A stretch of DNA of 64,000 bases from Bacteroidales bacterium (GTDB lineage: Bacteria; Bacteroidota; Bacteroidia; Bacteroidales; VadinHA17). The notes below the pieces were generated by a model. That model was given only the letters and a program-made list of their open reading frames with translations, searched no databases and had not been told where the DNA came from. The stretch is taken from positions 11,187-75,186 of the forward strand of contig DAINPM010000006.1 of assembly GCA_036743455.1 (NCBI GenBank), in the 5' to 3' direction. Made by a program: the position numbers and the translations under genes. Below, one piece after another: positions 1 through 64,000 of this stretch; position 1 is the stretch's first letter; each line of letters starts with the position of its first letter.

Positions 1-1
1 A

Positions 2-538
2 GAAGAAATAGGCAGTTATGGAGATTTCAATAAAAATAAAGGACACTCTGACAAGGCAGGACCAGAAGAGTTTCCGGGAGAAAATGAAGGGAAAACAAAA
101 ATTAATATTTTTCCGGAACTCAATATGATGGTGTTGGGTCTTAATACCCGTAGCGACAAGGAACTTGTTGAGCGCACAAAAGTGTTTCTGCGTAATAAAA
201 AAGACCAGACCTCCTTCCGCTTTATTGCTGTTGTAGATCACACAGTTGACTTAACCGATATTTTTATGGTGTCATGGCAGTTGCTGTCAAATGCTGATCC
301 CGTAAGAGATATTTTGATCATTCATGATAACACTATATTTATTGACGGATCACTAAAGGTTTTCACTAATCACGGTTTCCCCAGGGAATGGCCGAATATA
401 GTGTGTTCATCGGAGGAAACAATAAAAAATGTTGACAGAAAATGGAAATCTCTTGGAGTGGGGCCTTTCATCCCATCTCCATCATTAACCTGTTCAGATC
501 TTTACCTTCAGGGAGAGGGTAAAGTGACAGTAACTTAA
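2..538 (+). CDS. UbiD-family decarboxylase, C-terminal part (5'-truncated by the window edge); probably the menaquinone-biosynthesis decarboxylase
   Basis: The frame is open from base 2 into the tracked ORF at 125. FIAVVDHTVDLTD..VSWQLLSNADPVRD and FPREWPNIV..W..LG.G.FIPSPS resemble UbiD C-termini. mqnB and mqnD are in the same window. Confidence 0.6.
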   Translation, partial: EEIGSYGDFNKNKGHSDKAGPEEFPGENEGKTKINIFPELNMMVLGLNTRSDKELVERTKVFLRNKKDQTSFRFIAVVDHTVDLTDIFMVSWQLLSNADPVRDILIIHDNTIFIDGSLKVFTNHGFPREWPNIVCSSEETIKNVDRKWKSLGVGPFIPSPSLTCSDLYLQGEGKVTVT

Positions 539-586
539 CATAAACATATTTACTGTTTTATAGACTCTTCAGACTGCTTTTTTTAC

Positions 587-594
587 TAAATTTG
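587..594 (+). promoter_or_regulatory. Bacteroidetes sigma-A -7 element TAAATTTG
   Basis: Exact TAnnTTTG match 10 nt before the ATG at 605. Confidence 0.5.
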
Positions 595-604
595 CTTCTA
601 TCTG

Positions 605-1642
605 ATGGGATGTGTCTGCTTTACATACTATTGTTTCCTGCTGTTATCATCAGGCAGATTACTTGTTGCTGGGGCTCAGGGAAATACTGATATTGACTTT
701 TCCGGATTTAATATCACTTTCCTGTTGGCGGGAATATTTATCATACTGGCAGTCATACTGGCTTTGGCGTATCTGACAAACAGACTGTTCGGGGTCAGAA
801 AGAAATTAAAAGAAAAGACCAAAGCTCTCGACATGGCTGAACACTTGATAAGCCACCTTGAATTGCGGGATAAAGATATGACTGATTCACTTATCTATGC
901 ACAGAGGATACAGGAAGCTCTACTGCCTTCAGAGGACTTTTTCCGTAATTATTTTCCCGATTCTTTTGTTTATTTCAAACCGAAGGATATTGTAAGCGGT
1001 GATTTTTACTGGGTAGGCGAGAAAGGCGATAAAATATTTGTGGCAGCAGCTGATTGTACGGGCCATGGCGTTCCGGGAGCCCTTATGTCGGTAATAGGAC
1101 TTGATATAATCACTAAGACAATTCTTGAAGCAAATATTGAAAATCCTTCCGCAGTACTGGCAGTGATGAATAAAGACCTTGAAAAGATGTTCAGCAGAGA
1201 GAAAAATATTGGGACAATAATCCGTGATGGAATGGATCTTGGTCTTTGTATCATTGACCGGAAGAGAAAAAAAATTGAATATGCCGGTGCTTTCTTTCCT
1301 CTGTATCTTGTTCGTGATAATACATTAACAGAGATTAAAGGAGATAAATTTATTATAGGAATGAATCCGAAAGGACTGGGATATACCACTCATGAGATTG
1401 ATATAAAGGAAGATGATATTATTTATATATTTTCTGATGGATATGTTGATCAGTTTGGAGGGACTGAAAATAAAAAATTCATGTACAGACGCTTCAGATA
1501 TCTTCTTTTGCAGATACACAGATTTTCTTTTAAAGACCAGAAGTCAATACTGGAAGAAAATATGAGATCGTGGATGATGGATAACAGCCAGGTTGATGAT
1601 ATTATGGTTATAGGTTTCCGGCCTTTGAGGGAGGGACATTAG
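605..1642 (+). CDS. Membrane-anchored PP2C/SpoIIE (RsbU-like) Ser/Thr phosphatase
   Basis: Hydrophobic N-terminal segments, then AQRIQEALLP, VSGDFYW, ADCTGHGVPGALMS, DGMD, FSDGYVDQFGG and QVDDIMVIG. Confidence 0.9.
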   Translation: MGCVCFTYYCFLLLSSGRLLVAGAQGNTDIDFSGFNITFLLAGIFIILAVILALAYLTNRLFGVRKKLKEKTKALDMAEHLISHLELRDKDMTDSLIYAQRIQEALLPSEDFFRNYFPDSFVYFKPKDIVSGDFYWVGEKGDKIFVAAADCTGHGVPGALMSVIGLDIITKTILEANIENPSAVLAVMNKDLEKMFSREKNIGTIIRDGMDLGLCIIDRKRKKIEYAGAFFPLYLVRDNTLTEIKGDKFIIGMNPKGLGYTTHEIDIKEDDIIYIFSDGYVDQFGGTENKKFMYRRFRYLLLQIHRFSFKDQKSILEENMRSWMMDNSQVDDIMVIGFRPLREGH

Positions 1643-2964
1643 ATATATTTCTTTATTTTTTCGATCAACGCTGAAGGTTGAAAAGGTTTGCTGATATAAT
1701 CATCAATACCGGCAGATATACATTTCTCCCTGTCTCCCAGCATTGCGTTTGCTGTAATTGCAATTATTGGAATATGTGTACTAGTGCTTGATTCAAGTGC
1801 TCTTATTTTTTCTGCAGCCAGAAGGCCGCTCATTACCGGCATCTGTATATCCATGAGGATAATGTCGAAACTGGATGTGCCAAACTTGTCAAGAGCCTCT
1901 TTCCCGTTTGAAGCAGTCTCAATACTGTGTACAAGCGGCTGAAGAGTCAGCAGTGTTATTTTCTGGTTTATCAGGTTGTCTTCAACAAGCAGAATTTTAA
2001 TATCTTTTAATTCCTTATGTACTCTCTCCTTTTGCATAAGTTCTCCGATTGTTGGAGAGACAGTATGTGTTTTTATATCATTTATAATATTGGTGAAAGG
2101 CAGTCTGAAATTCAGAACAGTGTAACTGACTCCAAACTCCTGATTATATGCTCCTTTGCTTCCTTTTATCATTCTTGCTGCCAGACTCCTGTTTATTTCC
2201 TTTTCATTAATAAGTACAATCACTTTATCTATCTCTATGCGAAACCCGATCAATATCTCATTTAGACTTTCCTTTTCATTTTGCAGACTGATAGTGACTT
2301 TGGTCCCTCTTTCCGAACTGTGGTTTTCAATAGTATTAAAGATATCCAAAAGAATCTGTTTGAGAATAATAGGATCGCCAAAACACTCACAGTCATTAAA
2401 TCCGGCATTGTTCAGATCAAACTCAATATTAGCCTTGTCTTTAAGATTATAAAGCTCAATAGTATTCTGGATAGTAGAAAGAATATTAAACCGAATATAT
2501 TTTCTTGGTTCCAGGGTTATATTATCAGCTGACTGCATAGTCAGTTCATTGACAGTGGTTACCATGTTGTTTGTTGATGCCATGAAAGTCTCAAGCAGCT
2601 CTTTCTGTTTTTTCTGGAGACCTGATTCCATAAGCATATCAGTTATTATCACCACATTATTCAAAGGTTCTCTTATCTTATGAGAAAAATCAGATATGAG
2701 ATTATCCATTTTTTCGTTTGAAGCCGAGATTTCCCTGAGAGAATTTCTTGCATTGCTGAGAAGATAAATAATTTTTTTCGTGAGTAATATACCAATAGCC
2801 GCTGTGATTATTAATATTACACCGGCAAAGAAAGGTGTATCAGCAATTATCAGTATTATACCTGTAATCAGACCGGTTAAGGCTGCATAAGACCACATGG
2901 TAATTCTTTTGAGTGCAGACCGGCCAGCTTCACCAATTATTGTTTTCCCGGGATCTTTAATCAT
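1639..2964 (-). CDS. Hybrid sensor/response regulator with HisKA, degenerate HATPase and C-terminal receiver domain
   Basis: Two transmembrane segments, H-box FSHKIREPLN, receiver ILLVEDNLINQ..ILMDIQMPVMSG..AITANA..ISKP. No DxGxG box is visible. Confidence 0.8.
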   Translation of the reverse strand: MIKDPGKTIIGEAGRSALKRITMWSYAALTGLITGIILIIADTPFFAGVILIITAAIGILLTKKIIYLLSNARNSLREISASNEKMDNLISDFSHKIREPLNNVVIITDMLMESGLQKKQKELLETFMASTNNMVTTVNELTMQSADNITLEPRKYIRFNILSTIQNTIELYNLKDKANIEFDLNNAGFNDCECFGDPIILKQILLDIFNTIENHSSERGTKVTISLQNEKESLNEILIGFRIEIDKVIVLINEKEINRSLAARMIKGSKGAYNQEFGVSYTVLNFRLPFTNIINDIKTHTVSPTIGELMQKERVHKELKDIKILLVEDNLINQKITLLTLQPLVHSIETASNGKEALDKFGTSSFDIILMDIQMPVMSGLLAAEKIRALESSTSTHIPIIAITANAMLGDREKCISAGIDDYISKPFQPSALIEKIKKYI

Positions 2965-3050
2965 AATTTCAGGTTGAGAAGTGTAAAAATAAACAAAATA
3001 AGTAAAAGATATACATCAACAAGATATATAAGCCTTTTAAATGAAATCGT

Positions 3051-3058
3051 TAAATTTG
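3051..3058 (+). promoter_or_regulatory. -7 promoter element TAAATTTG
   Basis: Exact TAnnTTTG match just upstream of 3069. Confidence 0.55.
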
Positions 3059-3068
3059 CAGTAACGGT

Positions 3069-3863
3069 ATGATATTTGAACTGAAAAAGAAAAAAGACAT
3101 CGTTATGAAAATGACAACCGGGATTCTTATTTTTATGGCCATTGCTGTTTTTTCAGGTCCATATCATCCTGTGGCTGCACAGGAGAATATGGAAATGGTT
3201 AAATATACTCCTGATTTCAAATTCACTGACGGAGTATATCTGAATTTTGAACAGGTAAGAAATAATAAGCCTATCCCCAAGGCCAAGCTTCTTACTTCTA
3301 CTGATTATAATGACAAGGACTTTTTTAAGAATTTATTTGAATCAGAAAAGATTTATTATTATGATGAGATGGGGATAAGACAGGAAATAGACAGATCATC
3401 GGTGTGGGGTTATTCAAGAAACGGCGTTCTTTACGTGCAGATGCAGAACAATTTTAACCGTATAACATTTGTTGGTTCTATCAGTCATTTTATTGCCGAT
3501 ATTTTGTCATACGATTCACGTTATTATAATTCTCCCTATGGTTATGGTTACTATGATCCTTATTCATATTATTCTCCCTATTCTTATTACGGATATGGTG
3601 GCTATAGCCCTTACGGATACTATGGTTATCCCTATGGGAGGAGTTCCATGACAAGGAGTGACGTTAAACAGTTCATTTTTGATTTTGAATCTGGAAAGAT
3701 CATGGATTTTGACCTTGAGAATACAAAGCTGATGTTAATGAAAGATGAGGAACTATATGAGGAGTTCGTACTTTTACCCAGGAAAAAACAAAAGGAATTA
3801 ATGTTTGTTTATATCCGTAAATTCAATGAAAAAAACCCTCTTTATATACCTGAAGCCCAATGA
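3069..3863 (+). CDS. Exported hypothetical protein with an internal Tyr/Gly/Pro-rich repeat
   Basis: 264-aa ORF with a signal-peptide-like N-terminus (the start may be the downstream MKM) and a YYNSPYGYGYYDPYSYYSPY tract. Confidence 0.75.
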   Translation: MIFELKKKKDIVMKMTTGILIFMAIAVFSGPYHPVAAQENMEMVKYTPDFKFTDGVYLNFEQVRNNKPIPKAKLLTSTDYNDKDFFKNLFESEKIYYYDEMGIRQEIDRSSVWGYSRNGVLYVQMQNNFNRITFVGSISHFIADILSYDSRYYNSPYGYGYYDPYSYYSPYSYYGYGGYSPYGYYGYPYGRSSMTRSDVKQFIFDFESGKIMDFDLENTKLMLMKDEELYEEFVLLPRKKQKELMFVYIRKFNEKNPLYIPEAQ

Positions 3864-4723
3864 TAAATATTAAGAAAGCACTGATTGTTGCCTGTATGGT
3901 TTGTATTTCAGCTATGGCCGATGGACAGGCTCCTTTCCCATCTCCCGATGAAATAAAGCAATTCAGTTCTTCAATTACCTGTGTGGTGCTTGAAGAATCT
4001 ACTTTTTCTGCTTTCAATGCTTATATAAAGGATGCTATGGAGGACTACTGGGAAATAACACCTTTTGAATTTATTGACAGGGATGAATTCAATACCAGGA
4101 GAAGTGATCCTTCTTTTTCATTTATTTTGCTCACAGAAACGGTTTTTGAAAAAGACAGATCGAACACAACATATAATTTTATCAATCTCATTCAGGGAAA
4201 GAAAGTTGGTTCATTGGCTGAGAACCCTGAGATATGTGCTGTTCCGCTTTCATCTTCTTCTGAAGACGATTTTGATTTTGGATTTAAGTTAGGTGCCATT
4301 TTGTCTTTTATGCAGCAACATGCACGACTCATTCTTGAAGAGCCCTCAAAAACAGGAATGAGGTACCTGAAGTATTACAATGTCAATGTTCCTGATATAC
4401 AGGGAAGGACTATCATGGTTAGAAAGGAAGATCTGTCTCCGGATATATCCACTATTGAGCAGATCAGGGATATTTATTCCGGCACGGTAGAGATTGTATC
4501 CGGGGATGAAATCGTAAAAGCTATTGAAGAAAAGAGAGCAAACACCATCATTCTTCATGAAGTCAGTCCGGCTGAGGACAACCAGGGTCAGGGAATATGT
4601 TTTAAGATGCTTATCGGCACGGATAATGCCAGGATGTATTATTATAACGAACATAATATTAATTCCAGAAATCCCGGCGGTCTTTTATCTTCCGATCTGA
4701 GACGTCTTGCAAGGTTTAATTGA
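3860..4723 (+). CDS. Exported hypothetical protein
   Basis: 287-aa ORF with a signal peptide; overlaps the upstream gene by 4 nt. Confidence 0.7.
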   Translation: MINIKKALIVACMVCISAMADGQAPFPSPDEIKQFSSSITCVVLEESTFSAFNAYIKDAMEDYWEITPFEFIDRDEFNTRRSDPSFSFILLTETVFEKDRSNTTYNFINLIQGKKVGSLAENPEICAVPLSSSSEDDFDFGFKLGAILSFMQQHARLILEEPSKTGMRYLKYYNVNVPDIQGRTIMVRKEDLSPDISTIEQIRDIYSGTVEIVSGDEIVKAIEEKRANTIILHEVSPAEDNQGQGICFKMLIGTDNARMYYYNEHNINSRNPGGLLSSDLRRLARFN

Positions 4724-4768
4724 TGCATCATTTGAATAATATTGACGTCTTTTTAATAAAAAGATAAC

Positions 4769-5128
4769 ATGGAAGAAATAAGACAATTTTCGGAATCAGA
4801 GAGAAATTGGGCAATGATATGTCATTTATCGGCTTTTGCAGGTTTCTTCTTCCCTTTTGGGGGTATTATCGGGCCGTTGATATGCTGGCTGTCAAAAAAG
4901 GATGAATCATTATGGGTTGATGAAAACGGAAAGGCTTCAATGAATTTCCAGCTTTCAATACTTTTGTATATGGTTCTGGCAATTCCTCTGTGTTTTATTC
5001 TGGTAGGCATTCCCATAATAATCATTTTAGGGTTACTGAAAGTTATCTGTATAGTAATTGCCAGTATCAGTGCAGCAAAAGGTGAAAAATTCAGATATCC
5101 CATTTCAATACCTTTTATTCAGAAATAA
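4769..5128 (+). CDS. DUF4870-type small membrane protein
   Basis: ERNWAMICHLS..GGIIGPLICWL..ENGKASMNFQLS..GEKFRYP.SIPFI pattern. Confidence 0.85.
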   Translation: MEEIRQFSESERNWAMICHLSAFAGFFFPFGGIIGPLICWLSKKDESLWVDENGKASMNFQLSILLYMVLAIPLCFILVGIPIIIILGLLKVICIVIASISAAKGEKFRYPISIPFIQK

Positions 5129-5155
5129 TTCAGGGTCTCCTTTTTCTTTCCTTCC

Positions 5156-5186
5156 TTTGGTATATTCTTTTGTCTTTATACTTTTG
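5156..5186 (+). promoter_or_regulatory. Sigma-A promoter of hisS: TTTG-N19-TACTTTTG
   Basis: -33 TTTG at 5156-5159 and -7 element at 5179-5186, at canonical spacing. Confidence 0.65.
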
Positions 5187-5204
5187 TCTTTTATATTATA
5201 AGCA

Positions 5205-6596
5205 ATGTCATCAAGACCCTCTATACCCAAAGGAACCAGAGATTTTTCTCCCGATGAAATACTTAAAAGGGAGTTCATTTTCGACACCATTAAGAGTGTC
5301 TTTAAATTATATGGCTATCAACCTGTTGAGACGCCTGCAATGGAAACTCTTTCTACACTCCTCGGGAAGTATGGTGATGAAGGCGACAGGCTTATATTCA
5401 GGATATTAAACTCCGGTGACTTCTTTTCAGGCCTGAGTGATTCTGAATTGTCTGAAAGAAACCTGAGCAAAATAGCAGGACAGATATGTGAGAAAGGTTT
5501 GAGATATGACCTGACTGTTCCTTTTGCCAGGTATGTAGTGCAGCATCGTGATGAAATAACCTTCCCTTTCAGAAGATATCAGATTCAACCTGTCTGGAGA
5601 GCTGACAGACCCCAGAAAGGAAGGTACCGCGAATTTTTTCAATGCGATGTTGATGTAATAGGAAGCAATTCACTATTAAACGAGTATGAATTAATAAGGA
5701 TCATTGATAATGTTTTTTCCAAGCTGAAGATCAATGTCCTGATAAAACTCAATAACAGAAAAATACTGTCGGGTATAGCTGAATATATTGGTGAGTATGA
5801 GATGATTACCGATATTACCACTGCTATTGACAAGATAGAGAAGATTGGACTTGATGCGGTTAACCTTGAACTAAGGGACAAAGGAGTGTCAGAAGAGGCT
5901 GTCAGTAAATTGCAGCCTTTCCTTGGGATTGAGGGTGGAGCAGAGACAAAGCTTGACATACTTGAGAATCTGTTGGCAAAATCACCTATAGGGATTAAAG
6001 GTGTTTCTGAAATGCGGGAGCTTTTCTCTTATATTGAATCCGGTATTCTCTCAGGTATGGTGGAACTTGATATTACTCTGGCCAGGGGACTGAACTATTA
6101 TACGGGTACAATAATGGAAGTTAAGTCTGCAGATGTTAGTATAGGTAGTATTTGCGGAGGTGGAAGATATGATAATCTGACAGGTGTTTTTGGTATGGAC
6201 GGTATATCCGGTGTGGGAATATCTTTCGGGGCAGACAGGATATATGATGTCATGAAACAGTCAGATCTGTTCAGCGGGTTTATCTCTGCCTCATCACAGG
6301 TACTGGTAATGAATTTTGGTAAGTCTTCTGTTGAATACGCTTTTAAGATCCTTGAATTATTGAGAAATCTTGGAATAAAAACAGAGTTCTATCCCGATCC
6401 CGTTAAGATAAAAAAGCAGATGACGTATGCTGATAACAGAAAAATTCCTTTTATTATTATTCCCGGAGAAGATGAGTTAAAGGCCGGAGAGGTGACAGTA
6501 AAAAATATGGCCTCAGGAAAACAGAAAAGGATACCCTTCAGAGAGCTTAAATCTTTTGTTCTGTCTGATATATCACCTCTGCGGCAGATCACCTGA
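5205..6596 (+). CDS. hisS: Histidine--tRNA ligase
   Basis: [50 protein letters not shown] and GGGRYD. Confidence 0.98.
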
Positions 6597-6707
6597 TCCA
6601 TTAAGGGTTTTGCCTGTGGGTTTTGTCCCGCAAAGCTGTAGTTGTATTTTCGCTTACAGAACGAAAAAATGTAAAATTGATTATTAAATAACTATATCTG
6701 AAATATA

Positions 6708-7805
6708 ATGGCTCTTCAATGCGGAATTACAGGCATAACAAATGTAGGAAAGACAACTATTTTCAATTGTCTGTCAAATACCAAAGGCGAAACAAATGCT
6801 TTCGCATTCAGTGCCTCCAGATCCAATATCGGTGTTGTACAGGTGCCCGATAGAAGGTTGTATGAACTTGAGAAACATCAGGTTACGGAAAAAATTATTC
6901 ATACCACTGTTGAAATGGTTGACATACCCGGACTTGCCAAAGGATCGAATAAGGGTGAAGGTGTCGGGAATAAATTTCTGGGTGACATCCGCAATACAGA
7001 TGCTCTTATTCATGTTCTGAGATGTTTTGATGATGAGTCTTTGCCTCATGTTGACGGATCTGTTGATCCGGTACGGGATATGGAAACGATCGATCTGGAG
7101 TTACAGGTAAAGGACCTTGAATCGGTTGAAAAAAAAGCAGAAAGACTTAGAAAAGCCGCCAGATCGGGCGACAAAGAAGCTTCAAACAGTCTTTCGGTGC
7201 TTGAACGCTTCCGGGAACACTTTGAAAACTTTAACAATGCCCGTACTCTTGTTTTAAAAGAGGAAGAAAAAAAGGTTGTCGATGATCTTTTTCTGCTTAC
7301 AATGAAACCTGTTTTGTATATATGTAATGTGGATGAAAAATCAGCTGTAAGCGGAAATCATTACGTTGATGCTGTGAAGAAATATCTTGAAGGCAGCGAT
7401 GCTGAAGTAATAATCATTGCCGGAAAGACTGAAGCAGAGATAGCCGAACTGGACAATCCTGAAGACCGTGCTGCTTTTCTCAGTGATGCAGGTCTTGATG
7501 AGCCGGGAGTTGATAAACTGGTAAGAGCTGCTTACAGACTTCTTGACCTGCAGACTTTTTTTACTGTAGGGCCGAAAGAAATACGTGCATGGACTATCAG
7601 AAAAGGGATGACAGCACCCCAGGCCGCAGGAGTCATACACAGCGATCTGGAGAGAGGCTTTATAAGAGCCGAAGTGATGAAATACAACGATTTTATTACA
7701 CTGGGGTCAGAACATGCCTGCAAGGAAGCCGGGAAATTTTATATTGAAGGCAGAAATTATATTGTGGAAGATGGGGATATCCTTCACATCAGATTCAATG
7801 TTTAG
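6708..7805 (+). CDS. ychF: YchF/Obg-like ATPase with divergent switch I
   Basis: GxxNVGKT, DIPGL.KG...GEG.GNKFL, NVDE, TFFTVGPKEIRAW and GVIHSDLERGFIRAE. Confidence 0.93.
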   Translation: MALQCGITGITNVGKTTIFNCLSNTKGETNAFAFSASRSNIGVVQVPDRRLYELEKHQVTEKIIHTTVEMVDIPGLAKGSNKGEGVGNKFLGDIRNTDALIHVLRCFDDESLPHVDGSVDPVRDMETIDLELQVKDLESVEKKAERLRKAARSGDKEASNSLSVLERFREHFENFNNARTLVLKEEEKKVVDDLFLLTMKPVLYICNVDEKSAVSGNHYVDAVKKYLEGSDAEVIIIAGKTEAEIAELDNPEDRAAFLSDAGLDEPGVDKLVRAAYRLLDLQTFFTVGPKEIRAWTIRKGMTAPQAAGVIHSDLERGFIRAEVMKYNDFITLGSEHACKEAGKFYIEGRNYIVEDGDILHIRFNV

Positions 7806-7813
7806 TATTATGT

Positions 7814-9514
7814 ATGATAAAAGAACTGATCATAATATCCTTTTTTCTGGTATCTGCTGTTTCAGAGTGTTTTTCCGGGATTGATAATCTGAATGACAAC
7901 AAATTAAGGCAGATTGTCAGTGATTATGGTCAGGCAAGAGTCACCATTCCTTTCCCGGGTATCCGGCAGACAAATGAACTCAGCCGCAAGCTTTCGGTAA
8001 GCTCTGTAAAAAATGATACAGTTGAGATAGTCCTGTCTCCTGTGACGCTGGAATGGTTTATTGATCAGGGATTAAACTATAAAATAAGAGCACCCTACGA
8101 CCTAAAGGATCTGAAAATAGCTACAGGCAAGGGCCAGGCAACGGAATGGAATACTTATCCTTCCTATTCACAATACATTTCAATAATGCAGGGCTTTGCT
8201 GACAACTATCCCGATATATGTCTTCTTGATACAATAGGAACAAGTAATTACGGGAAGTTGATTCTCGCTCTTAAAATTTCGGATAATGTTTCAATTGATG
8301 AAGATGAACCTGAAACTTTCTATTCATCAACAATTCACGGAGATGAGACAGGTGGATTTGTTCTGATGCTCAGGCTTGCTGATTATCTCCTGATGAATTA
8401 TCAATCTGACCTGAGAATAAGTGAAATGATAAATAATCTGGAGATATGGATCAACCCTTTGGCTAATCCTGACGGGACTTACGGTACTGGTGATCTGATT
8501 ACTTCTCCCATACGTTTTAATGCCAATGGCTACGATCTGAACCGGAACTTTCCGGACCCTGCAACACCGAATACAGTCACACAGACAGAAACAACTGATA
8601 TGGTCAGTTTTTTACGGAAGCATAATTTTGTACTATCTGCAAATTTCCATTCAGGGACAGAAGTGGTTAATTATCCCTGGGACAGCAGAGCCGACCTACA
8701 TGCTGATGATGAATGGTTTTACTCTGTCAGCAGAAAATATGCAGATACTGTTCATCTGTATTCCGTTCCCGGTTACATGACTTTTTTACAGGATGGAGTA
8801 ACTAACGGATATATGTGGTATTCAATAAACGGAGGACGTCAGGATTTCGTGACCCGGGAGTTACAGGGGCGGGAAGTGACTATTGAACTGGATTATGACT
8901 ATATTACTCCGGCGGAAGACCTTGGCCTCTTATGGGAATATAATCACAGATCGTTGCTGGGATATCTTGAAAACGCTTTAAGTGGCATACATGGTAAGGT
9001 TACCGACAGTAAAACAGGCGACCCGGTGAAAGCCCGTATATTTGTTCCCGGGCATGATTCCGACAGTTCACATGTTTATTCACGCTCATCTACGGGTGTT
9101 TTTGTCAGACTGATTTCTCCGGGCTCCTGGGACCTTTTGGTCACTGCTGAAGGTTATCTCCCGGTGAATATTGACAATGTTATTGTTACAGAAGATAACA
9201 TAACAAACCTGAATGTTGAAATGCTTCCTTTTATCAATCCTGTTGATACAACCGCGACACCTGTGCTTATTCTTTATCCAAGTCCTGCCAGTGAATCAGT
9301 GAGAGCTGTATTACCGGAGGATTTTACCGGACAGGTTCGTATAATATTGTATGATTCCGGGGGTCGGAAAATAAGGGATTATTATGAAAATGCTACAGAA
9401 GATATTCCCCTGGTGTTAGATGTAAGACATCTTCCCGGTGGAGTCTATGTGGTAGTTGTAAGTAAAACCGGATCACCTCTGAGGTGCTGGAAAAGATTTG
9501 TTGTTGTCCGGTAA
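7814..9514 (+). CDS. M14 zinc carboxypeptidase with carboxypeptidase regulatory-like domain and type-A T9SS C-terminal signal
   Basis: HGDE, LNRNF, NFHSG and TIEL motifs; C-terminal LYPSPA..LPGGVYVVVV..KRFVVVR. Confidence 0.9.
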   Translation: MIKELIIISFFLVSAVSECFSGIDNLNDNKLRQIVSDYGQARVTIPFPGIRQTNELSRKLSVSSVKNDTVEIVLSPVTLEWFIDQGLNYKIRAPYDLKDLKIATGKGQATEWNTYPSYSQYISIMQGFADNYPDICLLDTIGTSNYGKLILALKISDNVSIDEDEPETFYSSTIHGDETGGFVLMLRLADYLLMNYQSDLRISEMINNLEIWINPLANPDGTYGTGDLITSPIRFNANGYDLNRNFPDPATPNTVTQTETTDMVSFLRKHNFVLSANFHSGTEVVNYPWDSRADLHADDEWFYSVSRKYADTVHLYSVPGYMTFLQDGVTNGYMWYSINGGRQDFVTRELQGREVTIELDYDYITPAEDLGLLWEYNHRSLLGYLENALSGIHGKVTDSKTGDPVKARIFVPGHDSDSSHVYSRSSTGVFVRLISPGSWDLLVTAEGYLPVNIDNVIVTEDNITNLNVEMLPFINPVDTTATPVLILYPSPASESVRAVLPEDFTGQVRIILYDSGGRKIRDYYENATEDIPLVLDVRHLPGGVYVVVVSKTGSPLRCWKRFVVVR

Positions 9515-9573
9515 AGGAATGCTTATTTTTCCTCTTGATTATGTATTCCTATTGTAACTCTGTCCAAAAAGCC

Positions 9574-9581
9574 TACTTTTG
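9574..9581 (+). promoter_or_regulatory. -7 promoter element TACTTTTG
   Basis: Exact TAnnTTTG match upstream of 9644. Confidence 0.5.
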
Positions 9582-9643
9582 GAACTTGGTAAATTTTGGA
9601 AAAATATAATATTAAATAACACAAAAAAAATGTCCGGAGATAT

Positions 9644-11314
9644 ATGAATAATAACAAATCACTAAAGGGAATATTGATATTGTTTCTTTCTGTTTTTTTT
9701 ATCAGCCTGGCCGGAGGCCAGAGTGCTTATATACCTCCGGATAAGCCCAAACTTGTCGTTGGGATAGTTGTTGAACAACTAAGGTACGATCAGCTTGAAA
9801 AGTTCCGTAACCGTTTCGGAGAAAACGGTATCAGAAAATTATTGAATGAGGGTACTTATTTTCAGAATGCATCATATAATTATATCCTCACTCAATCGGC
9901 ACCCGGCCATGCAACAATAGCTACAGGAGCAGAGCCTTCTGTTCATGGTATAACATCTGATGACTGGTATGTGCCGCTAAAAGATGAACTGATAAATTGC
10001 ACGCGGGATTTATCAGTTGCTCCCGTAGGTGGTAGTTTTGAATCAGGTTTTCATTCCCCGGTGAATCTGCATTCATCGACATTTTCTGATGAGCTGAAAA
10101 TGATGACTAATAAAAGAGCCAAGGTTTTTGCTGTCGGAATGAAAGAGAGTCCGGTTATTTTTTCTGCAGGGCATGCGGCTGATGCTGCTTACTGGTATGA
10201 TAACATTACCGGAACATGGATGTCAAGTACATATTTCACCGATTCTCTGCCTGGCTGGGTGCTCGATTTCAATGCAATGAAATATTCTGAAACATATCTG
10301 ACCAATACATGGGAATTATATAAATCAGATGCAGATTATTCCGACTGCCTTCCTGATACTAATTATCATGAAACGGGGTTTGATGGAATTAATTATTTCC
10401 CGTATGATATGAAGAAGATAAGTGCAAAGCGTAAAAGCAATGTTAACCGTGATTATTCGATGCTAAGGGAGATACCTTTGGGAAATACATTTACAACAGA
10501 TTTTGCCATCAGGCTGATAGAGAACGAAAGTATGGGGGAGGATGACATAACAGACTATATATCTATTTGTTATACTTCCACTGATTACATAGGTCACAGG
10601 TTTGGCCCGTCTTCAATGGAGATGGCCGATGCTATTTTGCGTCTGGACAAAGATATTGAGAATCTTCTTAGTTATCTGAATGACAATCTGGGGAAGAGGA
10701 ATATACTGATATATTTCACTTCTGCTCATGGTGTATCGGAAGTTCCGGGAGTTCTGGAAAATAACAGGATTCCCTCAGGTCATTTCAGACAAAATCAGGC
10801 GTTACAGCTTCTCCGGAGTTATCTTAATGCCTCATATGGAGAAGGGAACTGGATAAAAGGGTACACTGACAGACAGATATTTTTGAACAGGACTCTTATT
10901 GAGGATGCAAAACTATCTCTTGATGAAGTACAGAAGAAAGCAGCCAGGTTCATTGTACAATTTTCCGGTGTTGCCTCCGCATATCCTTATTCAGCTTTTG
11001 AGACGAATGAATTCAGTGGTGGTAATCTGAAGAAGATAATAAATAATTTCAGTCCCCAGCGATCGGGAGATGTTATAATAACGCTTAATTCAGGCTGGAT
11101 TGAAAAGGGGGATGAAAATTATGTTGCAGATCATGGTTCTCCTTATGAATACGATTCACATGTTCCTCTGATATGGTATGGATGGGCAGTAAACAAAGCA
11201 ACGGTGACACGAAAAGTGAATATGACTGATATAGCCCCTACGCTTTCATCATTATGCAAAGTTCCTGTTCCCAATGCGTGTACCGGAGAGCCTATGTTTG
11301 AGTTATTCAGGTAA
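9644..11314 (+). CDS. PafA-like alkaline phosphatase family protein with several substituted active-site residues
   Basis: KPKLVVGIVVEQLR, SAPGHATIATG, DYIGHRFGP and HGSPYEYDSHVPL. Confidence 0.88.
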   Translation: MNNNKSLKGILILFLSVFFISLAGGQSAYIPPDKPKLVVGIVVEQLRYDQLEKFRNRFGENGIRKLLNEGTYFQNASYNYILTQSAPGHATIATGAEPSVHGITSDDWYVPLKDELINCTRDLSVAPVGGSFESGFHSPVNLHSSTFSDELKMMTNKRAKVFAVGMKESPVIFSAGHAADAAYWYDNITGTWMSSTYFTDSLPGWVLDFNAMKYSETYLTNTWELYKSDADYSDCLPDTNYHETGFDGINYFPYDMKKISAKRKSNVNRDYSMLREIPLGNTFTTDFAIRLIENESMGEDDITDYISICYTSTDYIGHRFGPSSMEMADAILRLDKDIENLLSYLNDNLGKRNILIYFTSAHGVSEVPGVLENNRIPSGHFRQNQALQLLRSYLNASYGEGNWIKGYTDRQIFLNRTLIEDAKLSLDEVQKKAARFIVQFSGVASAYPYSAFETNEFSGGNLKKIINNFSPQRSGDVIITLNSGWIEKGDENYVADHGSPYEYDSHVPLIWYGWAVNKATVTRKVNMTDIAPTLSSLCKVPVPNACTGEPMFELFR

Positions 11315-11321
11315 TAATTTG

Positions 11322-12041
11322 TCAGGAAATGGTATCCCGGAGCCTGCAGGCTTCTGTTAAGAGTTTTGGATTCTCTTCGCAACCGTTACCCAGGATAATT
11401 AGATTGGCTCCCGCTTCAAATATTTTTGCTATTTCATCCTTATTCTTTATACCTCCGCCCACAGCAAGGGGTATGGATATTTCTTTTTTTACTGCTTTGA
11501 TCATTTCTATGGGTACGTGATTATCTGCCCCGCTTCCTGCTTCAAGATAAATCATTTTGAGACCAAGCATCTCGCCTGCAAGAGCTGTGGCTACCACAAT
11601 ATCTGTTTTGTCGGGAGGTATAGCTTCGGTCTGACTTATATATTCCACCGAGGTTTTTGAGCCGCAGCCAATGAGTATGTAGCCGACAGAAATGACTTTT
11701 TTCTTTATTCTCATCAGGTAGGGAGCAGCTGTTACATGATTTCCAATAAGCAGTTCAGGATTTCTTCCTGATATGAGAGAAAGGAGCAGAACCACATCGG
11801 CGTCATAACTCAGTTGCAGGAGATTGCCGGGAAAAAGAACGACAGGGAGTGAGCATAACTGTCTGACTGAATGGATCATTCTATCTATACTCCGGAACGT
11901 AAGACTGCCGCCTGCCATTATATAATCTGTCCTGGCTTCAACGGCTGCCTTAATTTTTGCAGGCAGAGTTTTTTCATTAACCTTATCGGGATCGAGCAGG
12001 AGAGCAACACTTCTTCTCCCCGGAAAGTTTTGTGTCTTCAT
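11322..12041 (-). CDS. pcrB: Geranylgeranylglyceryl/heptaprenylglyceryl phosphate synthase (group II)
   Basis: LLDPDK, VVLFPG, LSLISGRNPELLIG, YLEAGSGA and VGGGIK. Start placed at the ATG at 12041 (MKTQNF). Confidence 0.9.
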   Translation of the reverse strand: MKTQNFPGRRSVALLLDPDKVNEKTLPAKIKAAVEARTDYIMAGGSLTFRSIDRMIHSVRQLCSLPVVLFPGNLLQLSYDADVVLLLSLISGRNPELLIGNHVTAAPYLMRIKKKVISVGYILIGCGSKTSVEYISQTEAIPPDKTDIVVATALAGEMLGLKMIYLEAGSGADNHVPIEMIKAVKKEISIPLAVGGGIKNKDEIAKIFEAGANLIILGNGCEENPKLLTEACRLRDTIS

Positions 12042-12675
12042 AGTTCTTTTTTGTCCACACAATGGCATAATTATCATATCTGGAGTAATTAAGGTCAAAA
12101 GACTCATCCAGATTTCTTGTTTTGACCTTACCCCTGAATTCTCCGCTTTCTTCTACAACAAAGGGTTCTATAGTGATGTTATTCCTTATCCTTATACCTT
12201 CTTTGTCACATATCTTGTACAGAGATTCTTTTGCACACCAATGCAGATACAGATGGTATTTTCTTTTTTCCGGATCTCTGGTAATTTTTTCCCTGCGGTT
12301 AAGAAACTTAAAGGCAATAGCCCCTATGTTTGATCCCATATATTCAAGATCAATACCCACTCTTTCATTGGTGCTGCAAATAATGGCTGTTAATTTTTGG
12401 GAATGGGAGATGCTGATAAAACGAGATCCATTCTTAAGAAAGGGTTTGTTGTTTTTATTGTACACTATTTTTGCTTCTTCCCCCAACAGCTCTGCCAACA
12501 GGGCTCTTACACTAAGAAACTCAAGTTTGCGTGATGTACTGGCAAAAACCCTGTAACGCTTGTTCTCGTCAGGATCAAGATTTACCATTTCCATGAGTGT
12601 TTTTATATCCTCTTCGATCTTCCATACTCCGAGTATAGTTGAGTCGTTAAGGTAATGTTTTGTAATACAGCCCAT
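11983..12675 (-). CDS. 4'-phosphopantetheinyl transferase (Sfp-type)
   Basis: LGVWKIEE, ISISHS, GIDLE and WCAKESLYK. Confidence 0.9.
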   Translation of the reverse strand: MGCITKHYLNDSTILGVWKIEEDIKTLMEMVNLDPDENKRYRVFASTSRKLEFLSVRALLAELLGEEAKIVYNKNNKPFLKNGSRFISISHSQKLTAIICSTNERVGIDLEYMGSNIGAIAFKFLNRREKITRDPEKRKYHLYLHWCAKESLYKICDKEGIRIRNNITIEPFVVEESGEFRGKVKTRNLDESFDLNYSRYDNYAIVWTKKNYEDTKLSGEKKCCSPARSR

Positions 12676-12693
12676 TATAAAAGTCGTATTATT

Positions 12694-13287
12694 TTATTCC
12701 CATTTCAGGGTTTCAATCATGTGTACAATGTCCTGCCTGAAAAAATCTATTACCGGTGCAAGAGAATCAGGGTTTGGTTCTGAAGAAAAATAAAGAGAAC
12801 CTCTTAGAAAGTGATTAACGCTGTCTGTGACAAAAAACTGTACTGCAGTGGCAGTATTCCCTTTCAAATCGTATAATATCCCGAAGACTTTTTTATCAGT
12901 GTTATATATCAATTCTTCATTTATTGCATCAGCTTTGGTAATATGGTTTTTAACATTCATCCTGTAAGTTTGTTCTATGAGGCTTGCAAGATCTCCCTGT
13001 ACCGCTTTGTAAGTAAGATAAATTCTGGCCTTATATGCCGGTATATTGATATTAAACCATCCTTGTTCCATATTGTCAGGCTCATAAGCTATTTCGCCGT
13101 AGGCCGGATATTCAAATGTCAGGGGCAGGTAGTCATGCTGCCTGATGATGGTATTATTAAAATGCACATATTCCTTTTCCGGAAGATCGATACGGAAATA
13201 TCCCCGGGGTTTTGGAACCGGTGTTTCCCTGCAGGCATAAAAAGAAAAGATAATAAAAAGGAATATTATAATTTTATTCTTTTTCAA
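12694..13287 (-). CDS. gldD: Gliding-motility lipoprotein GldD
   Basis: Lipobox YAC, then PVPKPRGYFRIDLP, GNTATAVQFFVTDS..HFLRGSLYF and PNPDSLAPV. Confidence 0.92.
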   Translation of the reverse strand: MKKNKIIIFLFIIFSFYACRETPVPKPRGYFRIDLPEKEYVHFNNTIIRQHDYLPLTFEYPAYGEIAYEPDNMEQGWFNINIPAYKARIYLTYKAVQGDLASLIEQTYRMNVKNHITKADAINEELIYNTDKKVFGILYDLKGNTATAVQFFVTDSVNHFLRGSLYFSSEPNPDSLAPVIDFFRQDIVHMIETLKWE

Positions 13288-14617
13288 GATGCACTTCCTC
13301 CCTGTTTATTTCCACACGTATTTCTTTTATTCTTCTTTTATCAGCTGATTCAATTGTAAAGGTAAAAATACCGAACTGGATTACCTGGTTTTTCTTTGGT
13401 ATTTCACCTGTTAGTTCAAGAATTAAACCAGCCAGAGTCTCAGATTCTCCTTTGGCAATATCGAATAAATCTTCATCAATATTCAGCAGTTTTTCAAAGT
13501 CGTTCAAAAGGATTTTGCCCTGAAAAACATAGGTGTTATCGTTTATTTTTCTGTATAATATTTCATCGTCGTCACTCTCATCTGTTATCTCTCCGACAAT
13601 TTCCTCAAGGATATCTTCAAGAGTAATGATCCCGGATGTTCCACCATATTCGTCAATTACCACTGCCAAATGTATTTTATTTTGCTGGAACTCTTTCAGC
13701 AGTTCATTTATTTTCTTCGTTTCAGGTACAAAATACGGGGGTCTGAGAAGAGTCTGCCATCTGAAGTTGTCGTCTTTTTGCATATGTGGGAGAACATCTT
13801 TTGCATAGAGTATCCCCTTTACATTGTCAAATGATCCTGAGTACACAGGGATTCTTGAGAAACCGGAATCAATGATTATGGGTATTATCTGACTGAAAGC
13901 TGATTTGATGTCGACAGCTGTAACATCTATTCTCGGGCACATAATAGCATTGACATTGATATTGCCGAAGTTCACAATCCCTTTCAGTATTTTTTTATCT
14001 TCATCCAGTTCGTTGGTTGTCAGTTTGAGAGCATCAGAAAGATCATCAAGGCTTATTTCCTGTTTTCTGTTTTTTGTTCTTTTTTTCACGAAGGATGTAG
14101 ACACGATGAGGATGGATGTAACCGGATTCAGTATTTTTATCATCCATTTGAGGGGGTAAGCCATTCTCTGGGCGAATGTCAGATTGTTTCTTGAAGCAAA
14201 TACTTTTGGTAATATCTCGCCGAAGAAAAGAAGGATAAAAGTAATTACGACAGCTTCAACAATGAAGCCTAATACAGGGGTGGCACTAAAATCAAACAAT
14301 CTTGTACTAAGGAAGGCGGACAGCAGTACAATAGTTACATTTATTGTATTATTTGCTACAAGTATAGTGCTGAGTAATTTATCCGGTATCCGGAGCAGTT
14401 CGGTGACTATTTGTTCTTTTGTGTTTCTGCTGTTCCTGAGTTTTTCCATATCCTCCGGTCGCAGAGAAAAATAAGCCACTTCAGAACCGGAAACCATACC
14501 TGATGCCAGTAAAAGCAAAACCAGTATTACAAACCCTGCTATCATGCTGGTATTAACAGGATTAACAACAATGGCTGAATGAATTACGTTAAAATATAAT
14601 GAATAAACCGCTCCCAA
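13274..14617 (-). CDS. gldE: GldE, CNNM/CBS-domain hemolysin-like protein
   Basis: SGSEVAYFSL, LFFGEILPK, CBS pair, VIDEYGGTSG and CorC C-terminus; adjacent to gldD. Confidence 0.9.
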   Translation of the reverse strand: MGAVYSLYFNVIHSAIVVNPVNTSMIAGFVILVLLLLASGMVSGSEVAYFSLRPEDMEKLRNSRNTKEQIVTELLRIPDKLLSTILVANNTINVTIVLLSAFLSTRLFDFSATPVLGFIVEAVVITFILLFFGEILPKVFASRNNLTFAQRMAYPLKWMIKILNPVTSILIVSTSFVKKRTKNRKQEISLDDLSDALKLTTNELDEDKKILKGIVNFGNINVNAIMCPRIDVTAVDIKSAFSQIIPIIIDSGFSRIPVYSGSFDNVKGILYAKDVLPHMQKDDNFRWQTLLRPPYFVPETKKINELLKEFQQNKIHLAVVIDEYGGTSGIITLEDILEEIVGEITDESDDDEILYRKINDNTYVFQGKILLNDFEKLLNIDEDLFDIAKGESETLAGLILELTGEIPKKNQVIQFGIFTFTIESADKRRIKEIRVEINREEVHLEKE

Positions 14618-14640
14618 CTGAAAATCATTTAATGAAAAAA

Positions 14641-15201
14641 TTAGAATGGCAGATCATCTTCACTCTGATTCACGGCGGGGTCATCGTCAGTAAATGTTCC
14701 TCCGGATTCTGAATCATTGCTGATGGGATTCTCTTTATCACTCCAGTTCTTATTGCCCGTGTCAGATACGGATTCATATTGTGAGCCAGGTTCATTTATC
14801 CGGCCGGGAGATCCTGTTTTGTCTCCCTCATTTGTGCCGGAGGATTCCGATTGGGAATAATTGTTTTGTGATGGTTTTTTATCGAGCACCATTATGGTAT
14901 CGGCAAGGATCTCAGTAATGTATTTATTATTACCATCTTTATCGACATAAGATCTTGTCTTTATTTTTCCCACAAGGTAAACCTGGCTGCCTTTCTTTAC
15001 TGTTTTCTCTGCAACTTCGGCAAGAGCTCTCCATAGTACTATATTATGCCATTCAGTGGTTGTTATCGTCTCTCCCTGCTGGTTAGTATATACTTCACTC
15101 GTTGCCAAAGGGAAGGATGCTTTTGCAACTCCCTTGTCAAAATACCTTACAACCGGATCTTTTCCGACATTGCCGACAAGAATTACTTTATTGATTGACA
15201 T
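14641..15201 (-). CDS. ssb: Single-stranded DNA-binding protein
   Basis: MSINKVILVGNVGKDP, TEWHNIVLW and acidic tip DDLPF. Confidence 0.97.
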   Translation of the reverse strand: MSINKVILVGNVGKDPVVRYFDKGVAKASFPLATSEVYTNQQGETITTTEWHNIVLWRALAEVAEKTVKKGSQVYLVGKIKTRSYVDKDGNNKYITEILADTIMVLDKKPSQNNYSQSESSGTNEGDKTGSPGRINEPGSQYESVSDTGNKNWSDKENPISNDSESGGTFTDDDPAVNQSEDDLPF

Positions 15202-15448
15202 ACAGTTATCTAATTACTGGTTATAGGTAATTATAAGGATGTAAAGTTAAGAAAAAAAACACTTTATACAATTGTTATATTATTAAAAGGTATATCATAA
15301 CAGATTCCATGAGATAAAAAAGAGGAACTGAATAAGCATGCTGGTTTGGATGTCAGAGTTTAAAATTGTTTCTCGCCGGGTACTATTCTGATATACTGTT
15401 GTAATTAAGTCAATAATAAAATATTATAAAAAAATTTATATCTATCTG

Positions 15449-15481
15449 TTTGAATTTTAATAAATAATATTTCTATATTTG
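15449..15481 (+). promoter_or_regulatory. Sigma-A promoter of HU: TTTG-N21-TATATTTG
   Basis: -33 element at 15449-15452 and -7 element at 15474-15481. Confidence 0.65.
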
Positions 15482-15538
15482 CAGGGTTGAAAAAAAGAAT
15501 ACTCAAAATAATTTGTTGAATTTTAAACTTCAGGAAAA

Positions 15539-15826
15539 ATGACTAAAGCAGACATTGTTAATGAAATTGCCAAAAGCACTGGTATAGAAAAGGTAACTGT
15601 ACAAAGAACTGTTGAGGCCCTCATGGAAACTGTAAAGCAATCGATGGTAGCTGGTAATAATGTTTATCTGAGAGGTTTCGGGAGCTTTATTGTAAAGAAG
15701 AGAGCCAAGAAAACTGCAAGAAATATATCAAAGAACACAACTATTATTATTCCTGCTCACAATATTCCGGCTTTTAAACCAGCCAAATCCTTTATAAATA
15801 AAGTTAAGACCAACACAAAGAAATAG
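15539..15826 (+). CDS. hup: HU family DNA-binding protein
   Basis: MTKADIVNEIA..VYLRGFGSF.VKKRA.KTARNISK..IPAFKPA. Confidence 0.96.
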   Translation: MTKADIVNEIAKSTGIEKVTVQRTVEALMETVKQSMVAGNNVYLRGFGSFIVKKRAKKTARNISKNTTIIIPAHNIPAFKPAKSFINKVKTNTKK

Positions 15827-15835
15827 TTACTTTAT

Positions 15836-15925
15836 ATGCCAAGCGGAAAAAAAAGAAAAAGACATAAGATGGCCACACACAAACGTAAAAAACGTTTGCG
15901 TAAGAACAGACATAAGAAGAAATAG
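15836..15925 (+). CDS. 29-aa basic ribosomal protein bS22-like (AURKAIP1/COX24 domain); not in the ORF track
   Basis: Hand translation gives MPSGKKRKRHKMATHKRKKRLRKNRHKKK*. It starts 9 nt after the HU stop. Confidence 0.88.
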   Translation: MPSGKKRKRHKMATHKRKKRLRKNRHKKK

Positions 15926-15958
15926 AATTTCACTTTGTGGTCTTATACTAAACAAATT

Positions 15959-15988
15959 AAACCTAAAGGTCCGGTGATCTTTAGGTTT
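15959..15988 (+). terminator. Stem-loop after the HU/bS22 genes
   Basis: AAACCTAAAG ... CTTTAGGTTT is a perfect 10-bp inverted repeat, followed by a GT-rich tail. Confidence 0.55.
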
Positions 15989-16033
15989 GTTGTATATGGG
16001 TGAATGAATTAATTGAAGGTATATTTACACTGA

Positions 16034-17605
16034 TTGATATCGGAAGTGGTAAACAAGGATCTGATTATTGATGTTGGAGATTCCGAGGTTTCTTTGGCAT
16101 TGCTTGAAGACAGGCAACTGATTGAGCTCAACAAGGAGCAGCAAAACATAAGGTATTCAGTAGGAGATATTTATCTTGGCAAAGTAAAAAAAATAATGCC
16201 GGGGTTAAATGCTGCTTTTGTAAATGTCGGATATGAGCGGGATGCTTTTTTGCACTATCTTGATCTTGGGGCTCAGTTCAGGACACAACAGAAGTATTAT
16301 CTTTCTGCACTCCAGAAACAGGGGAGGATGACCTCCATACACAAATTTAAATCTGAACCTGATATAGATAAGGACGGTAAGATAACGGATGTCCTTACCC
16401 AGGGGCAGACTGTTATTGTGCAGATAACCAAGGAACCCATTTCAACAAAAGGTCCCCGCCTGTCATCAGAGATATCTATTGCCGGAAGGAATCTTGTGCT
16501 GATGCCTTTTTCAGATAAAGTATCCGTCTCTTCGAAAATTGAAAGCACAGAGGAGAAAAACCGGCTTAAGACCTTGATGCATAGTATCAAGCCAAAAAAT
16601 TACGGAGTGATTGTCAGAACAGCTGCTGAAGGTAAAAAAGTTGCAGTTCTGGATGTTGAATTACGGGAACTGATAAAGAAATGGGAAACAGCTTTCGCTT
16701 CTGTAAAGAAAGAGATAAAGACTCCCAGACTCTTTATCGGAGAGATGAACCGGACTACAACAATGATACGGGATATGCTTAATGTAACCTTTAACAGCAT
16801 ATATATAAATGATCAATCTCTGGCCGATGAAGTGAGGCAGTATATCAGGGAAATTGCTCCCGAAAAGGCAAAAATAGTAAAACTATATAACGGGACTATT
16901 CCCATTTTTGATCATTTCGGTATAAATAAGCAGATAAAAGCCCTTTTCGGTAAAACGGTATCCTTCCGTCATGGAGCCTATCTGATTATTGATCATACCG
17001 AAGCCCTTCATGTAATCGATGTAAACAGCGGAAACCGTTCAAGAACAGGTAATGATCAGGAATCAAATGCCCTCGAGGTCAATATGGAAGCTGCCACGGA
17101 AATAGCACGGCAGTTGAGACTAAGAGATATGGGAGGGATTATTGTAATCGATTTTATCGATATGCTGTCGACTGAAAATAAACAGATACTGTACGACAGG
17201 ATGAAAGACCTGATGGCCGGCGACAGAACAAAACACAATATTCTTCCTTTAACAAAGTTCGGACTGATGCAGATAACCCGTCAGAGAGTCAGACCCGAAA
17301 TGAAAATAGTGACAAATGAAAAATGCCCGGCATGCCAGGGGTCAGGTGAAGTTAAACCAACAATACTCTTTACTGATGAACTGGAAAAAAACCTCGCTTT
17401 TATTGTTGATAAGATAAAAACAAAAAAAATCATTCTGAATGTTCATCCCTTTGTTGCTTCTTTTCTGAAAAAAGGTTTCATCCCTTTGTTCAGAAAGTGG
17501 AACTTTAAATACAAAATAAACCTTAAAGTTCAGCCTGTTACATCCTATCACATGTTGGAATACCATTTTTACGACCGTTTCAATAATGAAATAGACCTTA
17601 CATGA
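16034..17605 (+). CDS. rng: Ribonuclease E/G family
   Basis: GDIYLGKVKKIMPGLNAAFV, KEPISTKGPRL, VIDVNSG and LRDMGGIIVIDFIDM. Confidence 0.95.
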   Translation: MISEVVNKDLIIDVGDSEVSLALLEDRQLIELNKEQQNIRYSVGDIYLGKVKKIMPGLNAAFVNVGYERDAFLHYLDLGAQFRTQQKYYLSALQKQGRMTSIHKFKSEPDIDKDGKITDVLTQGQTVIVQITKEPISTKGPRLSSEISIAGRNLVLMPFSDKVSVSSKIESTEEKNRLKTLMHSIKPKNYGVIVRTAAEGKKVAVLDVELRELIKKWETAFASVKKEIKTPRLFIGEMNRTTTMIRDMLNVTFNSIYINDQSLADEVRQYIREIAPEKAKIVKLYNGTIPIFDHFGINKQIKALFGKTVSFRHGAYLIIDHTEALHVIDVNSGNRSRTGNDQESNALEVNMEAATEIARQLRLRDMGGIIVIDFIDMLSTENKQILYDRMKDLMAGDRTKHNILPLTKFGLMQITRQRVRPEMKIVTNEKCPACQGSGEVKPTILFTDELEKNLAFIVDKIKTKKIILNVHPFVASFLKKGFIPLFRKWNFKYKINLKVQPVTSYHMLEYHFYDRFNNEIDLT

Positions 17606-17697
17606 TATTTATTTATCTGTATTGATGTCATGAACATTTTCTCTGAAGTGTTGTTTTATTTTTTGTCAAATGCAGATCCAGTAAAAAAAAAAAGGTA

Positions 17698-19686
17698 ATG
17701 ATGTATAAAAGGTTTCTTTTTTCAGTAATCATTTTTTTACTTTCAATAACTCTTTATGGTCAGATTTTTGATCCTGTATCGTGGGCTTTCAGCTTTGAGA
17801 AAACAGGGGAGAATCGGTATGAACTTATTATCACAGCGTCTGTTGAAGAAGGTTCTCATATCTATTCGATGGATATTCCTCAAGGAGGACCAATACCAAC
17901 CACAATTAGCATTGAAGCTTCAGGAGATTTTACTACTGAAGGCGAAGCCTGGGAGCTAACAGAGCCCGAAGAACTTTTTGATGAAGCTTTCGGAATGAAT
18001 ATAAAATCATTCAGTGAAAAAGCAGAATTCAGACAAAAAATTATTTCTGAAAAACAATCTTTTTCTGTTAGCGGAATTGTTAATTATATGGCCTGTAACA
18101 ATACCACCTGTTCTCCTCCCAAAGACGTGGAATTCAGTATAAACATCTCAGGCCGTGCTAGTGAGGATGACAATATTATTGCTGCACAGGAAACAAAAAA
18201 AACTTCCTTTGGAGGAAAAGGATTGCTGGCTTTTTTCCTTATTTCTCTGCTTGCCGGTTTTGCAGGGATACTGACACCCTGTGTCTTTCCAATGATACCC
18301 ATGACAGTTGCTTTCTTTTCATCAGGATCAGAACATAAAAGAGATTCTTTTTTCCAGGCACTGATTTTTGGTTTCTCTATTGTAGCTATTTATTCTTCTC
18401 TGGGTTTGATAGTATCACTCACCAGTGCCGGCGCAGGATTTGCTTCAGCACTGAGTACTCACTGGATACCAAATCTGATATTTTTTGCTCTTTTTGTCGT
18501 ATTTGCTGCATCCTTTCTTGGAGCTTTTGAAATAGTCCTTCCTTCAAAATGGGTGACTGCTTCTGATAACCGTGTAGACCGGGGCGGTATACTGGCTTCT
18601 TTTTTCCTTGGACTAACCACTGTTATTGTTTCATTTTCATGTACCGGACCAATAGTAGGGGCACTTCTTGTAGAGGCAGCATCCGGTGATGTTTTGAAAC
18701 CTCTGGCAGGAATGTTTGGCTTTGGGGTGGCTTTTGCCCTTCCTTTTACTTTGTTTGCCCTCTTTCCTTCAGTACTCGGCAAAATTCCAAAATCAGGAGG
18801 ATGGCTTAATGCTGTCAAAGTAGTGCTGGGATTCCTGATGCTGGCATTCAGTATGAAATTCCTTTCAACAATCGATGCAGTTTATTCTTTCGGTATAATA
18901 TCAAGAGACATTTTCCTTTCCGTATGGATAGTCCTTTTTTCTCTCCTGGGTTTCTATCTGATGGGAAAGATAAAATTTGCACACGACAGCAATCAGGATC
19001 ATATTGGCGTTTTTCGCTTTTCCCTTGTTATAGTGGTATTCTCTTTTGTTGTTTATTTGATACCCGGCCTTTTTGGTGCCCCACTAAAGGGATTATCTTC
19101 TTTTCTCCCTCCTCAGTCAGATTCATGGATAACAGAAAAACAAACAAATAATACATCATTGACAGATAGTTCTCCGACTGTACTCTTTGCAGATATTACC
19201 TCAAATAGTCAATGTGAAGAACCAAAATATGATGATCTGTTTAAAATGCCTTACGGATTGAACGGATATTTCGACTACGAACAGGGTCTTCAATGTGCAA
19301 AGGAAATCAATAAACCTGCTTTGATATATTTTAAAGGACATGCCTGTGCCAACTGCAAACTTATGGAAGCAAGGGTATGGTCTGACCCGGAAATACTCAG
19401 CAGACTCAGAGAAAATTTTGTAATTATATCCCTTTATGTTGATGACAGAACCCGATTGCCTGAAGATGAATGGTTCGTTTCTGAAATTGACGGAAAGATG
19501 AAAAAAACCATTGGTAAAAAGAATGAAGACATAGAAATATCACTCTATAAAACCAATTCCCTGCCGTTCTATGTAATTGCAGGTCATAATAACCCTGATC
19601 CCCTTAATGAACCCATGACCACAACTATGAATACCGAAGAATATAAAAAATGGCTTGATGAAGGGTTAAAGGCTTTCAACAAATAG
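17698..19686 (+). CDS. dsbD: Protein-disulfide reductase DsbD family
   Basis: N-terminal CNNTTC, transmembrane LTPCVFPMIP and SFSCTGP, thioredoxin CANC. Confidence 0.92.
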   Translation: MMYKRFLFSVIIFLLSITLYGQIFDPVSWAFSFEKTGENRYELIITASVEEGSHIYSMDIPQGGPIPTTISIEASGDFTTEGEAWELTEPEELFDEAFGMNIKSFSEKAEFRQKIISEKQSFSVSGIVNYMACNNTTCSPPKDVEFSINISGRASEDDNIIAAQETKKTSFGGKGLLAFFLISLLAGFAGILTPCVFPMIPMTVAFFSSGSEHKRDSFFQALIFGFSIVAIYSSLGLIVSLTSAGAGFASALSTHWIPNLIFFALFVVFAASFLGAFEIVLPSKWVTASDNRVDRGGILASFFLGLTTVIVSFSCTGPIVGALLVEAASGDVLKPLAGMFGFGVAFALPFTLFALFPSVLGKIPKSGGWLNAVKVVLGFLMLAFSMKFLSTIDAVYSFGIISRDIFLSVWIVLFSLLGFYLMGKIKFAHDSNQDHIGVFRFSLVIVVFSFVVYLIPGLFGAPLKGLSSFLPPQSDSWITEKQTNNTSLTDSSPTVLFADITSNSQCEEPKYDDLFKMPYGLNGYFDYEQGLQCAKEINKPALIYFKGHACANCKLMEARVWSDPEILSRLRENFVIISLYVDDRTRLPEDEWFVSEIDGKMKKTIGKKNEDIEISLYKTNSLPFYVIAGHNNPDPLNEPMTTTMNTEEYKKWLDEGLKAFNK

Positions 19687-19709
19687 AGGATAAGACTGTC
19701 TGATTCCTT

Positions 19710-20804
19710 TTATAGCTCCTGTTTCAGATATATATTTCCCTTTGTGGCATCAATGGTTACATGTGTATTGCCGGGATTATTACCGACAGAACCATATACC
19801 AAAGCTTTTCCCTGCTCATCTTCAGGGTCTTCCCTGGTGAGATCAGAATTCTGTTCAGGGAGTACCAATGAACTGTTCAGATGTTTAATATCCAGATTAT
19901 AAGAGGCTGATCTCTCAAAGACCAGATTTATATCGGTAAATCCTGACTCAAGGTTTATTTTTTCAAAGGTTTTTTCAATGTGATCAGCATTAAAACTACC
20001 GTATCTGGTTTCTAACCCTATTTCTTTTTCAAGAATATCTATACTCATATTGCTGAAATAAGAATCTCCCTTAATGCTGTTTATCCTGCCGGCAAATAAC
20101 TTATCCCTTCTTGATTTAATACTTAGAACCCCGGTATTTTTAAGTTCAAAACGTGATGATACTGAACTAACATTAAGATCGCCGGATTCTTTTATCTCTA
20201 TCTCAGAAAAAGATGCATTGATAGTGGCACTCTCTAAACTGTTTATTGTTGCATCACAGAATGAGAGCTCTATCTTTTCTGCTTTTTTAAGCTTATTTGC
20301 TTTGAATGATCCGTTCTCCAGATCTATAAAAAACACAGAAGTATTGTTATCTATAAATACATCTCCGTATTTATTGTTTATCCTCATATCAAGATAATCC
20401 GGTGCATATATGTTGTAATTTATCTTTATTCTTGATTCATAAGGAATAAGTCTATCGGTCATGCCCTTTATAGTCTCAAGAAAAAAATTAATGTTTTGCA
20501 TGAACTCTGTTTTAATACTAAGTAAGCGGTCTGTTTCTGAAACGTTGATTTCAATCCCGTCAAGAATGTTATGCAGACGTTTCAGGTTTGTTGTGGTCGC
20601 TTCCACTTCTGCATCTATTGATACATAATTCTTATCCCAGGAACTGATATGAATATTCCCGTATTTGTTGACAATTTCCAGTGTGGTATTTCGTGATACA
20701 TTAACTGTATTCTTATAGCTCCTGGTTTCTGTAAAAGACTGACCATTAAGTAAATCCGTGAACAGCAGACAAATAAGTAAAAAGCCTGAAATCTTATAGT
20801 TCAT
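19710..20804 (-). CDS. Exported protein with DUF4097/adhesin-like beta-strand repeats
   Basis: Signal peptide; repeated I.NKYG.V.I / .S.. beta-solenoid-like motifs. Confidence 0.6.
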   Translation of the reverse strand: MNYKISGFLLICLLFTDLLNGQSFTETRSYKNTVNVSRNTTLEIVNKYGNIHISSWDKNYVSIDAEVEATTTNLKRLHNILDGIEINVSETDRLLSIKTEFMQNINFFLETIKGMTDRLIPYESRIKINYNIYAPDYLDMRINNKYGDVFIDNNTSVFFIDLENGSFKANKLKKAEKIELSFCDATINSLESATINASFSEIEIKESGDLNVSSVSSRFELKNTGVLSIKSRRDKLFAGRINSIKGDSYFSNMSIDILEKEIGLETRYGSFNADHIEKTFEKINLESGFTDINLVFERSASYNLDIKHLNSSLVLPEQNSDLTREDPEDEQGKALVYGSVGNNPGNTHVTIDATKGNIYLKQEL

Positions 20805-21336
20805 AGTTATTGTCGGGTTGGTTATCTGTTTTATCTGTCACATTACCCAGAATGTTTTCAAGCAGATCGGTTCTTATCCTGTAATTATTTACCATAGCTT
20901 CAATTACTTCCTCATTATTAATATTATCATGTAAATCATCCTTAAGTTCAACATAGATATTTTCAAGATTCAGGAGGTCATCAGACAGTTCTTTTTTTAT
21001 TTCAGGATGCTTCGATAAGAACGGCAATGCTTTTAAATATAGTTCATTGATCAAAGTATTGTAATATATTTCCGTCTCTGTTATTTTCAGGTCCGTTTTC
21101 TGTTTAATACTGTATCCTGAGTTATAATAATTCAGATATTTCAGACGTTTTTTACCGGTATAATAAAAAGAGGCAGAAGTAATGATTATGACAACGGATG
21201 TAACAGAAAGCCATTTGATTAATTCCTTCCGGCTTCCGTTAAGGTCATCCTTTATTCTTTGCCATATTTCATTCTGATCAGTATTCCTGCCGGGATATTC
21301 TTCATCGGGTTCATTATATCCGCTGATATGGTTCAT
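20794..21336 (-). CDS. Anti-sigma-factor-like single-pass membrane protein
   Basis: EIWQRIK..L N-terminus, one transmembrane helix, C-terminal ELK..L..N.NNEEVIEAMVNNYRIR..LLE. Confidence 0.55.
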   Translation of the reverse strand: MNHISGYNEPDEEYPGRNTDQNEIWQRIKDDLNGSRKELIKWLSVTSVVIIITSASFYYTGKKRLKYLNYYNSGYSIKQKTDLKITETEIYYNTLINELYLKALPFLSKHPEIKKELSDDLLNLENIYVELKDDLHDNINNEEVIEAMVNNYRIRTDLLENILGNVTDKTDNQPDNNYEL

Positions 21337-21630
21337 TGTATAATTTTTTGACTCTATTCTCAGTATATACCGTCGGGGAAATATATTTTCCGCAGTTAAT
21401 CAGGTCTGGTCATATCCACAATAAACATTTTCAATTTAATCTTCAGCTGGCAAAGATCTTTCCCGGGAATTTATTCACTTCTTTTCCGAATGAAGATTCG
21501 CCACAGTTATATATCTCTTCATCTACTATAACCGGCTGCTTATGAAAATGGTCCGGCTATAATTGTTAATTGATAAAAATAAGCATATTTTTACATTTAA
21601 TAGCGGGTTGATTAAAGCAACTGTTAAATA

Positions 21631-22116
21631 ATGAAGCAATATATTGTATTTTTTATTACAATCATTTTAACATTACCTGTCATAGCACAGCAGAGGAATC
21701 AGCAGGATGTAATATCCAGTGCAGGATCTTTTGATTCGGCTCCCGGAATTAGTTTAAGCTGGACTCTTGGGGAGACTTTCATTCCTACATTTCATTCATC
21801 AGATATAATTGTATCTCATGGTTTCCAGCAACAACTTGTTGTTACAGTGGTAGGGGAGGAAATTGAGTTTTTGGCCGATGTAACTGTTTATCCCAATCCG
21901 GCCAGTGACATAATAAAAATACGTTTTGCTACACCACCGGAAGAATGTATTTCTTTAAGTCTTTTTAATTCTGGGGGGAAGCTGATTATAACGGATTTTA
22001 TTGAAGCATTCATTCCGGAAAAACATCTTGACATGCACGATCTTTCAGCTGGTATTTATTATCTGAAACTCACCGGTGGTGCCCTGAGTAACATATATAA
22101 AGTTGTAAAACTTTAA
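21631..22116 (+). CDS. Small exported protein with a type-A T9SS sorting domain
   Basis: Signal peptide, SLSWTLGE..HGFQQ, VYPNPA and LSAGIYYLKL..YKVVKL. Confidence 0.85.
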   Translation: MKQYIVFFITIILTLPVIAQQRNQQDVISSAGSFDSAPGISLSWTLGETFIPTFHSSDIIVSHGFQQQLVVTVVGEEIEFLADVTVYPNPASDIIKIRFATPPEECISLSLFNSGGKLIITDFIEAFIPEKHLDMHDLSAGIYYLKLTGGALSNIYKVVKL

Positions 22117-22161
22117 AGAAGCTTTTTTGTTAGAAAGCAATTTTCCATTCTTTTCATGGCT

Positions 22162-22197
22162 GCCCCTTTCTGCCAGTTGGCCGAAAGGGGCTTTTAT
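22162..22197 (+). terminator. Rho-independent terminator
   Basis: GCCCCTTTC ... GAAAGGGGC stem followed by TTTTAT. Confidence 0.75.
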
Positions 22198-22234
22198 CCT
22201 CATGGTAAATTATTAAAATATTAGGGAAAGGTCC

Positions 22235-22242
22235 TATATTTG
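22235..22242 (+). promoter_or_regulatory. -7 promoter element TATATTTG
   Basis: Exact match upstream of 22282. Confidence 0.55.
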
Positions 22243-22281
22243 TTTATGTGAAATGAATATTGGCCTGGAATAATCTATATC

Positions 22282-24459
22282 ATGAATAAAATCATTATTA
22301 AGACAGTTATTATCATCTGCAGTTTTTTTTATGCTGAAAATTCGAATGCTTTATTGAGTGCAGGTACTGACTCTGTTGAAGACGGGAGGAAAGTCCTCTC
22401 TTCAGTCTTTACTTCCGGGATTATCACGACAGACGGTATAGTTGAAGAAGAATGGGAGAGGGCTGATCCCTCACATATTGGAATTGCTATGAAGGCTGAT
22501 CTTTCGGAACCGGCAGAGGGATGCTCAACATATGGCCGGGTACGTTCAATGTGGAACGGAGCTTATTTATATATCCTTGTGGAAGTTACAGATGCTGACA
22601 TTACTGCTGAGGGCAGATGGCCGGGAGATCAGGATGGAGTGGAGATATTTTTCGATCTTTTCAATGATAAATTTCCCAAGTTTGAGGAAGATGATGCCAT
22701 AATGAGGATCAACTGCAAAGGCATTCTTAGCGGAAGTGGTAATTATACGGAGCGCTTAAGACACTACGCAGTGTCGGGTGTTTATGATGATTCGGGGGCA
22801 CAGAAAGGTTACCTTGTTGAAGCAGCTATTGCTACAGGTGGTATTACAGCGAAGAATGGTTCCTCATCAGGTATTGAAATATGTATTAACGATGCAGAAT
22901 CTTCTTCCGGAAGGTGCAGATACAAAATTTTCTGGAACAGTGGTAAAAACAGGGGTATAGATGATAATTCAATGTGGGGAGATGTTGTTCTGACAGCTCA
23001 TGACGAAAGTATTCCTCTGGCACCTGATACTTATATGCTGGAGATGAATATAAAAAAGGCTGAAGCTCTTACCAGAGGTATATGGACAGATGAAAAGAAT
23101 CTGGAAAGAGCTTTAAAAAGAGCCGTTAAAAAGTCAGGATCAGGTCGTCAGAAACGGATTGATGCTGTTAATGGAGCACTTGAGGAAGCTATAAAATCCT
23201 TGCGAAGGAAAGGTAAATATCCTGATCCTTTTACTTTCATGGATGGGAGAAAGGTTAAGTCTCATGATGATTGGGAATTACGACGTGAAGAAATAAAAGA
23301 CCTTGTACAATATTATGAATATGGTTATATGCCATCTCCTCCTGAACAGGTGATGTCGGTGGCAGATGGTTCCCTTCTCAGGATCACTGTTACAGATAAG
23401 GGCAGAAGTGCCTCCTTTAACACTATGTTGTCTGTTCCTGTCGCTGAACAATGTGGCAGGAGCGGCCCCTATCCTGTAATTGTAAGCATTGATTTCAGGG
23501 CTGCTCCGGGGAATGCTGTTTATCTTGACAAGGGATATGCTGTTCTCAGTATATCATATTCCGATGTGGCAAGTGATAATTACGAGCATAAAGGAGCTTT
23601 TTATTCTCTTTATCCCTATGATGTAAGCACAGGAAATGATGCCGGTACTCTTCTTGCCTGGGCATGGGGAGCGAGCAGGGCAGTTGACGGTCTGATGCAT
23701 CTTGCCGGAAGTGATCCGTCTTTTGCAAATATTTTCGATTTTGACAGGATAGCTGTAACAGGCTTTTCCCGTTGCGGTAAGGCAGCACTGGTAGCAGGTC
23801 TGCTGGACGAGCGTTTCGGAGTAGTTAATCCCGGTGCCTCAGGCTGTGGTGGAGTTGCTGTATACAGGTATGACTCCTTCGGTAATACACCTTATCGCCA
23901 GGCTCCTTTTGGAAATGTATATGCATGGGGAAAATCGACAGGATGTGAAGTGCTTGGCGACCGGATAAGACATCAGGGACATAATGCCAACGAGATGCTG
24001 GCCCGTTTTCTCAATCATGGCCGTGTATATAAAACCAATACAACAGGTTATGGTGAGCGTATGCCTTATGACCACCATGAGATACTGGCAGCCATCGCTC
24101 CAAGAGCTGTAATAATAACCACAGCAGATGATGACTATGCCAACGGAGCAGAAGGAGATTGTATAAGTATCGAAGGAGCCAGACCAGTTTATCAGTTTTT
24201 AGGTGCTGACCAGAATATTGTTCTTAACATCCGCACAACAGATCCCTCTGGTCCGCCTGTCCCCGGAGGAGGACACAGGCTTGACAAAGAACAGATGAAT
24301 AACCTCGTCGGTTTTTGCGATATGGTCTTTTATGGGAAACAACTGACTGCAGGACAGAAAGCAAAATTCTATTCAAATCCATATTTCCCGACATTCCGGG
24401 AATACTATGGCGGACTTGAAAAAATGATGCCGTGGATCAATGATGTGCCTTATCAATGA
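22282..24459 (+). CDS. Secreted CE15 glucuronoyl-esterase-like protein with an N-terminal CBM9-like domain
   Basis: W..AYLYILVEVTD..DGVEIFFD (CBM9-like); PDPFTFMDGRKV..W..RR.EI, AWAWGASRAVD, nucleophile motif GFSRCGK and DHHE.LA.IAPR (CE15). Confidence 0.82.
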   Translation: MNKIIIKTVIIICSFFYAENSNALLSAGTDSVEDGRKVLSSVFTSGIITTDGIVEEEWERADPSHIGIAMKADLSEPAEGCSTYGRVRSMWNGAYLYILVEVTDADITAEGRWPGDQDGVEIFFDLFNDKFPKFEEDDAIMRINCKGILSGSGNYTERLRHYAVSGVYDDSGAQKGYLVEAAIATGGITAKNGSSSGIEICINDAESSSGRCRYKIFWNSGKNRGIDDNSMWGDVVLTAHDESIPLAPDTYMLEMNIKKAEALTRGIWTDEKNLERALKRAVKKSGSGRQKRIDAVNGALEEAIKSLRRKGKYPDPFTFMDGRKVKSHDDWELRREEIKDLVQYYEYGYMPSPPEQVMSVADGSLLRITVTDKGRSASFNTMLSVPVAEQCGRSGPYPVIVSIDFRAAPGNAVYLDKGYAVLSISYSDVASDNYEHKGAFYSLYPYDVSTGNDAGTLLAWAWGASRAVDGLMHLAGSDPSFANIFDFDRIAVTGFSRCGKAALVAGLLDERFGVVNPGASGCGGVAVYRYDSFGNTPYRQAPFGNVYAWGKSTGCEVLGDRIRHQGHNANEMLARFLNHGRVYKTNTTGYGERMPYDHHEILAAIAPRAVIITTADDDYANGAEGDCISIEGARPVYQFLGADQNIVLNIRTTDPSGPPVPGGGHRLDKEQMNNLVGFCDMVFYGKQLTAGQKAKFYSNPYFPTFREYYGGLEKMMPWINDVPYQ

Positions 24460-24613
24460 TTCCGGTTATTGATGAATGACATCTTTTTACAGATTCTGGT
24501 TATATCATAACCTTGTGATGTATATTTATCTGTGTTAATTTAAGTTAAATCGCCGGTACACTATTTTCACGAAAGTCAAAATTATTATATTGCATTGTCC
24601 AAAATGTGAGGTG

Positions 24614-25816
24614 ATGAAGAATTTTATGCTTTTGATAATTATATTGATTCTGGCCTCTTCCTGTGAGACAACCGATAATCAATTATCAAGAAGAGCAAAC
24701 AGGATACATAGGAAATTCCTGACTGTAGATACTCATTGTGACACTCCCTTGAATCTTATGGGAGATGATTTTGAACTGGGAGAGAAAAATGAACTTGGAT
24801 GTGTAGATTTCCCGAGGATGATCGAAGGGGGTCTTGACGCTGAATTTTTTGCTGTGTTCATAGCCCAGGGACCCAGGAATGATTCAGCTTTTAATGAGGC
24901 TCACAGAAGAACGCTTGAGATAATTGATACAATCTATAATAATATAGAAAGGAATTACACGCTGGCTGAACTGGCTTTTTCTCCTGAAGATGTTTATAAA
25001 ATAAAAAAAGAAAAGAAACGGGCGGTATTTATAGGGTTGGAAAATGGGTATCCTATAGGTAAAGACCTGGGACGTATAAGGCATTACTATGATCTGGGAG
25101 TGCGTTATATTACTCTTTGTCATTCGGCAAATAATGATATTTGTGATTCTTCCACTGATCCTAATGGTCCTGAAAGTGACGGCTTATCTGCCTTCGGAGA
25201 AGAAGTGGTTAAAGAAATGAACCGTCTGGGTATGATGATAGATGTGTCCCATATCTCCGATAAGTCTTTTTATGATGTAATTGCTATATCAGAAGCTCCC
25301 GTTATAGCTTCACATTCTTCCTGCCGGGCCCTTTGTTCAAGTCCCAGGAATCTCTCGGACGATATGCTTCAGGCCCTCAAGTCTAACGGAGGTGTTATAC
25401 AGATATGTATACTGAGTAATTATATTAAGTCACCGGAACCTAATCCTGAACTTGAATTGAAGCTGAGTGAACTTGTTGACAGATACGGTGATCCTGACAG
25501 TCTGGCGGAAGAGGATATTGAGAACTACAAGAAAGAAAGACTTGAAATTTATGATAAATACAAGCGACTGGCTACTGTGTCGGATGTTGTTGATCATATT
25601 GATCATGCCGTTCAGGTTGTGGGTGTCGATCATGTCGGTATAGGAACTGATTTTGACGGAGGAGGAGGAGTTGATGGTTGCAGGTCAGTTGCCGAAATGA
25701 AGAATATCACTATTGAACTTTTAAGAAGGGGATATACCAGACAAGAGATAAAAAAGATATGGAGTGGAAATTTGATCAGAGTCTTTAATGAGGTTCAGGC
25801 TCTGGCAAAGGAATAG
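24614..25816 (+). CDS. Membrane dipeptidase (M19), lipoprotein
   Basis: Lipobox LASSC, DTHCD, GLENG, DVSH, ASHS and GTDFDG. Start moved to the ATG at 24614. Confidence 0.92.
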   Translation: MKNFMLLIIILILASSCETTDNQLSRRANRIHRKFLTVDTHCDTPLNLMGDDFELGEKNELGCVDFPRMIEGGLDAEFFAVFIAQGPRNDSAFNEAHRRTLEIIDTIYNNIERNYTLAELAFSPEDVYKIKKEKKRAVFIGLENGYPIGKDLGRIRHYYDLGVRYITLCHSANNDICDSSTDPNGPESDGLSAFGEEVVKEMNRLGMMIDVSHISDKSFYDVIAISEAPVIASHSSCRALCSSPRNLSDDMLQALKSNGGVIQICILSNYIKSPEPNPELELKLSELVDRYGDPDSLAEEDIENYKKERLEIYDKYKRLATVSDVVDHIDHAVQVVGVDHVGIGTDFDGGGGVDGCRSVAEMKNITIELLRRGYTRQEIKKIWSGNLIRVFNEVQALAKE

Positions 25817-25845
25817 TATTGCAGTTCTTGTTATGCTTAAATAAT

Positions 25846-26922
25846 TTATAGTCTGACACGCGAAAATCTGAGAGTTTTCAGTATCCAGGAGGGCAGAGGG
25901 AGTGGTTTTCTCTTACGGAGGTCGATATACCAGCCAATTTTTTTCAATACCGGGACTTTGTGTGTTTCCACAAATTCTATTAATGTTCCGTCGGGGTCCT
26001 CTATATAGGAGAAATGTCCTGCTGCTTCGCCCATATCAAAACTGTTTCCTTTATGGCTTTGTTTACTGTCGACAGTGAAAGAAAAATCTTTATTTGCACA
26101 GTAAGTTCTGAGTGCATCCATTCCATTTATGTCGAAGCAGATGTGTATGAAACCCGGGTCTCCCCAGAAGCGTCCCTCCAGAACTTTTTTTCCTTGTTTT
26201 TCAAGAGGACTTATCAGTTCTATATTACTCTGTCCGAAGACTCTGCTGAATGGACCGGTAAAGGGCTTTGAAGATCTGAGCAGCACCCTGCGGAAACTGT
26301 TTTTACCTCCGGGCAGATTTTGAAGGTCAGGGAAGACTCCGGAAGAATCATAAACAACTTCATCATACCCCAGAATGTCAGAGTAGACTGTTCTGGCTTT
26401 CTCAATATCAGATACGCCAATAATTACGCCGTAGGATCCGCCTGTTATCTTTTTTTCATCCATAAACCATTTGTCTCCAGGGACTATCTGGAAGATATTT
26501 CCAAAAGGGTCTTTCATGAAGAAGTTCATGTTTCCGGATGGATCAGCAGCCGGCTCATTTAATATGGCCTGGCCATTCTTACTGAAGAGCGAATATGCCT
26601 GACCGACATTTTTAACTTTCATCTTACAGGCCAGGATACCTTTGTCGCCAAGTTGTATTTCTTCGTCAATCATCTTAGGTTCTCTGCCTTTATACTGCCA
26701 TATCTCGAATCCTCCTCCACTCTGCAGATTGATCGCCAGAACAGCATGCCTGCTCCTTGCCTCACCTCCGGTATACGGTAACATAAGTCTGGCTTCAGAT
26801 TTATCTTCAAAGATCCGGCAGTCCATGCCGAAATTTTGAATATACCATCTCCATGCTTCTGTAAGATCTTTCACTCCGATACCTACTTGTTGTATCCCGC
26901 AGATATTATATCCTTTATCCAT
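25846..26922 (-). CDS. VOC/glyoxalase family protein with tandem domains
   Basis: GIQQVGIGV, FFMKDPFGNIFQIV, GFIHICFD and YIEDPDGTLIEFVE. Confidence 0.85.
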   Translation of the reverse strand: MDKGYNICGIQQVGIGVKDLTEAWRWYIQNFGMDCRIFEDKSEARLMLPYTGGEARSRHAVLAINLQSGGGFEIWQYKGREPKMIDEEIQLGDKGILACKMKVKNVGQAYSLFSKNGQAILNEPAADPSGNMNFFMKDPFGNIFQIVPGDKWFMDEKKITGGSYGVIIGVSDIEKARTVYSDILGYDEVVYDSSGVFPDLQNLPGGKNSFRRVLLRSSKPFTGPFSRVFGQSNIELISPLEKQGKKVLEGRFWGDPGFIHICFDINGMDALRTYCANKDFSFTVDSKQSHKGNSFDMGEAAGHFSYIEDPDGTLIEFVETHKVPVLKKIGWYIDLRKRKPLPLPSWILKTLRFSRVRL

Positions 26923-26930
26923 TATTTTGC

Positions 26931-27740
26931 TTATGTTGGTTTAACTTTGTCTGCTATCCTGAAGAAAAGCCACGGACACAATCTCCGTATATGTAATAAA
27001 AATAATTCTTTTCCTCCTACCAGGATCTCTTTTTTATTGTTCATTATACCTTTTATAATTCTCCGGGCTGCTTTTTCCGGACTTATACCACCGGCCAGTC
27101 CCTCATCCATCTGTCCGGTTTCTTTGCCTTCTGCATTGAGAGCATGAAGTGAGATATTTGTTCTTACCCTTCCGGGGATGATTACTGATACCCTGATGTT
27201 ATATTTTTTATTCTCCAAAAACACTGTTTCAAAGAATCCGTGAAGAGCCTGTTTTGAAGCTGAATAAGCTGATCTTAGAGGAAATCCGAATCTGCCTGAT
27301 ATACTGCTTGTTGCCACTAAGTGACCTGATCTCTGTTTCATCATGTGTACAAGTACCGCCTTGGTCAGTGCTATTGTCCCGAAATAGTTTATCTCAAATA
27401 TCTTTCTGTCAAGCCATAAAGGCGTTTCCTCAACCCGCGATCTCTGGCTTATACCTCCTATATTCAGCAGATAATCGATCTTGCCCAGATTCTTTATTTG
27501 TTCATCCACCAGGGCAGTAATATCAGATGTGTCAGCAAGGTCGAAAGGAGCAATGAAAACTCTTGACGACTCACTGCCGCAGGCAGCCATGACTCTTCCG
27601 AGGCCCTGAATGTCATTTGAAGATATTATAACATTGGCTCCTGCTTTGACAAATTGGTAAACCAGGGCTTCTCCTATACCAGAAGATGCGCCGGTTATCC
27701 AGGCTGTTTTCCCGTTCAGTTTAGCATTTTTACTCATCAT
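26931..27740 (-). CDS. Short-chain dehydrogenase/reductase
   Basis: TGASSGIG, NIGG and catalytic YSASK. Confidence 0.92.
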   Translation of the reverse strand: MMSKNAKLNGKTAWITGASSGIGEALVYQFVKAGANVIISSNDIQGLGRVMAACGSESSRVFIAPFDLADTSDITALVDEQIKNLGKIDYLLNIGGISQRSRVEETPLWLDRKIFEINYFGTIALTKAVLVHMMKQRSGHLVATSSISGRFGFPLRSAYSASKQALHGFFETVFLENKKYNIRVSVIIPGRVRTNISLHALNAEGKETGQMDEGLAGGISPEKAARRIIKGIMNNKKEILVGGKELFLLHIRRLCPWLFFRIADKVKPT

Positions 27741-29068
27741 TATAAAGCAGTTACCAAGCTTACCAATTCATCATGGTCCTTTTTGAGAGCGGTATACTCC
27801 TTATTTCTGGTCCAGGTGTAGTGTTTGATGCGAAATCCACCTATAATTCTCATAAGCACCAGATAATAGTTCCAGGCAAACAGACCTGATACAGGTATTG
27901 TAAGGAAAACCAGTATTGCAAGCCACCAGGGCGAGAAAATTATGAATGACAGGATCAGGAATACCGGTGTAAGAATTATAGCCAGGGCAAGGGAAAACCC
28001 GTATTTCATTGTGCTGTGAAACTGAACATCTTTGATTTTTCGTGTCTGAAGATTTGGAAGTAAAAGGAAAGTAAGATTAAAAAGATTTCCATAAATGAAA
28101 AGGGGAAGAAATAATAATAATCCGAAGAATCCTGCCAGAAGCCACCCAAGGGGATGTTTCTTTTTCGCCAGAAGTCTGTAGTTTGTTTTTAACTTTCCGG
28201 CTTTCTTTTTAACCTTCAGGGTCAATGAACAAATCTTATTATACAGTGTGGGATCATTTTCTTTTAGTTTATTTAGCTTGTCAATCATCATCCTGTCCCT
28301 GAATAATTTCGGATAACGGATGTCGTCACTGTATTTTCCGTTAATGAGGCTTCTCAGTTCATCAATAGCTTCATAATCTTCTTCGGATTCGATATGCACT
28401 ATTAATTTTTTCATTTCCGAAGACAGTTTTTTTCTCAGTTCATTAAGAGCTATTTCCGGTGTTTTTTTGTATAATTCGTGAAACTCGGAGACTTCAACAG
28501 GATCACCGTATACCACAGTCAATACCTGCCGGTATCGGGTATAATGAGTAAATTCAATGCCAACCGGAATGATCTTTATATTCAGATTGAAGCCAGAGGC
28601 TTCATCGGCCTGAAAAGCTATTCTGCAAATCCCTTTTTTTAACTGGCGCAAACGTCTGAAACCGGCATGATTGCCCTCAGGAAGGATTACCAGGCCGTTT
28701 TTATTGCGTAATACATTAATGGTTCTCTGGAATATTTCCTCGTTACTTTTAAGAGATTCGTATCCGTCCCTTATCCTGTAAACAGGTAACATCTTAAGAT
28801 AATAAAGAATAGATGCTATGAATTTATTTTTAAATATATCCGCTCTTGTAAGGAATACAGGCTGTGTCCTGAGAGTATATGCAATAGCCAGAGCATCCAT
28901 CAGTGCATTCTGATGGTTTGGGGCAAAAATAAGATGTTTGTCATAATCTATTCTGTCACGACCAAGAACAATGACTTTCCTGTAGTAAACATTATTATGC
29001 CAGAAACCTGATACTTTTCTAATTAATGTATAACCCTTTGAGTATTTTTCAATATTATCTTTACCCAT
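27740..29068 (-). CDS. PlsC-type acyltransferase with C-terminal membrane domain
   Basis: NHQNALMD (HxxxxD), FLTRADIF, LPVYR and PEG motifs. Confidence 0.88.
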   Translation of the reverse strand: MGKDNIEKYSKGYTLIRKVSGFWHNNVYYRKVIVLGRDRIDYDKHLIFAPNHQNALMDALAIAYTLRTQPVFLTRADIFKNKFIASILYYLKMLPVYRIRDGYESLKSNEEIFQRTINVLRNKNGLVILPEGNHAGFRRLRQLKKGICRIAFQADEASGFNLNIKIIPVGIEFTHYTRYRQVLTVVYGDPVEVSEFHELYKKTPEIALNELRKKLSSEMKKLIVHIESEEDYEAIDELRSLINGKYSDDIRYPKLFRDRMMIDKLNKLKENDPTLYNKICSLTLKVKKKAGKLKTNYRLLAKKKHPLGWLLAGFFGLLLFLPLFIYGNLFNLTFLLLPNLQTRKIKDVQFHSTMKYGFSLALAIILTPVFLILSFIIFSPWWLAILVFLTIPVSGLFAWNYYLVLMRIIGGFRIKHYTWTRNKEYTALKKDHDELVSLVTAL

Positions 29069-29224
29069 CCCCTGAATAAACCATTTCTGTTATTTATAAA
29101 TCCGTTCTATGGATATAGTACGGATAGGTGCAAGTTAGAAAAAATGGTTCTATAGTGATTAAAATAATATATTATTAAAGATGATTTATTTGAATTTTAC
29201 GTCTTTATACTAATATGTTATAGA

Positions 29225-29623
29225 CTATCCGGATGATTTTTTCCATTTGTCAATAATCCTTCTTTCTTTTTTAGTAGGACGTCCTTTCCCTTTTTTCCTG
29301 AATCCGAAAGGATCAGCTACATTTTTTATTTCCAGTTTCTTTTTTTCACTATCCGGAGTGAGGTCACTGATATAGTTTTCCACCAGTTTGGCAGATACTC
29401 TTGAACTGAGGGGGCTGATTATTTGATATGTGTATGTTACAGGAGGCTTTTTGATAGTAAGAGTTTCATTTCCTTCTATTATTCTGGAAGGTTTGGCACT
29501 GATACCGTTGACAAGGATCCGTCCCATTTTGCATGCACTTATGGCGAGACCTCTGGTCTTATATATTCTGACAGCCCACAGGAACTTATCAAGTCTTACT
29601 GATTGATCTTCGGTGCGTGCCAT
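29225..29623 (-). CDS. hslR: S4 RNA-binding heat-shock protein (Hsp15)
   Basis: RLDKFLWAVRIYKTR and GRPTKKERR. Confidence 0.92.
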   Translation of the reverse strand: MARTEDQSVRLDKFLWAVRIYKTRGLAISACKMGRILVNGISAKPSRIIEGNETLTIKKPPVTYTYQIISPLSSRVSAKLVENYISDLTPDSEKKKLEIKNVADPFGFRKKGKGRPTKKERRIIDKWKKSSG

Positions 29624-29636
29624 TTGTAATATGGTA

Positions 29637-30257
29637 TTATTGAGGTGCAGTATTGTCGCTGTTCTCCCTCGTAGTATTTTTTGGGGTTGTTTTCCCTGCC
29701 TTATTGAAGGTAGTCATTGTTATTTCCGTTCCTGCAGTACAGAATGATTTTATCATTTCAGTAACAAGAGCTATTCTTTCTTCGAGAAATTTTTTCTCTT
29801 CGCTGGTCCACCGGCCAAGAACATATTCAACCTGTCTTCCTTTACTGTACTCATTGCCTATTCCTATTCTTATCCTTGCATATTCATTTGTTGAAAGAAC
29901 AGAGTTTATATGGGCCAGGCCGTTATGTCCTCCATCATTACCCTTTCGACGCATGCGTATACTTCCCAGGGGAAGGGCCAGGTCGTCCACAATTACAAGA
30001 AGGTTTTCAATAGCAATTTTTTCCCTGTTAAGCCAGTATCTTACAGCATTTCCACTGAGATTCATATAAGTTGATGGTTTAAGGAGGATCAGATCTCTGC
30101 CTTTATGCTTTACTCTGCATATAAAACCATAGCGTTTGTCTTCAAATGAAGCATGGAATGATAAAGCAAAAGTGTCAAGAACGGTAAAACCAATATTATG
30201 ACGTGTATCAGAATACTCGTCGCCAATATTTCCCAGGCCAATTATTAAATATTTCAC
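29637..30257 (-). CDS. pth: Peptidyl-tRNA hydrolase
   Basis: GLGNIG..Y..TRHNIGF, KPSTYMNLSG and GGHNGL. Confidence 0.97.
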   Translation of the reverse strand: MKYLIIGLGNIGDEYSDTRHNIGFTVLDTFALSFHASFEDKRYGFICRVKHKGRDLILLKPSTYMNLSGNAVRYWLNREKIAIENLLVIVDDLALPLGSIRMRRKGNDGGHNGLAHINSVLSTNEYARIRIGIGNEYSKGRQVEYVLGRWTSEEKKFLEERIALVTEMIKSFCTAGTEITMTTFNKAGKTTPKNTTRENSDNTAPQ

Positions 30258-30288
30258 ACGTGTATTTAAATAATATTTTATTGGCCGT

Positions 30289-30351
30289 ATGGAACTTACA
30301 TGAATTGAATAATAATTACCTTTTGTTGGTTTCTGTTCATGTAAGTTTCAT
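30289..30351. repeat. 16-bp inverted repeat (15/16 match) with a 31-nt spacer
   Basis: ATGGAACTTACATGAA (30289-30304) and TTCATGTAAGTTTCAT (30336-30351). Confidence 0.8.
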
Positions 30352-30398
30352 TGTGCCTGTATTAACAGGGAAAACCGGGATTATTTTCCGGATTCAGT

Positions 30399-31046
30399 CT
30401 ATGATTTTTCTTTGGTATCTTTACCCTCTGCAGATTCAGCAGGAGTTTCACCTTCCCGAGCAGCTTCTCCTTCAGCTTCTTCTTCTCCTTCTGCTTTGAC
30501 AGCCACACGTGATGTTGCAACAGTAACGACAGTTGTGATTTTCGGATCAAGTAATTCCAGTTTATCAAAAGCCAGATCACCGACTTTGATGGAATGATTG
30601 ATTTTCAGATTGGTAACATCAACAGTGAGTTCTTCAGGCAGATCCTCGACCAGCCCTTTCACTTTAAGGTGTCTTTTTTTCGCAATAAGTTTTCCTCCTG
30701 CCTTAACACCGGCTGAATCGCCTGTTATGTTCACAGGAATTCTCATCACTACGGGTTTACCATCAATTACTTTTATGAAGTCTGCATGTATAAGTTTATC
30801 TGTTACAGGATGGAATTGTGTATCCTGAAGGATAGTTTTATAATCCTGACCATCAATTTTCAGTTTCACCAGATGTGCTTCATGTGTGTAGATAAGCTTC
30901 TGGAAGCTTATCTCATGAGCATAGAAATGGATATTTTGATCCTTGTCATATATTACACACGGAACATTTCCGTCTTTTCTGATACGTTTGCTGCTTTTCT
31001 TTCCAAGATCTTTCCGTAAAGAAGCCTTGATTTCTATTGTTTTCAT
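30399..31046 (-). CDS. rplY: 50S ribosomal protein bL25 / Ctc
   Basis: RKDLGKK..KRIRK.G.VPCVIY, QFHPVTD..IHADF and GVKAGG. Confidence 0.96.
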   Translation of the reverse strand: MKTIEIKASLRKDLGKKSSKRIRKDGNVPCVIYDKDQNIHFYAHEISFQKLIYTHEAHLVKLKIDGQDYKTILQDTQFHPVTDKLIHADFIKVIDGKPVVMRIPVNITGDSAGVKAGGKLIAKKRHLKVKGLVEDLPEELTVDVTNLKINHSIKVGDLAFDKLELLDPKITTVVTVATSRVAVKAEGEEEAEGEAAREGETPAESAEGKDTKEKS

Positions 31047-31128
31047 TTACATGGTATTATTGTGCTACTAAAAGTCATCTCCCGATGGCTTCTCATTACA
31101 CGTTAGACATTTTTTGAAAATTGGTGTG

Positions 31129-31136
31129 CAAATATA
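31129..31136 (-). promoter_or_regulatory. -7 promoter element TATATTTG for rplY
   Basis: Reverse complement of CAAATATA, giving a leader of roughly 75 nt. Confidence 0.6.
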
Positions 31137-31147
31137 TTATAAAGGGA

Positions 31148-32086
31148 TCAGAATACAAAATTTACACTGATGGAACTGTTATTGGTAACGGCCTTTATTG
31201 TTTTTGCAAAAATATCGGCTATAGAAAGAACTTTGATTTTTTCTGAATGTTGCCGGAGTGGTACTGAGTCGGTGACAACCAGCTCTTCTATTGCTGAATT
31301 ATTTATTCTTTCAACGGCATTGCCTGATAGTATGGGGTGTGTTGCAAAGGCTCTTATGCTTTTGGCTCCTTTTTCCTTCATCATATCTGCAGCCAGTACC
31401 AGCGTGCCGGCAGTATCCACCATATCATCAATAATAACTACATTCCGGTCTTTCACCTCACCGATGATCGACATTTCTTCTACAACATTGGGCTTTTTCC
31501 TGAGTTTATAACAGAGAACTATTTCAGTCTGGAGATGGCGGGCATAAGCGTTGGCTCTTTTGGAACCACCCATGTCCGGAGCTGATATGGTCAGATCCTC
31601 AAGTTTGAGGTTTTCAATGTATGGGGCAAATATTGCTGAACCAAAAAGGTGATCAACGGGTACATTAAAGAAACCCTGTATCTGGTCGGCATGCAGGTCC
31701 ATGGTTATCACTCTGTCAACACCAGCGGTACTCAGCAGGTCGGCTGACAGTTTTGATCCTATCGATACCCGTGGCCGGTCTTTCCTGTCCTGGCGGGCAA
31801 AACCGTAATAAGGAATTACCGCAATCACTTTATAGGCTGAAGCCCTTTTGGCTGCATCGATCATAAGCAGAAGTTCAAACAGATTATCGGCAGGAGGATT
31901 GGTCGACTGAACTATAAAAACCATATTGCCTCTTACCGATTCATCAAAGCATGGTTGAAATTCACCGTCACTGAAATTGGTAACTGAACTTCTGCCAACT
32001 TCAATACCAAGTTTGCCTGCTATCTTTTCTGCCAGTTGCCGTGATGCCCTGCAGGAAAAAAGTTTCATTGGTGCTATTCCATACAT
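31148..32086 (-). CDS. prs: Ribose-phosphate pyrophosphokinase
   Basis: FSDGE, PYYGFARQDRK, DLHADQIQGFF and IIDDMVDTAGTL. Confidence 0.97.
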   Translation of the reverse strand: MYGIAPMKLFSCRASRQLAEKIAGKLGIEVGRSSVTNFSDGEFQPCFDESVRGNMVFIVQSTNPPADNLFELLLMIDAAKRASAYKVIAVIPYYGFARQDRKDRPRVSIGSKLSADLLSTAGVDRVITMDLHADQIQGFFNVPVDHLFGSAIFAPYIENLKLEDLTISAPDMGGSKRANAYARHLQTEIVLCYKLRKKPNVVEEMSIIGEVKDRNVVIIDDMVDTAGTLVLAADMMKEKGAKSIRAFATHPILSGNAVERINNSAIEELVVTDSVPLRQHSEKIKVLSIADIFAKTIKAVTNNSSISVNFVF

Positions 32087-32126
32087 GGATAGTGTGGATT
32101 GATTAGATGATCAACAATAGTGCTTA

Positions 32127-32134
32127 CAAAATTA
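32127..32134 (-). promoter_or_regulatory. -7 promoter element TAATTTTG for prs
   Basis: Reverse complement of CAAAATTA. Confidence 0.5.
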
Positions 32135-32150
32135 ATTATTCCTGACAATA

Positions 32151-32759
32151 TCAGACAGATTTTGAAAAATTGTTGATAGATTCTTCAATGAATTCCAGAA
32201 TTTCTTCTCGCCCAGTACGTTTAACTGTTGAAGAAATAAATGTCTGAGGCAGACTTTCCCATACATTAAGCATTATTCTGTCATAATCCTTAACCGCTTT
32301 ATCCAGGGCACTTCGGCTTATCTTGTCACTTTTGGTGAAAACCCTGGCAAAAGGAACTCTGTTAATGTCAAGGAATTCCATAAAATCCAGGTCGGATCTT
32401 TGGGGCTTATGTCTCGAATCAATAAGGACGAAGAGACATAAAAGGGTCTCTCTTTTCAAAATATAATTTCTTACATTTCCCGACCATGATTCTCTCAGTT
32501 TTACCGGTACTTTTGCATAACCATAACCGGGCAGATCAACAAGAAACCAGTTTTTGTTAATGAGATAATGGTTGATGGTTCTTGTCTTACCGGGTTCTCC
32601 TGATATTCTTGCAAGTTTAGACCATCCTGTCAGCATATTTATAAGAGATGATTTCCCTACATTTGACCTGCCGATAAATCCGAATTCAGGCAGTCGGGCA
32701 GGGGGGCATTGTTGAAGGGTAGAGCTGCTTTTTTCAAAGGTAGCTGAACGGATAATCAT
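32151..32759 (-). CDS. engB: Ribosome-biogenesis GTPase EngB/YihA
   Basis: GRSNVGKSSLIN, PGKT, DLPGYG and TKSDK. Confidence 0.96.
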   Translation of the reverse strand: MIIRSATFEKSSSTLQQCPPARLPEFGFIGRSNVGKSSLINMLTGWSKLARISGEPGKTRTINHYLINKNWFLVDLPGYGYAKVPVKLRESWSGNVRNYILKRETLLCLFVLIDSRHKPQRSDLDFMEFLDINRVPFARVFTKSDKISRSALDKAVKDYDRIMLNVWESLPQTFISSTVKRTGREEILEFIEESINNFSKSV

Positions 32760-32767
32760 AATCCTGC

Positions 32768-33538
32768 CTATTTGAGATCATTATATGGCAGATCGATCTC
32801 TTTATATATGAAATGCCTGTTTCTGAAAGGAGTCACCATTTCTGCCACGATCCCTATCTGATTCTGCCCCGGAGTGTCAGATTTTTTGAGGTCCAGATGA
32901 GCTTTCCCCTTTACAGTATTGAGAGGACTGAGCAATGTAGTGTCTATAATATCGTTCCGTATCTCTCCCCGATAGAATTTAACATTTATATTTCCGTCAG
33001 ATAATTCAAGTCCTATACTGTAAAGTCCTCTGGAATCATATTCGTCTGTTGTATTGACAATAATTTCAGGATAATCCTTGTAGAGGTTGCCGTCGCCGAG
33101 ATATTCTTCTATATAAGTGGTTCGCCGTCCTTTGTTGAAACCTAGTTTGGCTCTTAGTTTGCCTGTCCGGTAATACTGTATCTGGATCCCGTGTATTGTG
33201 TCATTTACATAAGGAGTCTTTCGGAAAAGCTGCCCTTCCCTGAAATAATAATGGCTGGTGTCCTGTCTTAATCCGTTTTCATACCAGAATGTCTGGTATA
33301 ATTCTCCGGTCTGGTAAAATGTTTTTGTCAACCCTTCCCGGATACCATTTTTGAATGTTACTTCTTTTACTACCAGATTATTGCTTCCGGCATATTGTTT
33401 TATGCCTGTAAATCCAGTGTCAGGAACCATTACAGTATCAATTTCAGTGATTGCAGGTTTGTTTGAACCACCCTTCCCTGAGCAGGCTGCCAGGGTTACT
33501 ATCAGGATGATGGTGATTGTTGCTGGAAAGATTTTCAT
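32768..33538 (-). CDS. Lipoprotein with MORN-variant repeats
   Basis: Lipobox LAAC; repeated Y.NG...G....YY..G.L units. Confidence 0.7.
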   Translation of the reverse strand: MKIFPATITIILIVTLAACSGKGGSNKPAITEIDTVMVPDTGFTGIKQYAGSNNLVVKEVTFKNGIREGLTKTFYQTGELYQTFWYENGLRQDTSHYYFREGQLFRKTPYVNDTIHGIQIQYYRTGKLRAKLGFNKGRRTTYIEEYLGDGNLYKDYPEIIVNTTDEYDSRGLYSIGLELSDGNINVKFYRGEIRNDIIDTTLLSPLNTVKGKAHLDLKKSDTPGQNQIGIVAEMVTPFRNRHFIYKEIDLPYNDLK

Positions 33539-33539
33539 A

Positions 33540-34550
33540 TTAGTTTATAGTATTTTGGTTTTGTGTATTTCCTTTTATGAATACTTCAAGAAGAGTCGCT
33601 TCAGGACAGGGTTCAAGTGTGATATCATTTATCATCGCAGGCAGGAGGACTGTCTCTCCCTTTATCACAAACTCAGACTGGTCATCCCATAGTATCCTGA
33701 AAGCTCCTTCCGTACAAATAAAAATTACAAATGAATCCAGTGGATAATAATCCTTACTAATAAGTTCATTAAAATTAATAATATTTGTTGTAAAAAACTC
33801 ACAATCAACGAGGTTTTCTGTCTTGTTTTCTACAGGAACAACCGAAATTTTATTTTTCCCCGCAGCTGTGTAGTCAATAACGTCAAGGGCCAGATCTGTA
33901 TGCAGTTCTCTTGGCTTACCGTCAAACCCTTTCCTGTTCCAGTCGAATATTCTGTAGGTGATATCGGATGTCTGCTGTATTTCAACAAGAACATTCCCTG
34001 CACCTATTGAATGTATGCGGCCTGCTGGTGTAAAAAAAACATCGCCCGGATAAGAGTTTTCCACATTTAATATATCTGCAGGATTACCTGAATCAAGAGC
34101 TGCCACAAATACCTCCCTGCTGCATGCCTCACTGAATCCGGTATATATCCTGGAATTCTTTTCACTTTCAAGAATATACCACATCTCTGTTTTGCCGTAA
34201 GCCTTATGTTTTTCCTTCGCTTGTTTGTTGTCGGGATGTACCTGTATTGAAAGATCTTCTTTTGCCTCGATAAGCTTTATCAGTAATGGAAATTCCACAC
34301 CAAACCTGTCGTAAACAGCATCACCTGTTATATCTCCCATATATACTTCGATCAGTTCTTCCAGATTGTTACCCGCAAGGAAACCATTGCTTACTACTGA
34401 GATATTACCACTTAAAGCAGAAATTTCCCAACTTTCGCCATACTTAAGTTGAGGATCAGCTTTTTTATTGTAATGGGCGACCAGAGAAGTTCCCCCCCAG
34501 ATCTTTTCTTTTAAAATATTTTCAAACTTAAGCGGGTACAGCTCTGACAT
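33540..34550 (-). CDS. manA: Type I mannose-6-phosphate isomerase
   Basis: KIWGG, GESWE, LSIQVHP, GKTEMWY, HSIG and EIQQTSDITYR. Confidence 0.94.
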   Translation of the reverse strand: MSELYPLKFENILKEKIWGGTSLVAHYNKKADPQLKYGESWEISALSGNISVVSNGFLAGNNLEELIEVYMGDITGDAVYDRFGVEFPLLIKLIEAKEDLSIQVHPDNKQAKEKHKAYGKTEMWYILESEKNSRIYTGFSEACSREVFVAALDSGNPADILNVENSYPGDVFFTPAGRIHSIGAGNVLVEIQQTSDITYRIFDWNRKGFDGKPRELHTDLALDVIDYTAAGKNKISVVPVENKTENLVDCEFFTTNIINFNELISKDYYPLDSFVIFICTEGAFRILWDDQSEFVIKGETVLLPAMINDITLEPCPEATLLEVFIKGNTQNQNTIN

Positions 34551-34633
34551 TATACAATATGTTTAAGGTCTGCCGGCAGGCGGAGAATAATTATTAAAAT
34601 GGTAATCTGTTGTTATTTGAACTTTTACTGCTA

Positions 34634-34641
34634 CAAATTTA
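34634..34641 (-). promoter_or_regulatory. -7 promoter element TAAATTTG for manA
   Basis: Reverse complement of CAAATTTA. Confidence 0.5.
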
Positions 34642-34661
34642 CATATTAATGATGAAACTAA

Positions 34662-35459
34662 TCACCCGGCCATATCTAACAGAGCTTCAGCAACCTCATC
34701 AGGTTTGTCTGAATGAAGCCAATGGCCGGCATTTTTAACTGTCCTGATCACTGCATCCGGAAAGATCCTGATAATATCCTGAAAATCATCCTCAGGAAGG
34801 TACGAAGATTTTTCACCCTTTAGAAATATGATAGGGAATCCTGTCAACCCGGGGAAATATCCTGACGGACGGGGCAAACCGTCCATTATGTTGTCAATAT
34901 TAGCGAGGAGTGCAGGAATGTTTAATTTCCATCCAAAAACATTTCCTTCTTTACGTTGCAGATTTTTCATCAGAAATTTTCTGATCTTATCAGAGGGAAT
35001 ATCCTGTGACAATCGTTTTTCAATTGTATGTCTGGAAGTGATTCCTGAAAGGTCAAGTCCATTCAGAATATTCAGGATGTTGAGATGGAAGATGTATTCA
35101 GCATTGTTATTTTTCAGTGCTTTAAAGGGAGATATGTCAGCAATAAGCAGTCCCGCAAGTTTGCCCGGGTTTTCGACAGCGAATAAAGCTGCCACTTTCC
35201 CCCCCATGCTGTGGCCTGCCAGATAAAACTTACCTTCTATGTGATCATTTGAGAATTCAAGTAAGTCTTTTACCATGGCCTTATAGTCATTAGCAGGGTT
35301 GTGTGGTGATAGTCCATGATTCCTCTGGTCCGGCAGATAAACAGTATATCTGTGGCTTATCTTCTTTGCCATCGGGATCCAGTTATCTGAAGAGCCGTAT
35401 AAGCCGTGAAGTATTATAAGTGGTGGACCCTGACCATATTTCCTGTAAAATAATTCCAT
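34662..35459 (-). CDS. Alpha/beta hydrolase (YbfF-like esterase)
   Basis: LHGLYGSSDNW, DQRNHG, GHSMGGK and AGHWLH. Confidence 0.9.
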   Translation of the reverse strand: MELFYRKYGQGPPLIILHGLYGSSDNWIPMAKKISHRYTVYLPDQRNHGLSPHNPANDYKAMVKDLLEFSNDHIEGKFYLAGHSMGGKVAALFAVENPGKLAGLLIADISPFKALKNNNAEYIFHLNILNILNGLDLSGITSRHTIEKRLSQDIPSDKIRKFLMKNLQRKEGNVFGWKLNIPALLANIDNIMDGLPRPSGYFPGLTGFPIIFLKGEKSSYLPEDDFQDIIRIFPDAVIRTVKNAGHWLHSDKPDEVAEALLDMAG

Positions 35460-35465
35460 TCTCAG

Positions 35466-36182
35466 TTATGTAGTCAGTTGTCTTTTGTAGAGCTGTATAG
35501 TGTTTTCCAGACCCAGGTAAAGAGCGTCTGATATTAGCGCATGCCCTATTGATACTTCCATAAGCCATGGGATATTCCTATGGAAGTAGTTCAGATTATC
35601 GAGGTTAAGATCATGGCCTGCATTAAGTTCCAGTCCTGTCTCTCTTGCTATTTCAGCTGCCTTTATAAAGGGAGCTATTGCTTCAGCAGCATTATGGCTG
35701 AAGCCGTTGGCATAAGGTTCAGTGTATAATTCGACACGGTCAGCGCCCGTAACAGCAGCGTTCTCAATGTTTACTGCTTTTGTGTCAACAAAAAGAGAAG
35801 TCCTGATACCGGCTTTTTTAAAAGTAGATACTACGTCTGTAAGAAATGACCTGTTCCTGACAGTATCCCATCCGGCATTTGAGGTAATTGCATCGTGTCT
35901 GTCGGGAACCAGCGTTACCTGGTCAGGCCTGACAGACAGAACCAGATTGATAAAACTGTCGGAGGGGTTGCCTTCAATGTTAAATTCAGTTGTGATTATA
36001 GATTTGATCTCTTTCACATCTTTATATCTTATATGCCTTTCATCGGGACGGGGATGCACGGTTATACCATCGGCCCCATACAGCTGGCAGTTTACTGCAG
36101 CATTAAGAACATCCGGAATATTACCCCCTCTTGCATTTCTTAGTGTTGCTATTTTATTTATGTTTACACTTAACTTTGTCAT
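35466..36182 (-). CDS. pdxJ: Pyridoxine 5'-phosphate synthase
   Basis: [35 protein letters not shown] and EVSIGHALI. Confidence 0.97.
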
Positions 36183-36204
36183 CGCTTAAATTATATTGAG
36201 GACA

Positions 36205-36212
36205 CAAAATTA
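36205..36212 (-). promoter_or_regulatory. -7 promoter element TAATTTTG for pdxJ
   Basis: Reverse complement of CAAAATTA. Confidence 0.5.
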
Positions 36213-36257
36213 ATATAACTCTCTTTTTTTTACTATTTTAGTTGAAAATTAATATTT

Positions 36258-36923
36258 ATGACTGCAAATGATCTGATATCTCAGGTTATACCTTCTCTTA
36301 AAACATCCGATACAGGGCAGACAGCTCTTAACTGGATGGAAATATTCAGGATATCACATCTGCCTATAGTTAATAATCAGGACTTTCTGGGGCTTATCTC
36401 GGATAATGACATATATGATATGAATAAGCCTGAAGAACCTATTGGTAATCATGAACTGACTCTTCTTAAGCCTTATGTAACAGATAATCAGCATCTTTTT
36501 GAAGTGGTGGGTCTTGCAGCCAGGCTTAAGCTGTCAGTTGTTCCTGTACTGGATAACCGTAATCACTACAAGGGGGTGGTCACTACAAGTGATCTTGTCC
36601 AGCATATAGCCGGAATATCATCCATGGATCAGCCGGGAGGGATAATTGTTCTTGAGATGGTTGAAAGGGATTATTCACTCAGTCAGATAGCTCAGATAGT
36701 GGAGAGTAACAATATCAAGGTTTTGAGTATGTACATCACATCACCGCCTGATTCTACGAGGCTCGAGGTTACATTGAAGGTCAACACCACAGATCTGCTT
36801 TCTGTTATCAGAACTTTTGAAAGGTATAACTATGATGTAAAAACCTGGGTTAGTACAAATGATTCTATTGATCAGTTTTATTCAGAACGCTTTGATCTTC
36901 TGATGAAATACCTTAATATGTAA
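36258..36923 (+). CDS. CBS-pair plus ACT-like domain protein
   Basis: RISHLPIVNN, VVPVLD and PGGIIVLE..DYSLSQIAQIVESN. Confidence 0.85.
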   Translation: MTANDLISQVIPSLKTSDTGQTALNWMEIFRISHLPIVNNQDFLGLISDNDIYDMNKPEEPIGNHELTLLKPYVTDNQHLFEVVGLAARLKLSVVPVLDNRNHYKGVVTTSDLVQHIAGISSMDQPGGIIVLEMVERDYSLSQIAQIVESNNIKVLSMYITSPPDSTRLEVTLKVNTTDLLSVIRTFERYNYDVKTWVSTNDSIDQFYSERFDLLMKYLNM

Positions 36924-36929
36924 AAGGTT

Positions 36930-37811
36930 ATGTTGCAAAGTGTTGCCATATTCAGTAAAGATACCAATATCAGGACGAAAGATGCCGTCCAGAAACTTAT
37001 TGATGAATTCAGCGCAAGAGGAATAGTTGTTCAGCTCTTTCAGCGATCCGGTGAAAAGAATCATCCCTACAGTGGTAGTACTCTTGTTTTTATTAAAGAC
37101 ATTAAATCCATATTATCACATTTGCCTGATATGATTTTCAGTGTGGGAGGTGATGGTACTTTCCTTGAGACTGTTCTCAGGGTGAAGGAAACGGGTGTTC
37201 CCGTTGCAGGTGTTAATACCGGGAGGATGGGTTTCCTTGCCAATATTCCAAATGAAGATCTGGATTTATCCGTTGATCTGTTGTGTAAGGGTAGTTATGA
37301 AATAGTTGAACGTTCAATGCTGGAAATACAAAGGCCTGCCGGATTGTTTGAAGGTGATGCTGCTTCGGCTTTGAATGAGATAACTATCCAGAAAGCCAGT
37401 ATGAGTATGATAACCATTCATGTCTATGTGAATGATGATTTTTTAAATACTTACTGGGCTGACGGATTGATAGTATCCACTGCTACAGGGTCAACAGCTT
37501 ATAATCTGAGTGTTGGAGGGCCTATTCTTTCTCCCGAAGATGAAAGTATTATCATTTCTCCCATATCACCACATAACCTTACTATCAGGCCTATCGTTCT
37601 TTCGGGAGAAAGCCGGCTCAGGATGATACTGGAAGCCAGGGCAGATGAATTCCTTGCTACCTGCGATTTCAGATACAGGAAACTTCCTTTAGGTGAAGAA
37701 ATACATATAGTGAGAAGTGATATCAGGCTGAAGACTGTGATGCTCAAGGGAAGAGGCTTTTACAGTACTTTACGTAACAGGTTGATGTGGGGTGCGGATA
37801 AAAGAAACTAA
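36930..37811 (+). CDS. nadK: NAD kinase
   Basis: GGDGTFL, NTGRMGFLA, LNE and ADGLIVSTATGSTAYNLS. Confidence 0.96.
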   Translation: MLQSVAIFSKDTNIRTKDAVQKLIDEFSARGIVVQLFQRSGEKNHPYSGSTLVFIKDIKSILSHLPDMIFSVGGDGTFLETVLRVKETGVPVAGVNTGRMGFLANIPNEDLDLSVDLLCKGSYEIVERSMLEIQRPAGLFEGDAASALNEITIQKASMSMITIHVYVNDDFLNTYWADGLIVSTATGSTAYNLSVGGPILSPEDESIIISPISPHNLTIRPIVLSGESRLRMILEARADEFLATCDFRYRKLPLGEEIHIVRSDIRLKTVMLKGRGFYSTLRNRLMWGADKRN

Positions 37812-37912
37812 AAAGCATCTGACAGGAATCACATATGGTATATTTGACTATTAATCTATATATTATTACTAATTTTGTATATTAATCTTACTTGCTCTAA
37901 AAATTAGATTCT

Positions 37913-37920
37913 TATATTTG
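37913..37920 (+). promoter_or_regulatory. -7 promoter element TATATTTG for the DUF6089-uppS-bamA operon
   Basis: Exact match; a second match (TAATTTTG) lies at 37870-37877. Confidence 0.55.
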
Positions 37921-37944
37921 TAACAGCAATAAAAAAAGCATAAA

Positions 37945-38691
37945 ATGAAAAGAACCCTTCTTGTTGTTTTAATATCCTGCCTGGTTGTCCCTTTTTCTTA
38001 TGGTCAGTTATGGAAGATGAGAAGATGGGAACTGGTGGGTGGTGCAGGCCCTTCTTTTTTCTTTGGGGATGTGGGAGGTTATTCCCGTACGGATAATTTA
38101 CTGGGTTTTCGTGACATTACTTATCTGCAGACACGTTATAATATTAACGGAAACCTGAAGTACAGGGCCACAAGGGTGATGAATCTAAGGCTCAGTTTCA
38201 CGTATGCTATTTTCAATGCCACTGATATCCGGGGATCAAATGAAAACAGGGAATACCAATCCATGACATCTCTTTTCGAACCTTCTTTTATCGGAGAGTA
38301 TTATTTCATAAAGAACAGGGCTGAGATGAGCTATCTTTTTTTAAAGGGCCGCAGAAGCTTTTTTTCGCAGATAATGCGCTCACTTGACTTTTATGCTTTT
38401 ACAGGTATCGGGGGAGCAGCCTATACTGTTAAACCTAATGATGCTCTTCTGGACAGAGATATGCCTACAGAAGGATTTGCTGCCATTATACCTGTAGGAA
38501 TAGGGACCACCCTTATATACAATCCCAATATCAATTTCGGGGTAGAACTGGGTGGAAGATATGCATTGTCTGATTATCTTGACGGATATACTTCACAATT
38601 TTCCAAGGCAAATGACGTTTATTATTTTTTAAACTTTACTTTGACATACAAACTGAAGACGGGCCCAAGGGGCTGGCCATCTTTCAGATAA
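37945..38691 (+). CDS. DUF6089-type outer-membrane beta-barrel (PorG-like), copy 1
   Basis: Signal peptide, FFGDVGG, IPVGIG, RY..SDYLDG and NDVYYF..F.LTYK. Confidence 0.7.
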   Translation: MKRTLLVVLISCLVVPFSYGQLWKMRRWELVGGAGPSFFFGDVGGYSRTDNLLGFRDITYLQTRYNINGNLKYRATRVMNLRLSFTYAIFNATDIRGSNENREYQSMTSLFEPSFIGEYYFIKNRAEMSYLFLKGRRSFFSQIMRSLDFYAFTGIGGAAYTVKPNDALLDRDMPTEGFAAIIPVGIGTTLIYNPNINFGVELGGRYALSDYLDGYTSQFSKANDVYYFLNFTLTYKLKTGPRGWPSFR

Positions 38692-38712
38692 TAATGAACG
38701 GGGTCATTTTTA

Positions 38713-39390
38713 ATGAAACGATTACCTTGGATTATCTTTCTAATAGGCATTTTCACTTCCGCTGCAGGGCAGCGTAGTGCGGATTATGGTATTATAGGCG
38801 GAATATCATCATACCTCGGAGATATCAATCCAAACAAACTTCTCTATTCCCCTCAGCCGGCCGGCGGAGTTTTTTACAGATATAATCTCCATCCTCGGCA
38901 GTCACTGAGGGCTAATATACTTTACGGAGGGATAAGAGGCAGTGACCTTGATTTCAATAACAGCTTCCAGCAATCCAGAGCAGAATCTTTTTCAGCTACA
39001 ATAGGAGAAGTAGCTTTGCAGTTTGAATTCAATTTCTTACCATATACCACCCTGGGCAAAATCTGGGATTTCACGCCCTATATTGCTGCAGGAGCCGGTG
39101 TGGCATTTATTAATTCTGAATATTCTTCCATTGAACCGGTAATCCCGTTTTCATTTGGTTTTAAGGTAAATATCCATAAAAATATGGGTCTTGAGGCAGA
39201 ATATGGATTTCGTAAATCTTTTTATGATAACTTTGACGGGCTTAACGATATGGTATCTCCGTCAGATTACGGATTGATTCATAACAATGACTGGTATTCA
39301 TTTATGGGTCTGGCATTCACCTGGAAGATATTTAACAGAATGACAGGTTGTCCTACCTATAATGATGTAGATGGTAAAAGAAAACGGTAG
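38713..39390 (+). CDS. DUF6089-type outer-membrane beta-barrel (PorG-like), copy 2
   Basis: YLGDIN, IPFSFGFK, R.SFYDNFDG and NNDWYSF.G..FTWK; directly before uppS. Confidence 0.75.
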   Translation: MKRLPWIIFLIGIFTSAAGQRSADYGIIGGISSYLGDINPNKLLYSPQPAGGVFYRYNLHPRQSLRANILYGGIRGSDLDFNNSFQQSRAESFSATIGEVALQFEFNFLPYTTLGKIWDFTPYIAAGAGVAFINSEYSSIEPVIPFSFGFKVNIHKNMGLEAEYGFRKSFYDNFDGLNDMVSPSDYGLIHNNDWYSFMGLAFTWKIFNRMTGCPTYNDVDGKRKR

Positions 39391-39393
39391 AAT

Positions 39394-40167
39394 ATGTCAT
39401 TAATAAAGGAAATTAATAAATCACAGCTTCCACGGCATATTGCAATAATCATGGATGGGAATGGCAGATGGGCTCTCAGACATGGTAAGGACAGGATATT
39501 CGGGCACCACCAGGGGGTGAAATCAGTAAGAGTGATAATTGAAACTGCAGCTGAATTTGGAATAAGCTACCTGACTCTTTATGCTTTTTCCACTGAAAAC
39601 TGGGAAAGACCTGATGAAGAAGTTGCAGCATTAATGGGACTAATGGTTCAGTCACTTAATGATGAAACCGATACCCTTCTGAAGAATAACATCAGGCTCT
39701 CAGCAATAGGAGATATTGACAGGCTTGATGAAGATGTAAAGAAAAGATTATCCGAGACTATCCAGGTAACATCGGTTTCAACAGGCCTTAATCTTGTTGT
39801 GGCTCTTAGCTACAGTTCACGCTGGGAAATAATAAAGGCCGTAAAACAAATAGCCGGTGAAGTGGCAAGCGGTAATCTGGCGGTAAACACAATTGATCAA
39901 TCCCTCTTTGATCATTACCTGTCAACAAAAGAGTTACCCGATCCTGATCTGTTGATAAGGACAAGTGGTGAATTGAGATTAAGTAATTTCCTTCTTTGGC
40001 AATTGGCTTACAGTGAGTTGTATTTTACAGAAATACTTTGGCCTGATTTTGGTAAGGAGGATTTTTATAAGGCAATTATTGAATATCAGAAAAGAGAAAG
40101 ACGGTTTGGCAAAACAAGCGAACAGATATCTGAGAAAAAGTGTAATGATGGAGAGAAATCATTTTAA
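39394..40167 (+). CDS. uppS: Undecaprenyl diphosphate synthase
   Basis: [21 protein letters not shown] and [15 protein letters not shown]. Confidence 0.97.
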
Positions 40168-42658
40168 AAAGATTATTGCGGGGTTGTTAATGATTGTGAC
40201 TTGTATTCCTCTGTTTTCTCAGGAGAAAGCAGAGATTTTAGATTATTCAAGATCAGATATATATGTTTTGGGAGGTATTACCATTTCAGGGATCAGATTC
40301 CTTGATCTTAACGCTCTGGTGGGCTTGTCAGGACTGAAAGAGGGACAGGAAATGAGAATACCCGGAGAAACTATTTCCAATGCCGCCAAGAAACTATGGA
40401 ATCAGGGTCTGTTTTCTGATGTCAGGATCACGATTGACAGCCTGAAAGCAGATACAGCATTCCTCAATATTTATCTCCAGGAAAGACCAAGATTGTCATC
40501 TATCAGTTTCACAGGACTTAAGACTACAGAAATAGATGATATTACCGATAAAATCAATATGCCTATAGGATCACAGATAACTTCATATATTCTTGAAAAT
40601 ACCAGAAAGATCATAATTGATCATTTTGTGGAAAAAGGGTTCCTTAATACAACAGTTGATTTTATTCAGAAAGATGATCCCGCACAGCCAAATAATATGA
40701 CCCTTACAGTAAATGTTGACAAGAAGGATAAAGTTAAGATAGAGGAGATAACCTTCAGGGGGAATGAATATTTTGATGAGAAGAAACTCCGGCGCCAGAT
40801 GAAAGATACGAAACAGAGGGATCTCAATATATTCAAACCATCAAAGTACATTGGGGAAAAATATGAAGAGGATAAGAAAAATCTTATCACTTTTTATAAT
40901 GATAACGGATTCAGGGACTTTGAGATCGTTTCCGATTCAATGTACTGGATATCCGAGGACCGGGTTGGTATTCAGATTACTGTTGATGAAGGCAATCAGT
41001 ATTTCCTCAGGGATGTTGAATGGGTGGGCAACAGTGTGTACAGGAAAGAGGATCTTGAAAGGGTTTTTAACATCACTAAGGGATCGGTTTATAACCAGAC
41101 ACTTATAAATGACAGGCTTACAGGAGCCAGTGGAGCAGAAGATGCTGTGAGTAATCTCTATCTCGACTATGGTTATCTGACCTCTCAGCTGACTCCCGTG
41201 GAGGCAAATATAGAAAACGATTCTATTGATCTTCAGATAAGAATATACGAAGGTGAACAGTCTTATATAAATGATATAATCATTACTGGTAATACAAGGA
41301 CGAATGAGCATGTGCCACGACGTGAGCTCTATACTCTTCCCGGTGATCTTTTCAGTAAGTCGGATATAATGCGATCTATCCGCCAGCTTGGTGTTCTGGG
41401 CCATTTCGATCCCGAGAAGATCAATCCCATCCCACAGTCCGACATAACTACAGGAACAGTGGATCTGCTTTACCAGCTTGAAGAAAAGGCTAATGATCAG
41501 TTTGAGATATCAGGAGGCTGGGGAGCCGGAATGTTGGTCGGGACTGTCGGTGTCAGATTCAATAATTTCGCTATGCGTAATTTCTTTGATCTGAAAGAAT
41601 GGAGGCCTTATCCTTCCGGAGACGGACAGTCTCTTAGTATAAGAGCACAATCGAACGGACGTTATTATCAGTCATATAACCTGTCATTCAGTGAACCATG
41701 GCTGGGAGGCAAGAAACCAAATTCATTTTCAGTATCGATGTACAGGTCGTTGATGAGTAACGGAGCAAAGAAAAGTTCTGACAGTTACCAGTCTATGGTC
41801 ATCAGCGGAGCTGCTTTGGGCCTGGGCAAAAGGCTGGAATGGCCCGACGATTACTTCTCCTTATACGGAGAATTGAATTATCAGCGCTACGATCTGAATG
41901 ATTATAACTACTATCAGTTCCTTTTTGAAAAAGGGCAGTCCAATCTGCTGAGCTTTACAGGAAGGATATCCAGGTTCTCTGTAGGACCTAACCTTATCTA
42001 TCCAAGAAGAGGATCATCCTTTACCTTATCCCTGCAGATAACACCTCCCTATACCGCCATTAGCGGAAAAAGGATGACTAACGTGTCTGATGAGATAAAA
42101 TATAAATGGATAGAATTTCATAAATGGGTCTTTAAATCGGAAAGTTATTTTCCTCTTGAACGCAACGAAAAGCTTATTTTAAGTGCACGCTTTGGATTCG
42201 GTTATCTGGGACATTACAACAAGGATATAGGACCTTCTCCCTTTGAGAATTTCTATATAGGAGGTGATGGTATGACCGGATATAGTTTTTACGGACGTGA
42301 GGTTATTGCCCTCAGAGGATATACTAACGGATCTCTTACTCCGGTAGATCCCGAATCAAACGCTCCTGCTGGTAATGTCTATTCAAAGATCACTTTTGAA
42401 CTCAGATACCCCGTGTCTCTTAATAATCAGGCAACAATATACGGTCTCGTATTTCTGGAAGCAGGAAGGGCATGGAAGGATATCAGGGATTATAATCCTT
42501 TCAGAATGAACAGGGCTGCCGGGGTAGGAATAAGAGCTAATCTGCCTATGTTCGGACTCCTTGGTGTAGACTGGGGTTATGGCTTTGATGATGTCCCCAC
42601 AAATAAGACCGATGCCAATAAAGGACAAATTCATTTTGTGATAGGTCAGCAGTTTTAA
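40145..42658 (+). CDS. bamA: Outer-membrane assembly factor BamA
   Basis: POTRA repeats, GNTRTNE..RREL, LRGY and C-terminal HFVIGQQF. Start moved to the ATG at 40145. Confidence 0.96.
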
Positions 42659-42680
42659 TAGTTAGTTAAATTTAGAAATT

Positions 42681-43196
42681 ATGAAAAAGTTAATAATAAT
42701 AACAGGAATGTTAATTCTGACAGCCGCTGTAGCTACAGCTCAGAAATATGCGTTCGTAGATACTGAATATATCAGAAGGAATATACCCGCTTTCGAAACA
42801 GCACAACAGCAACTCGATAAACTCTCAGAACAATGGGAAAAAGAGATTGCTGACGGTTATGCGGCTATTGAACAGATGTATAAATCGTACCAGAATGAAG
42901 CTCCTTTGCTTTCACAGGATATGAAAATCCAAAGAGAAGAAGCTATTATCAACAGGGAAAAAGAAATAAAAGAACTTCAAAACAGATATTTCGGCATGGA
43001 AGGAGAACTCTTTAAGAAAAGGGAAGAACTGGTTAAACCTCTCCAGGATGAAATACTTAAGGCAATAAAAGACATTGCCGTGGAAGGCAGTTATGCAGTT
43101 ATATTCGATTCTGCTTCAGGAGGTAACATACTCTTTGCCAATCCTAAATACGATATAAGTGACGAGGTTCTTGAAAGATTAGGTTATAATAATTAA
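42681..43196 (+). CDS. ompH: OmpH/Skp chaperone
   Basis: AQKYAFVDTEYI..LVKPLQDEI...YDISDEVL. Confidence 0.92.
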   Translation: MKKLIIITGMLILTAAVATAQKYAFVDTEYIRRNIPAFETAQQQLDKLSEQWEKEIADGYAAIEQMYKSYQNEAPLLSQDMKIQREEAIINREKEIKELQNRYFGMEGELFKKREELVKPLQDEILKAIKDIAVEGSYAVIFDSASGGNILFANPKYDISDEVLERLGYNN

Positions 43197-43201
43197 ATAA
43201 T

Positions 43202-43209
43202 TACATTTG
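43202..43209 (+). promoter_or_regulatory. Internal -7 element TACATTTG before the second ompH
   Basis: Exact match in a 36-nt intergenic gap. Confidence 0.45.
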
Positions 43210-43232
43210 CATAATTTAATATACAGAATACA

Positions 43233-43745
43233 ATGAAAAGGATAATAGGAATAGCTGCTCTGATCGTTTTCGGTGTTTGTACAGTCGGAGCGCAGACTTT
43301 AAAATTCGGACATGTCAATAGTGAAGAACTTATCAGGATAATGCCGGAATTTGATACAGCCAGTGTTCAGCTGGAAAGTTTACAGACAGAACTTATCAAT
43401 ACACTTGAACTGATGTCGGTAGAGCTTAATAATAAAAGTGAACAGTATAATAAGGAAAGTGCCAATTTGACTGCCATTGTCAGACAGACAAAGGAACAGG
43501 AACTAATGGATCTGAACAGAAGGATACAGGAATTTCAGACAAATGCCCAGCAACAATTGCAGGATAAACAGTTAGAGCTTTTCAATCCGATTTATACAAA
43601 GGTTGATAATATTATTAAAGAGATAGGTAAAGAAAACGGGTTTATTTACGTTTTCGACATATCAAAAGGGTCATTACTCTATTTTGATGAATCCAGGAGT
43701 ACAGATATTATGCCTCTTGCAAAAGCAAAACTTGGTATTAAGTAA
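43233..43745 (+). CDS. ompH: OmpH/Skp chaperone, second copy
   Basis: KFGHVNS.ELI..MPE and PIYTKV..GF.YVFD. Confidence 0.92.
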   Translation: MKRIIGIAALIVFGVCTVGAQTLKFGHVNSEELIRIMPEFDTASVQLESLQTELINTLELMSVELNNKSEQYNKESANLTAIVRQTKEQELMDLNRRIQEFQTNAQQQLQDKQLELFNPIYTKVDNIIKEIGKENGFIYVFDISKGSLLYFDESRSTDIMPLAKAKLGIK

Positions 43746-43765
43746 AATACGAAACATAACAGACC

Positions 43766-43799
43766 GACCATCTGTCTGCTGGCGGATGGTCATTTTTTT
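43766..43799 (+). terminator. Rho-independent terminator
   Basis: GACCATCTGTC-TGCT-GGCGGATGGTC stem (two G-U pairs) followed by ATTTTTTT. Confidence 0.7.
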
Positions 43800-43813
43800 A
43801 AATAATCGATGAA

Positions 43814-44623
43814 GTGAACGATCAGCCGGTTGGTATTTTTGATTCCGGTGTAGGCGGACTTACAGTAGCTCATGCAATAAAACAGCTTTTACCGGGAGAA
43901 AGCATCCTCTATTTTGGTGATACAGCTCACCTTCCTTATGGTGATAAATCGGCTGAATCAATAAAATCCTATTCCCGGCGTATAACAGAATTTCTTCTCA
44001 GCCATAATGCCAAAGTTGTTTTAGTGGCATGTAATTCAGCTTCAGCTTCTGCTTATGATACACTGAAGGAAGAATTTGGAGAAAAGGTTATCCTTATGGA
44101 TGTTATCGACCCTGTTGTAACTTATCTTACTGAAAAAAAATTCACAAAAGTTGGGATAATTGGGACAAAAAGAACCATAGAATCACAGACATACGATACA
44201 AAAATAGGTCTTACATCCCCTGGCACAAAAGTTGTTTCAATGGCTACTCCCCTTCTGGTACCAATGATAGAGGAAGGATTTATTTTTGATGATATCAGTA
44301 ATGCTATTCTCAGAGCTTACCTGTCAGATAATATTTTTCAGGGAATAGATGCACTCGTTCTGGGCTGTACTCATTACCCTATAATAAAAAACCAGATAAA
44401 CCGGATATTTAATTTCAGTATCGAAGTGATTGATTCAGCCAGGATAGTGTCAGTGATGCTTCGTGATATACTTGAAGAAAATAAGCTTCTCAATAATTCA
44501 GGAAAAGTACAGGACTTGTTTTTTATTTCAGAATATACTCCTTTTTTTGGCAAAATTGCCGGAATGTTTTTTGAAGGAGAGATAAATCTGTCAAGGGCAG
44601 ATATATGGAGTCACAAGGCCTGA
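43814..44623 (+). CDS. murI: Glutamate racemase
   Basis: FDSGVGGLTV, GDTAHLPYG, ACNSAS and LGCTHYP. Confidence 0.96.
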   Translation: MNDQPVGIFDSGVGGLTVAHAIKQLLPGESILYFGDTAHLPYGDKSAESIKSYSRRITEFLLSHNAKVVLVACNSASASAYDTLKEEFGEKVILMDVIDPVVTYLTEKKFTKVGIIGTKRTIESQTYDTKIGLTSPGTKVVSMATPLLVPMIEEGFIFDDISNAILRAYLSDNIFQGIDALVLGCTHYPIIKNQINRIFNFSIEVIDSARIVSVMLRDILEENKLLNNSGKVQDLFFISEYTPFFGKIAGMFFEGEINLSRADIWSHKA

Positions 44624-44735
44624 CGAGCATTCCTGCAACCAGTTTTTATAACTGTCAGGATGACTATGTTCACAAAACATGATCAAAATCATTTCCATTT
44701 GTTATAAAATTATATGTCTTTCAAACTTAAAAAGC

Positions 44736-44743
44736 TAATTTTG
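44736..44743 (+). promoter_or_regulatory. -7 promoter element TAATTTTG for korAB
   Basis: Exact match 56 nt upstream of the ATG at 44800. Confidence 0.5.
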
Positions 44744-44799
44744 TTTATCTTAAACAGGTATAGGTATTAATTATCCGAATAGCATAAGACAGGTAAATC

Positions 44800-46644
44800 A
44801 TGACCAGAAATTCAAAGGTTATAAAGAGGGAAGAGGTCGTAATCCGTTTTTCAGGCGATTCCGGAGATGGGATGCAGTTGACAGGGACGCTTTTTTCTGA
44901 TACTGCAGCACTGACAGGTAACGATCTCGCAACATTTCCCGATTACCCGGCAGAGATAAGGGCTCCACAGGGGACTGTGGGCGGTGTGTCCGGTTTTCAG
45001 GTTCATCTTGGACATTCTGAAATACAAACACCCGGCGATTATGCCGATGTTCTGGTAGCCATGAACCCTGCAGCAATAAAGGCAAATGCCTGTTGGGTTA
45101 AACCCGGAGGGACAATCATCTATGATAAAGATAATTTTACTGAAAAGAATATAATAAAAGCCGGTTATCTGAAAGATCCTGTTGCCGAGGAAAAACTTGA
45201 GACCTATAACATTATTCCTGCTCCTATTTCTTCTATGGTCAGGGAAGCGCTTAAAAATTTTGGTCTTGATGCCAAATCTGTTCTCAGGACGAAGAATATG
45301 TTTGCTTTGGGAATGGTTTACTGGCTTTTTGACAGAAAGCTAAAGTATACAGAACAATATTTCGATCAGAAGTTTTCTGACAGGCCCGAGATATCGGAAG
45401 CCAATAAGGTGGCTCTCAGAAAGGGTTTTTACTATGCCGAGACAATACAGGCCCTCAATCCTGTCATCAGGATTGAGCCGGCAGCTATTGAGCCCGGTAC
45501 TTACCGTAATATTTGCGGCAATGTAGCCACTGCCTGGGGTTTACTTGCTGCTGCCGAAAAAGCCCGATTGAAATTATTCATTGGCTCTTATCCGATCACT
45601 CCTGCCACAGGTATCCTCGAGGAACTGGCAGCAAGAAAAGATCTGGGTGTTATAAGTATGCAGGCAGAAGATGAGATATCAGGTATATGTTCTGCTCTTG
45701 GAGCAAGTTTTGCCGGACGACTGGCTGTTACTTCCACATCGGGTCCGGGCATGGCTCTTAAATCTGAGGCAATTGGTCTGGCCGTTATGGCAGAATTACC
45801 TGTGGTTATTGTAGACGTTCAGAGGGGTGGCCCTTCAACAGGTCTTCCCACCAAAACAGAGCAGGCAGATCTCATGCAGGCACTCTACGGAAGACACGGA
45901 GAATGTCCATTAGTAGTAATCGCTGCCAGTTCATCAGGTGATTGTTTCCATTTTGCTTTTGAAGCAGCCAGAATAGCCCTGGAACATATGACACCAGTTA
46001 TTCTCCTTAGCGACAGCCTGCTTGCTAATGGCTCAGAACCCTGGAAAATACCAGCAATGAGCGAACTCCCTGAAATAAAGCCACCTTATGCAGATATGAA
46101 TAAGATACCCTTTCTGCCCTATGAACGCGATGACAAAACATTTGTCAGAAACTGGGCAATTCCCGGGACACCAGGACTGGAACACAGAATAGGAGGTTTG
46201 GAGAAAACAATAAAGGGGACAGTATCATATATCCCGGAAAATCACGAATATATGGTGAAAACAAGAGATGCTAAAATAGCTGCAGTAGCAAACTTTATTC
46301 CTGGTATTGAGGTTATCGGGAAATATACAGGGGACTTACTTATTACCGGATGGGGAAGTTCCGGGCCTTACCTCAGAACGGCAGCGAATGAGTTACAGTC
46401 TGAAGGATATGAAGTAAGCTTCGCCCAGTTTAACTATATTAATCCTCTTCCCAAAAATGTAAGTACCATATTCAGCCGGTTCAAAAAAATAGCTGTCGGG
46501 GAACTTAACCTCGGTCAGTTTGCAGATTATCTGAGAATAAAACATCCCGGATTTTCTTACAATAGTATCAATAAGGTTAAGGGGATGCCCTTTACTATTA
46601 AAGAAATAAAGGAAAGTTGTATTAAAATACTGGAGGCTAAATAG
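44800..46644 (+). CDS. korA: 2-oxoacid:ferredoxin oxidoreductase alpha subunit (fused gamma-alpha)
   Basis: FSGDSGDGMQLTG, YPAEIRAP, SYPITPA and QRGGPSTGLPTK. Confidence 0.93.
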   Translation: MTRNSKVIKREEVVIRFSGDSGDGMQLTGTLFSDTAALTGNDLATFPDYPAEIRAPQGTVGGVSGFQVHLGHSEIQTPGDYADVLVAMNPAAIKANACWVKPGGTIIYDKDNFTEKNIIKAGYLKDPVAEEKLETYNIIPAPISSMVREALKNFGLDAKSVLRTKNMFALGMVYWLFDRKLKYTEQYFDQKFSDRPEISEANKVALRKGFYYAETIQALNPVIRIEPAAIEPGTYRNICGNVATAWGLLAAAEKARLKLFIGSYPITPATGILEELAARKDLGVISMQAEDEISGICSALGASFAGRLAVTSTSGPGMALKSEAIGLAVMAELPVVIVDVQRGGPSTGLPTKTEQADLMQALYGRHGECPLVVIAASSSGDCFHFAFEAARIALEHMTPVILLSDSLLANGSEPWKIPAMSELPEIKPPYADMNKIPFLPYERDDKTFVRNWAIPGTPGLEHRIGGLEKTIKGTVSYIPENHEYMVKTRDAKIAAVANFIPGIEVIGKYTGDLLITGWGSSGPYLRTAANELQSEGYEVSFAQFNYINPLPKNVSTIFSRFKKIAVGELNLGQFADYLRIKHPGFSYNSINKVKGMPFTIKEIKESCIKILEAK

Positions 46645-46645
46645 T

Positions 46646-47668
46646 ATGGAAGAAAAGATATCCAATAATCATACTATGAAAGATTTTAAAAGTGACCAGG
46701 AGGTAAGATGGTGCCCGGGTTGCGGAAATCATGCAGTGCTGAATGCTGTCCAAAAAGCACTGGCTCAAATGAATATTTTCAGGGAGAATTATGTGTTTGT
46801 CTCAGGAATAGGTTGTTCGTCCAGGTTCCCTTATTATATTAATACCTACGGTTTTCATGGAATTCATGGCAGGGCCGCAGCTATAGCCACAGGAATAAAA
46901 ACAGCAAACCCGCAATTATCAGTGTGGACTATCACTGGAGACGGTGATGCTCTGGCTATAGGCGGGAATCATTTTATCCATGCTATACGCCGGAATGTAG
47001 ACATTAATATCATATTGTTCAACAACGAAATATACGGACTTACCAAAGGGCAGTATTCACCTACTTCCGTCAGAGGTCTCGTTACAAAAACATCTCCTTT
47101 TGGCACTGTTGAGGAACCTTTTTCAGTGGGAGATCTGGTGATAGGAGCCAGAGGTAAATTCTTTGCCCGTACCATCGATACCATGGTTACACTGTCAACT
47201 GACATTTATGTGGAAGCTGAGAGACACCGTGGTACGTCAGTGGTGGAAGTACTTCAAAACTGTGTGATTTTCAATGATGGTGTACATGATAATATTGCAG
47301 GAAAAGATGTCAGGGCTGACCGTACTATTGTACTGAAACATGGTAAACCGATGGTTTTCGGAAAGAACAACGACAAGGGTCTTATTCTCGACGGATTAAA
47401 AATAAAGGTTGTAAGACTGGGAGAAAACAATATAACAGAAAAAGACCTTCTTGTTCATGATGCCACGGAACCAAACCCCGGGATCCATTATATGCTGTCT
47501 AATATGAAATATCCCGATTATCCTGTGGCTCTTGGAGTTATAAGGTCGGTGGAAGGACGTACCTATGATGCTGATATAGAAAAACAAATCTCTGATATTC
47601 AGAACAAATCCAGAATAAAGTGTATGGATGATCTGTTAATGAGTGGTTCAACATGGAAAATAAAGTGA
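46646..47668 (+). CDS. korB: 2-oxoacid:ferredoxin oxidoreductase beta subunit
   Basis: WCPGCG, SGIGCSSR, GDGD...IGGNH and NNEIYGLTKGQ. Confidence 0.94.
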   Translation: MEEKISNNHTMKDFKSDQEVRWCPGCGNHAVLNAVQKALAQMNIFRENYVFVSGIGCSSRFPYYINTYGFHGIHGRAAAIATGIKTANPQLSVWTITGDGDALAIGGNHFIHAIRRNVDINIILFNNEIYGLTKGQYSPTSVRGLVTKTSPFGTVEEPFSVGDLVIGARGKFFARTIDTMVTLSTDIYVEAERHRGTSVVEVLQNCVIFNDGVHDNIAGKDVRADRTIVLKHGKPMVFGKNNDKGLILDGLKIKVVRLGENNITEKDLLVHDATEPNPGIHYMLSNMKYPDYPVALGVIRSVEGRTYDADIEKQISDIQNKSRIKCMDDLLMSGSTWKIK

Positions 47669-47700
47669 TTTTTTACTAACAGGTTTTTCTTAAAAAAAAT

Positions 47701-50700
47701 ATGGAAGAAAACGACCAGATAAGTCCCGAATATCACCGATTGATGCACGAGCAGCATGAACGTTTAAAAGAGCTGAGCTGTATCAATCAGACCACTTATA
47801 TATTAAAAGAAGGGAAGCCTCTGGAAGAAACCCTTCAGCAGATAGTGCTGCTTTTGCCAGCAGCCTGGCAATATCCCAAATATACTGTAGCCAGGATAGT
47901 ATATCTCGATAAAGCTTTTGAAACACCCGGTTTCCGTGAAACACGGTGGATGATGAGACAGGAATTCAGTACTATTGATAATGAAGACGGATGTATTGAA
48001 ATATGTTATACCCGTGAATTTAACAAAGAAGAAGAAGGTCCTTTTCTTAAGGAAGAGAGAGATCTTATCCAGAATATCGCAGGGCTTATCACCGGTTATA
48101 TAAACAGTGCAAAAGCCAGGGATATTATTCTGAGCAGACAGGTTTCCGTTGAAGAGGAGGAAGATTTGCGGGAAGTGTCAAGCAGAAAATTATTACAGAG
48201 ATTTCTTGAGCGTCATAATGCAGAAAGAGATGTTTTTCACGATCTGCAGCCCTTCAAGGTTAAGGAAATACTGTTGGTTGCAAACCTGTACGATGCTTAT
48301 TCCATTGAAGGTGAAGGCCGCTTTGCTGATCATATGCTGGGTGAGTATTACCAGCTGAGCCTTACATCTCTTCCAAGGGTGACAGGAGTGTCTAACGAGG
48401 AAGAAGCTTTTAACCGGTTGAAAGCCATGCATTATGACATGGTTATCATTATGGTGGGAGTACATAAGGAAGGGCCGGTTGAAATGTGTAAAAAGATAAA
48501 GGACAAATATCCTTACATGCCGGCTTTTATGCTGTTGAATAATCCTGCTCACGTTCCATGGATAAAGCAACAAAAAGAATCAGGGGTTCCAATAGATAAT
48601 TATTTTGTGTGGACAGGAGAATCAAAAGTTTTCTTTGCCATGGTCAATCTTCTCGAAGACAGAGTGAATATTGATAATGATACAAAAAAAGGTTTGATAG
48701 GAGTGATACTCCTTGTTGAAGATTCCCCCGAATATTATTCAAGTTATCTGCCCATGCTCTATACTCTTGTTATGGAGCAAACCAGAAATCTTATTGAAGA
48801 GGTGTCTGCTGATGAATTGTTTAAAGTACTGAAACTGAAGACGCGTCCGAAAATAATACTGGCTTCCAATTATGAGGATGCCATAACCGTACTTAATAAA
48901 TACGAAAATAATCTGCTGTGTGTGATTTCCGATATCCGTTTCCCAAGAAATGGGAAAATTGAAGAAACAGCAGGCTATGAACTCCTCAGGCATATTAAAG
49001 AGCTGATTCCTAATCTGCCTACAGTACTGCAATCCTCTGAACCTGAAAATGCAAAATATGCTTATTCGCTGAAATCAAATTTCATAAACAAGAATTCGGA
49101 GAGTCTGATGAAGGATTTGAAATCATTCATCAATTATTATCTTGGTTTTGGCCATTTTGTCTACCGTGATGACAAAGGACGTCAGATAGCTGTTGCCAAA
49201 TCAATGAAAGAGTTTGAGGCATACCTTGAAACAGTGCCCGAAGATTCTCTTGAATATCATGCCCTGAGAAATCATTTTTCCCTGTGGCTTATGGCCAGAG
49301 GGGAAGTCAAGATAGCCAGACAGATCAATCCCCTCAGAGTCTCGGAATTTAAAAATCTCAGCGAACTGAGAGAATATCTGCTGAATCTTATCCGACAGAG
49401 ACGACGTGAGATGAACAAAGGCCGGGTAATAAATTTTGAGGAATCAGCAATTATTGATGATACCAATGTGATAAGCCTTTCGAGTGGATCACTGGGAGGC
49501 AAAGGACGAGGTCTCGCCTTTATCAATACCCTGGTCAACAGCTTTGAGCTTGGTCGCCTGCTGCCCGGAATAAATATCAGAACTCCGGTTACTGCAATTA
49601 TCGGTACCGATGAATTCGATATGTTCATGGAACGTAATCATCTGTGGGATGTTATTAAAAAAGAAAAAGATTATACAATACTCCAGGATTATTTTCTTCA
49701 GGCAAGGCTTAGTTATACTCTCGAAAAAGAACTCAGGATATATCTTAAACAAATACATAAACCAATAGCTGTAAGGTCGTCAAGTCTGTTTGAAGATTCA
49801 ATGAATCAGCCTTTCTCGGGAGTTTTCGGGACCTACCTTCTGCCAAATAACCATCCGGATCCGGAGGTCAGGCTGCGACAGCTGTCAACAGCAGTAAAAC
49901 TTGTTTTTTCATCCATATATTCAAAGAGTTCAAGAACATTTTTTGAGGCAATTAATTATAAAATTGAACTTGAGAAAATGGCTGTCGTAATCCAGGAGGT
50001 TGTCGGGAACCGGTTTGGAGATTATTTCTATCCTCATATCAGTGGTACTGCCCAGTCACATAATTTTTATCCTGTATCGCACATGACTCCTGAAGATGGT
50101 ATAGCTGTAATGGCTGTGGGTCTGGGACATTATGTGGCAGAAGGGGAGAGGGCTTTCAGGTTTTCTCCTTCATATCCGAGGATGGATATAATATCACAGC
50201 AGGACATATATAAAAATTCACAGGTAAATTTTTATGCCGTTGACCTGAAAAATGAAGATCTGAATCTCCTGGACGGCGAAAAGGCAGGAATGGTTTCCCT
50301 TAATATAAGTGAAGCCGAGAAATATGGGACATTGAATCATGTAGCTTCAGTAATGGATATCGAAAACGACACCATTATACCAGGGCTTGACAGGGCTGGT
50401 CCCAGGGTGATCAATTTTGCGGACATCCTGAAATATGACTATATCCCCCTGTCATCCACATTGAAAACAGTGCTTGATGTAGTGGCTGAAGCTACAGCAA
50501 ACCCGTCAGAGATAGAATTTGCTGTTGATCTGACAAAAGATGATACAGGGAAAGCTACATTTTATCTTCTTCAGATTAAGCCTCTTGTTGGTAGCGGAGC
50601 AGGATACAGTATTGACATGAATAGTATCAGTGAAGACAAAATGATATTGCGGGCCAACAAAAGTATGGGTAACGGGAAAATAGATAATATTACGGATCTT

Positions 50701-51153
50701 ATATATGCAGATCCTGAAACATTTGACAATCTTTCTACTGCTGAAATGGCTGAGGAGATAGATAAACTGAATGATAAAATGCTCAGGGAAGACAGACATT
50801 ATGTACTGATAGGTCCGGGCAGATGGGGAACGAGGGATAAATTCCTGGGAATACCTGTTTCATGGCCGCAGATATCAAATGCAAAGGTGATTGTGGAAGT
50901 GGAGATACCCGGGTTTTTTCTGGATGCATCACTTGGTTCACACTTTTTCCATAATGTAACCTCAATGCAGGTTGGATATTTTACTATCGACCAGATGACT
51001 AACGGAGGTTTCATAAAATGGGATAAAATAAAGAAACAGAGAATTGTTGAAAAAGGACGCTTTGTAAGTCATATCCGCTTTGATAAACCACTGGATATCC
51101 GTATGGATGGTAAAAAGGGTATGGCAGTAATCTTAAATGAACAAAATAAATAA
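47701..51153 (+). CDS. GAF-like / receiver / PEP-synthase-type ATP-grasp / putative phospho-His domain protein, paralogue A
   Basis: LLVEDS..VISDI..LQSS..FINK receiver; GGKGRGL, AVRSSS..ED, IQEVVG and EIEFA..LQIKP ATP-grasp; C-terminal GPGRWG..LGSHFFHN. Confidence 0.85.
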   Translation: MEENDQISPEYHRLMHEQHERLKELSCINQTTYILKEGKPLEETLQQIVLLLPAAWQYPKYTVARIVYLDKAFETPGFRETRWMMRQEFSTIDNEDGCIEICYTREFNKEEEGPFLKEERDLIQNIAGLITGYINSAKARDIILSRQVSVEEEEDLREVSSRKLLQRFLERHNAERDVFHDLQPFKVKEILLVANLYDAYSIEGEGRFADHMLGEYYQLSLTSLPRVTGVSNEEEAFNRLKAMHYDMVIIMVGVHKEGPVEMCKKIKDKYPYMPAFMLLNNPAHVPWIKQQKESGVPIDNYFVWTGESKVFFAMVNLLEDRVNIDNDTKKGLIGVILLVEDSPEYYSSYLPMLYTLVMEQTRNLIEEVSADELFKVLKLKTRPKIILASNYEDAITVLNKYENNLLCVISDIRFPRNGKIEETAGYELLRHIKELIPNLPTVLQSSEPENAKYAYSLKSNFINKNSESLMKDLKSFINYYLGFGHFVYRDDKGRQIAVAKSMKEFEAYLETVPEDSLEYHALRNHFSLWLMARGEVKIARQINPLRVSEFKNLSELREYLLNLIRQRRREMNKGRVINFEESAIIDDTNVISLSSGSLGGKGRGLAFINTLVNSFELGRLLPGINIRTPVTAIIGTDEFDMFMERNHLWDVIKKEKDYTILQDYFLQARLSYTLEKELRIYLKQIHKPIAVRSSSLFEDSMNQPFSGVFGTYLLPNNHPDPEVRLRQLSTAVKLVFSSIYSKSSRTFFEAINYKIELEKMAVVIQEVVGNRFGDYFYPHISGTAQSHNFYPVSHMTPEDGIAVMAVGLGHYVAEGERAFRFSPSYPRMDIISQQDIYKNSQVNFYAVDLKNEDLNLLDGEKAGMVSLNISEAEKYGTLNHVASVMDIENDTIIPGLDRAGPRVINFADILKYDYIPLSSTLKTVLDVVAEATANPSEIEFAVDLTKDDTGKATFYLLQIKPLVGSGAGYSIDMNSISEDKMILRANKSMGNGKIDNITDLIYADPETFDNLSTAEMAEEIDKLNDKMLREDRHYVLIGPGRWGTRDKFLGIPVSWPQISNAKVIVEVEIPGFFLDASLGSHFFHNVTSMQVGYFTIDQMTNGGFIKWDKIKKQRIVEKGRFVSHIRFDKPLDIRMDGKKGMAVILNEQNK

Positions 51154-54134
51154 TGCCTTACGATCTGCTGGAATTGGAAGGAATATCTGATCTTCAGAAA
51201 TATGATTTTGCGGATACATCTTTTAATCTGCTGATGCAGAAGAGAATCCGCCGTGTACTTATAATCTGCAGTAATTACGATTATTTTATGCTTGAAGAAG
51301 ACGGCCGGATTGATGAACAGATTTTTAATGAATATGTTTCACTAAATCTGCGTTATCCTCCATATTTTGTTCAGACAGATAATGAAACAGATGCTTTCGG
51401 TGCACTGAGGGAAGATAATATAGATCTTGTTATTATAATGCTGAGTCACAAGGGAAGGGATATTTTTGCTCTCGCTAAAAGGATAAAGGAAAAATATCCA
51501 AGAATTCCCATTGTTGTCCTTACATATTTTACCCGTGAAGTCTCATTGCGTCTTGAAGGTGAAGACATGAGTGCTATTGATTATGTCTTCTGCTGGCTTG
51601 GAGAGGCATCCCTTATACTTGCAATAATCAAACTTATTGAAGATAATATGAATGCCGAACACGATATTGACACAGGTGTTCAGGCAATTATTCTGGTCGA
51701 AAATTCAATAAGATATATTTCATCATATCTCCCTGAGATATACCGGATAGTGTTGATGCAGTCACTTGACTTTCAGCGTGAAGCGCTAAATGAGCAGCAG
51801 CGTATGCTGAAGATGAGAGGGCGTCCCAAGATCCTTCTTGCAAAAAACTTCAATGATGCTGTCGATTTGTACAGGAAATATAAATACAATGTACTGGGCG
51901 TTATCTCCGATATAAGTTACAAAAGAGACGATGTACAGGATGAGAATGCAGGATTTGAGCTATGCGAAATGATAATGGCGGAAGATGACCAGGTCCCGAT
52001 CCTGCTCCAGTCGTCAAATCTTAAACATAAAAAGAGAGCCGAGGAAGCAGGTGCGGCATTCATACATAAATATTCCAGATCCTTATCCCTGGAACTGCGT
52101 AATTTTATTATCCAGTATCTTGCTTTTGGGCCTTTTGTATTCAGAAATCCTGAAACAATGGAACCCATCACCATGGCTACCGACCTGCAAAGTCTTCAAC
52201 AGAAGCTTCTTACAATACCTGACAACTGTCTTGAGTTCCATGCTTCACACAATCATTTTTCCAAATGGCTTAATGCCCGTGCTCTTTTCCCTGTCGCCCA
52301 GATGTTCAAGTATATAAGAAAAGAAGATTTTGCATCGCTGGATGAAATGCGGCGTTTCCTTTATGTTGCCATTTCAAGTTACAGGCTGGGTAAAGGCAGA
52401 GGAATAATAGCCAAATTCGACAAAACCAGCTTTGACGAGTATCAGATATTTTCACGTATTGGAGAAGGATCAATCGGAGGAAAGGCAAGAGGTCTTGCAT
52501 TTATTAACAGGATTATTAAGAGCCAGAGTCTGTTTAATAAGTTCCCCGGCGTACTTATAACTATTCCCCGTACTGTTGTACTGGGGACAGATATCTTTGA
52601 TGAATTCATGGAGAACAATAATCTCTACCATGTAGCATCTTCCGATCTGTCCGATGAGGAAATATTACAGAAATTCCTTGCAGCGGAACTTCCGGGAAGA
52701 GTGTATCAGGATTTTTATGCATATTTTGCCGTATCCAAAAATCATCCCATTGCAGTGAGATCTTCCAGTAAGCTTGAAGATTCACATTATCAACCTTTTG
52801 CAGGAGTGTATTCGACATATATGATACCCCGGCTGGAAGATAACAAGCTTATGGTTAAAGTGCTGTCGGATGCAATAAAGGAAGTATATGCCTCAGTTTA
52901 CTATAAGGCAAGTAAGGCATATATGACAGCTACTTCCAATGTCCTTGACGAAGAGAAAATGGGTATTATTCTTCAGGAGGTATGCGGAAACAGACATGGC
53001 AATATATTTTATCCGACATTCTCAGGAGTTGCACGCTCAATAAACTATTATCCCATAGGTTCGGAAAAAGCTGAAGATGGTATAGCCAATGTGGCTTTTG
53101 GACTTGGGAAACTGATCGTTGAAGGTGGGATGTCATTGAGATTCTGTCCGAAAATTCCAAAAAAAATACTGCAGTTATCTTCTCCCGAAACAGCATTACG
53201 CGATACTCAGAAAGTGTTCCGTGCACTCGATCTGAATATTGATAGTTTTGTTCCATCAACAGACGATGGAATAAATATTCCGGTTATAGATATAAAGGAT
53301 GCCGGTAATGATAAAGCCATGAAGCTTCTTGCCTCCACTTATGACAGGACAAACAATATACTGCGTGACGGAACAGGACAATCAGGGCAGAGAGTGATCT
53401 CTTTTGCAGGAGTGCTGCAGCATAAAGCTTTCCCTCTTTCGGAGATACTCGTTACTCTGCTTGAACTGGGGCAGAAAGAGATGAATAATCCCATAGAGAT
53501 TGAATTTGCAGTTAATCTGGAGACAGCTCCGGGCACCCCGAAAGTATTTAATTTCCTGCAGATAAGACCTGTTGTACAAGCAGATATGATTCGCAGTGTT
53601 GATATCGACAAGGTCAGATCAGAAGATTGTATCCTTCTTTCCGAATCAGCCCTTGGTAACGGAGCCTTTAAAGGGATAAACGATGTGGTTTATGTAAAAC
53701 CGGATTCTTTTAATCCGGCAGATACGAAGAATATTGCTGTCATTATTGACAACCTTAATACCTCTTTTGTCAATAATGGTATTGGTTATGTGCTTATAGG
53801 TCCTGGCAGATGGGGATCTGCTGACCCCTGGCTTGGGATCCCTGTCAAGTGGGTGCATATATCTGCTGCCCGTATCATCATTGAGTCAGGACTGGCTAAT
53901 TACCGTATTGACCCCAGTCAGGGCACTCATTTTTTCCAGAATCTTACATCCTTCGGTGTAGGTTATATGACTTTGAATCCCTATATAAATGATGGTTTCT
54001 ATGATGTAAGTTATCTCGATAATATGCCTGCGGTATATGAAGATACATTCATCCGGCATGTGAGATTTAATAAACCCCTTGAAATCATTATAGATGGGAG
54101 AAAACATAAAGGGGTTATAATAAAACCATCTTAG
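51153..54134 (+). CDS. Receiver / PEP-synthase-type ATP-grasp / putative phospho-His domain protein, paralogue B
   Basis: Collinear with paralogue A: VISDI, GGKARGL, AVRSSSKLED, EIEFA..LQIRP and GPGRWG..SQGTHFFQN. Confidence 0.85.
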   Translation: MPYDLLELEGISDLQKYDFADTSFNLLMQKRIRRVLIICSNYDYFMLEEDGRIDEQIFNEYVSLNLRYPPYFVQTDNETDAFGALREDNIDLVIIMLSHKGRDIFALAKRIKEKYPRIPIVVLTYFTREVSLRLEGEDMSAIDYVFCWLGEASLILAIIKLIEDNMNAEHDIDTGVQAIILVENSIRYISSYLPEIYRIVLMQSLDFQREALNEQQRMLKMRGRPKILLAKNFNDAVDLYRKYKYNVLGVISDISYKRDDVQDENAGFELCEMIMAEDDQVPILLQSSNLKHKKRAEEAGAAFIHKYSRSLSLELRNFIIQYLAFGPFVFRNPETMEPITMATDLQSLQQKLLTIPDNCLEFHASHNHFSKWLNARALFPVAQMFKYIRKEDFASLDEMRRFLYVAISSYRLGKGRGIIAKFDKTSFDEYQIFSRIGEGSIGGKARGLAFINRIIKSQSLFNKFPGVLITIPRTVVLGTDIFDEFMENNNLYHVASSDLSDEEILQKFLAAELPGRVYQDFYAYFAVSKNHPIAVRSSSKLEDSHYQPFAGVYSTYMIPRLEDNKLMVKVLSDAIKEVYASVYYKASKAYMTATSNVLDEEKMGIILQEVCGNRHGNIFYPTFSGVARSINYYPIGSEKAEDGIANVAFGLGKLIVEGGMSLRFCPKIPKKILQLSSPETALRDTQKVFRALDLNIDSFVPSTDDGINIPVIDIKDAGNDKAMKLLASTYDRTNNILRDGTGQSGQRVISFAGVLQHKAFPLSEILVTLLELGQKEMNNPIEIEFAVNLETAPGTPKVFNFLQIRPVVQADMIRSVDIDKVRSEDCILLSESALGNGAFKGINDVVYVKPDSFNPADTKNIAVIIDNLNTSFVNNGIGYVLIGPGRWGSADPWLGIPVKWVHISAARIIIESGLANYRIDPSQGTHFFQNLTSFGVGYMTLNPYINDGFYDVSYLDNMPAVYEDTFIRHVRFNKPLEIIIDGRKHKGVIIKPS

Positions 54135-55012
54135 ACAGGGACACTTCCTACGGAAACATCACTGTTTATTTTTCTTATCAGTCCCTGTAACACTGAGCCG
54201 GGTCCTGCTTCTGTGAAAGATGTTGCTCCGTCTCTGATCATATTGATCACACTCTGTGTCCATAGAACCGGAGAAGTAAGCTGTGTTCGCAGATTCTGTT
54301 TAATAAGCTCAGGATCGTCTGAGGGCCTGGCTGTAGCATTTTGATATACAGGGCAAAAAGGCTTTCTGAAAGTTGTGGAACTGATGGCAGTATCCAGTTC
54401 TTTTCCGGCCGGTTCCATCAGAGGTGAGTGAAAGGCGCCTCCCACAGATAGTTTGATGATTCTTTTAATTCCCTGGGCTTTGAGGCTCTCCATAGCCATA
54501 TCAATGCCCTTCAGTGTGCCGGATATTACTATCTGTCCGGGGCTGTTGTAATTAGCAGGTATAACAAGTTCATTTATCTCAGAACAGATTTTTTCAACGA
54601 GATTATCATCAGCACCAATCACTGCTGCCATAGCTGAAGGATTCTCTTCACATGCTTTTTGCATGGCTACTGCTCTTTTTGAAACAAGGATAAGCCCTTC
54701 TTCAAAAAGAAGTGTTTCGTTGGCTACCAGTGCAGAGAACTCACCCAGAGAATGTCCGGCAACCATATCCGGTCGGCTGTCAGTGACAGCAAGAGAAGCA
54801 AGGATAGTTGAATACAAAAAAACTGCAGGCTGCGTTACTTTTGTCTGCTTAAGCTCTTCTTCCGTCCCTGAAAACATAATATCCGTTATTCCAAATCCCA
54901 GGATGTCATCCGCCTTTTTGAACATAGCCCTGGCAGCAGGATATTTATCGTAAAGATCTTTTCCCATACCCGGATACTGAGCTCCCTGTCCGGGGAAAAC
55001 ATAAGCCTTCAT
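54131..55012 (-). CDS. fabD: Malonyl-CoA:ACP transacylase
   Basis: FPGQGAQ, TQPA, GHSLGE and GAFHS. Confidence 0.97.
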   Translation of the reverse strand: MKAYVFPGQGAQYPGMGKDLYDKYPAARAMFKKADDILGFGITDIMFSGTEEELKQTKVTQPAVFLYSTILASLAVTDSRPDMVAGHSLGEFSALVANETLLFEEGLILVSKRAVAMQKACEENPSAMAAVIGADDNLVEKICSEINELVIPANYNSPGQIVISGTLKGIDMAMESLKAQGIKRIIKLSVGGAFHSPLMEPAGKELDTAISSTTFRKPFCPVYQNATARPSDDPELIKQNLRTQLTSPVLWTQSVINMIRDGATSFTEAGPGSVLQGLIRKINSDVSVGSVPV

Positions 55013-55013
55013 A

Positions 55014-55661
55014 TTAATGTAATTTTGAGCCTATAAGATGAATAAACTCTTCTCTTGTATTCAAATTTTTAAGAAAGATGCCGGTGAAAGCTGAAGTGGT
55101 TGTTACAGAGTTTTGTTTTTGTACTCCCCGTATCTGCATACACATATGCTGTGCCTCAATGACAACGGCAACACCCATAGGATGGAGACATTCTTCTATA
55201 CAATCCCTTATCTGGGTTGTCAGTCTTTCCTGTACCTGAAGCCTGCGGCTGAAAGCTTCCACAACACGCGCTATCTTACTTAAACCGGTAATATGTCCGT
55301 TCGGGATGTATGCAACATGTGCTTTGCCAAAAAATGGCAGCATGTGATGTTCACACATCGAATAGATATCTATGTCTTTTACCAGAACCATCTGGCTGTA
55401 TGCTTCCGTGAATTTGGCTGAATTGATAATCTCACACGGATCCAATGAGTAACCCTTGGTAAGAAAAAGAATGGCCTTGGCAACTCTTTCGGGAGTCTTG
55501 ATGAGTCCTTCGCGGTCAGGATCCTCCCCAATTAAATCCAGAACACGGTGATAAACAGATGACAATTCTTTCACACTTTCTTTATCCCATTTTTCTATAT
55601 TACTGTAGCCATTGCGCAGGCTTTGTTCTGTCCCTTTTTTCTTTTCTTTCTTGTTAACCAT
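55014..55661 (-). CDS. folE: GTP cyclohydrolase I
   Basis: [23 protein letters not shown] and HMCM..RG. Start placed at the ATG at 55661. Confidence 0.97.
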
Positions 55662-56064
55662 AATATTCAACTGAATTATTTTCTGTTTCTTTTACCCTGA
55701 TACAATGCAATGATGCCCCTTCTTTTTCAACAGGTCCTTTAAGCTCATCCCAGATGGCTGCGACAAGGTTTTCTGTAGTAGCTATTTTACCTTTCATGAA
55801 ATCTACCTCAAGATTCATATTTTTATGATCGAGCTTGTTGATTACATTTTTGTGAATGATCTCCTTCAAAATATCCATTTTTATTACACATCCATGATCC
55901 TCAGATATTTCTCCTTTAACCGTTACGAATAATTCGTAATTATGTCCATGCCAGTGAGGATTTGAACATTTCCCAAAAATTTTCAGATTCTGTTCATCTT
56001 TCCATTCTTGTCTGTATATTCTGTGCGCTGCACTGAATCTTTCTCTCCGGGTAAGATAGATCAT
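55654..56064 (-). CDS. 6-pyruvoyl-tetrahydropterin synthase family (COG0720) with a C-X5-HGH motif
   Basis: [29 protein letters not shown] and ETENN. Confidence 0.9.
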
Positions 56065-56222
56065 AAAGCACTACTTTTATTACTGCAATATTAGCCAATA
56101 AAAATAAGGATTTATACTCTTTCTATGATATATTTACATCATTAAAAGGACATGAACATTTTGTAAGGTTTCTGTTTTTGATACCTTTTACAGGGAAATA
56201 TTATGACTGAAATGTATTTAAA

Positions 56223-56900
56223 GTGAAGAAAATATTATTTGTAGCTGCTACTGCCGATGAGGCTGATATTGTAAAAAAAATCCCCTCACTCAGAAGCTCC
56301 TGGGATGGCTTTTATCTCGGGGATTCAGTAATAAATACCCTGGTGACAGGTGTCGGCTCCGTCGCTACATCGTGGTCCCTGACCAAATGGTTTTGTTCCA
56401 ATGATACTCCTGATCTGGTCATAAATATAGGTATAGCCGGCAGCTTTAACAGAGATATCCCGATAGGTGCAGTAGTTGTTCCGGTATCAGACTGTTTTGC
56501 CGATGCAGGGATAGAATCGGAAGACAGGTTTTTTACCCTTGCAGAAGCCGGTTTACAGAAATCTGACAGCTTCCCTTTCAAAGACGGAAAGATTTTATTT
56601 AACAGTGAATACATAGACAAGATTCCCGGATCCCTGAGGAAAGTTAAAGCTGTTACGGTCAATATGGCAACAGGTTCAGTGCCCACAGCGGCAAAGATAC
56701 AGGAGAGATATAAAGCCGATATTGAATCAATGGAAGGAGCAGCTTTTGCTTTTGTCTGCAGTAGTGAAAAAGTTAATTTTATGGCACTGAGATCCATCTC
56801 AAATTATGTTGGACCAAGGCAGAAAGAGAAATGGGATATTGGTCTGGCTTTGGAAAATCTGTCGGAGACAATTAAATCCTTTCTTTCAGTATTATCCTGA
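56223..56900 (+). CDS. mqnB: Futalosine hydrolase
   Basis: VAAT..E, INIGIAGSF, TVN..TG and ESMEGAAF..VC..RSISNYV; adjacent to mqnD. Confidence 0.85.
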   Translation: MKKILFVAATADEADIVKKIPSLRSSWDGFYLGDSVINTLVTGVGSVATSWSLTKWFCSNDTPDLVINIGIAGSFNRDIPIGAVVVPVSDCFADAGIESEDRFFTLAEAGLQKSDSFPFKDGKILFNSEYIDKIPGSLRKVKAVTVNMATGSVPTAAKIQERYKADIESMEGAAFAFVCSSEKVNFMALRSISNYVGPRQKEKWDIGLALENLSETIKSFLSVLS

Positions 56901-56904
56901 CATT

Positions 56905-57762
56905 ATGAAACTGACACTTGGTTTTTCTCCCTGTCCTAATGACACTTTCATCTTTGATGCAATGGTTCATTACAAAACAGCCACTGAAGGTATTGAATTC
57001 GAATACATTCTTGCCGATGTTGAGGAACTGAACAGGAAAGCTTTTAAGGGAGAACTGGATATTACAAAACTAAGCTGTTTTGCTTATGCTTATGCCTCTG
57101 CCCGCTATCTGATAATGGATTCGGGCAGTGCTCTGGGACGTGGGAACGGACCTCTTCTCATAAGTAAGTACAAAATGGAGACAGATGATCTCAAATTTGC
57201 CAGAATTGCCATACCGGGTAAATATACGACGGCAAATATGTTGTTGGGTATAGCATGGCCAGAAGCTCAGAATAAAAAAGAATATCTTTTTTCCGAAATA
57301 GAAAATGCAGTACTTAATGAAGAAGTTGATGCCGGACTGATTATTCATGAAAGCAGGTTTACCTATCAGGAAAAAGGCTTATCAATGCTGGCAGATATGG
57401 GAGCTATATGGGAAAAGCTTTCAGGAGTACCGGTGCCTCTTGGCACAATTGCAATTAACAGAAGAATACCCCTGGGTACTGCTCTGAAAGTGAACAGAAT
57501 CCTTGGTAAAAGTGTTGAATTTGCTCTGAATAATCCGCTTTCATCACTGGATTTTGTTTCAAAAAATGCCAAAGAGCTTGGCAGAGAAGTGATAAATAAA
57601 CACATTGATCTCTTTGTCAATGATTATACCAGGGATCTTGGAAAAGAAGGACGAAATGCTCTTACTGAATTATACCGTCTTGCCGGTGAGAGAAATATCA
57701 TTCCCGCTATGCCCGAACGCATTTTTCTCACCAACGGGCAGCAGGTGAGTGACCCCAGCTGA
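56905..57762 (+). CDS. mqnD: 1,4-dihydroxy-6-naphthoate synthase
   Basis: LGFSPCPNDTFIF, SALGRGNGP, PGKYTTA and IIHE.RFTY. Start moved to the ATG at 56905. Confidence 0.93.
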   Translation: MKLTLGFSPCPNDTFIFDAMVHYKTATEGIEFEYILADVEELNRKAFKGELDITKLSCFAYAYASARYLIMDSGSALGRGNGPLLISKYKMETDDLKFARIAIPGKYTTANMLLGIAWPEAQNKKEYLFSEIENAVLNEEVDAGLIIHESRFTYQEKGLSMLADMGAIWEKLSGVPVPLGTIAINRRIPLGTALKVNRILGKSVEFALNNPLSSLDFVSKNAKELGREVINKHIDLFVNDYTRDLGKEGRNALTELYRLAGERNIIPAMPERIFLTNGQQVSDPS

Positions 57763-57889
57763 CAGGTAACATTTAAGATTTAGCAGTAAGCAAATAAACA
57801 ATTCCGAATGCAAGACCCTGACGAACGAAGTGAGTCATTTCCGCATAGCAGAATGCACTACTACAAATAAACTATATTAACATAACACT

Positions 57890-58468
57890 TTGAAGATGAA
57901 AATAAAAGACATTGTAAAAAAATCCCGCTCCTGTCGCCGCTTCGACGAAGGGCATAAGGTAAGCAGTGCCTCCCTTGAAGAACTTATTGAACTGGCACGT
58001 TTATCTCCGTCAGCCTCCAATAAACAACCTCTTAAGTATCTTATTTATAACACTCCTTCCGGCTGTTCAATGGTTTTCTCCTGTCTTAAATGGGCCGGGT
58101 ATCTTGATGACTGGGATGGGCCGGAACCCGGAGAAAGGCCATCAGCTTATATTATTATACTTGGAGACAAATCAATATCCGGTTCTTTCGGGGTTGATCA
58201 TGGAATAGTGTCACAAAGCATTATGCTTGGAGCTGCAGAAAAAGGGCTGGGAGGATGTATCATTGCCTCAGTAGACCGGAACAGGATGAGAAGGGAACTG
58301 GGAATACCTGAACAATTTGAAATATTACTTGTTCTTGCCCTTGGTAAACCGGTTGAAAGAGTGATAATAGAAGAAATTAAAAAAGGAGATGTAAAATACT
58401 GGAGAGATACTGATAAGAATCATCATGTTCCCAAAAGACCTCTTGATGAACTCATAATAAAATTATAA
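57890..58468 (+). CDS. Nitroreductase family protein
   Basis: RSCRRF, ARLSPSASNKQP, D.GI.SQ.IMLGA and HHVPKR. Confidence 0.9.
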   Translation: MKMKIKDIVKKSRSCRRFDEGHKVSSASLEELIELARLSPSASNKQPLKYLIYNTPSGCSMVFSCLKWAGYLDDWDGPEPGERPSAYIIILGDKSISGSFGVDHGIVSQSIMLGAAEKGLGGCIIASVDRNRMRRELGIPEQFEILLVLALGKPVERVIIEEIKKGDVKYWRDTDKNHHVPKRPLDELIIKL

Positions 58469-58515
58469 ATACCTGTCTTTAGTATGGTAAACCGCTGGTA
58501 TCTCTTTTACTCTTT

Positions 58516-59427
58516 TTATCCTTTGATGAAAATAGCCTTGATAATATGACTTGCCATTTTGGGATTTTCTTTCAGACGGCGTGTGGAGTAACCAAACCAG
58601 TCTTTCCCGAAAGGTACATATACTCTCATGTCATGTCCGTTATTCAATATTTCACTGCGAAGCCCCGGAGTGACACCATACAACATCTGAAACTCATACA
58701 AATGTTTTGAGACCTGATATTTTTCTATGAGTTTATATGCTCCTTCAATCAAGGGTCTGTCGTGGGTGGCAATGCCAACGTGTATTTTGTTTTTGAACAT
58801 ATATTCCAGATCTTCCAGATAGTGACTGTTTATTTCTTCATATTTTTTATATGCTATTTCTGCCGGTTCAACATAAATACCCTTACATAGTCTTATGCTC
58901 AAAGGATTTTCCTTACTATTGAGATCTGTCATACTTTTTATATCATCCAGTGTTCTTTTAAGGTAAGCCTGTAAAACAAGTCCCACATTTGCCGGGAACT
59001 CTGTTTTCAGTTTACGGAATAACTCAATTTCCAGAGAGGTACAGGGAGAGTCTTCCATGTCAACTCTGACAAACCTGTTATAGGAGGCTGCCTTTAATAC
59101 TATTTCCCTGATATGCTGATAGCATATTTCCTTATCGATCAGTAAGCCAAAACTTGTCGGTTTGACTGAAAAACTGCCTTTTACTCCATTGCTCTCTGCT
59201 ATATCAATCAGGTTGAGATATTCTTTCTTGTTGGCCTCTGTTTCATCAAGGGTTTTTATAAATTCTCCCAAAACATCAATAGTTACTACCATATCCTGAC
59301 TGTTAAGATCTTTTGAAACGCGCATGGCATCTTCAATCGTCTCTCCGGAGATATAGGTATGAGAAAAAAGCCAGATGAATTTTTTGGGGAAATAGGGTAA
59401 TATAGCTGCAATGAATTTGTTAAACAT
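58516..59427 (-). CDS. Monofunctional proline dehydrogenase
   Basis: YISGE, SVKPT, VRVDME, QAYLKR, RLCKG.Y, ATHD and YVPFG..W.GY..RRL.ENP. Confidence 0.93.
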   Translation of the reverse strand: MFNKFIAAILPYFPKKFIWLFSHTYISGETIEDAMRVSKDLNSQDMVVTIDVLGEFIKTLDETEANKKEYLNLIDIAESNGVKGSFSVKPTSFGLLIDKEICYQHIREIVLKAASYNRFVRVDMEDSPCTSLEIELFRKLKTEFPANVGLVLQAYLKRTLDDIKSMTDLNSKENPLSIRLCKGIYVEPAEIAYKKYEEINSHYLEDLEYMFKNKIHVGIATHDRPLIEGAYKLIEKYQVSKHLYEFQMLYGVTPGLRSEILNNGHDMRVYVPFGKDWFGYSTRRLKENPKMASHIIKAIFIKG

Positions 59428-59580
59428 AATGCTTGTCTTTATTTTAATTAAAAACCATATAAAATTTTTTAATGTGCAATATCATGAATATTGCATTTAT
59501 TCTTTAATGATATTTATTATTTGGAAAACGGGTACAAAGAAAAGATAAATTATTTATTTTGAAATAATTTTTTAGTCAAT

Positions 59581-59607
59581 GCAACCATTTTCTTTTATAC
59601 CATGTCA
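59581..59607 (+). promoter_or_regulatory. Putative ECF-type autoregulatory promoter GCAACC-N16-TGTCA
   Basis: -35 AAC core and -10 GTC core, ending 18 nt upstream of the ECF sigma start. Confidence 0.55.
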
Positions 59608-59625
59608 TAAAATTGTCCCCGGTTT

Positions 59626-60180
59626 ATGATGAGCGACCGACAGATAATAAAAGGCTGTATCAGCCATGACAGGGAGGCACAAAGACTGTTGTATGACAGG
59701 TATTCGCGCTTTCTCCTGGGTGTATGTATGAGGTATGCATCATGTAAAGCTGAGGCAGAGGATATATTGCAGGACTGTTTCCTGAAGATTTTTTTCAACA
59801 TTAAAAACTATAACGGAACAGGTTCTTTCGAGGGATGGTTGAGGAAAATAGCAGTTAACACGGCTATAACCCATTATAATAAGACACTTAAGTCGAGATA
59901 TTATATGGAATTCGGAGAGTATTTATCATCGGAAAAAGGAGAAAAGAGCTTTGAAGAGGATCTTTTCTCAGCAGATGAACTATTTATGGTTTTAAATGAA
60001 TTGTCTGCAGGCTACAGGATGGTTTTTAACCTTTACGCCATCGAGGGATATAAACATAAAGAGATTGCTGCGATGCTGGGTATTGATGTCAATACTTCAA
60101 AATCACAATATAGCAGGGCGAAGGGAGTGATCAGGGATAAACTCAGTAAACTGAGAGAGCTTAAAAAGACTTACAGTTAA
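59626..60180 (+). CDS. ECF sigma-70 factor
   Basis: AQ..LY, AEDILQDCF.KIF, FEGW.RKIAVN and YRMVFNLYAIEGYKHKEIA..LGI...TSKSQYSRA. Confidence 0.95.
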   Translation: MMSDRQIIKGCISHDREAQRLLYDRYSRFLLGVCMRYASCKAEAEDILQDCFLKIFFNIKNYNGTGSFEGWLRKIAVNTAITHYNKTLKSRYYMEFGEYLSSEKGEKSFEEDLFSADELFMVLNELSAGYRMVFNLYAIEGYKHKEIAAMLGIDVNTSKSQYSRAKGVIRDKLSKLRELKKTYS

Positions 60181-60206
60181 AAAATAAAGTAAGATCAGAT
60201 TTTGAG

Positions 60207-61562
60207 ATGGTGAAAAACAGGAAAGAAGACAGAGTGTTAAGTGAACTCTTCAGTAAGAAACTTGAAAATTCTGAAGTTATTCCCTCTGAAGAAGGAGGCA
60301 GAGTCCTGTTCCGCAGACTTGCCAGGAAGGAGTTTTTTCATTTTATCCCCAGTAAATTCAATATATGGTATGCGGGAGGTATTGTTGTCCTGGCTGCTAC
60401 AATTGCATTGGCAGTTATATCCACTTCAGACAGGGAGGCAACTATATACACTGATCCTTTTTCTCCAGATACCGTAAGAACAGAGACAACTATAAGTAAT
60501 AAAGACACAGACTCTCCGGGAATAACTGGCGGAAGTAGCGAAGAGTATCATACAGAACAGTCAGAAGAAACGGGAAGATACATTTTTGAAATAAAAGATG
60601 ATCCTTCAGAGAGTAATGAAGAATATAACAATAATAAGGGTCATTCAGCCGGTGGGAAAACTGTTTTGTCACGCCCCTTACCTGCAGAGACAATAGACTA
60701 TGAGTCATTGTTTATAGATGATGTTAATGAAAGAAACCAGCTCAGAGGTGTACGGAATATCAATAATGCAATTTTCGCATCAGCGACCGAAGGTTGTTCT
60801 CCTCTCAAAGTGTTGTTCGGGGCTGATACCTCATCTTATGAAAAAATTATCTGGTCGTTTGGTGACGGGGGTTCATCTGAAGAAGCAAATCCTGAATGGA
60901 TATTTGATAACCCCGGAGAGTATGAAGTGACGCTCAATATGTACCATCAGGGTGAATTAAAAGCTGAGTCATCGTGTAAGATAAGTGTTTACCCCCGGCC
61001 TGTTACCCGGTTTGAGATTTTACCGGATGACCCTGTGTCGCCTGATGATGAGCTTGTTTTTCAGAATTATTCCACCGGTGCAGATAAATACAGATGGTTT
61101 TTTGGTGACGGTGAGGTTTCTGATTTTGTGGAACCGCAACACAAGTATTCAGTTCAGGGTAATTACAGTATTACTCTGGTAGCTGTTTCAGAACATGGTT
61201 GTACTGATACTCTTACCATCGAAAATGCCTTTTCCTTATCAAACTATATTATAGAATTCCCCAATGCTTTTATCCCAAATCCTGATGGACCTTCAAATGG
61301 CTGGTACTCGGCAAAGAGTGATGAAACAGCCAGCGTTTTCCACCCCTTTGCAAAAGGTGTTTCAGATTATCAACTGAGGATCTTCAGCAAGAACGGTGTC
61401 CTGTTATTTGAAAGCAATGATGTTAACATAGGATGGGACGGCTATTACAATGGCCGTTTATGTGAGCCCGGAGTATATATATGGAAGGTGAGGGGAAATT
61501 TTATTAACAGGGAACCATTTATAAAAATGGGGGATGTGACACTTCTTAACGGCATTTTATAA
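60207..61562 (+). CDS. Anti-sigma-like single-pass protein with two PKD domains and a type-B (CHU_C-like) T9SS C-terminal domain
   Basis: ELF..KLEN.EV.PS N-terminus, transmembrane WYAGGIVVLAATIALAVI, WSFGDG and WFFGDG, FPNAF.PN.DG and GWDG.YNG..CEPGVY.W. Confidence 0.8.
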   Translation: MVKNRKEDRVLSELFSKKLENSEVIPSEEGGRVLFRRLARKEFFHFIPSKFNIWYAGGIVVLAATIALAVISTSDREATIYTDPFSPDTVRTETTISNKDTDSPGITGGSSEEYHTEQSEETGRYIFEIKDDPSESNEEYNNNKGHSAGGKTVLSRPLPAETIDYESLFIDDVNERNQLRGVRNINNAIFASATEGCSPLKVLFGADTSSYEKIIWSFGDGGSSEEANPEWIFDNPGEYEVTLNMYHQGELKAESSCKISVYPRPVTRFEILPDDPVSPDDELVFQNYSTGADKYRWFFGDGEVSDFVEPQHKYSVQGNYSITLVAVSEHGCTDTLTIENAFSLSNYIIEFPNAFIPNPDGPSNGWYSAKSDETASVFHPFAKGVSDYQLRIFSKNGVLLFESNDVNIGWDGYYNGRLCEPGVYIWKVRGNFINREPFIKMGDVTLLNGIL

Positions 61563-61739
61563 AATCCGCAGATGCCCATTCTGAGCTATTTGTCGATCAT
61601 TGTCCTTTTCTTGGATTTTAGTGCAGAATATTAGTCCCGGGAAAATTTAATTGTGTAGTGTCACATTTGGTTGAAAATTCCGTACAAGAGTAATGTATTG
61701 TGAAATGATTTCAGTATTTTCGTTATTCGTAAACCTAAA

Positions 61740-62738
61740 ATGGGAGTTTTGTTCAAAAGGATCAAATATATTGTTCTACTGTCATTTATCCTTTTTCAAC
61801 ATGGTTATAGCCAGGACCCTACTTATTCACAGTTTTACGCCAATCCACTCTATCTGGCGCCCTCATTTGCAGGAGCTACTGAGGAATACAGGCTGGGTCT
61901 GAATTACAGGAACCAGTGGCCTGCTATACCCGGAGTTTTTCATACATACAGTATCTCTTTTGACAGGGCGATGCCGAATTTCAATTCAGGCCTCGGAATA
62001 CTTGCAAGCTATGACGTCGCCGGTTCCGGAGAACTTAGTACAACAAATATAGGATTGCTTTATTCCTATGATTTCAATATATCAAGAGACTGGCATATAA
62101 GGCCGGGTGTTCATTTCAAATTTTATTACCTGGGGCTTGATATTTATAAGCTTGTGTTCAACAGTCAGATGACCGGGAGCGGTACAACACCTTCTGTTTA
62201 TCCCCCGCCTTTTGATAATGTGGCTGACGTCGACTTTGCCACATCAGCTCTTATATATAACGACAGGATCTGGGCAGGATTCACTCTTGACCATCTGTTG
62301 GTACCTAAAACATCTTTTTATGGAGAGGATGCCCATGTGCCTGTCAAATTTAATCTTTTTGGCGGAGTGCAGCTGGTGAAAAAAACAAGGTTGAGAGTCA
62401 AGATGGAAGAAACACTGTCTATTGCGTTGAATTTTCAAAAACAGGCCAATTTTTATCAGACTGATGTTGGTTTGTACTATTTTAAAAGCCCTCTTATTTT
62501 TGGTTTATGGTACAGGGGAATTCCTTTTGTGACTTCCCAGGCAGGCGATGCAATAATAGGACTTGTAGGTTTTAAAACTGATTATCTTCATATAGGATAC
62601 AGTTATGACTTTACTATTTCGAACCTTATTACTTCAACAGCAGGAGCTCATGAGATATCTCTGGTCTATGAGTTCACCTCAGTCGCCTTTAAATCACAGA
62701 GAAGAAAAATGAGAGCCCTTCCTTGTCCCGAATTCTGA
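61740..62738 (+). CDS. PorP/SprF family T9SS outer-membrane protein
   Basis: QDP.YSQFYANPLYL.P..AG, NYRNQWP, IGYSYDFTIS and GAHEISL.Y. Confidence 0.92.
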   Translation: MGVLFKRIKYIVLLSFILFQHGYSQDPTYSQFYANPLYLAPSFAGATEEYRLGLNYRNQWPAIPGVFHTYSISFDRAMPNFNSGLGILASYDVAGSGELSTTNIGLLYSYDFNISRDWHIRPGVHFKFYYLGLDIYKLVFNSQMTGSGTTPSVYPPPFDNVADVDFATSALIYNDRIWAGFTLDHLLVPKTSFYGEDAHVPVKFNLFGGVQLVKKTRLRVKMEETLSIALNFQKQANFYQTDVGLYYFKSPLIFGLWYRGIPFVTSQAGDAIIGLVGFKTDYLHIGYSYDFTISNLITSTAGAHEISLVYEFTSVAFKSQRRKMRALPCPEF

Positions 62739-62820
62739 TCATTTATTGCTTCATCTTCACTGATCGATTCCTTCATTTATATTTATACAGTTCAGGTGCT
62801 TCCTTAAATAGATATTTTTC

Positions 62821-62828
62821 TATATTTG
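62821..62828 (+). promoter_or_regulatory. -7 promoter element TATATTTG
   Basis: Exact match upstream of 62860. Confidence 0.55.
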
Positions 62829-62859
62829 CGACTGACTTATGTTTAATCAATAATATATT

Positions 62860-63462
62860 GTGATGAAGAAACTGCACATTGTCCTGTTTTCCGTTTTATT
62901 TCTGGCAATAGCACTCCTCTATGTACTGTTTTTTACCGGTAAGGACGGGGCCAGGGACGATACTCCGGGTTCTGCTGTTGTTCAATCCGATGCACAGGGA
63001 ATAGCTTTTGTGAACATAGATTCGGTTATCTATAATTTTGAAATGTTTCACGACAGAAGTGATGAATTGATGGCCAAACAGCAAAAAGCAGAAGCTGAGC
63101 TTACCAATAAGGGCACTCAGTACGAAAGAAGTGCCAGAGATTACCAGGACAAAGTGAACAAGGGGCTTGTTACAAGAGCTACTGCGGCAGAGTTGGAACA
63201 GTCTCTTTATCAGCAACAACAGGAGCTGGTGGCTCTCCGTGATAACCTTCAGTCTGGCCTGATCGAAGAAGAACAGGTAATGAACAGACAGATAGTCGAA
63301 TATATTACTTCGTATCTCGAAGATAAGCAGGCAGATTATAATTTTCAGTATATCCTCGGGAAAAGCTTTGGCAGCGTTGTCCTGTACGGCGATTCAGCTC
63401 TCGATATAACAGACAGACTCGTTGAAGAACTGAACAGTAAATACCTGGCAGAAAAAAAATAA
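62860..63462 (+). CDS. OmpH/Skp family protein with N-terminal anchor, third copy
   Basis: IAFVNIDSV..N, coiled coil and LYGD.ALDIT..LVE.LN..Y. Confidence 0.85.
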   Translation: MMKKLHIVLFSVLFLAIALLYVLFFTGKDGARDDTPGSAVVQSDAQGIAFVNIDSVIYNFEMFHDRSDELMAKQQKAEAELTNKGTQYERSARDYQDKVNKGLVTRATAAELEQSLYQQQQELVALRDNLQSGLIEEEQVMNRQIVEYITSYLEDKQADYNFQYILGKSFGSVVLYGDSALDITDRLVEELNSKYLAEKK

Positions 63463-63467
63463 AACAT

Positions 63468-64000
63468 ATGGCTTTTGCCACTTTGTGGCTTGAGAAAAAA
63501 GCTCTTTTCCCACAACTTGTCGAAGAGCCTTCTGAAAAATCAACAGGTATTATTGTAGTCATACCTGCTTTTGATGAACCGGAAATAGCCAAACTTCTTG
63601 ATTCCCTGGCTTCCTGTACACCCCCTTCATGCGGAGTGGAGATTATCGTTATAGTCAATGCGGGTCTTGATGCTGCAGAAGAAAGCATCCTTAATAACCG
63701 GCTGTGTGTTGATTCTGTTATTAAGTGGAAGAGCACAAACCCCGGATGTTTTTTCAGACTTTTTGTTTTTGATACCGGACGCTCACTTATCCCCGGATGG
63801 GGAGCAGGACTGGCCAGAAAAACAGGGATGGACGAAGCTCTGAGACGTTTCAGTACAGCCGGTAATCCAGAAGGTGTAATAGTAAGTCTTGATGCTGACT
63901 GTACAGTGGAAAAAAACTATTTTATATCTGTTAGCAATGATCTCCTGTATAATAAAGATAAATATGCCTGTTCAATTTATTTCGAACATCCTGTTGGCGG
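63468..64000 (+). CDS. GT2/GT-A glycosyltransferase (3'-truncated by the window edge); not in the ORF track
   Basis: Hand translation gives MAFATLWLEKK..IIVVIPAFDE..EIIVIVN..GAGLARKTGMDEA..VSLDADC, open to the end of the window. Confidence 0.8.
   Translation, partial: MAFATLWLEKKALFPQLVEEPSEKSTGIIVVIPAFDEPEIAKLLDSLASCTPPSCGVEIIVIVNAGLDAAEESILNNRLCVDSVIKWKSTNPGCFFRLFVFDTGRSLIPGWGAGLARKTGMDEALRRFSTAGNPEGVIVSLDADCTVEKNYFISVSNDLLYNKDKYACSIYFEHPVG

Follow-up and report, generated by a model that had tools for sequence, protein, structure and literature searches.

The locus described here raises the question of what a protein does with its ATP when it joins receiver domains, an ATP-grasp domain of the pyruvate phosphate dikinase (PPDK) type and a C-terminal domain with a conserved histidine. 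Two adjacent genes of this kind, A and B, lie in a 64-kb stretch of DNA from a Bacteroidales bacterium (the window), and an earlier note made from the letters alone had read them as candidate dikinases with a cryptic phosphohistidine domain. We tentatively interpret A and B as receiver-gated, dikinase-like regulatory phosphotransferases tied to the glutamate/2-oxoglutarate node, a reading to which we assign a probability of roughly 45%, and weigh it below against four other explanations of the same features.

The coordinates of both genes and of their domains are given in Table 1. The two collinear reading frames, which overlap by one base in a TAATG stop/start at 51153 as previously described, encode paralogues with 36% identity across 983 aligned residues. 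Both frames are long and strongly conserved and have thousands of homologues, so that chance is not an issue. B represents the widespread form of the family. The residues and codons earlier assigned to D411, H1081, D253 and H926 were all right, as was the quoted swivel motif of E. coli PpsA. The N-terminal sensor domain of approximately 165 residues by which A exceeds B had not been described before.

Table 1. Features of the A/B locus (positions in the window; residue numbers are those of the respective protein).
Feature	Position	Strand	Remarks
2-oxoacid:acceptor oxidoreductase alpha and beta subunits (KorAB-like)	44800..47668	+	ends 32 nt before gene A
Gene A, 1150 aa	47701..51153	+	sensor / pseudo-receiver / receiver / DUF5752-like linker / PPDK_N ATP-grasp / C-domain
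A residues 1-165, N-terminal sensor domain, probably GAF-like	47701..48195	+	no Pfam match of its own
A residues ~180-326, Asp-less pseudo-receiver	48238..48678	+	no acceptor Asp
A residues ~329-476, predicted receiver	48685..49128	+	E340/D341, D411 (codon 48931), S445, K464
A residues ~477-590, DUF5752-like linker domain	49129..49470	+	Pfam match 499-573, 23.9 bits against a cut-off of 23
A residues 597-963, PPDK_N ATP-grasp	49489..50589	+	K601, R692, E937, E939, Q958; K960
A residues 970-1150, C-domain	50608..51150	+	GPGRWGT and ASLGSH1081FFHN (His codon 50941)
Gene B, 993 aa	51153..54134	+	pseudo-receiver / receiver / DUF5752-like linker / PPDK_N ATP-grasp / C-domain
B residues ~25-170, Asp-less pseudo-receiver	51225..51662	+	M96 at acceptor position, C147 at Lys position
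B residues ~172-318, predicted receiver	51666..52106	+	E183/N184, D253 (codon 51909), S287, K306
B residues ~319-432, linker domain, weakly DUF5752-like	52107..52448	+	14.8 bits, under the cut-off
B residues 440-815, PPDK_N ATP-grasp	52470..53597	+	K444, R446, R536, E542, D543, Q608, E782, E784, Q803, R805 invariant
B residues 815-993, C-domain, unannotated family	53595..54131	+	no Pfam match, no PDB fold match; His codon 53928

The genes that surround the family suggest a tie to the glutamate/2-oxoglutarate node. Glutamate dehydrogenase (GDH) is encoded within 8 kb of the family gene in 28 of 79 loci and is the immediate neighbour in 22 of the 79; tandem, divergent and flanking gene orders all occur, and the loci span Flavobacteriia and Bacteroidia. 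This adjacency may reflect a regulatory link, a metabolic link or mere co-expression. The 64-kb window holds no GDH gene; gene A is preceded by the KorAB-like genes, with no terminator-like site found between them, and these upstream genes are kept in 11 related loci. The oxidoreductase they encode is of the 2-oxoacid:ferredoxin type, an assignment that goes to the subfamily level.

The N-terminal halves of both proteins contain two receiver-like repeats, the second of which has the residues of a receiver with a putative phospho-acceptor aspartate. The Pfam model Response_reg (PF00072) scored 36.9 bits in B, above its cut-off of 30.2, and 26.2 bits in A, below it. The full phospho-acceptor pocket of the second receiver (E183/D184/D253/S287/K306 in B numbering) is conserved in an alignment of 126 diverse homologues, although B itself has Asn184 as the second acidic, metal-binding residue, a position held by Asp in 101 of 113 B-type proteins. 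The first repeat aligns with solved receivers over B residues 54-148 and is, by its residues, an Asp-less pseudo-receiver: among the 126 homologues the acceptor position is Met in 94 and Asp in none, and the Lys position is C, S or V. The earlier description of a receiver-like repeat followed by a receiver accordingly stands for the second domain, whose pocket is complete, and gives way to a pseudo-receiver for the first. The linker that follows had been called DUF5752-like in both proteins, a label that held marginally for A, in which the PF19027 match spans only profile positions 20-108 of 208, and is weak for the equivalent region of B, which scored below the cut-off (scores in Table 1). 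H363 of the B linker is conserved at approximately 92%. The sensor domain ahead of the A receivers is probably GAF-like. Pfam detected GAF in 2 of 15 members of the sensor family at only E~0.01 and in none of A's own sequence, and the family profile aligned collinearly, with a weak E=0.007, to the GAF domain of Aquifex Nlh2 (4g3v) in a search of the PDB. The same sensor also recurs in Crp-family regulators adjoining B-type genes and forms part of three fusion proteins. No HisKA/HATPase_c or HPt domain was found in A or B by Pfam.

The ATP-grasp domain, described in the earlier note as intact-looking, was matched by PPDK_N (PF01326) in both A (E=6e-31) and B (E=5e-35), and its catalytic residues are all conserved among homologues. 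In Foldseek comparisons the modelled ATP-grasp half matched rifampin phosphotransferase (RPH-Lm) at E=1e-11 over approximately 410 aligned columns, HpeI at 8e-10 and PPDK at ~5e-7. The domain is intact, and in structure it comes closest to that of rifampin phosphotransferase.

The C-domain comprises approximately 180 residues (179 in B), of which G885, R886, W887, G888, D891, G895, E911, S922, G924, H926, F927, F928 and N930 are invariant in B numbering. The histidine H926 of B (H1081 of A) is present in 155 of 155 and 126 of 126 sequences and is the sole His conserved at 95% or more in the family, so that the conservation on which the earlier proposal depended was borne out. It lies in an invariant S-Q-G-[TS]-H926 motif, the Gln of which is Leu in A-type proteins. 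In model 1 of the C-domain predicted with AF2 (pLDDT 92.5) a helix begins at this His; the loop around it was modelled with low pLDDT each time, in model 2 as in model 1. A conserved His after a Gly-containing loop at a helix start is a feature of the swivel type, and the C-terminus had been taken for a cryptic swivel domain. That identification did not survive the profile and Foldseek comparisons that the earlier note itself had proposed. Foldseek of the AF2 model against the PDB gave no match at E<=1e-3 (best E=0.01, TM<=0.28), with no PPDK, PEP synthase (PEPS), EI or RPH chain among the top 50 PDB matches, and no swivel match was obtained against BFVD. The C-domain profile found no swivel chain at E<=10 among PDB sequences, whereas a control profile built from two swivel sequences recovered PEPS, EI, RPH, PK and PPDK (RPH at 4e-14). 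None of 120 C-domain fragments carried a precomputed PF00391 annotation. Finally, hhalign was run against three successively broader swivel profiles together with a positive control; the profiles of 122 and 127 sequences gave probabilities of 0.6% and 0.9%, compared to 99.5% (E=9.5e-23) for the RPH swivel. A PF00391 swivel domain is supported by none of Pfam, the profile search, AF2 with Foldseek and hhalign, and we conclude that the C-domain is a family without annotation and with no detectable kinship to the phosphohistidine swivel domain.

Several further resemblances were considered and set aside. Parallels to the swivel domain drawn by eye (a GNG hairpin, a YVLIG strand, DPW, IIIE, the G-T-H helix and an IDG..GVI hairpin) found no support in any search, and an alternative hhalign register that pairs GPGRWGS...LGIPV with GGRTCH...LGIPA and places S889 at the His position had a probability below 1%. 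The longin, thioredoxin and chitinase folds returned by Foldseek for the C-domain, and a weak sequence match to the VAMP7 longin domain, had chance-level scores. Two observations qualify the negative fold result: the secondary-structure elements of the C-domain follow one another in an order loosely like that of the swivel domain, and in a two-domain model of the ATP-grasp and the C-domain, Foldseek alignments with PPDK span 660-700 columns and extend past the ATP-grasp.

Since the C-domain shows no detectable swivel relationship, the case for H926 as a phospho-carrier is made by its conservation and by analogy. The invariant polar residues R886, D891, E911, S922 and N930 would be equally at home in a site for catalysis or ligand binding, and the C-domain could accordingly be a substrate-binding or catalytic domain in which a small molecule, perhaps related to glutamate or 2-oxoglutarate, is phosphorylated or ligated with H926 acting as a base or ligand. 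So many invariant polar residues and the Gly-rich GPGRWG[ST] loop exceed the needs of a simple carrier, and both the dissimilarity to swivel domains and the metabolic gene neighbourhood fit such a function. However, all characterised PPDK_N-family enzymes work, to our knowledge, via a phosphohistidine intermediate, the sole invariant His stands where PPDK and PEPS have theirs in a domain directly after the ATP-grasp, and 179 residues are few for a full substrate site. We regard this explanation as rather unlikely.

The distribution of the family bears on whether the core serves its own receiver. There are more than 8,000 close relatives, and the C-domain alone, which was found solely downstream of this ATP-grasp, forms approximately 1,700 clusters at 50% identity. 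Members occur in the gut genera Bacteroides, Prevotella, Parabacteroides and Alistipes and in marine Flavobacteriia, under database names such as 'PEP synthase', 'PEP/pyruvate-binding protein' and 'CheY-like protein'. Cores consisting of the ATP-grasp and the C-domain also exist without any receiver, both as ~550-580-aa forms and as module 1 in each of three fusion proteins of 1.5-1.65 kb, which suggests that the core can work without one; the own receiver Asp is therefore probably neither its obligatory nor its ancestral phosphate target. Most genomes have a single B-type gene, and the A+B pair was found in only ~15 of 79 loci, so that the pairing is lineage-restricted and not intrinsic to the family. 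The fusion proteins (P0140, P0148 and P0155) were rejected as a literal A+B "Rosetta stone", because the cores of A and B score alike, at ~406 bits with module 1 and, more distantly, at ~145 bits with module 2. A hydrophobic residue beside the His, common to A and fusion module 2, would be convergent at best.

In the relay suggested by the earlier note, the ATP-grasp would charge H926 or H1081 and the phosphate would pass to D253 or D411, in cis or between A and B, with no HisKA/HATPase kinase involved. Receivers can accept phosphate from phospho-imidazole donors, and the invariant His and a full receiver pocket are combined in one polypeptide, in two co-transcribed paralogues. No histidine kinase-like reading frame is present in the 64-kb window and none is consistently adjacent among the 79 loci, where the search for a cognate kinase met hybrid kinases within a few kb in only nine, at variable positions. 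Against this, orphan and hybrid kinases are numerous in Bacteroidota, a receiver ahead of a C-terminal enzyme is the standard layout of a response regulator, and both the receiver-less cores and the predominance of single B-type genes would leave such a relay without its acceptor or its partner. A relay to the own Asp is somewhat disfavoured as the purpose of the enzyme, and we consider it improbable. A related and equally improbable proposal is that the core is a new histidine autokinase whose phosphohistidine carrier fold is related neither to HisKA nor to the swivel; it would either feed the receiver Asp, in cis or across the A/B pair, as a kinase-independent form of two-component signalling, or covalently regulate GDH.

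Among known proteins, the best functional analogue of the mechanism that we favour is VadK (Rv1127c) of M. tuberculosis, a PPDK-derived regulatory kinase whose autophosphorylation site is His422 and which binds enzymes of the methylcitrate cycle (PMC13400623). Like A and B, VadK has a PPDK_N ATP-grasp followed by a His-bearing domain and lacks the PEP/pyruvate barrel, and it acts on enzymes of central metabolism by interaction. Its partners are not GDH, it is without receiver or sensor domains, and its His domain overlays solved PPDK structures (PMC13400623), whereas the C-domain of A and B matches no swivel domain. The proposed action of VadK includes competitive binding to a partner enzyme, and A and B might likewise be nucleotide sensors or scaffolds that take up ATP or AMP, perhaps together with a ligand, and control their partners through binding, with no phosphotransfer. 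In A-type proteins two active-site positions that are invariant elsewhere carry fixed substitutions, R805K in the LQ.RP motif (K960 in A; Arg is invariant there in B-type proteins) and Q923L beside the His. In B-type proteins, however, the catalytic residues of the ATP-grasp and the His are all invariant across phyla, which argues for retained chemistry and leaves a purely binding function slightly less probable than the relay.

Other ATP-dependent phosphotransferases share parts of this architecture. Rifampin phosphotransferase (5HV1/5HV3/5FBS), the closest structural match to the ATP-grasp half, is a dikinase with a C-terminal phosphohistidine domain and no pyruvate barrel; unlike A and B, it has a large rifampin-binding domain, a canonical PF00391 swivel and no receivers, and its NCBIfam model RIF_Ptrans_rph scored 18.8 bits on A/B against a cut-off of 999. 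HpeI (9GOJ), the other top match to the ATP-grasp, belongs to the split dikinase HpeHI of the phenylphosphate-synthase type, in which ATP-grasp and His domain are separate partners, a precedent for phosphorylation in trans between A and B. Dikinases of this type phosphorylate aromatic small molecules via a canonical swivel/substrate subunit and, unlike A and B, are without receivers. PEPS and PPDK have the PPDK_N ATP-grasp with the conserved Lys, Arg, Glu and Gln and a His-bearing domain directly after it, but that central domain has no sequence or profile similarity to the C-domain. That A and B are themselves ordinary enzymes of the PEPS or PPDK kind, as database names such as 'phosphoenolpyruvate synthase' and weak NCBIfam matches to the PEPS N-terminal region would have it, is refuted by their domain content and has virtually no chance of being correct: Pfam found neither PF00391 (at E<=1) nor the PF02896 PEP/pyruvate-binding TIM barrel in A or B, the PEPS/PPDK models of NCBIfam scored about 12-53 bits against cut-offs of 598-1063 with coverage of the ATP-grasp only, and the chain ends 67 residues past the His. 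The earlier view that these are not PEP synthases agrees with this domain content.

In the receiver-gated reading, A and B would be orphan response-regulator proteins with an enzymatic output, in the manner of CheB, PleD, RpfG and PorX, which likewise have an N-terminal receiver with a full pocket and a C-terminal enzyme. The classical receiver, placed after the pseudo-receiver, would gate the core formed by the ATP-grasp and the C-domain, and the GAF-like ligand sensor would add a further input in A. By analogy with PPDK_N enzymes, the ATP-grasp would use ATP to phosphorylate H926 or H1081 on a mobile loop of the C-domain, and the phosphorylated protein would then affect a target outside the core, either by handing on the phosphate or by binding that depends on phosphorylation. 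From the neighbourhood we infer that this target may lie at the glutamate/2-oxoglutarate node, namely GDH or, at the present locus, the 2-oxoacid:ferredoxin oxidoreductase, much as VadK controls the methylcitrate cycle. In the present lineage, the sensor-bearing A would be the duplicated, co-transcribed partner of B, and its fixed active-site changes suggest that it has a specialised or regulatory role.

The combination of receiver and PPDK domains is already known from Galperin's census of response regulators as a 'Bacteroides-like' architecture (PMC5847659), which lists the architecture without a function, a target, the C-domain or a GDH linkage, and Asp-less receivers have been found to be enriched with PPDK effectors (PMC4395418). 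A PPDK-derived His autokinase is likewise known in VadK. The receiver-less cores, the pair frequency, the fixed A-type substitutions and the GDH adjacency are new here. Our literature search found no experimental study of the A/B family, no paper mentioning DUF5752 and none linking gdhA, Bacteroides and a protein of this type. Reportedly, Baggio and Morrison observed in 1996 that trans-acting genes downstream of gdhA affect GDH activity in B. thetaiotaomicron, which we take as a lead and not as evidence.

The control of nitrogen assimilation at GDH is poorly understood in Bacteroidota, and a receiver-gated, dikinase-like enzyme whose gene adjoins gdh in many lineages offers a concrete candidate for a regulator. 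Were the core to regulate GDH covalently, these bacteria would have a post-translational switch, so far not known, at the point where carbon and nitrogen metabolism meet. With its invariant His and its lack of structural relatives, the C-domain represents a domain family that has gone unrecognised, and its definition would mend thousands of annotations; phosphorylation of the His, if it occurs, would make it a new type of carrier domain among the dikinases.

The genes A and B overlap by one base at their stop and start codons (TAATG), and their products share 36% identity over 983 aligned residues by BLASTP, the N-terminus of A being about 165 residues longer. Pfam matched PPDK_N in A (597-963) and in B (440-815), Response_reg above threshold in B and just below it in A, and DUF5752 at threshold in A only. 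The ORFs, the TAATG junction, BLASTP, and Pfam all support the earlier note's description of two collinear, overlapping paralogues with a receiver (REC) and an ATP-grasp domain, and the residues and codons quoted there were correct on re-checking. NCBIfam models for PEP synthase, PigC/RedH, and rifampin phosphotransferase matched only the ATP-grasp region, far under their cut-offs; this PEP synthase result and the absence of any PF00391 match at E<=1 in A or B bear out the view that the proteins are not PEP synthases. The stop of B overlaps that of a convergent fabD-like gene by 4 nt at window positions 54131-54134, and no terminator-like hairpin was found between these two genes.

Coordinates of genes A and B, related proteins, and neighbouring features (window positions unless a locus is given)
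Feature	Location	Strand	Size	Description
A	47701..51153	+	1150 aa	
B	51153..54134	+	993 aa	Collinear with A
Asn184 codon of B	51702-51704			Second acidic (metal-binding) receiver-pocket position
GPGRWG..LGIPV segment, A	50815-50840			
GPGRWG..LGIPV segment, B	53808-53830			GPGRWGS...LGIPV
fabD-like gene	54131..55012	-		
Two-component-like ORF	1639-2964	-	441 aa	Partial matches to a hybrid histidine kinase at residues 28-142 and 322-438
Housekeeping cluster	40013-44623			Upstream of A; BamA (POTRA + Omp85), two OmpH/Skp-like genes, then a glutamate racemase-like gene (Asp_Glu_race)
Strong terminator-like hairpin	43766-43791			After the OmpH/Skp-like genes, before the glutamate racemase-like gene
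Sensor + cNMP-binding + Crp-type HTH proteins	L007:8535-9662; L008:8538-9662; L025:2045-3166	-	~375 aa	Adjoining and convergent with single B-type genes
Fusions P0140, P0148, P0155			1,523-1,654 aa	Three independent clusters; REC-less ATP-grasp and C-domain, sensor, second divergent ATP-grasp and C-domain
Multi-cluster oxidoreductase	L036:1251-4487	+		Example from five loci

Close relatives of B number more than 8,000. The best 120 are 78-100% identical, belong to Bacteroidales/Bacteroidia, and carry the database names 'PEP/pyruvate-binding domain-containing protein', 'phosphoenolpyruvate synthase', 'response regulator', or 'CheY-like chemotaxis protein'. A scan of reference genomes yielded 79 loci, mostly in Bacteroidota (including Bacteroides intestinalis, B. 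timonensis, B. bouchesdurhonensis, Gillisia limnaea, Lutibacter, Polaribacter, Prevotella, Parabacteroides, and Alistipes), plus one MAG from Chlorobiota and a few classified in other phyla. About 15 of the 79 carry the A+B pair and the remainder a single B-type gene. Paired genes are usually spaced by -4 to +29 nt, which fits their co-transcription. The A-type proteins are marked by Lys in place of Arg805 of the LQ.RP motif (13/13) and Leu in place of Gln923 beside the C-domain histidine (10/13), at positions that are otherwise invariant.

When 126 diverse members were aligned over their full length, the second receiver proved to retain the full catalytic set E183, D184, D253, S287, and K306, and no first receiver-like domain had Asp as acceptor, 94/126 having Met there. 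Asp-less receivers have been noted to be enriched with PPDK effector domains (PMC4395418). Position 184 is Asp in all A-type proteins, A included, and in 101 of 113 B-type proteins; B of the window has Asn, as found in 7/113, and its receiver may be phosphorylated less readily than that of A in the source organism. The ATP-grasp residues K444, R446, R536, E542, D543, Q608, E782, E784, Q803, and R805 are invariant among B-type proteins. A model of B residues 425-993 (pLDDT 80) gave Listeria rifampin phosphotransferase as its best Foldseek match (E=1e-11, about 410 columns), ahead of HpeI, a dikinase subunit (8e-10), and PPDKs (about 5e-7). Given these fold matches and the invariant catalytic residues, an ATP-using, PPDK-type nucleotide domain is almost certain.

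The ATP-grasp is followed by a C-terminal domain (C-domain) of ~180 residues. Searched exhaustively, the C-terminal 179 residues of B gave 1,695 clusters at 50% identity, and the 150 best representatives together with A and B were used to assess conservation. H926 of B was invariant among them (155/155), within the motif GPGRWG[ST].D..LGIPV.W..IS.A..I.E........PSQG[TS]HFF[QH]N, and is the sole histidine conserved at >=95% in the whole protein across the 126-member alignment. The conserved histidine of the earlier note was thus borne out. In the model of B residues 425-993 its QGTH loop has pLDDT <50, which fits a mobile loop.

The same note had read the C-domain as a cryptic swivel domain and named a fold comparison as the check. 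The AlphaFold2 model from a 122-sequence alignment was confident (pLDDT 92.5, pTM 0.90), and Foldseek against 350,542 PDB chains returned nothing at E<=1e-3 (best E=0.01, TM<=0.28), with no dikinase or EI chain among the top 50; a search of a viral structure library was also negative. No precomputed Pfam domain was present on 120 C-domain fragments, and a profile of 37 C-domain sequences retrieved no PPDK, PEPS, EI, or RPH chain among PDB sequences at E<=10. A control profile built from only two swivel domains, those of E. coli K-12 PpsA and PtsI, recovered PEPS (4e-45), EI (4e-43), RPH (4e-14), the pyruvate kinase C-domain (2e-14), and PPDK (2e-6). With hhalign, the C-domain profile scored a probability of 0.6% against a swivel profile of 122 sequences and 0.9% against one of 127; a lone RPH swivel sequence reached 99.5% (E=9.5e-23) against the same swivel profile. 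A register repeatedly proposed by hhalign, swivel GGRT[CS]HAAI.ARELGIPA against C-domain GPGRWG[ST]..D..LGIPV, was rejected at a probability <1%; in that register the phospho-His position would be taken by the conserved Ser/Thr889 instead of H926. Two observations speak weakly for a distant relationship: the predicted order of elements is loosely swivel-like (hairpins, strand, loop, strand, Gly-x-His at a helix start, strand, terminal hairpins), and Foldseek alignments of the ATP-grasp and C-domain model with PPDK extend over 660-700 columns, well past the nucleotide domain, neither carrying statistical weight. The swivel proposal thus failed on its fold comparison as well as in the Pfam, profile, and hhalign searches. 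The C-domain has no detectable membership in the swivel family and, on present evidence, is an unannotated domain family without structural relatives. As alternatives to phosphorylation on H926, the C-domain could be a catalytic or ligand site, or the proteins a nucleotide-sensing scaffold.

The full layout of pseudo-receiver, receiver, linker, ATP-grasp, and C-domain occurs in 34 representatives, and several of about 550-580 aa start straight at the ATP-grasp, which, fragments excepted, always accompanies the C-domain. These receiver-free proteins and the three fusions demonstrate that the ATP-grasp and C-domain core exists without any receiver. The second fusion module (GRWGSRGD...SFGTHFFQD) is much more divergent than the first and points to a wider superfamily of 'PEP/pyruvate-binding' proteins with a C-domain beyond Bacteroidota. 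An origin of the fusions from A plus B was rejected, since module 1 resembles the core of A as much as that of B, and module 2 is equally far from both. The sensor domain of A is also present in A orthologues, in the fusions, and at the N-terminus of Crp/cNMP-type regulators. Its family profile matched GAF weakly (4g3v, E=0.007; Pfam GAF in 2/15 members). As the sensor-Crp regulators adjoin single B-type genes, the sensor signal and the B-type enzyme appear functionally linked even without A. A self-contained relay from the histidine to the receiver Asp, which the earlier note had put forward as one option, is less likely as the raison d'être of the family, because REC-less cores exist and the layout is that of a standard response regulator.

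The most common neighbour across the 79 loci is glutamate dehydrogenase (GDH; PF00208 + PF02812), located within 8 kb in 28 and immediately adjacent in 22. It is tandem downstream in 17 cases, whereas in Bacteroides, Phocaeicola, and Parabacteroides it lies upstream in divergent orientation; the B-type gene has a GDH paralogue on either side (447 and 445 aa) in L023, L031, L038, and L058 (Lutibacter, Polaribacter, Flavobacteriaceae MAG), and in L026 a GDH gene lies between two B-type genes. The next most common neighbours, fabD, oxidoreductase subunits, and folE (10-11 loci each), reflect synteny of close relatives. In five loci, a large oxidoreductase with 2Fe-2S, glutamate-synthase-small-chain-type Pyr_redox_2 flavoprotein, and molybdopterin oxidoreductase domains is a further redox or nitrogen-metabolism neighbour. 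In the window, A lies 32 nt downstream of 2-oxoacid:acceptor oxidoreductase alpha and beta subunit genes (TIGR03710, 627 bits), with no terminator-like site in the gap; the order oxidoreductase-A-B-GDH is seen in some loci (L009, L029). Neither a GDH gene nor a histidine kinase was found in the 64-kb window. The sole two-component-like gene detected there besides A and B encodes a 441-aa product, 45 kb away, matching the region upstream of the kinase core and the C-terminal receiver-like region of a hybrid histidine kinase.

In the best-supported reading, A and B are response regulators with an enzymatic output. The receiver would gate the PPDK-type ATP-grasp, which would most likely phosphorylate the single invariant histidine on the adjoining C-domain; the GAF-like sensor of A would provide a second input, and the charged protein would act on an external target tied to the glutamate/2-oxoglutarate node. 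A precedent for such a dikinase-derived regulatory histidine autokinase is Mycobacterium tuberculosis VadK, a truncated PPDK that keeps only the ATP-grasp and His domain; it autophosphorylates with Mg-ATP on His422, has methylcitrate synthase and dehydratase as binding partners, and tunes flux (PMC13400623). However, the VadK His domain is described as overlaying on PPDK, whereas the A/B C-domain matches no swivel domain. No functional study of the A/B family was found in the literature searched; the architecture is already known and its function uncharacterised. What is new and testable is the undescribed C-domain, the linkage to GDH, the specialisation of A and B, and the recurring sensor domain.
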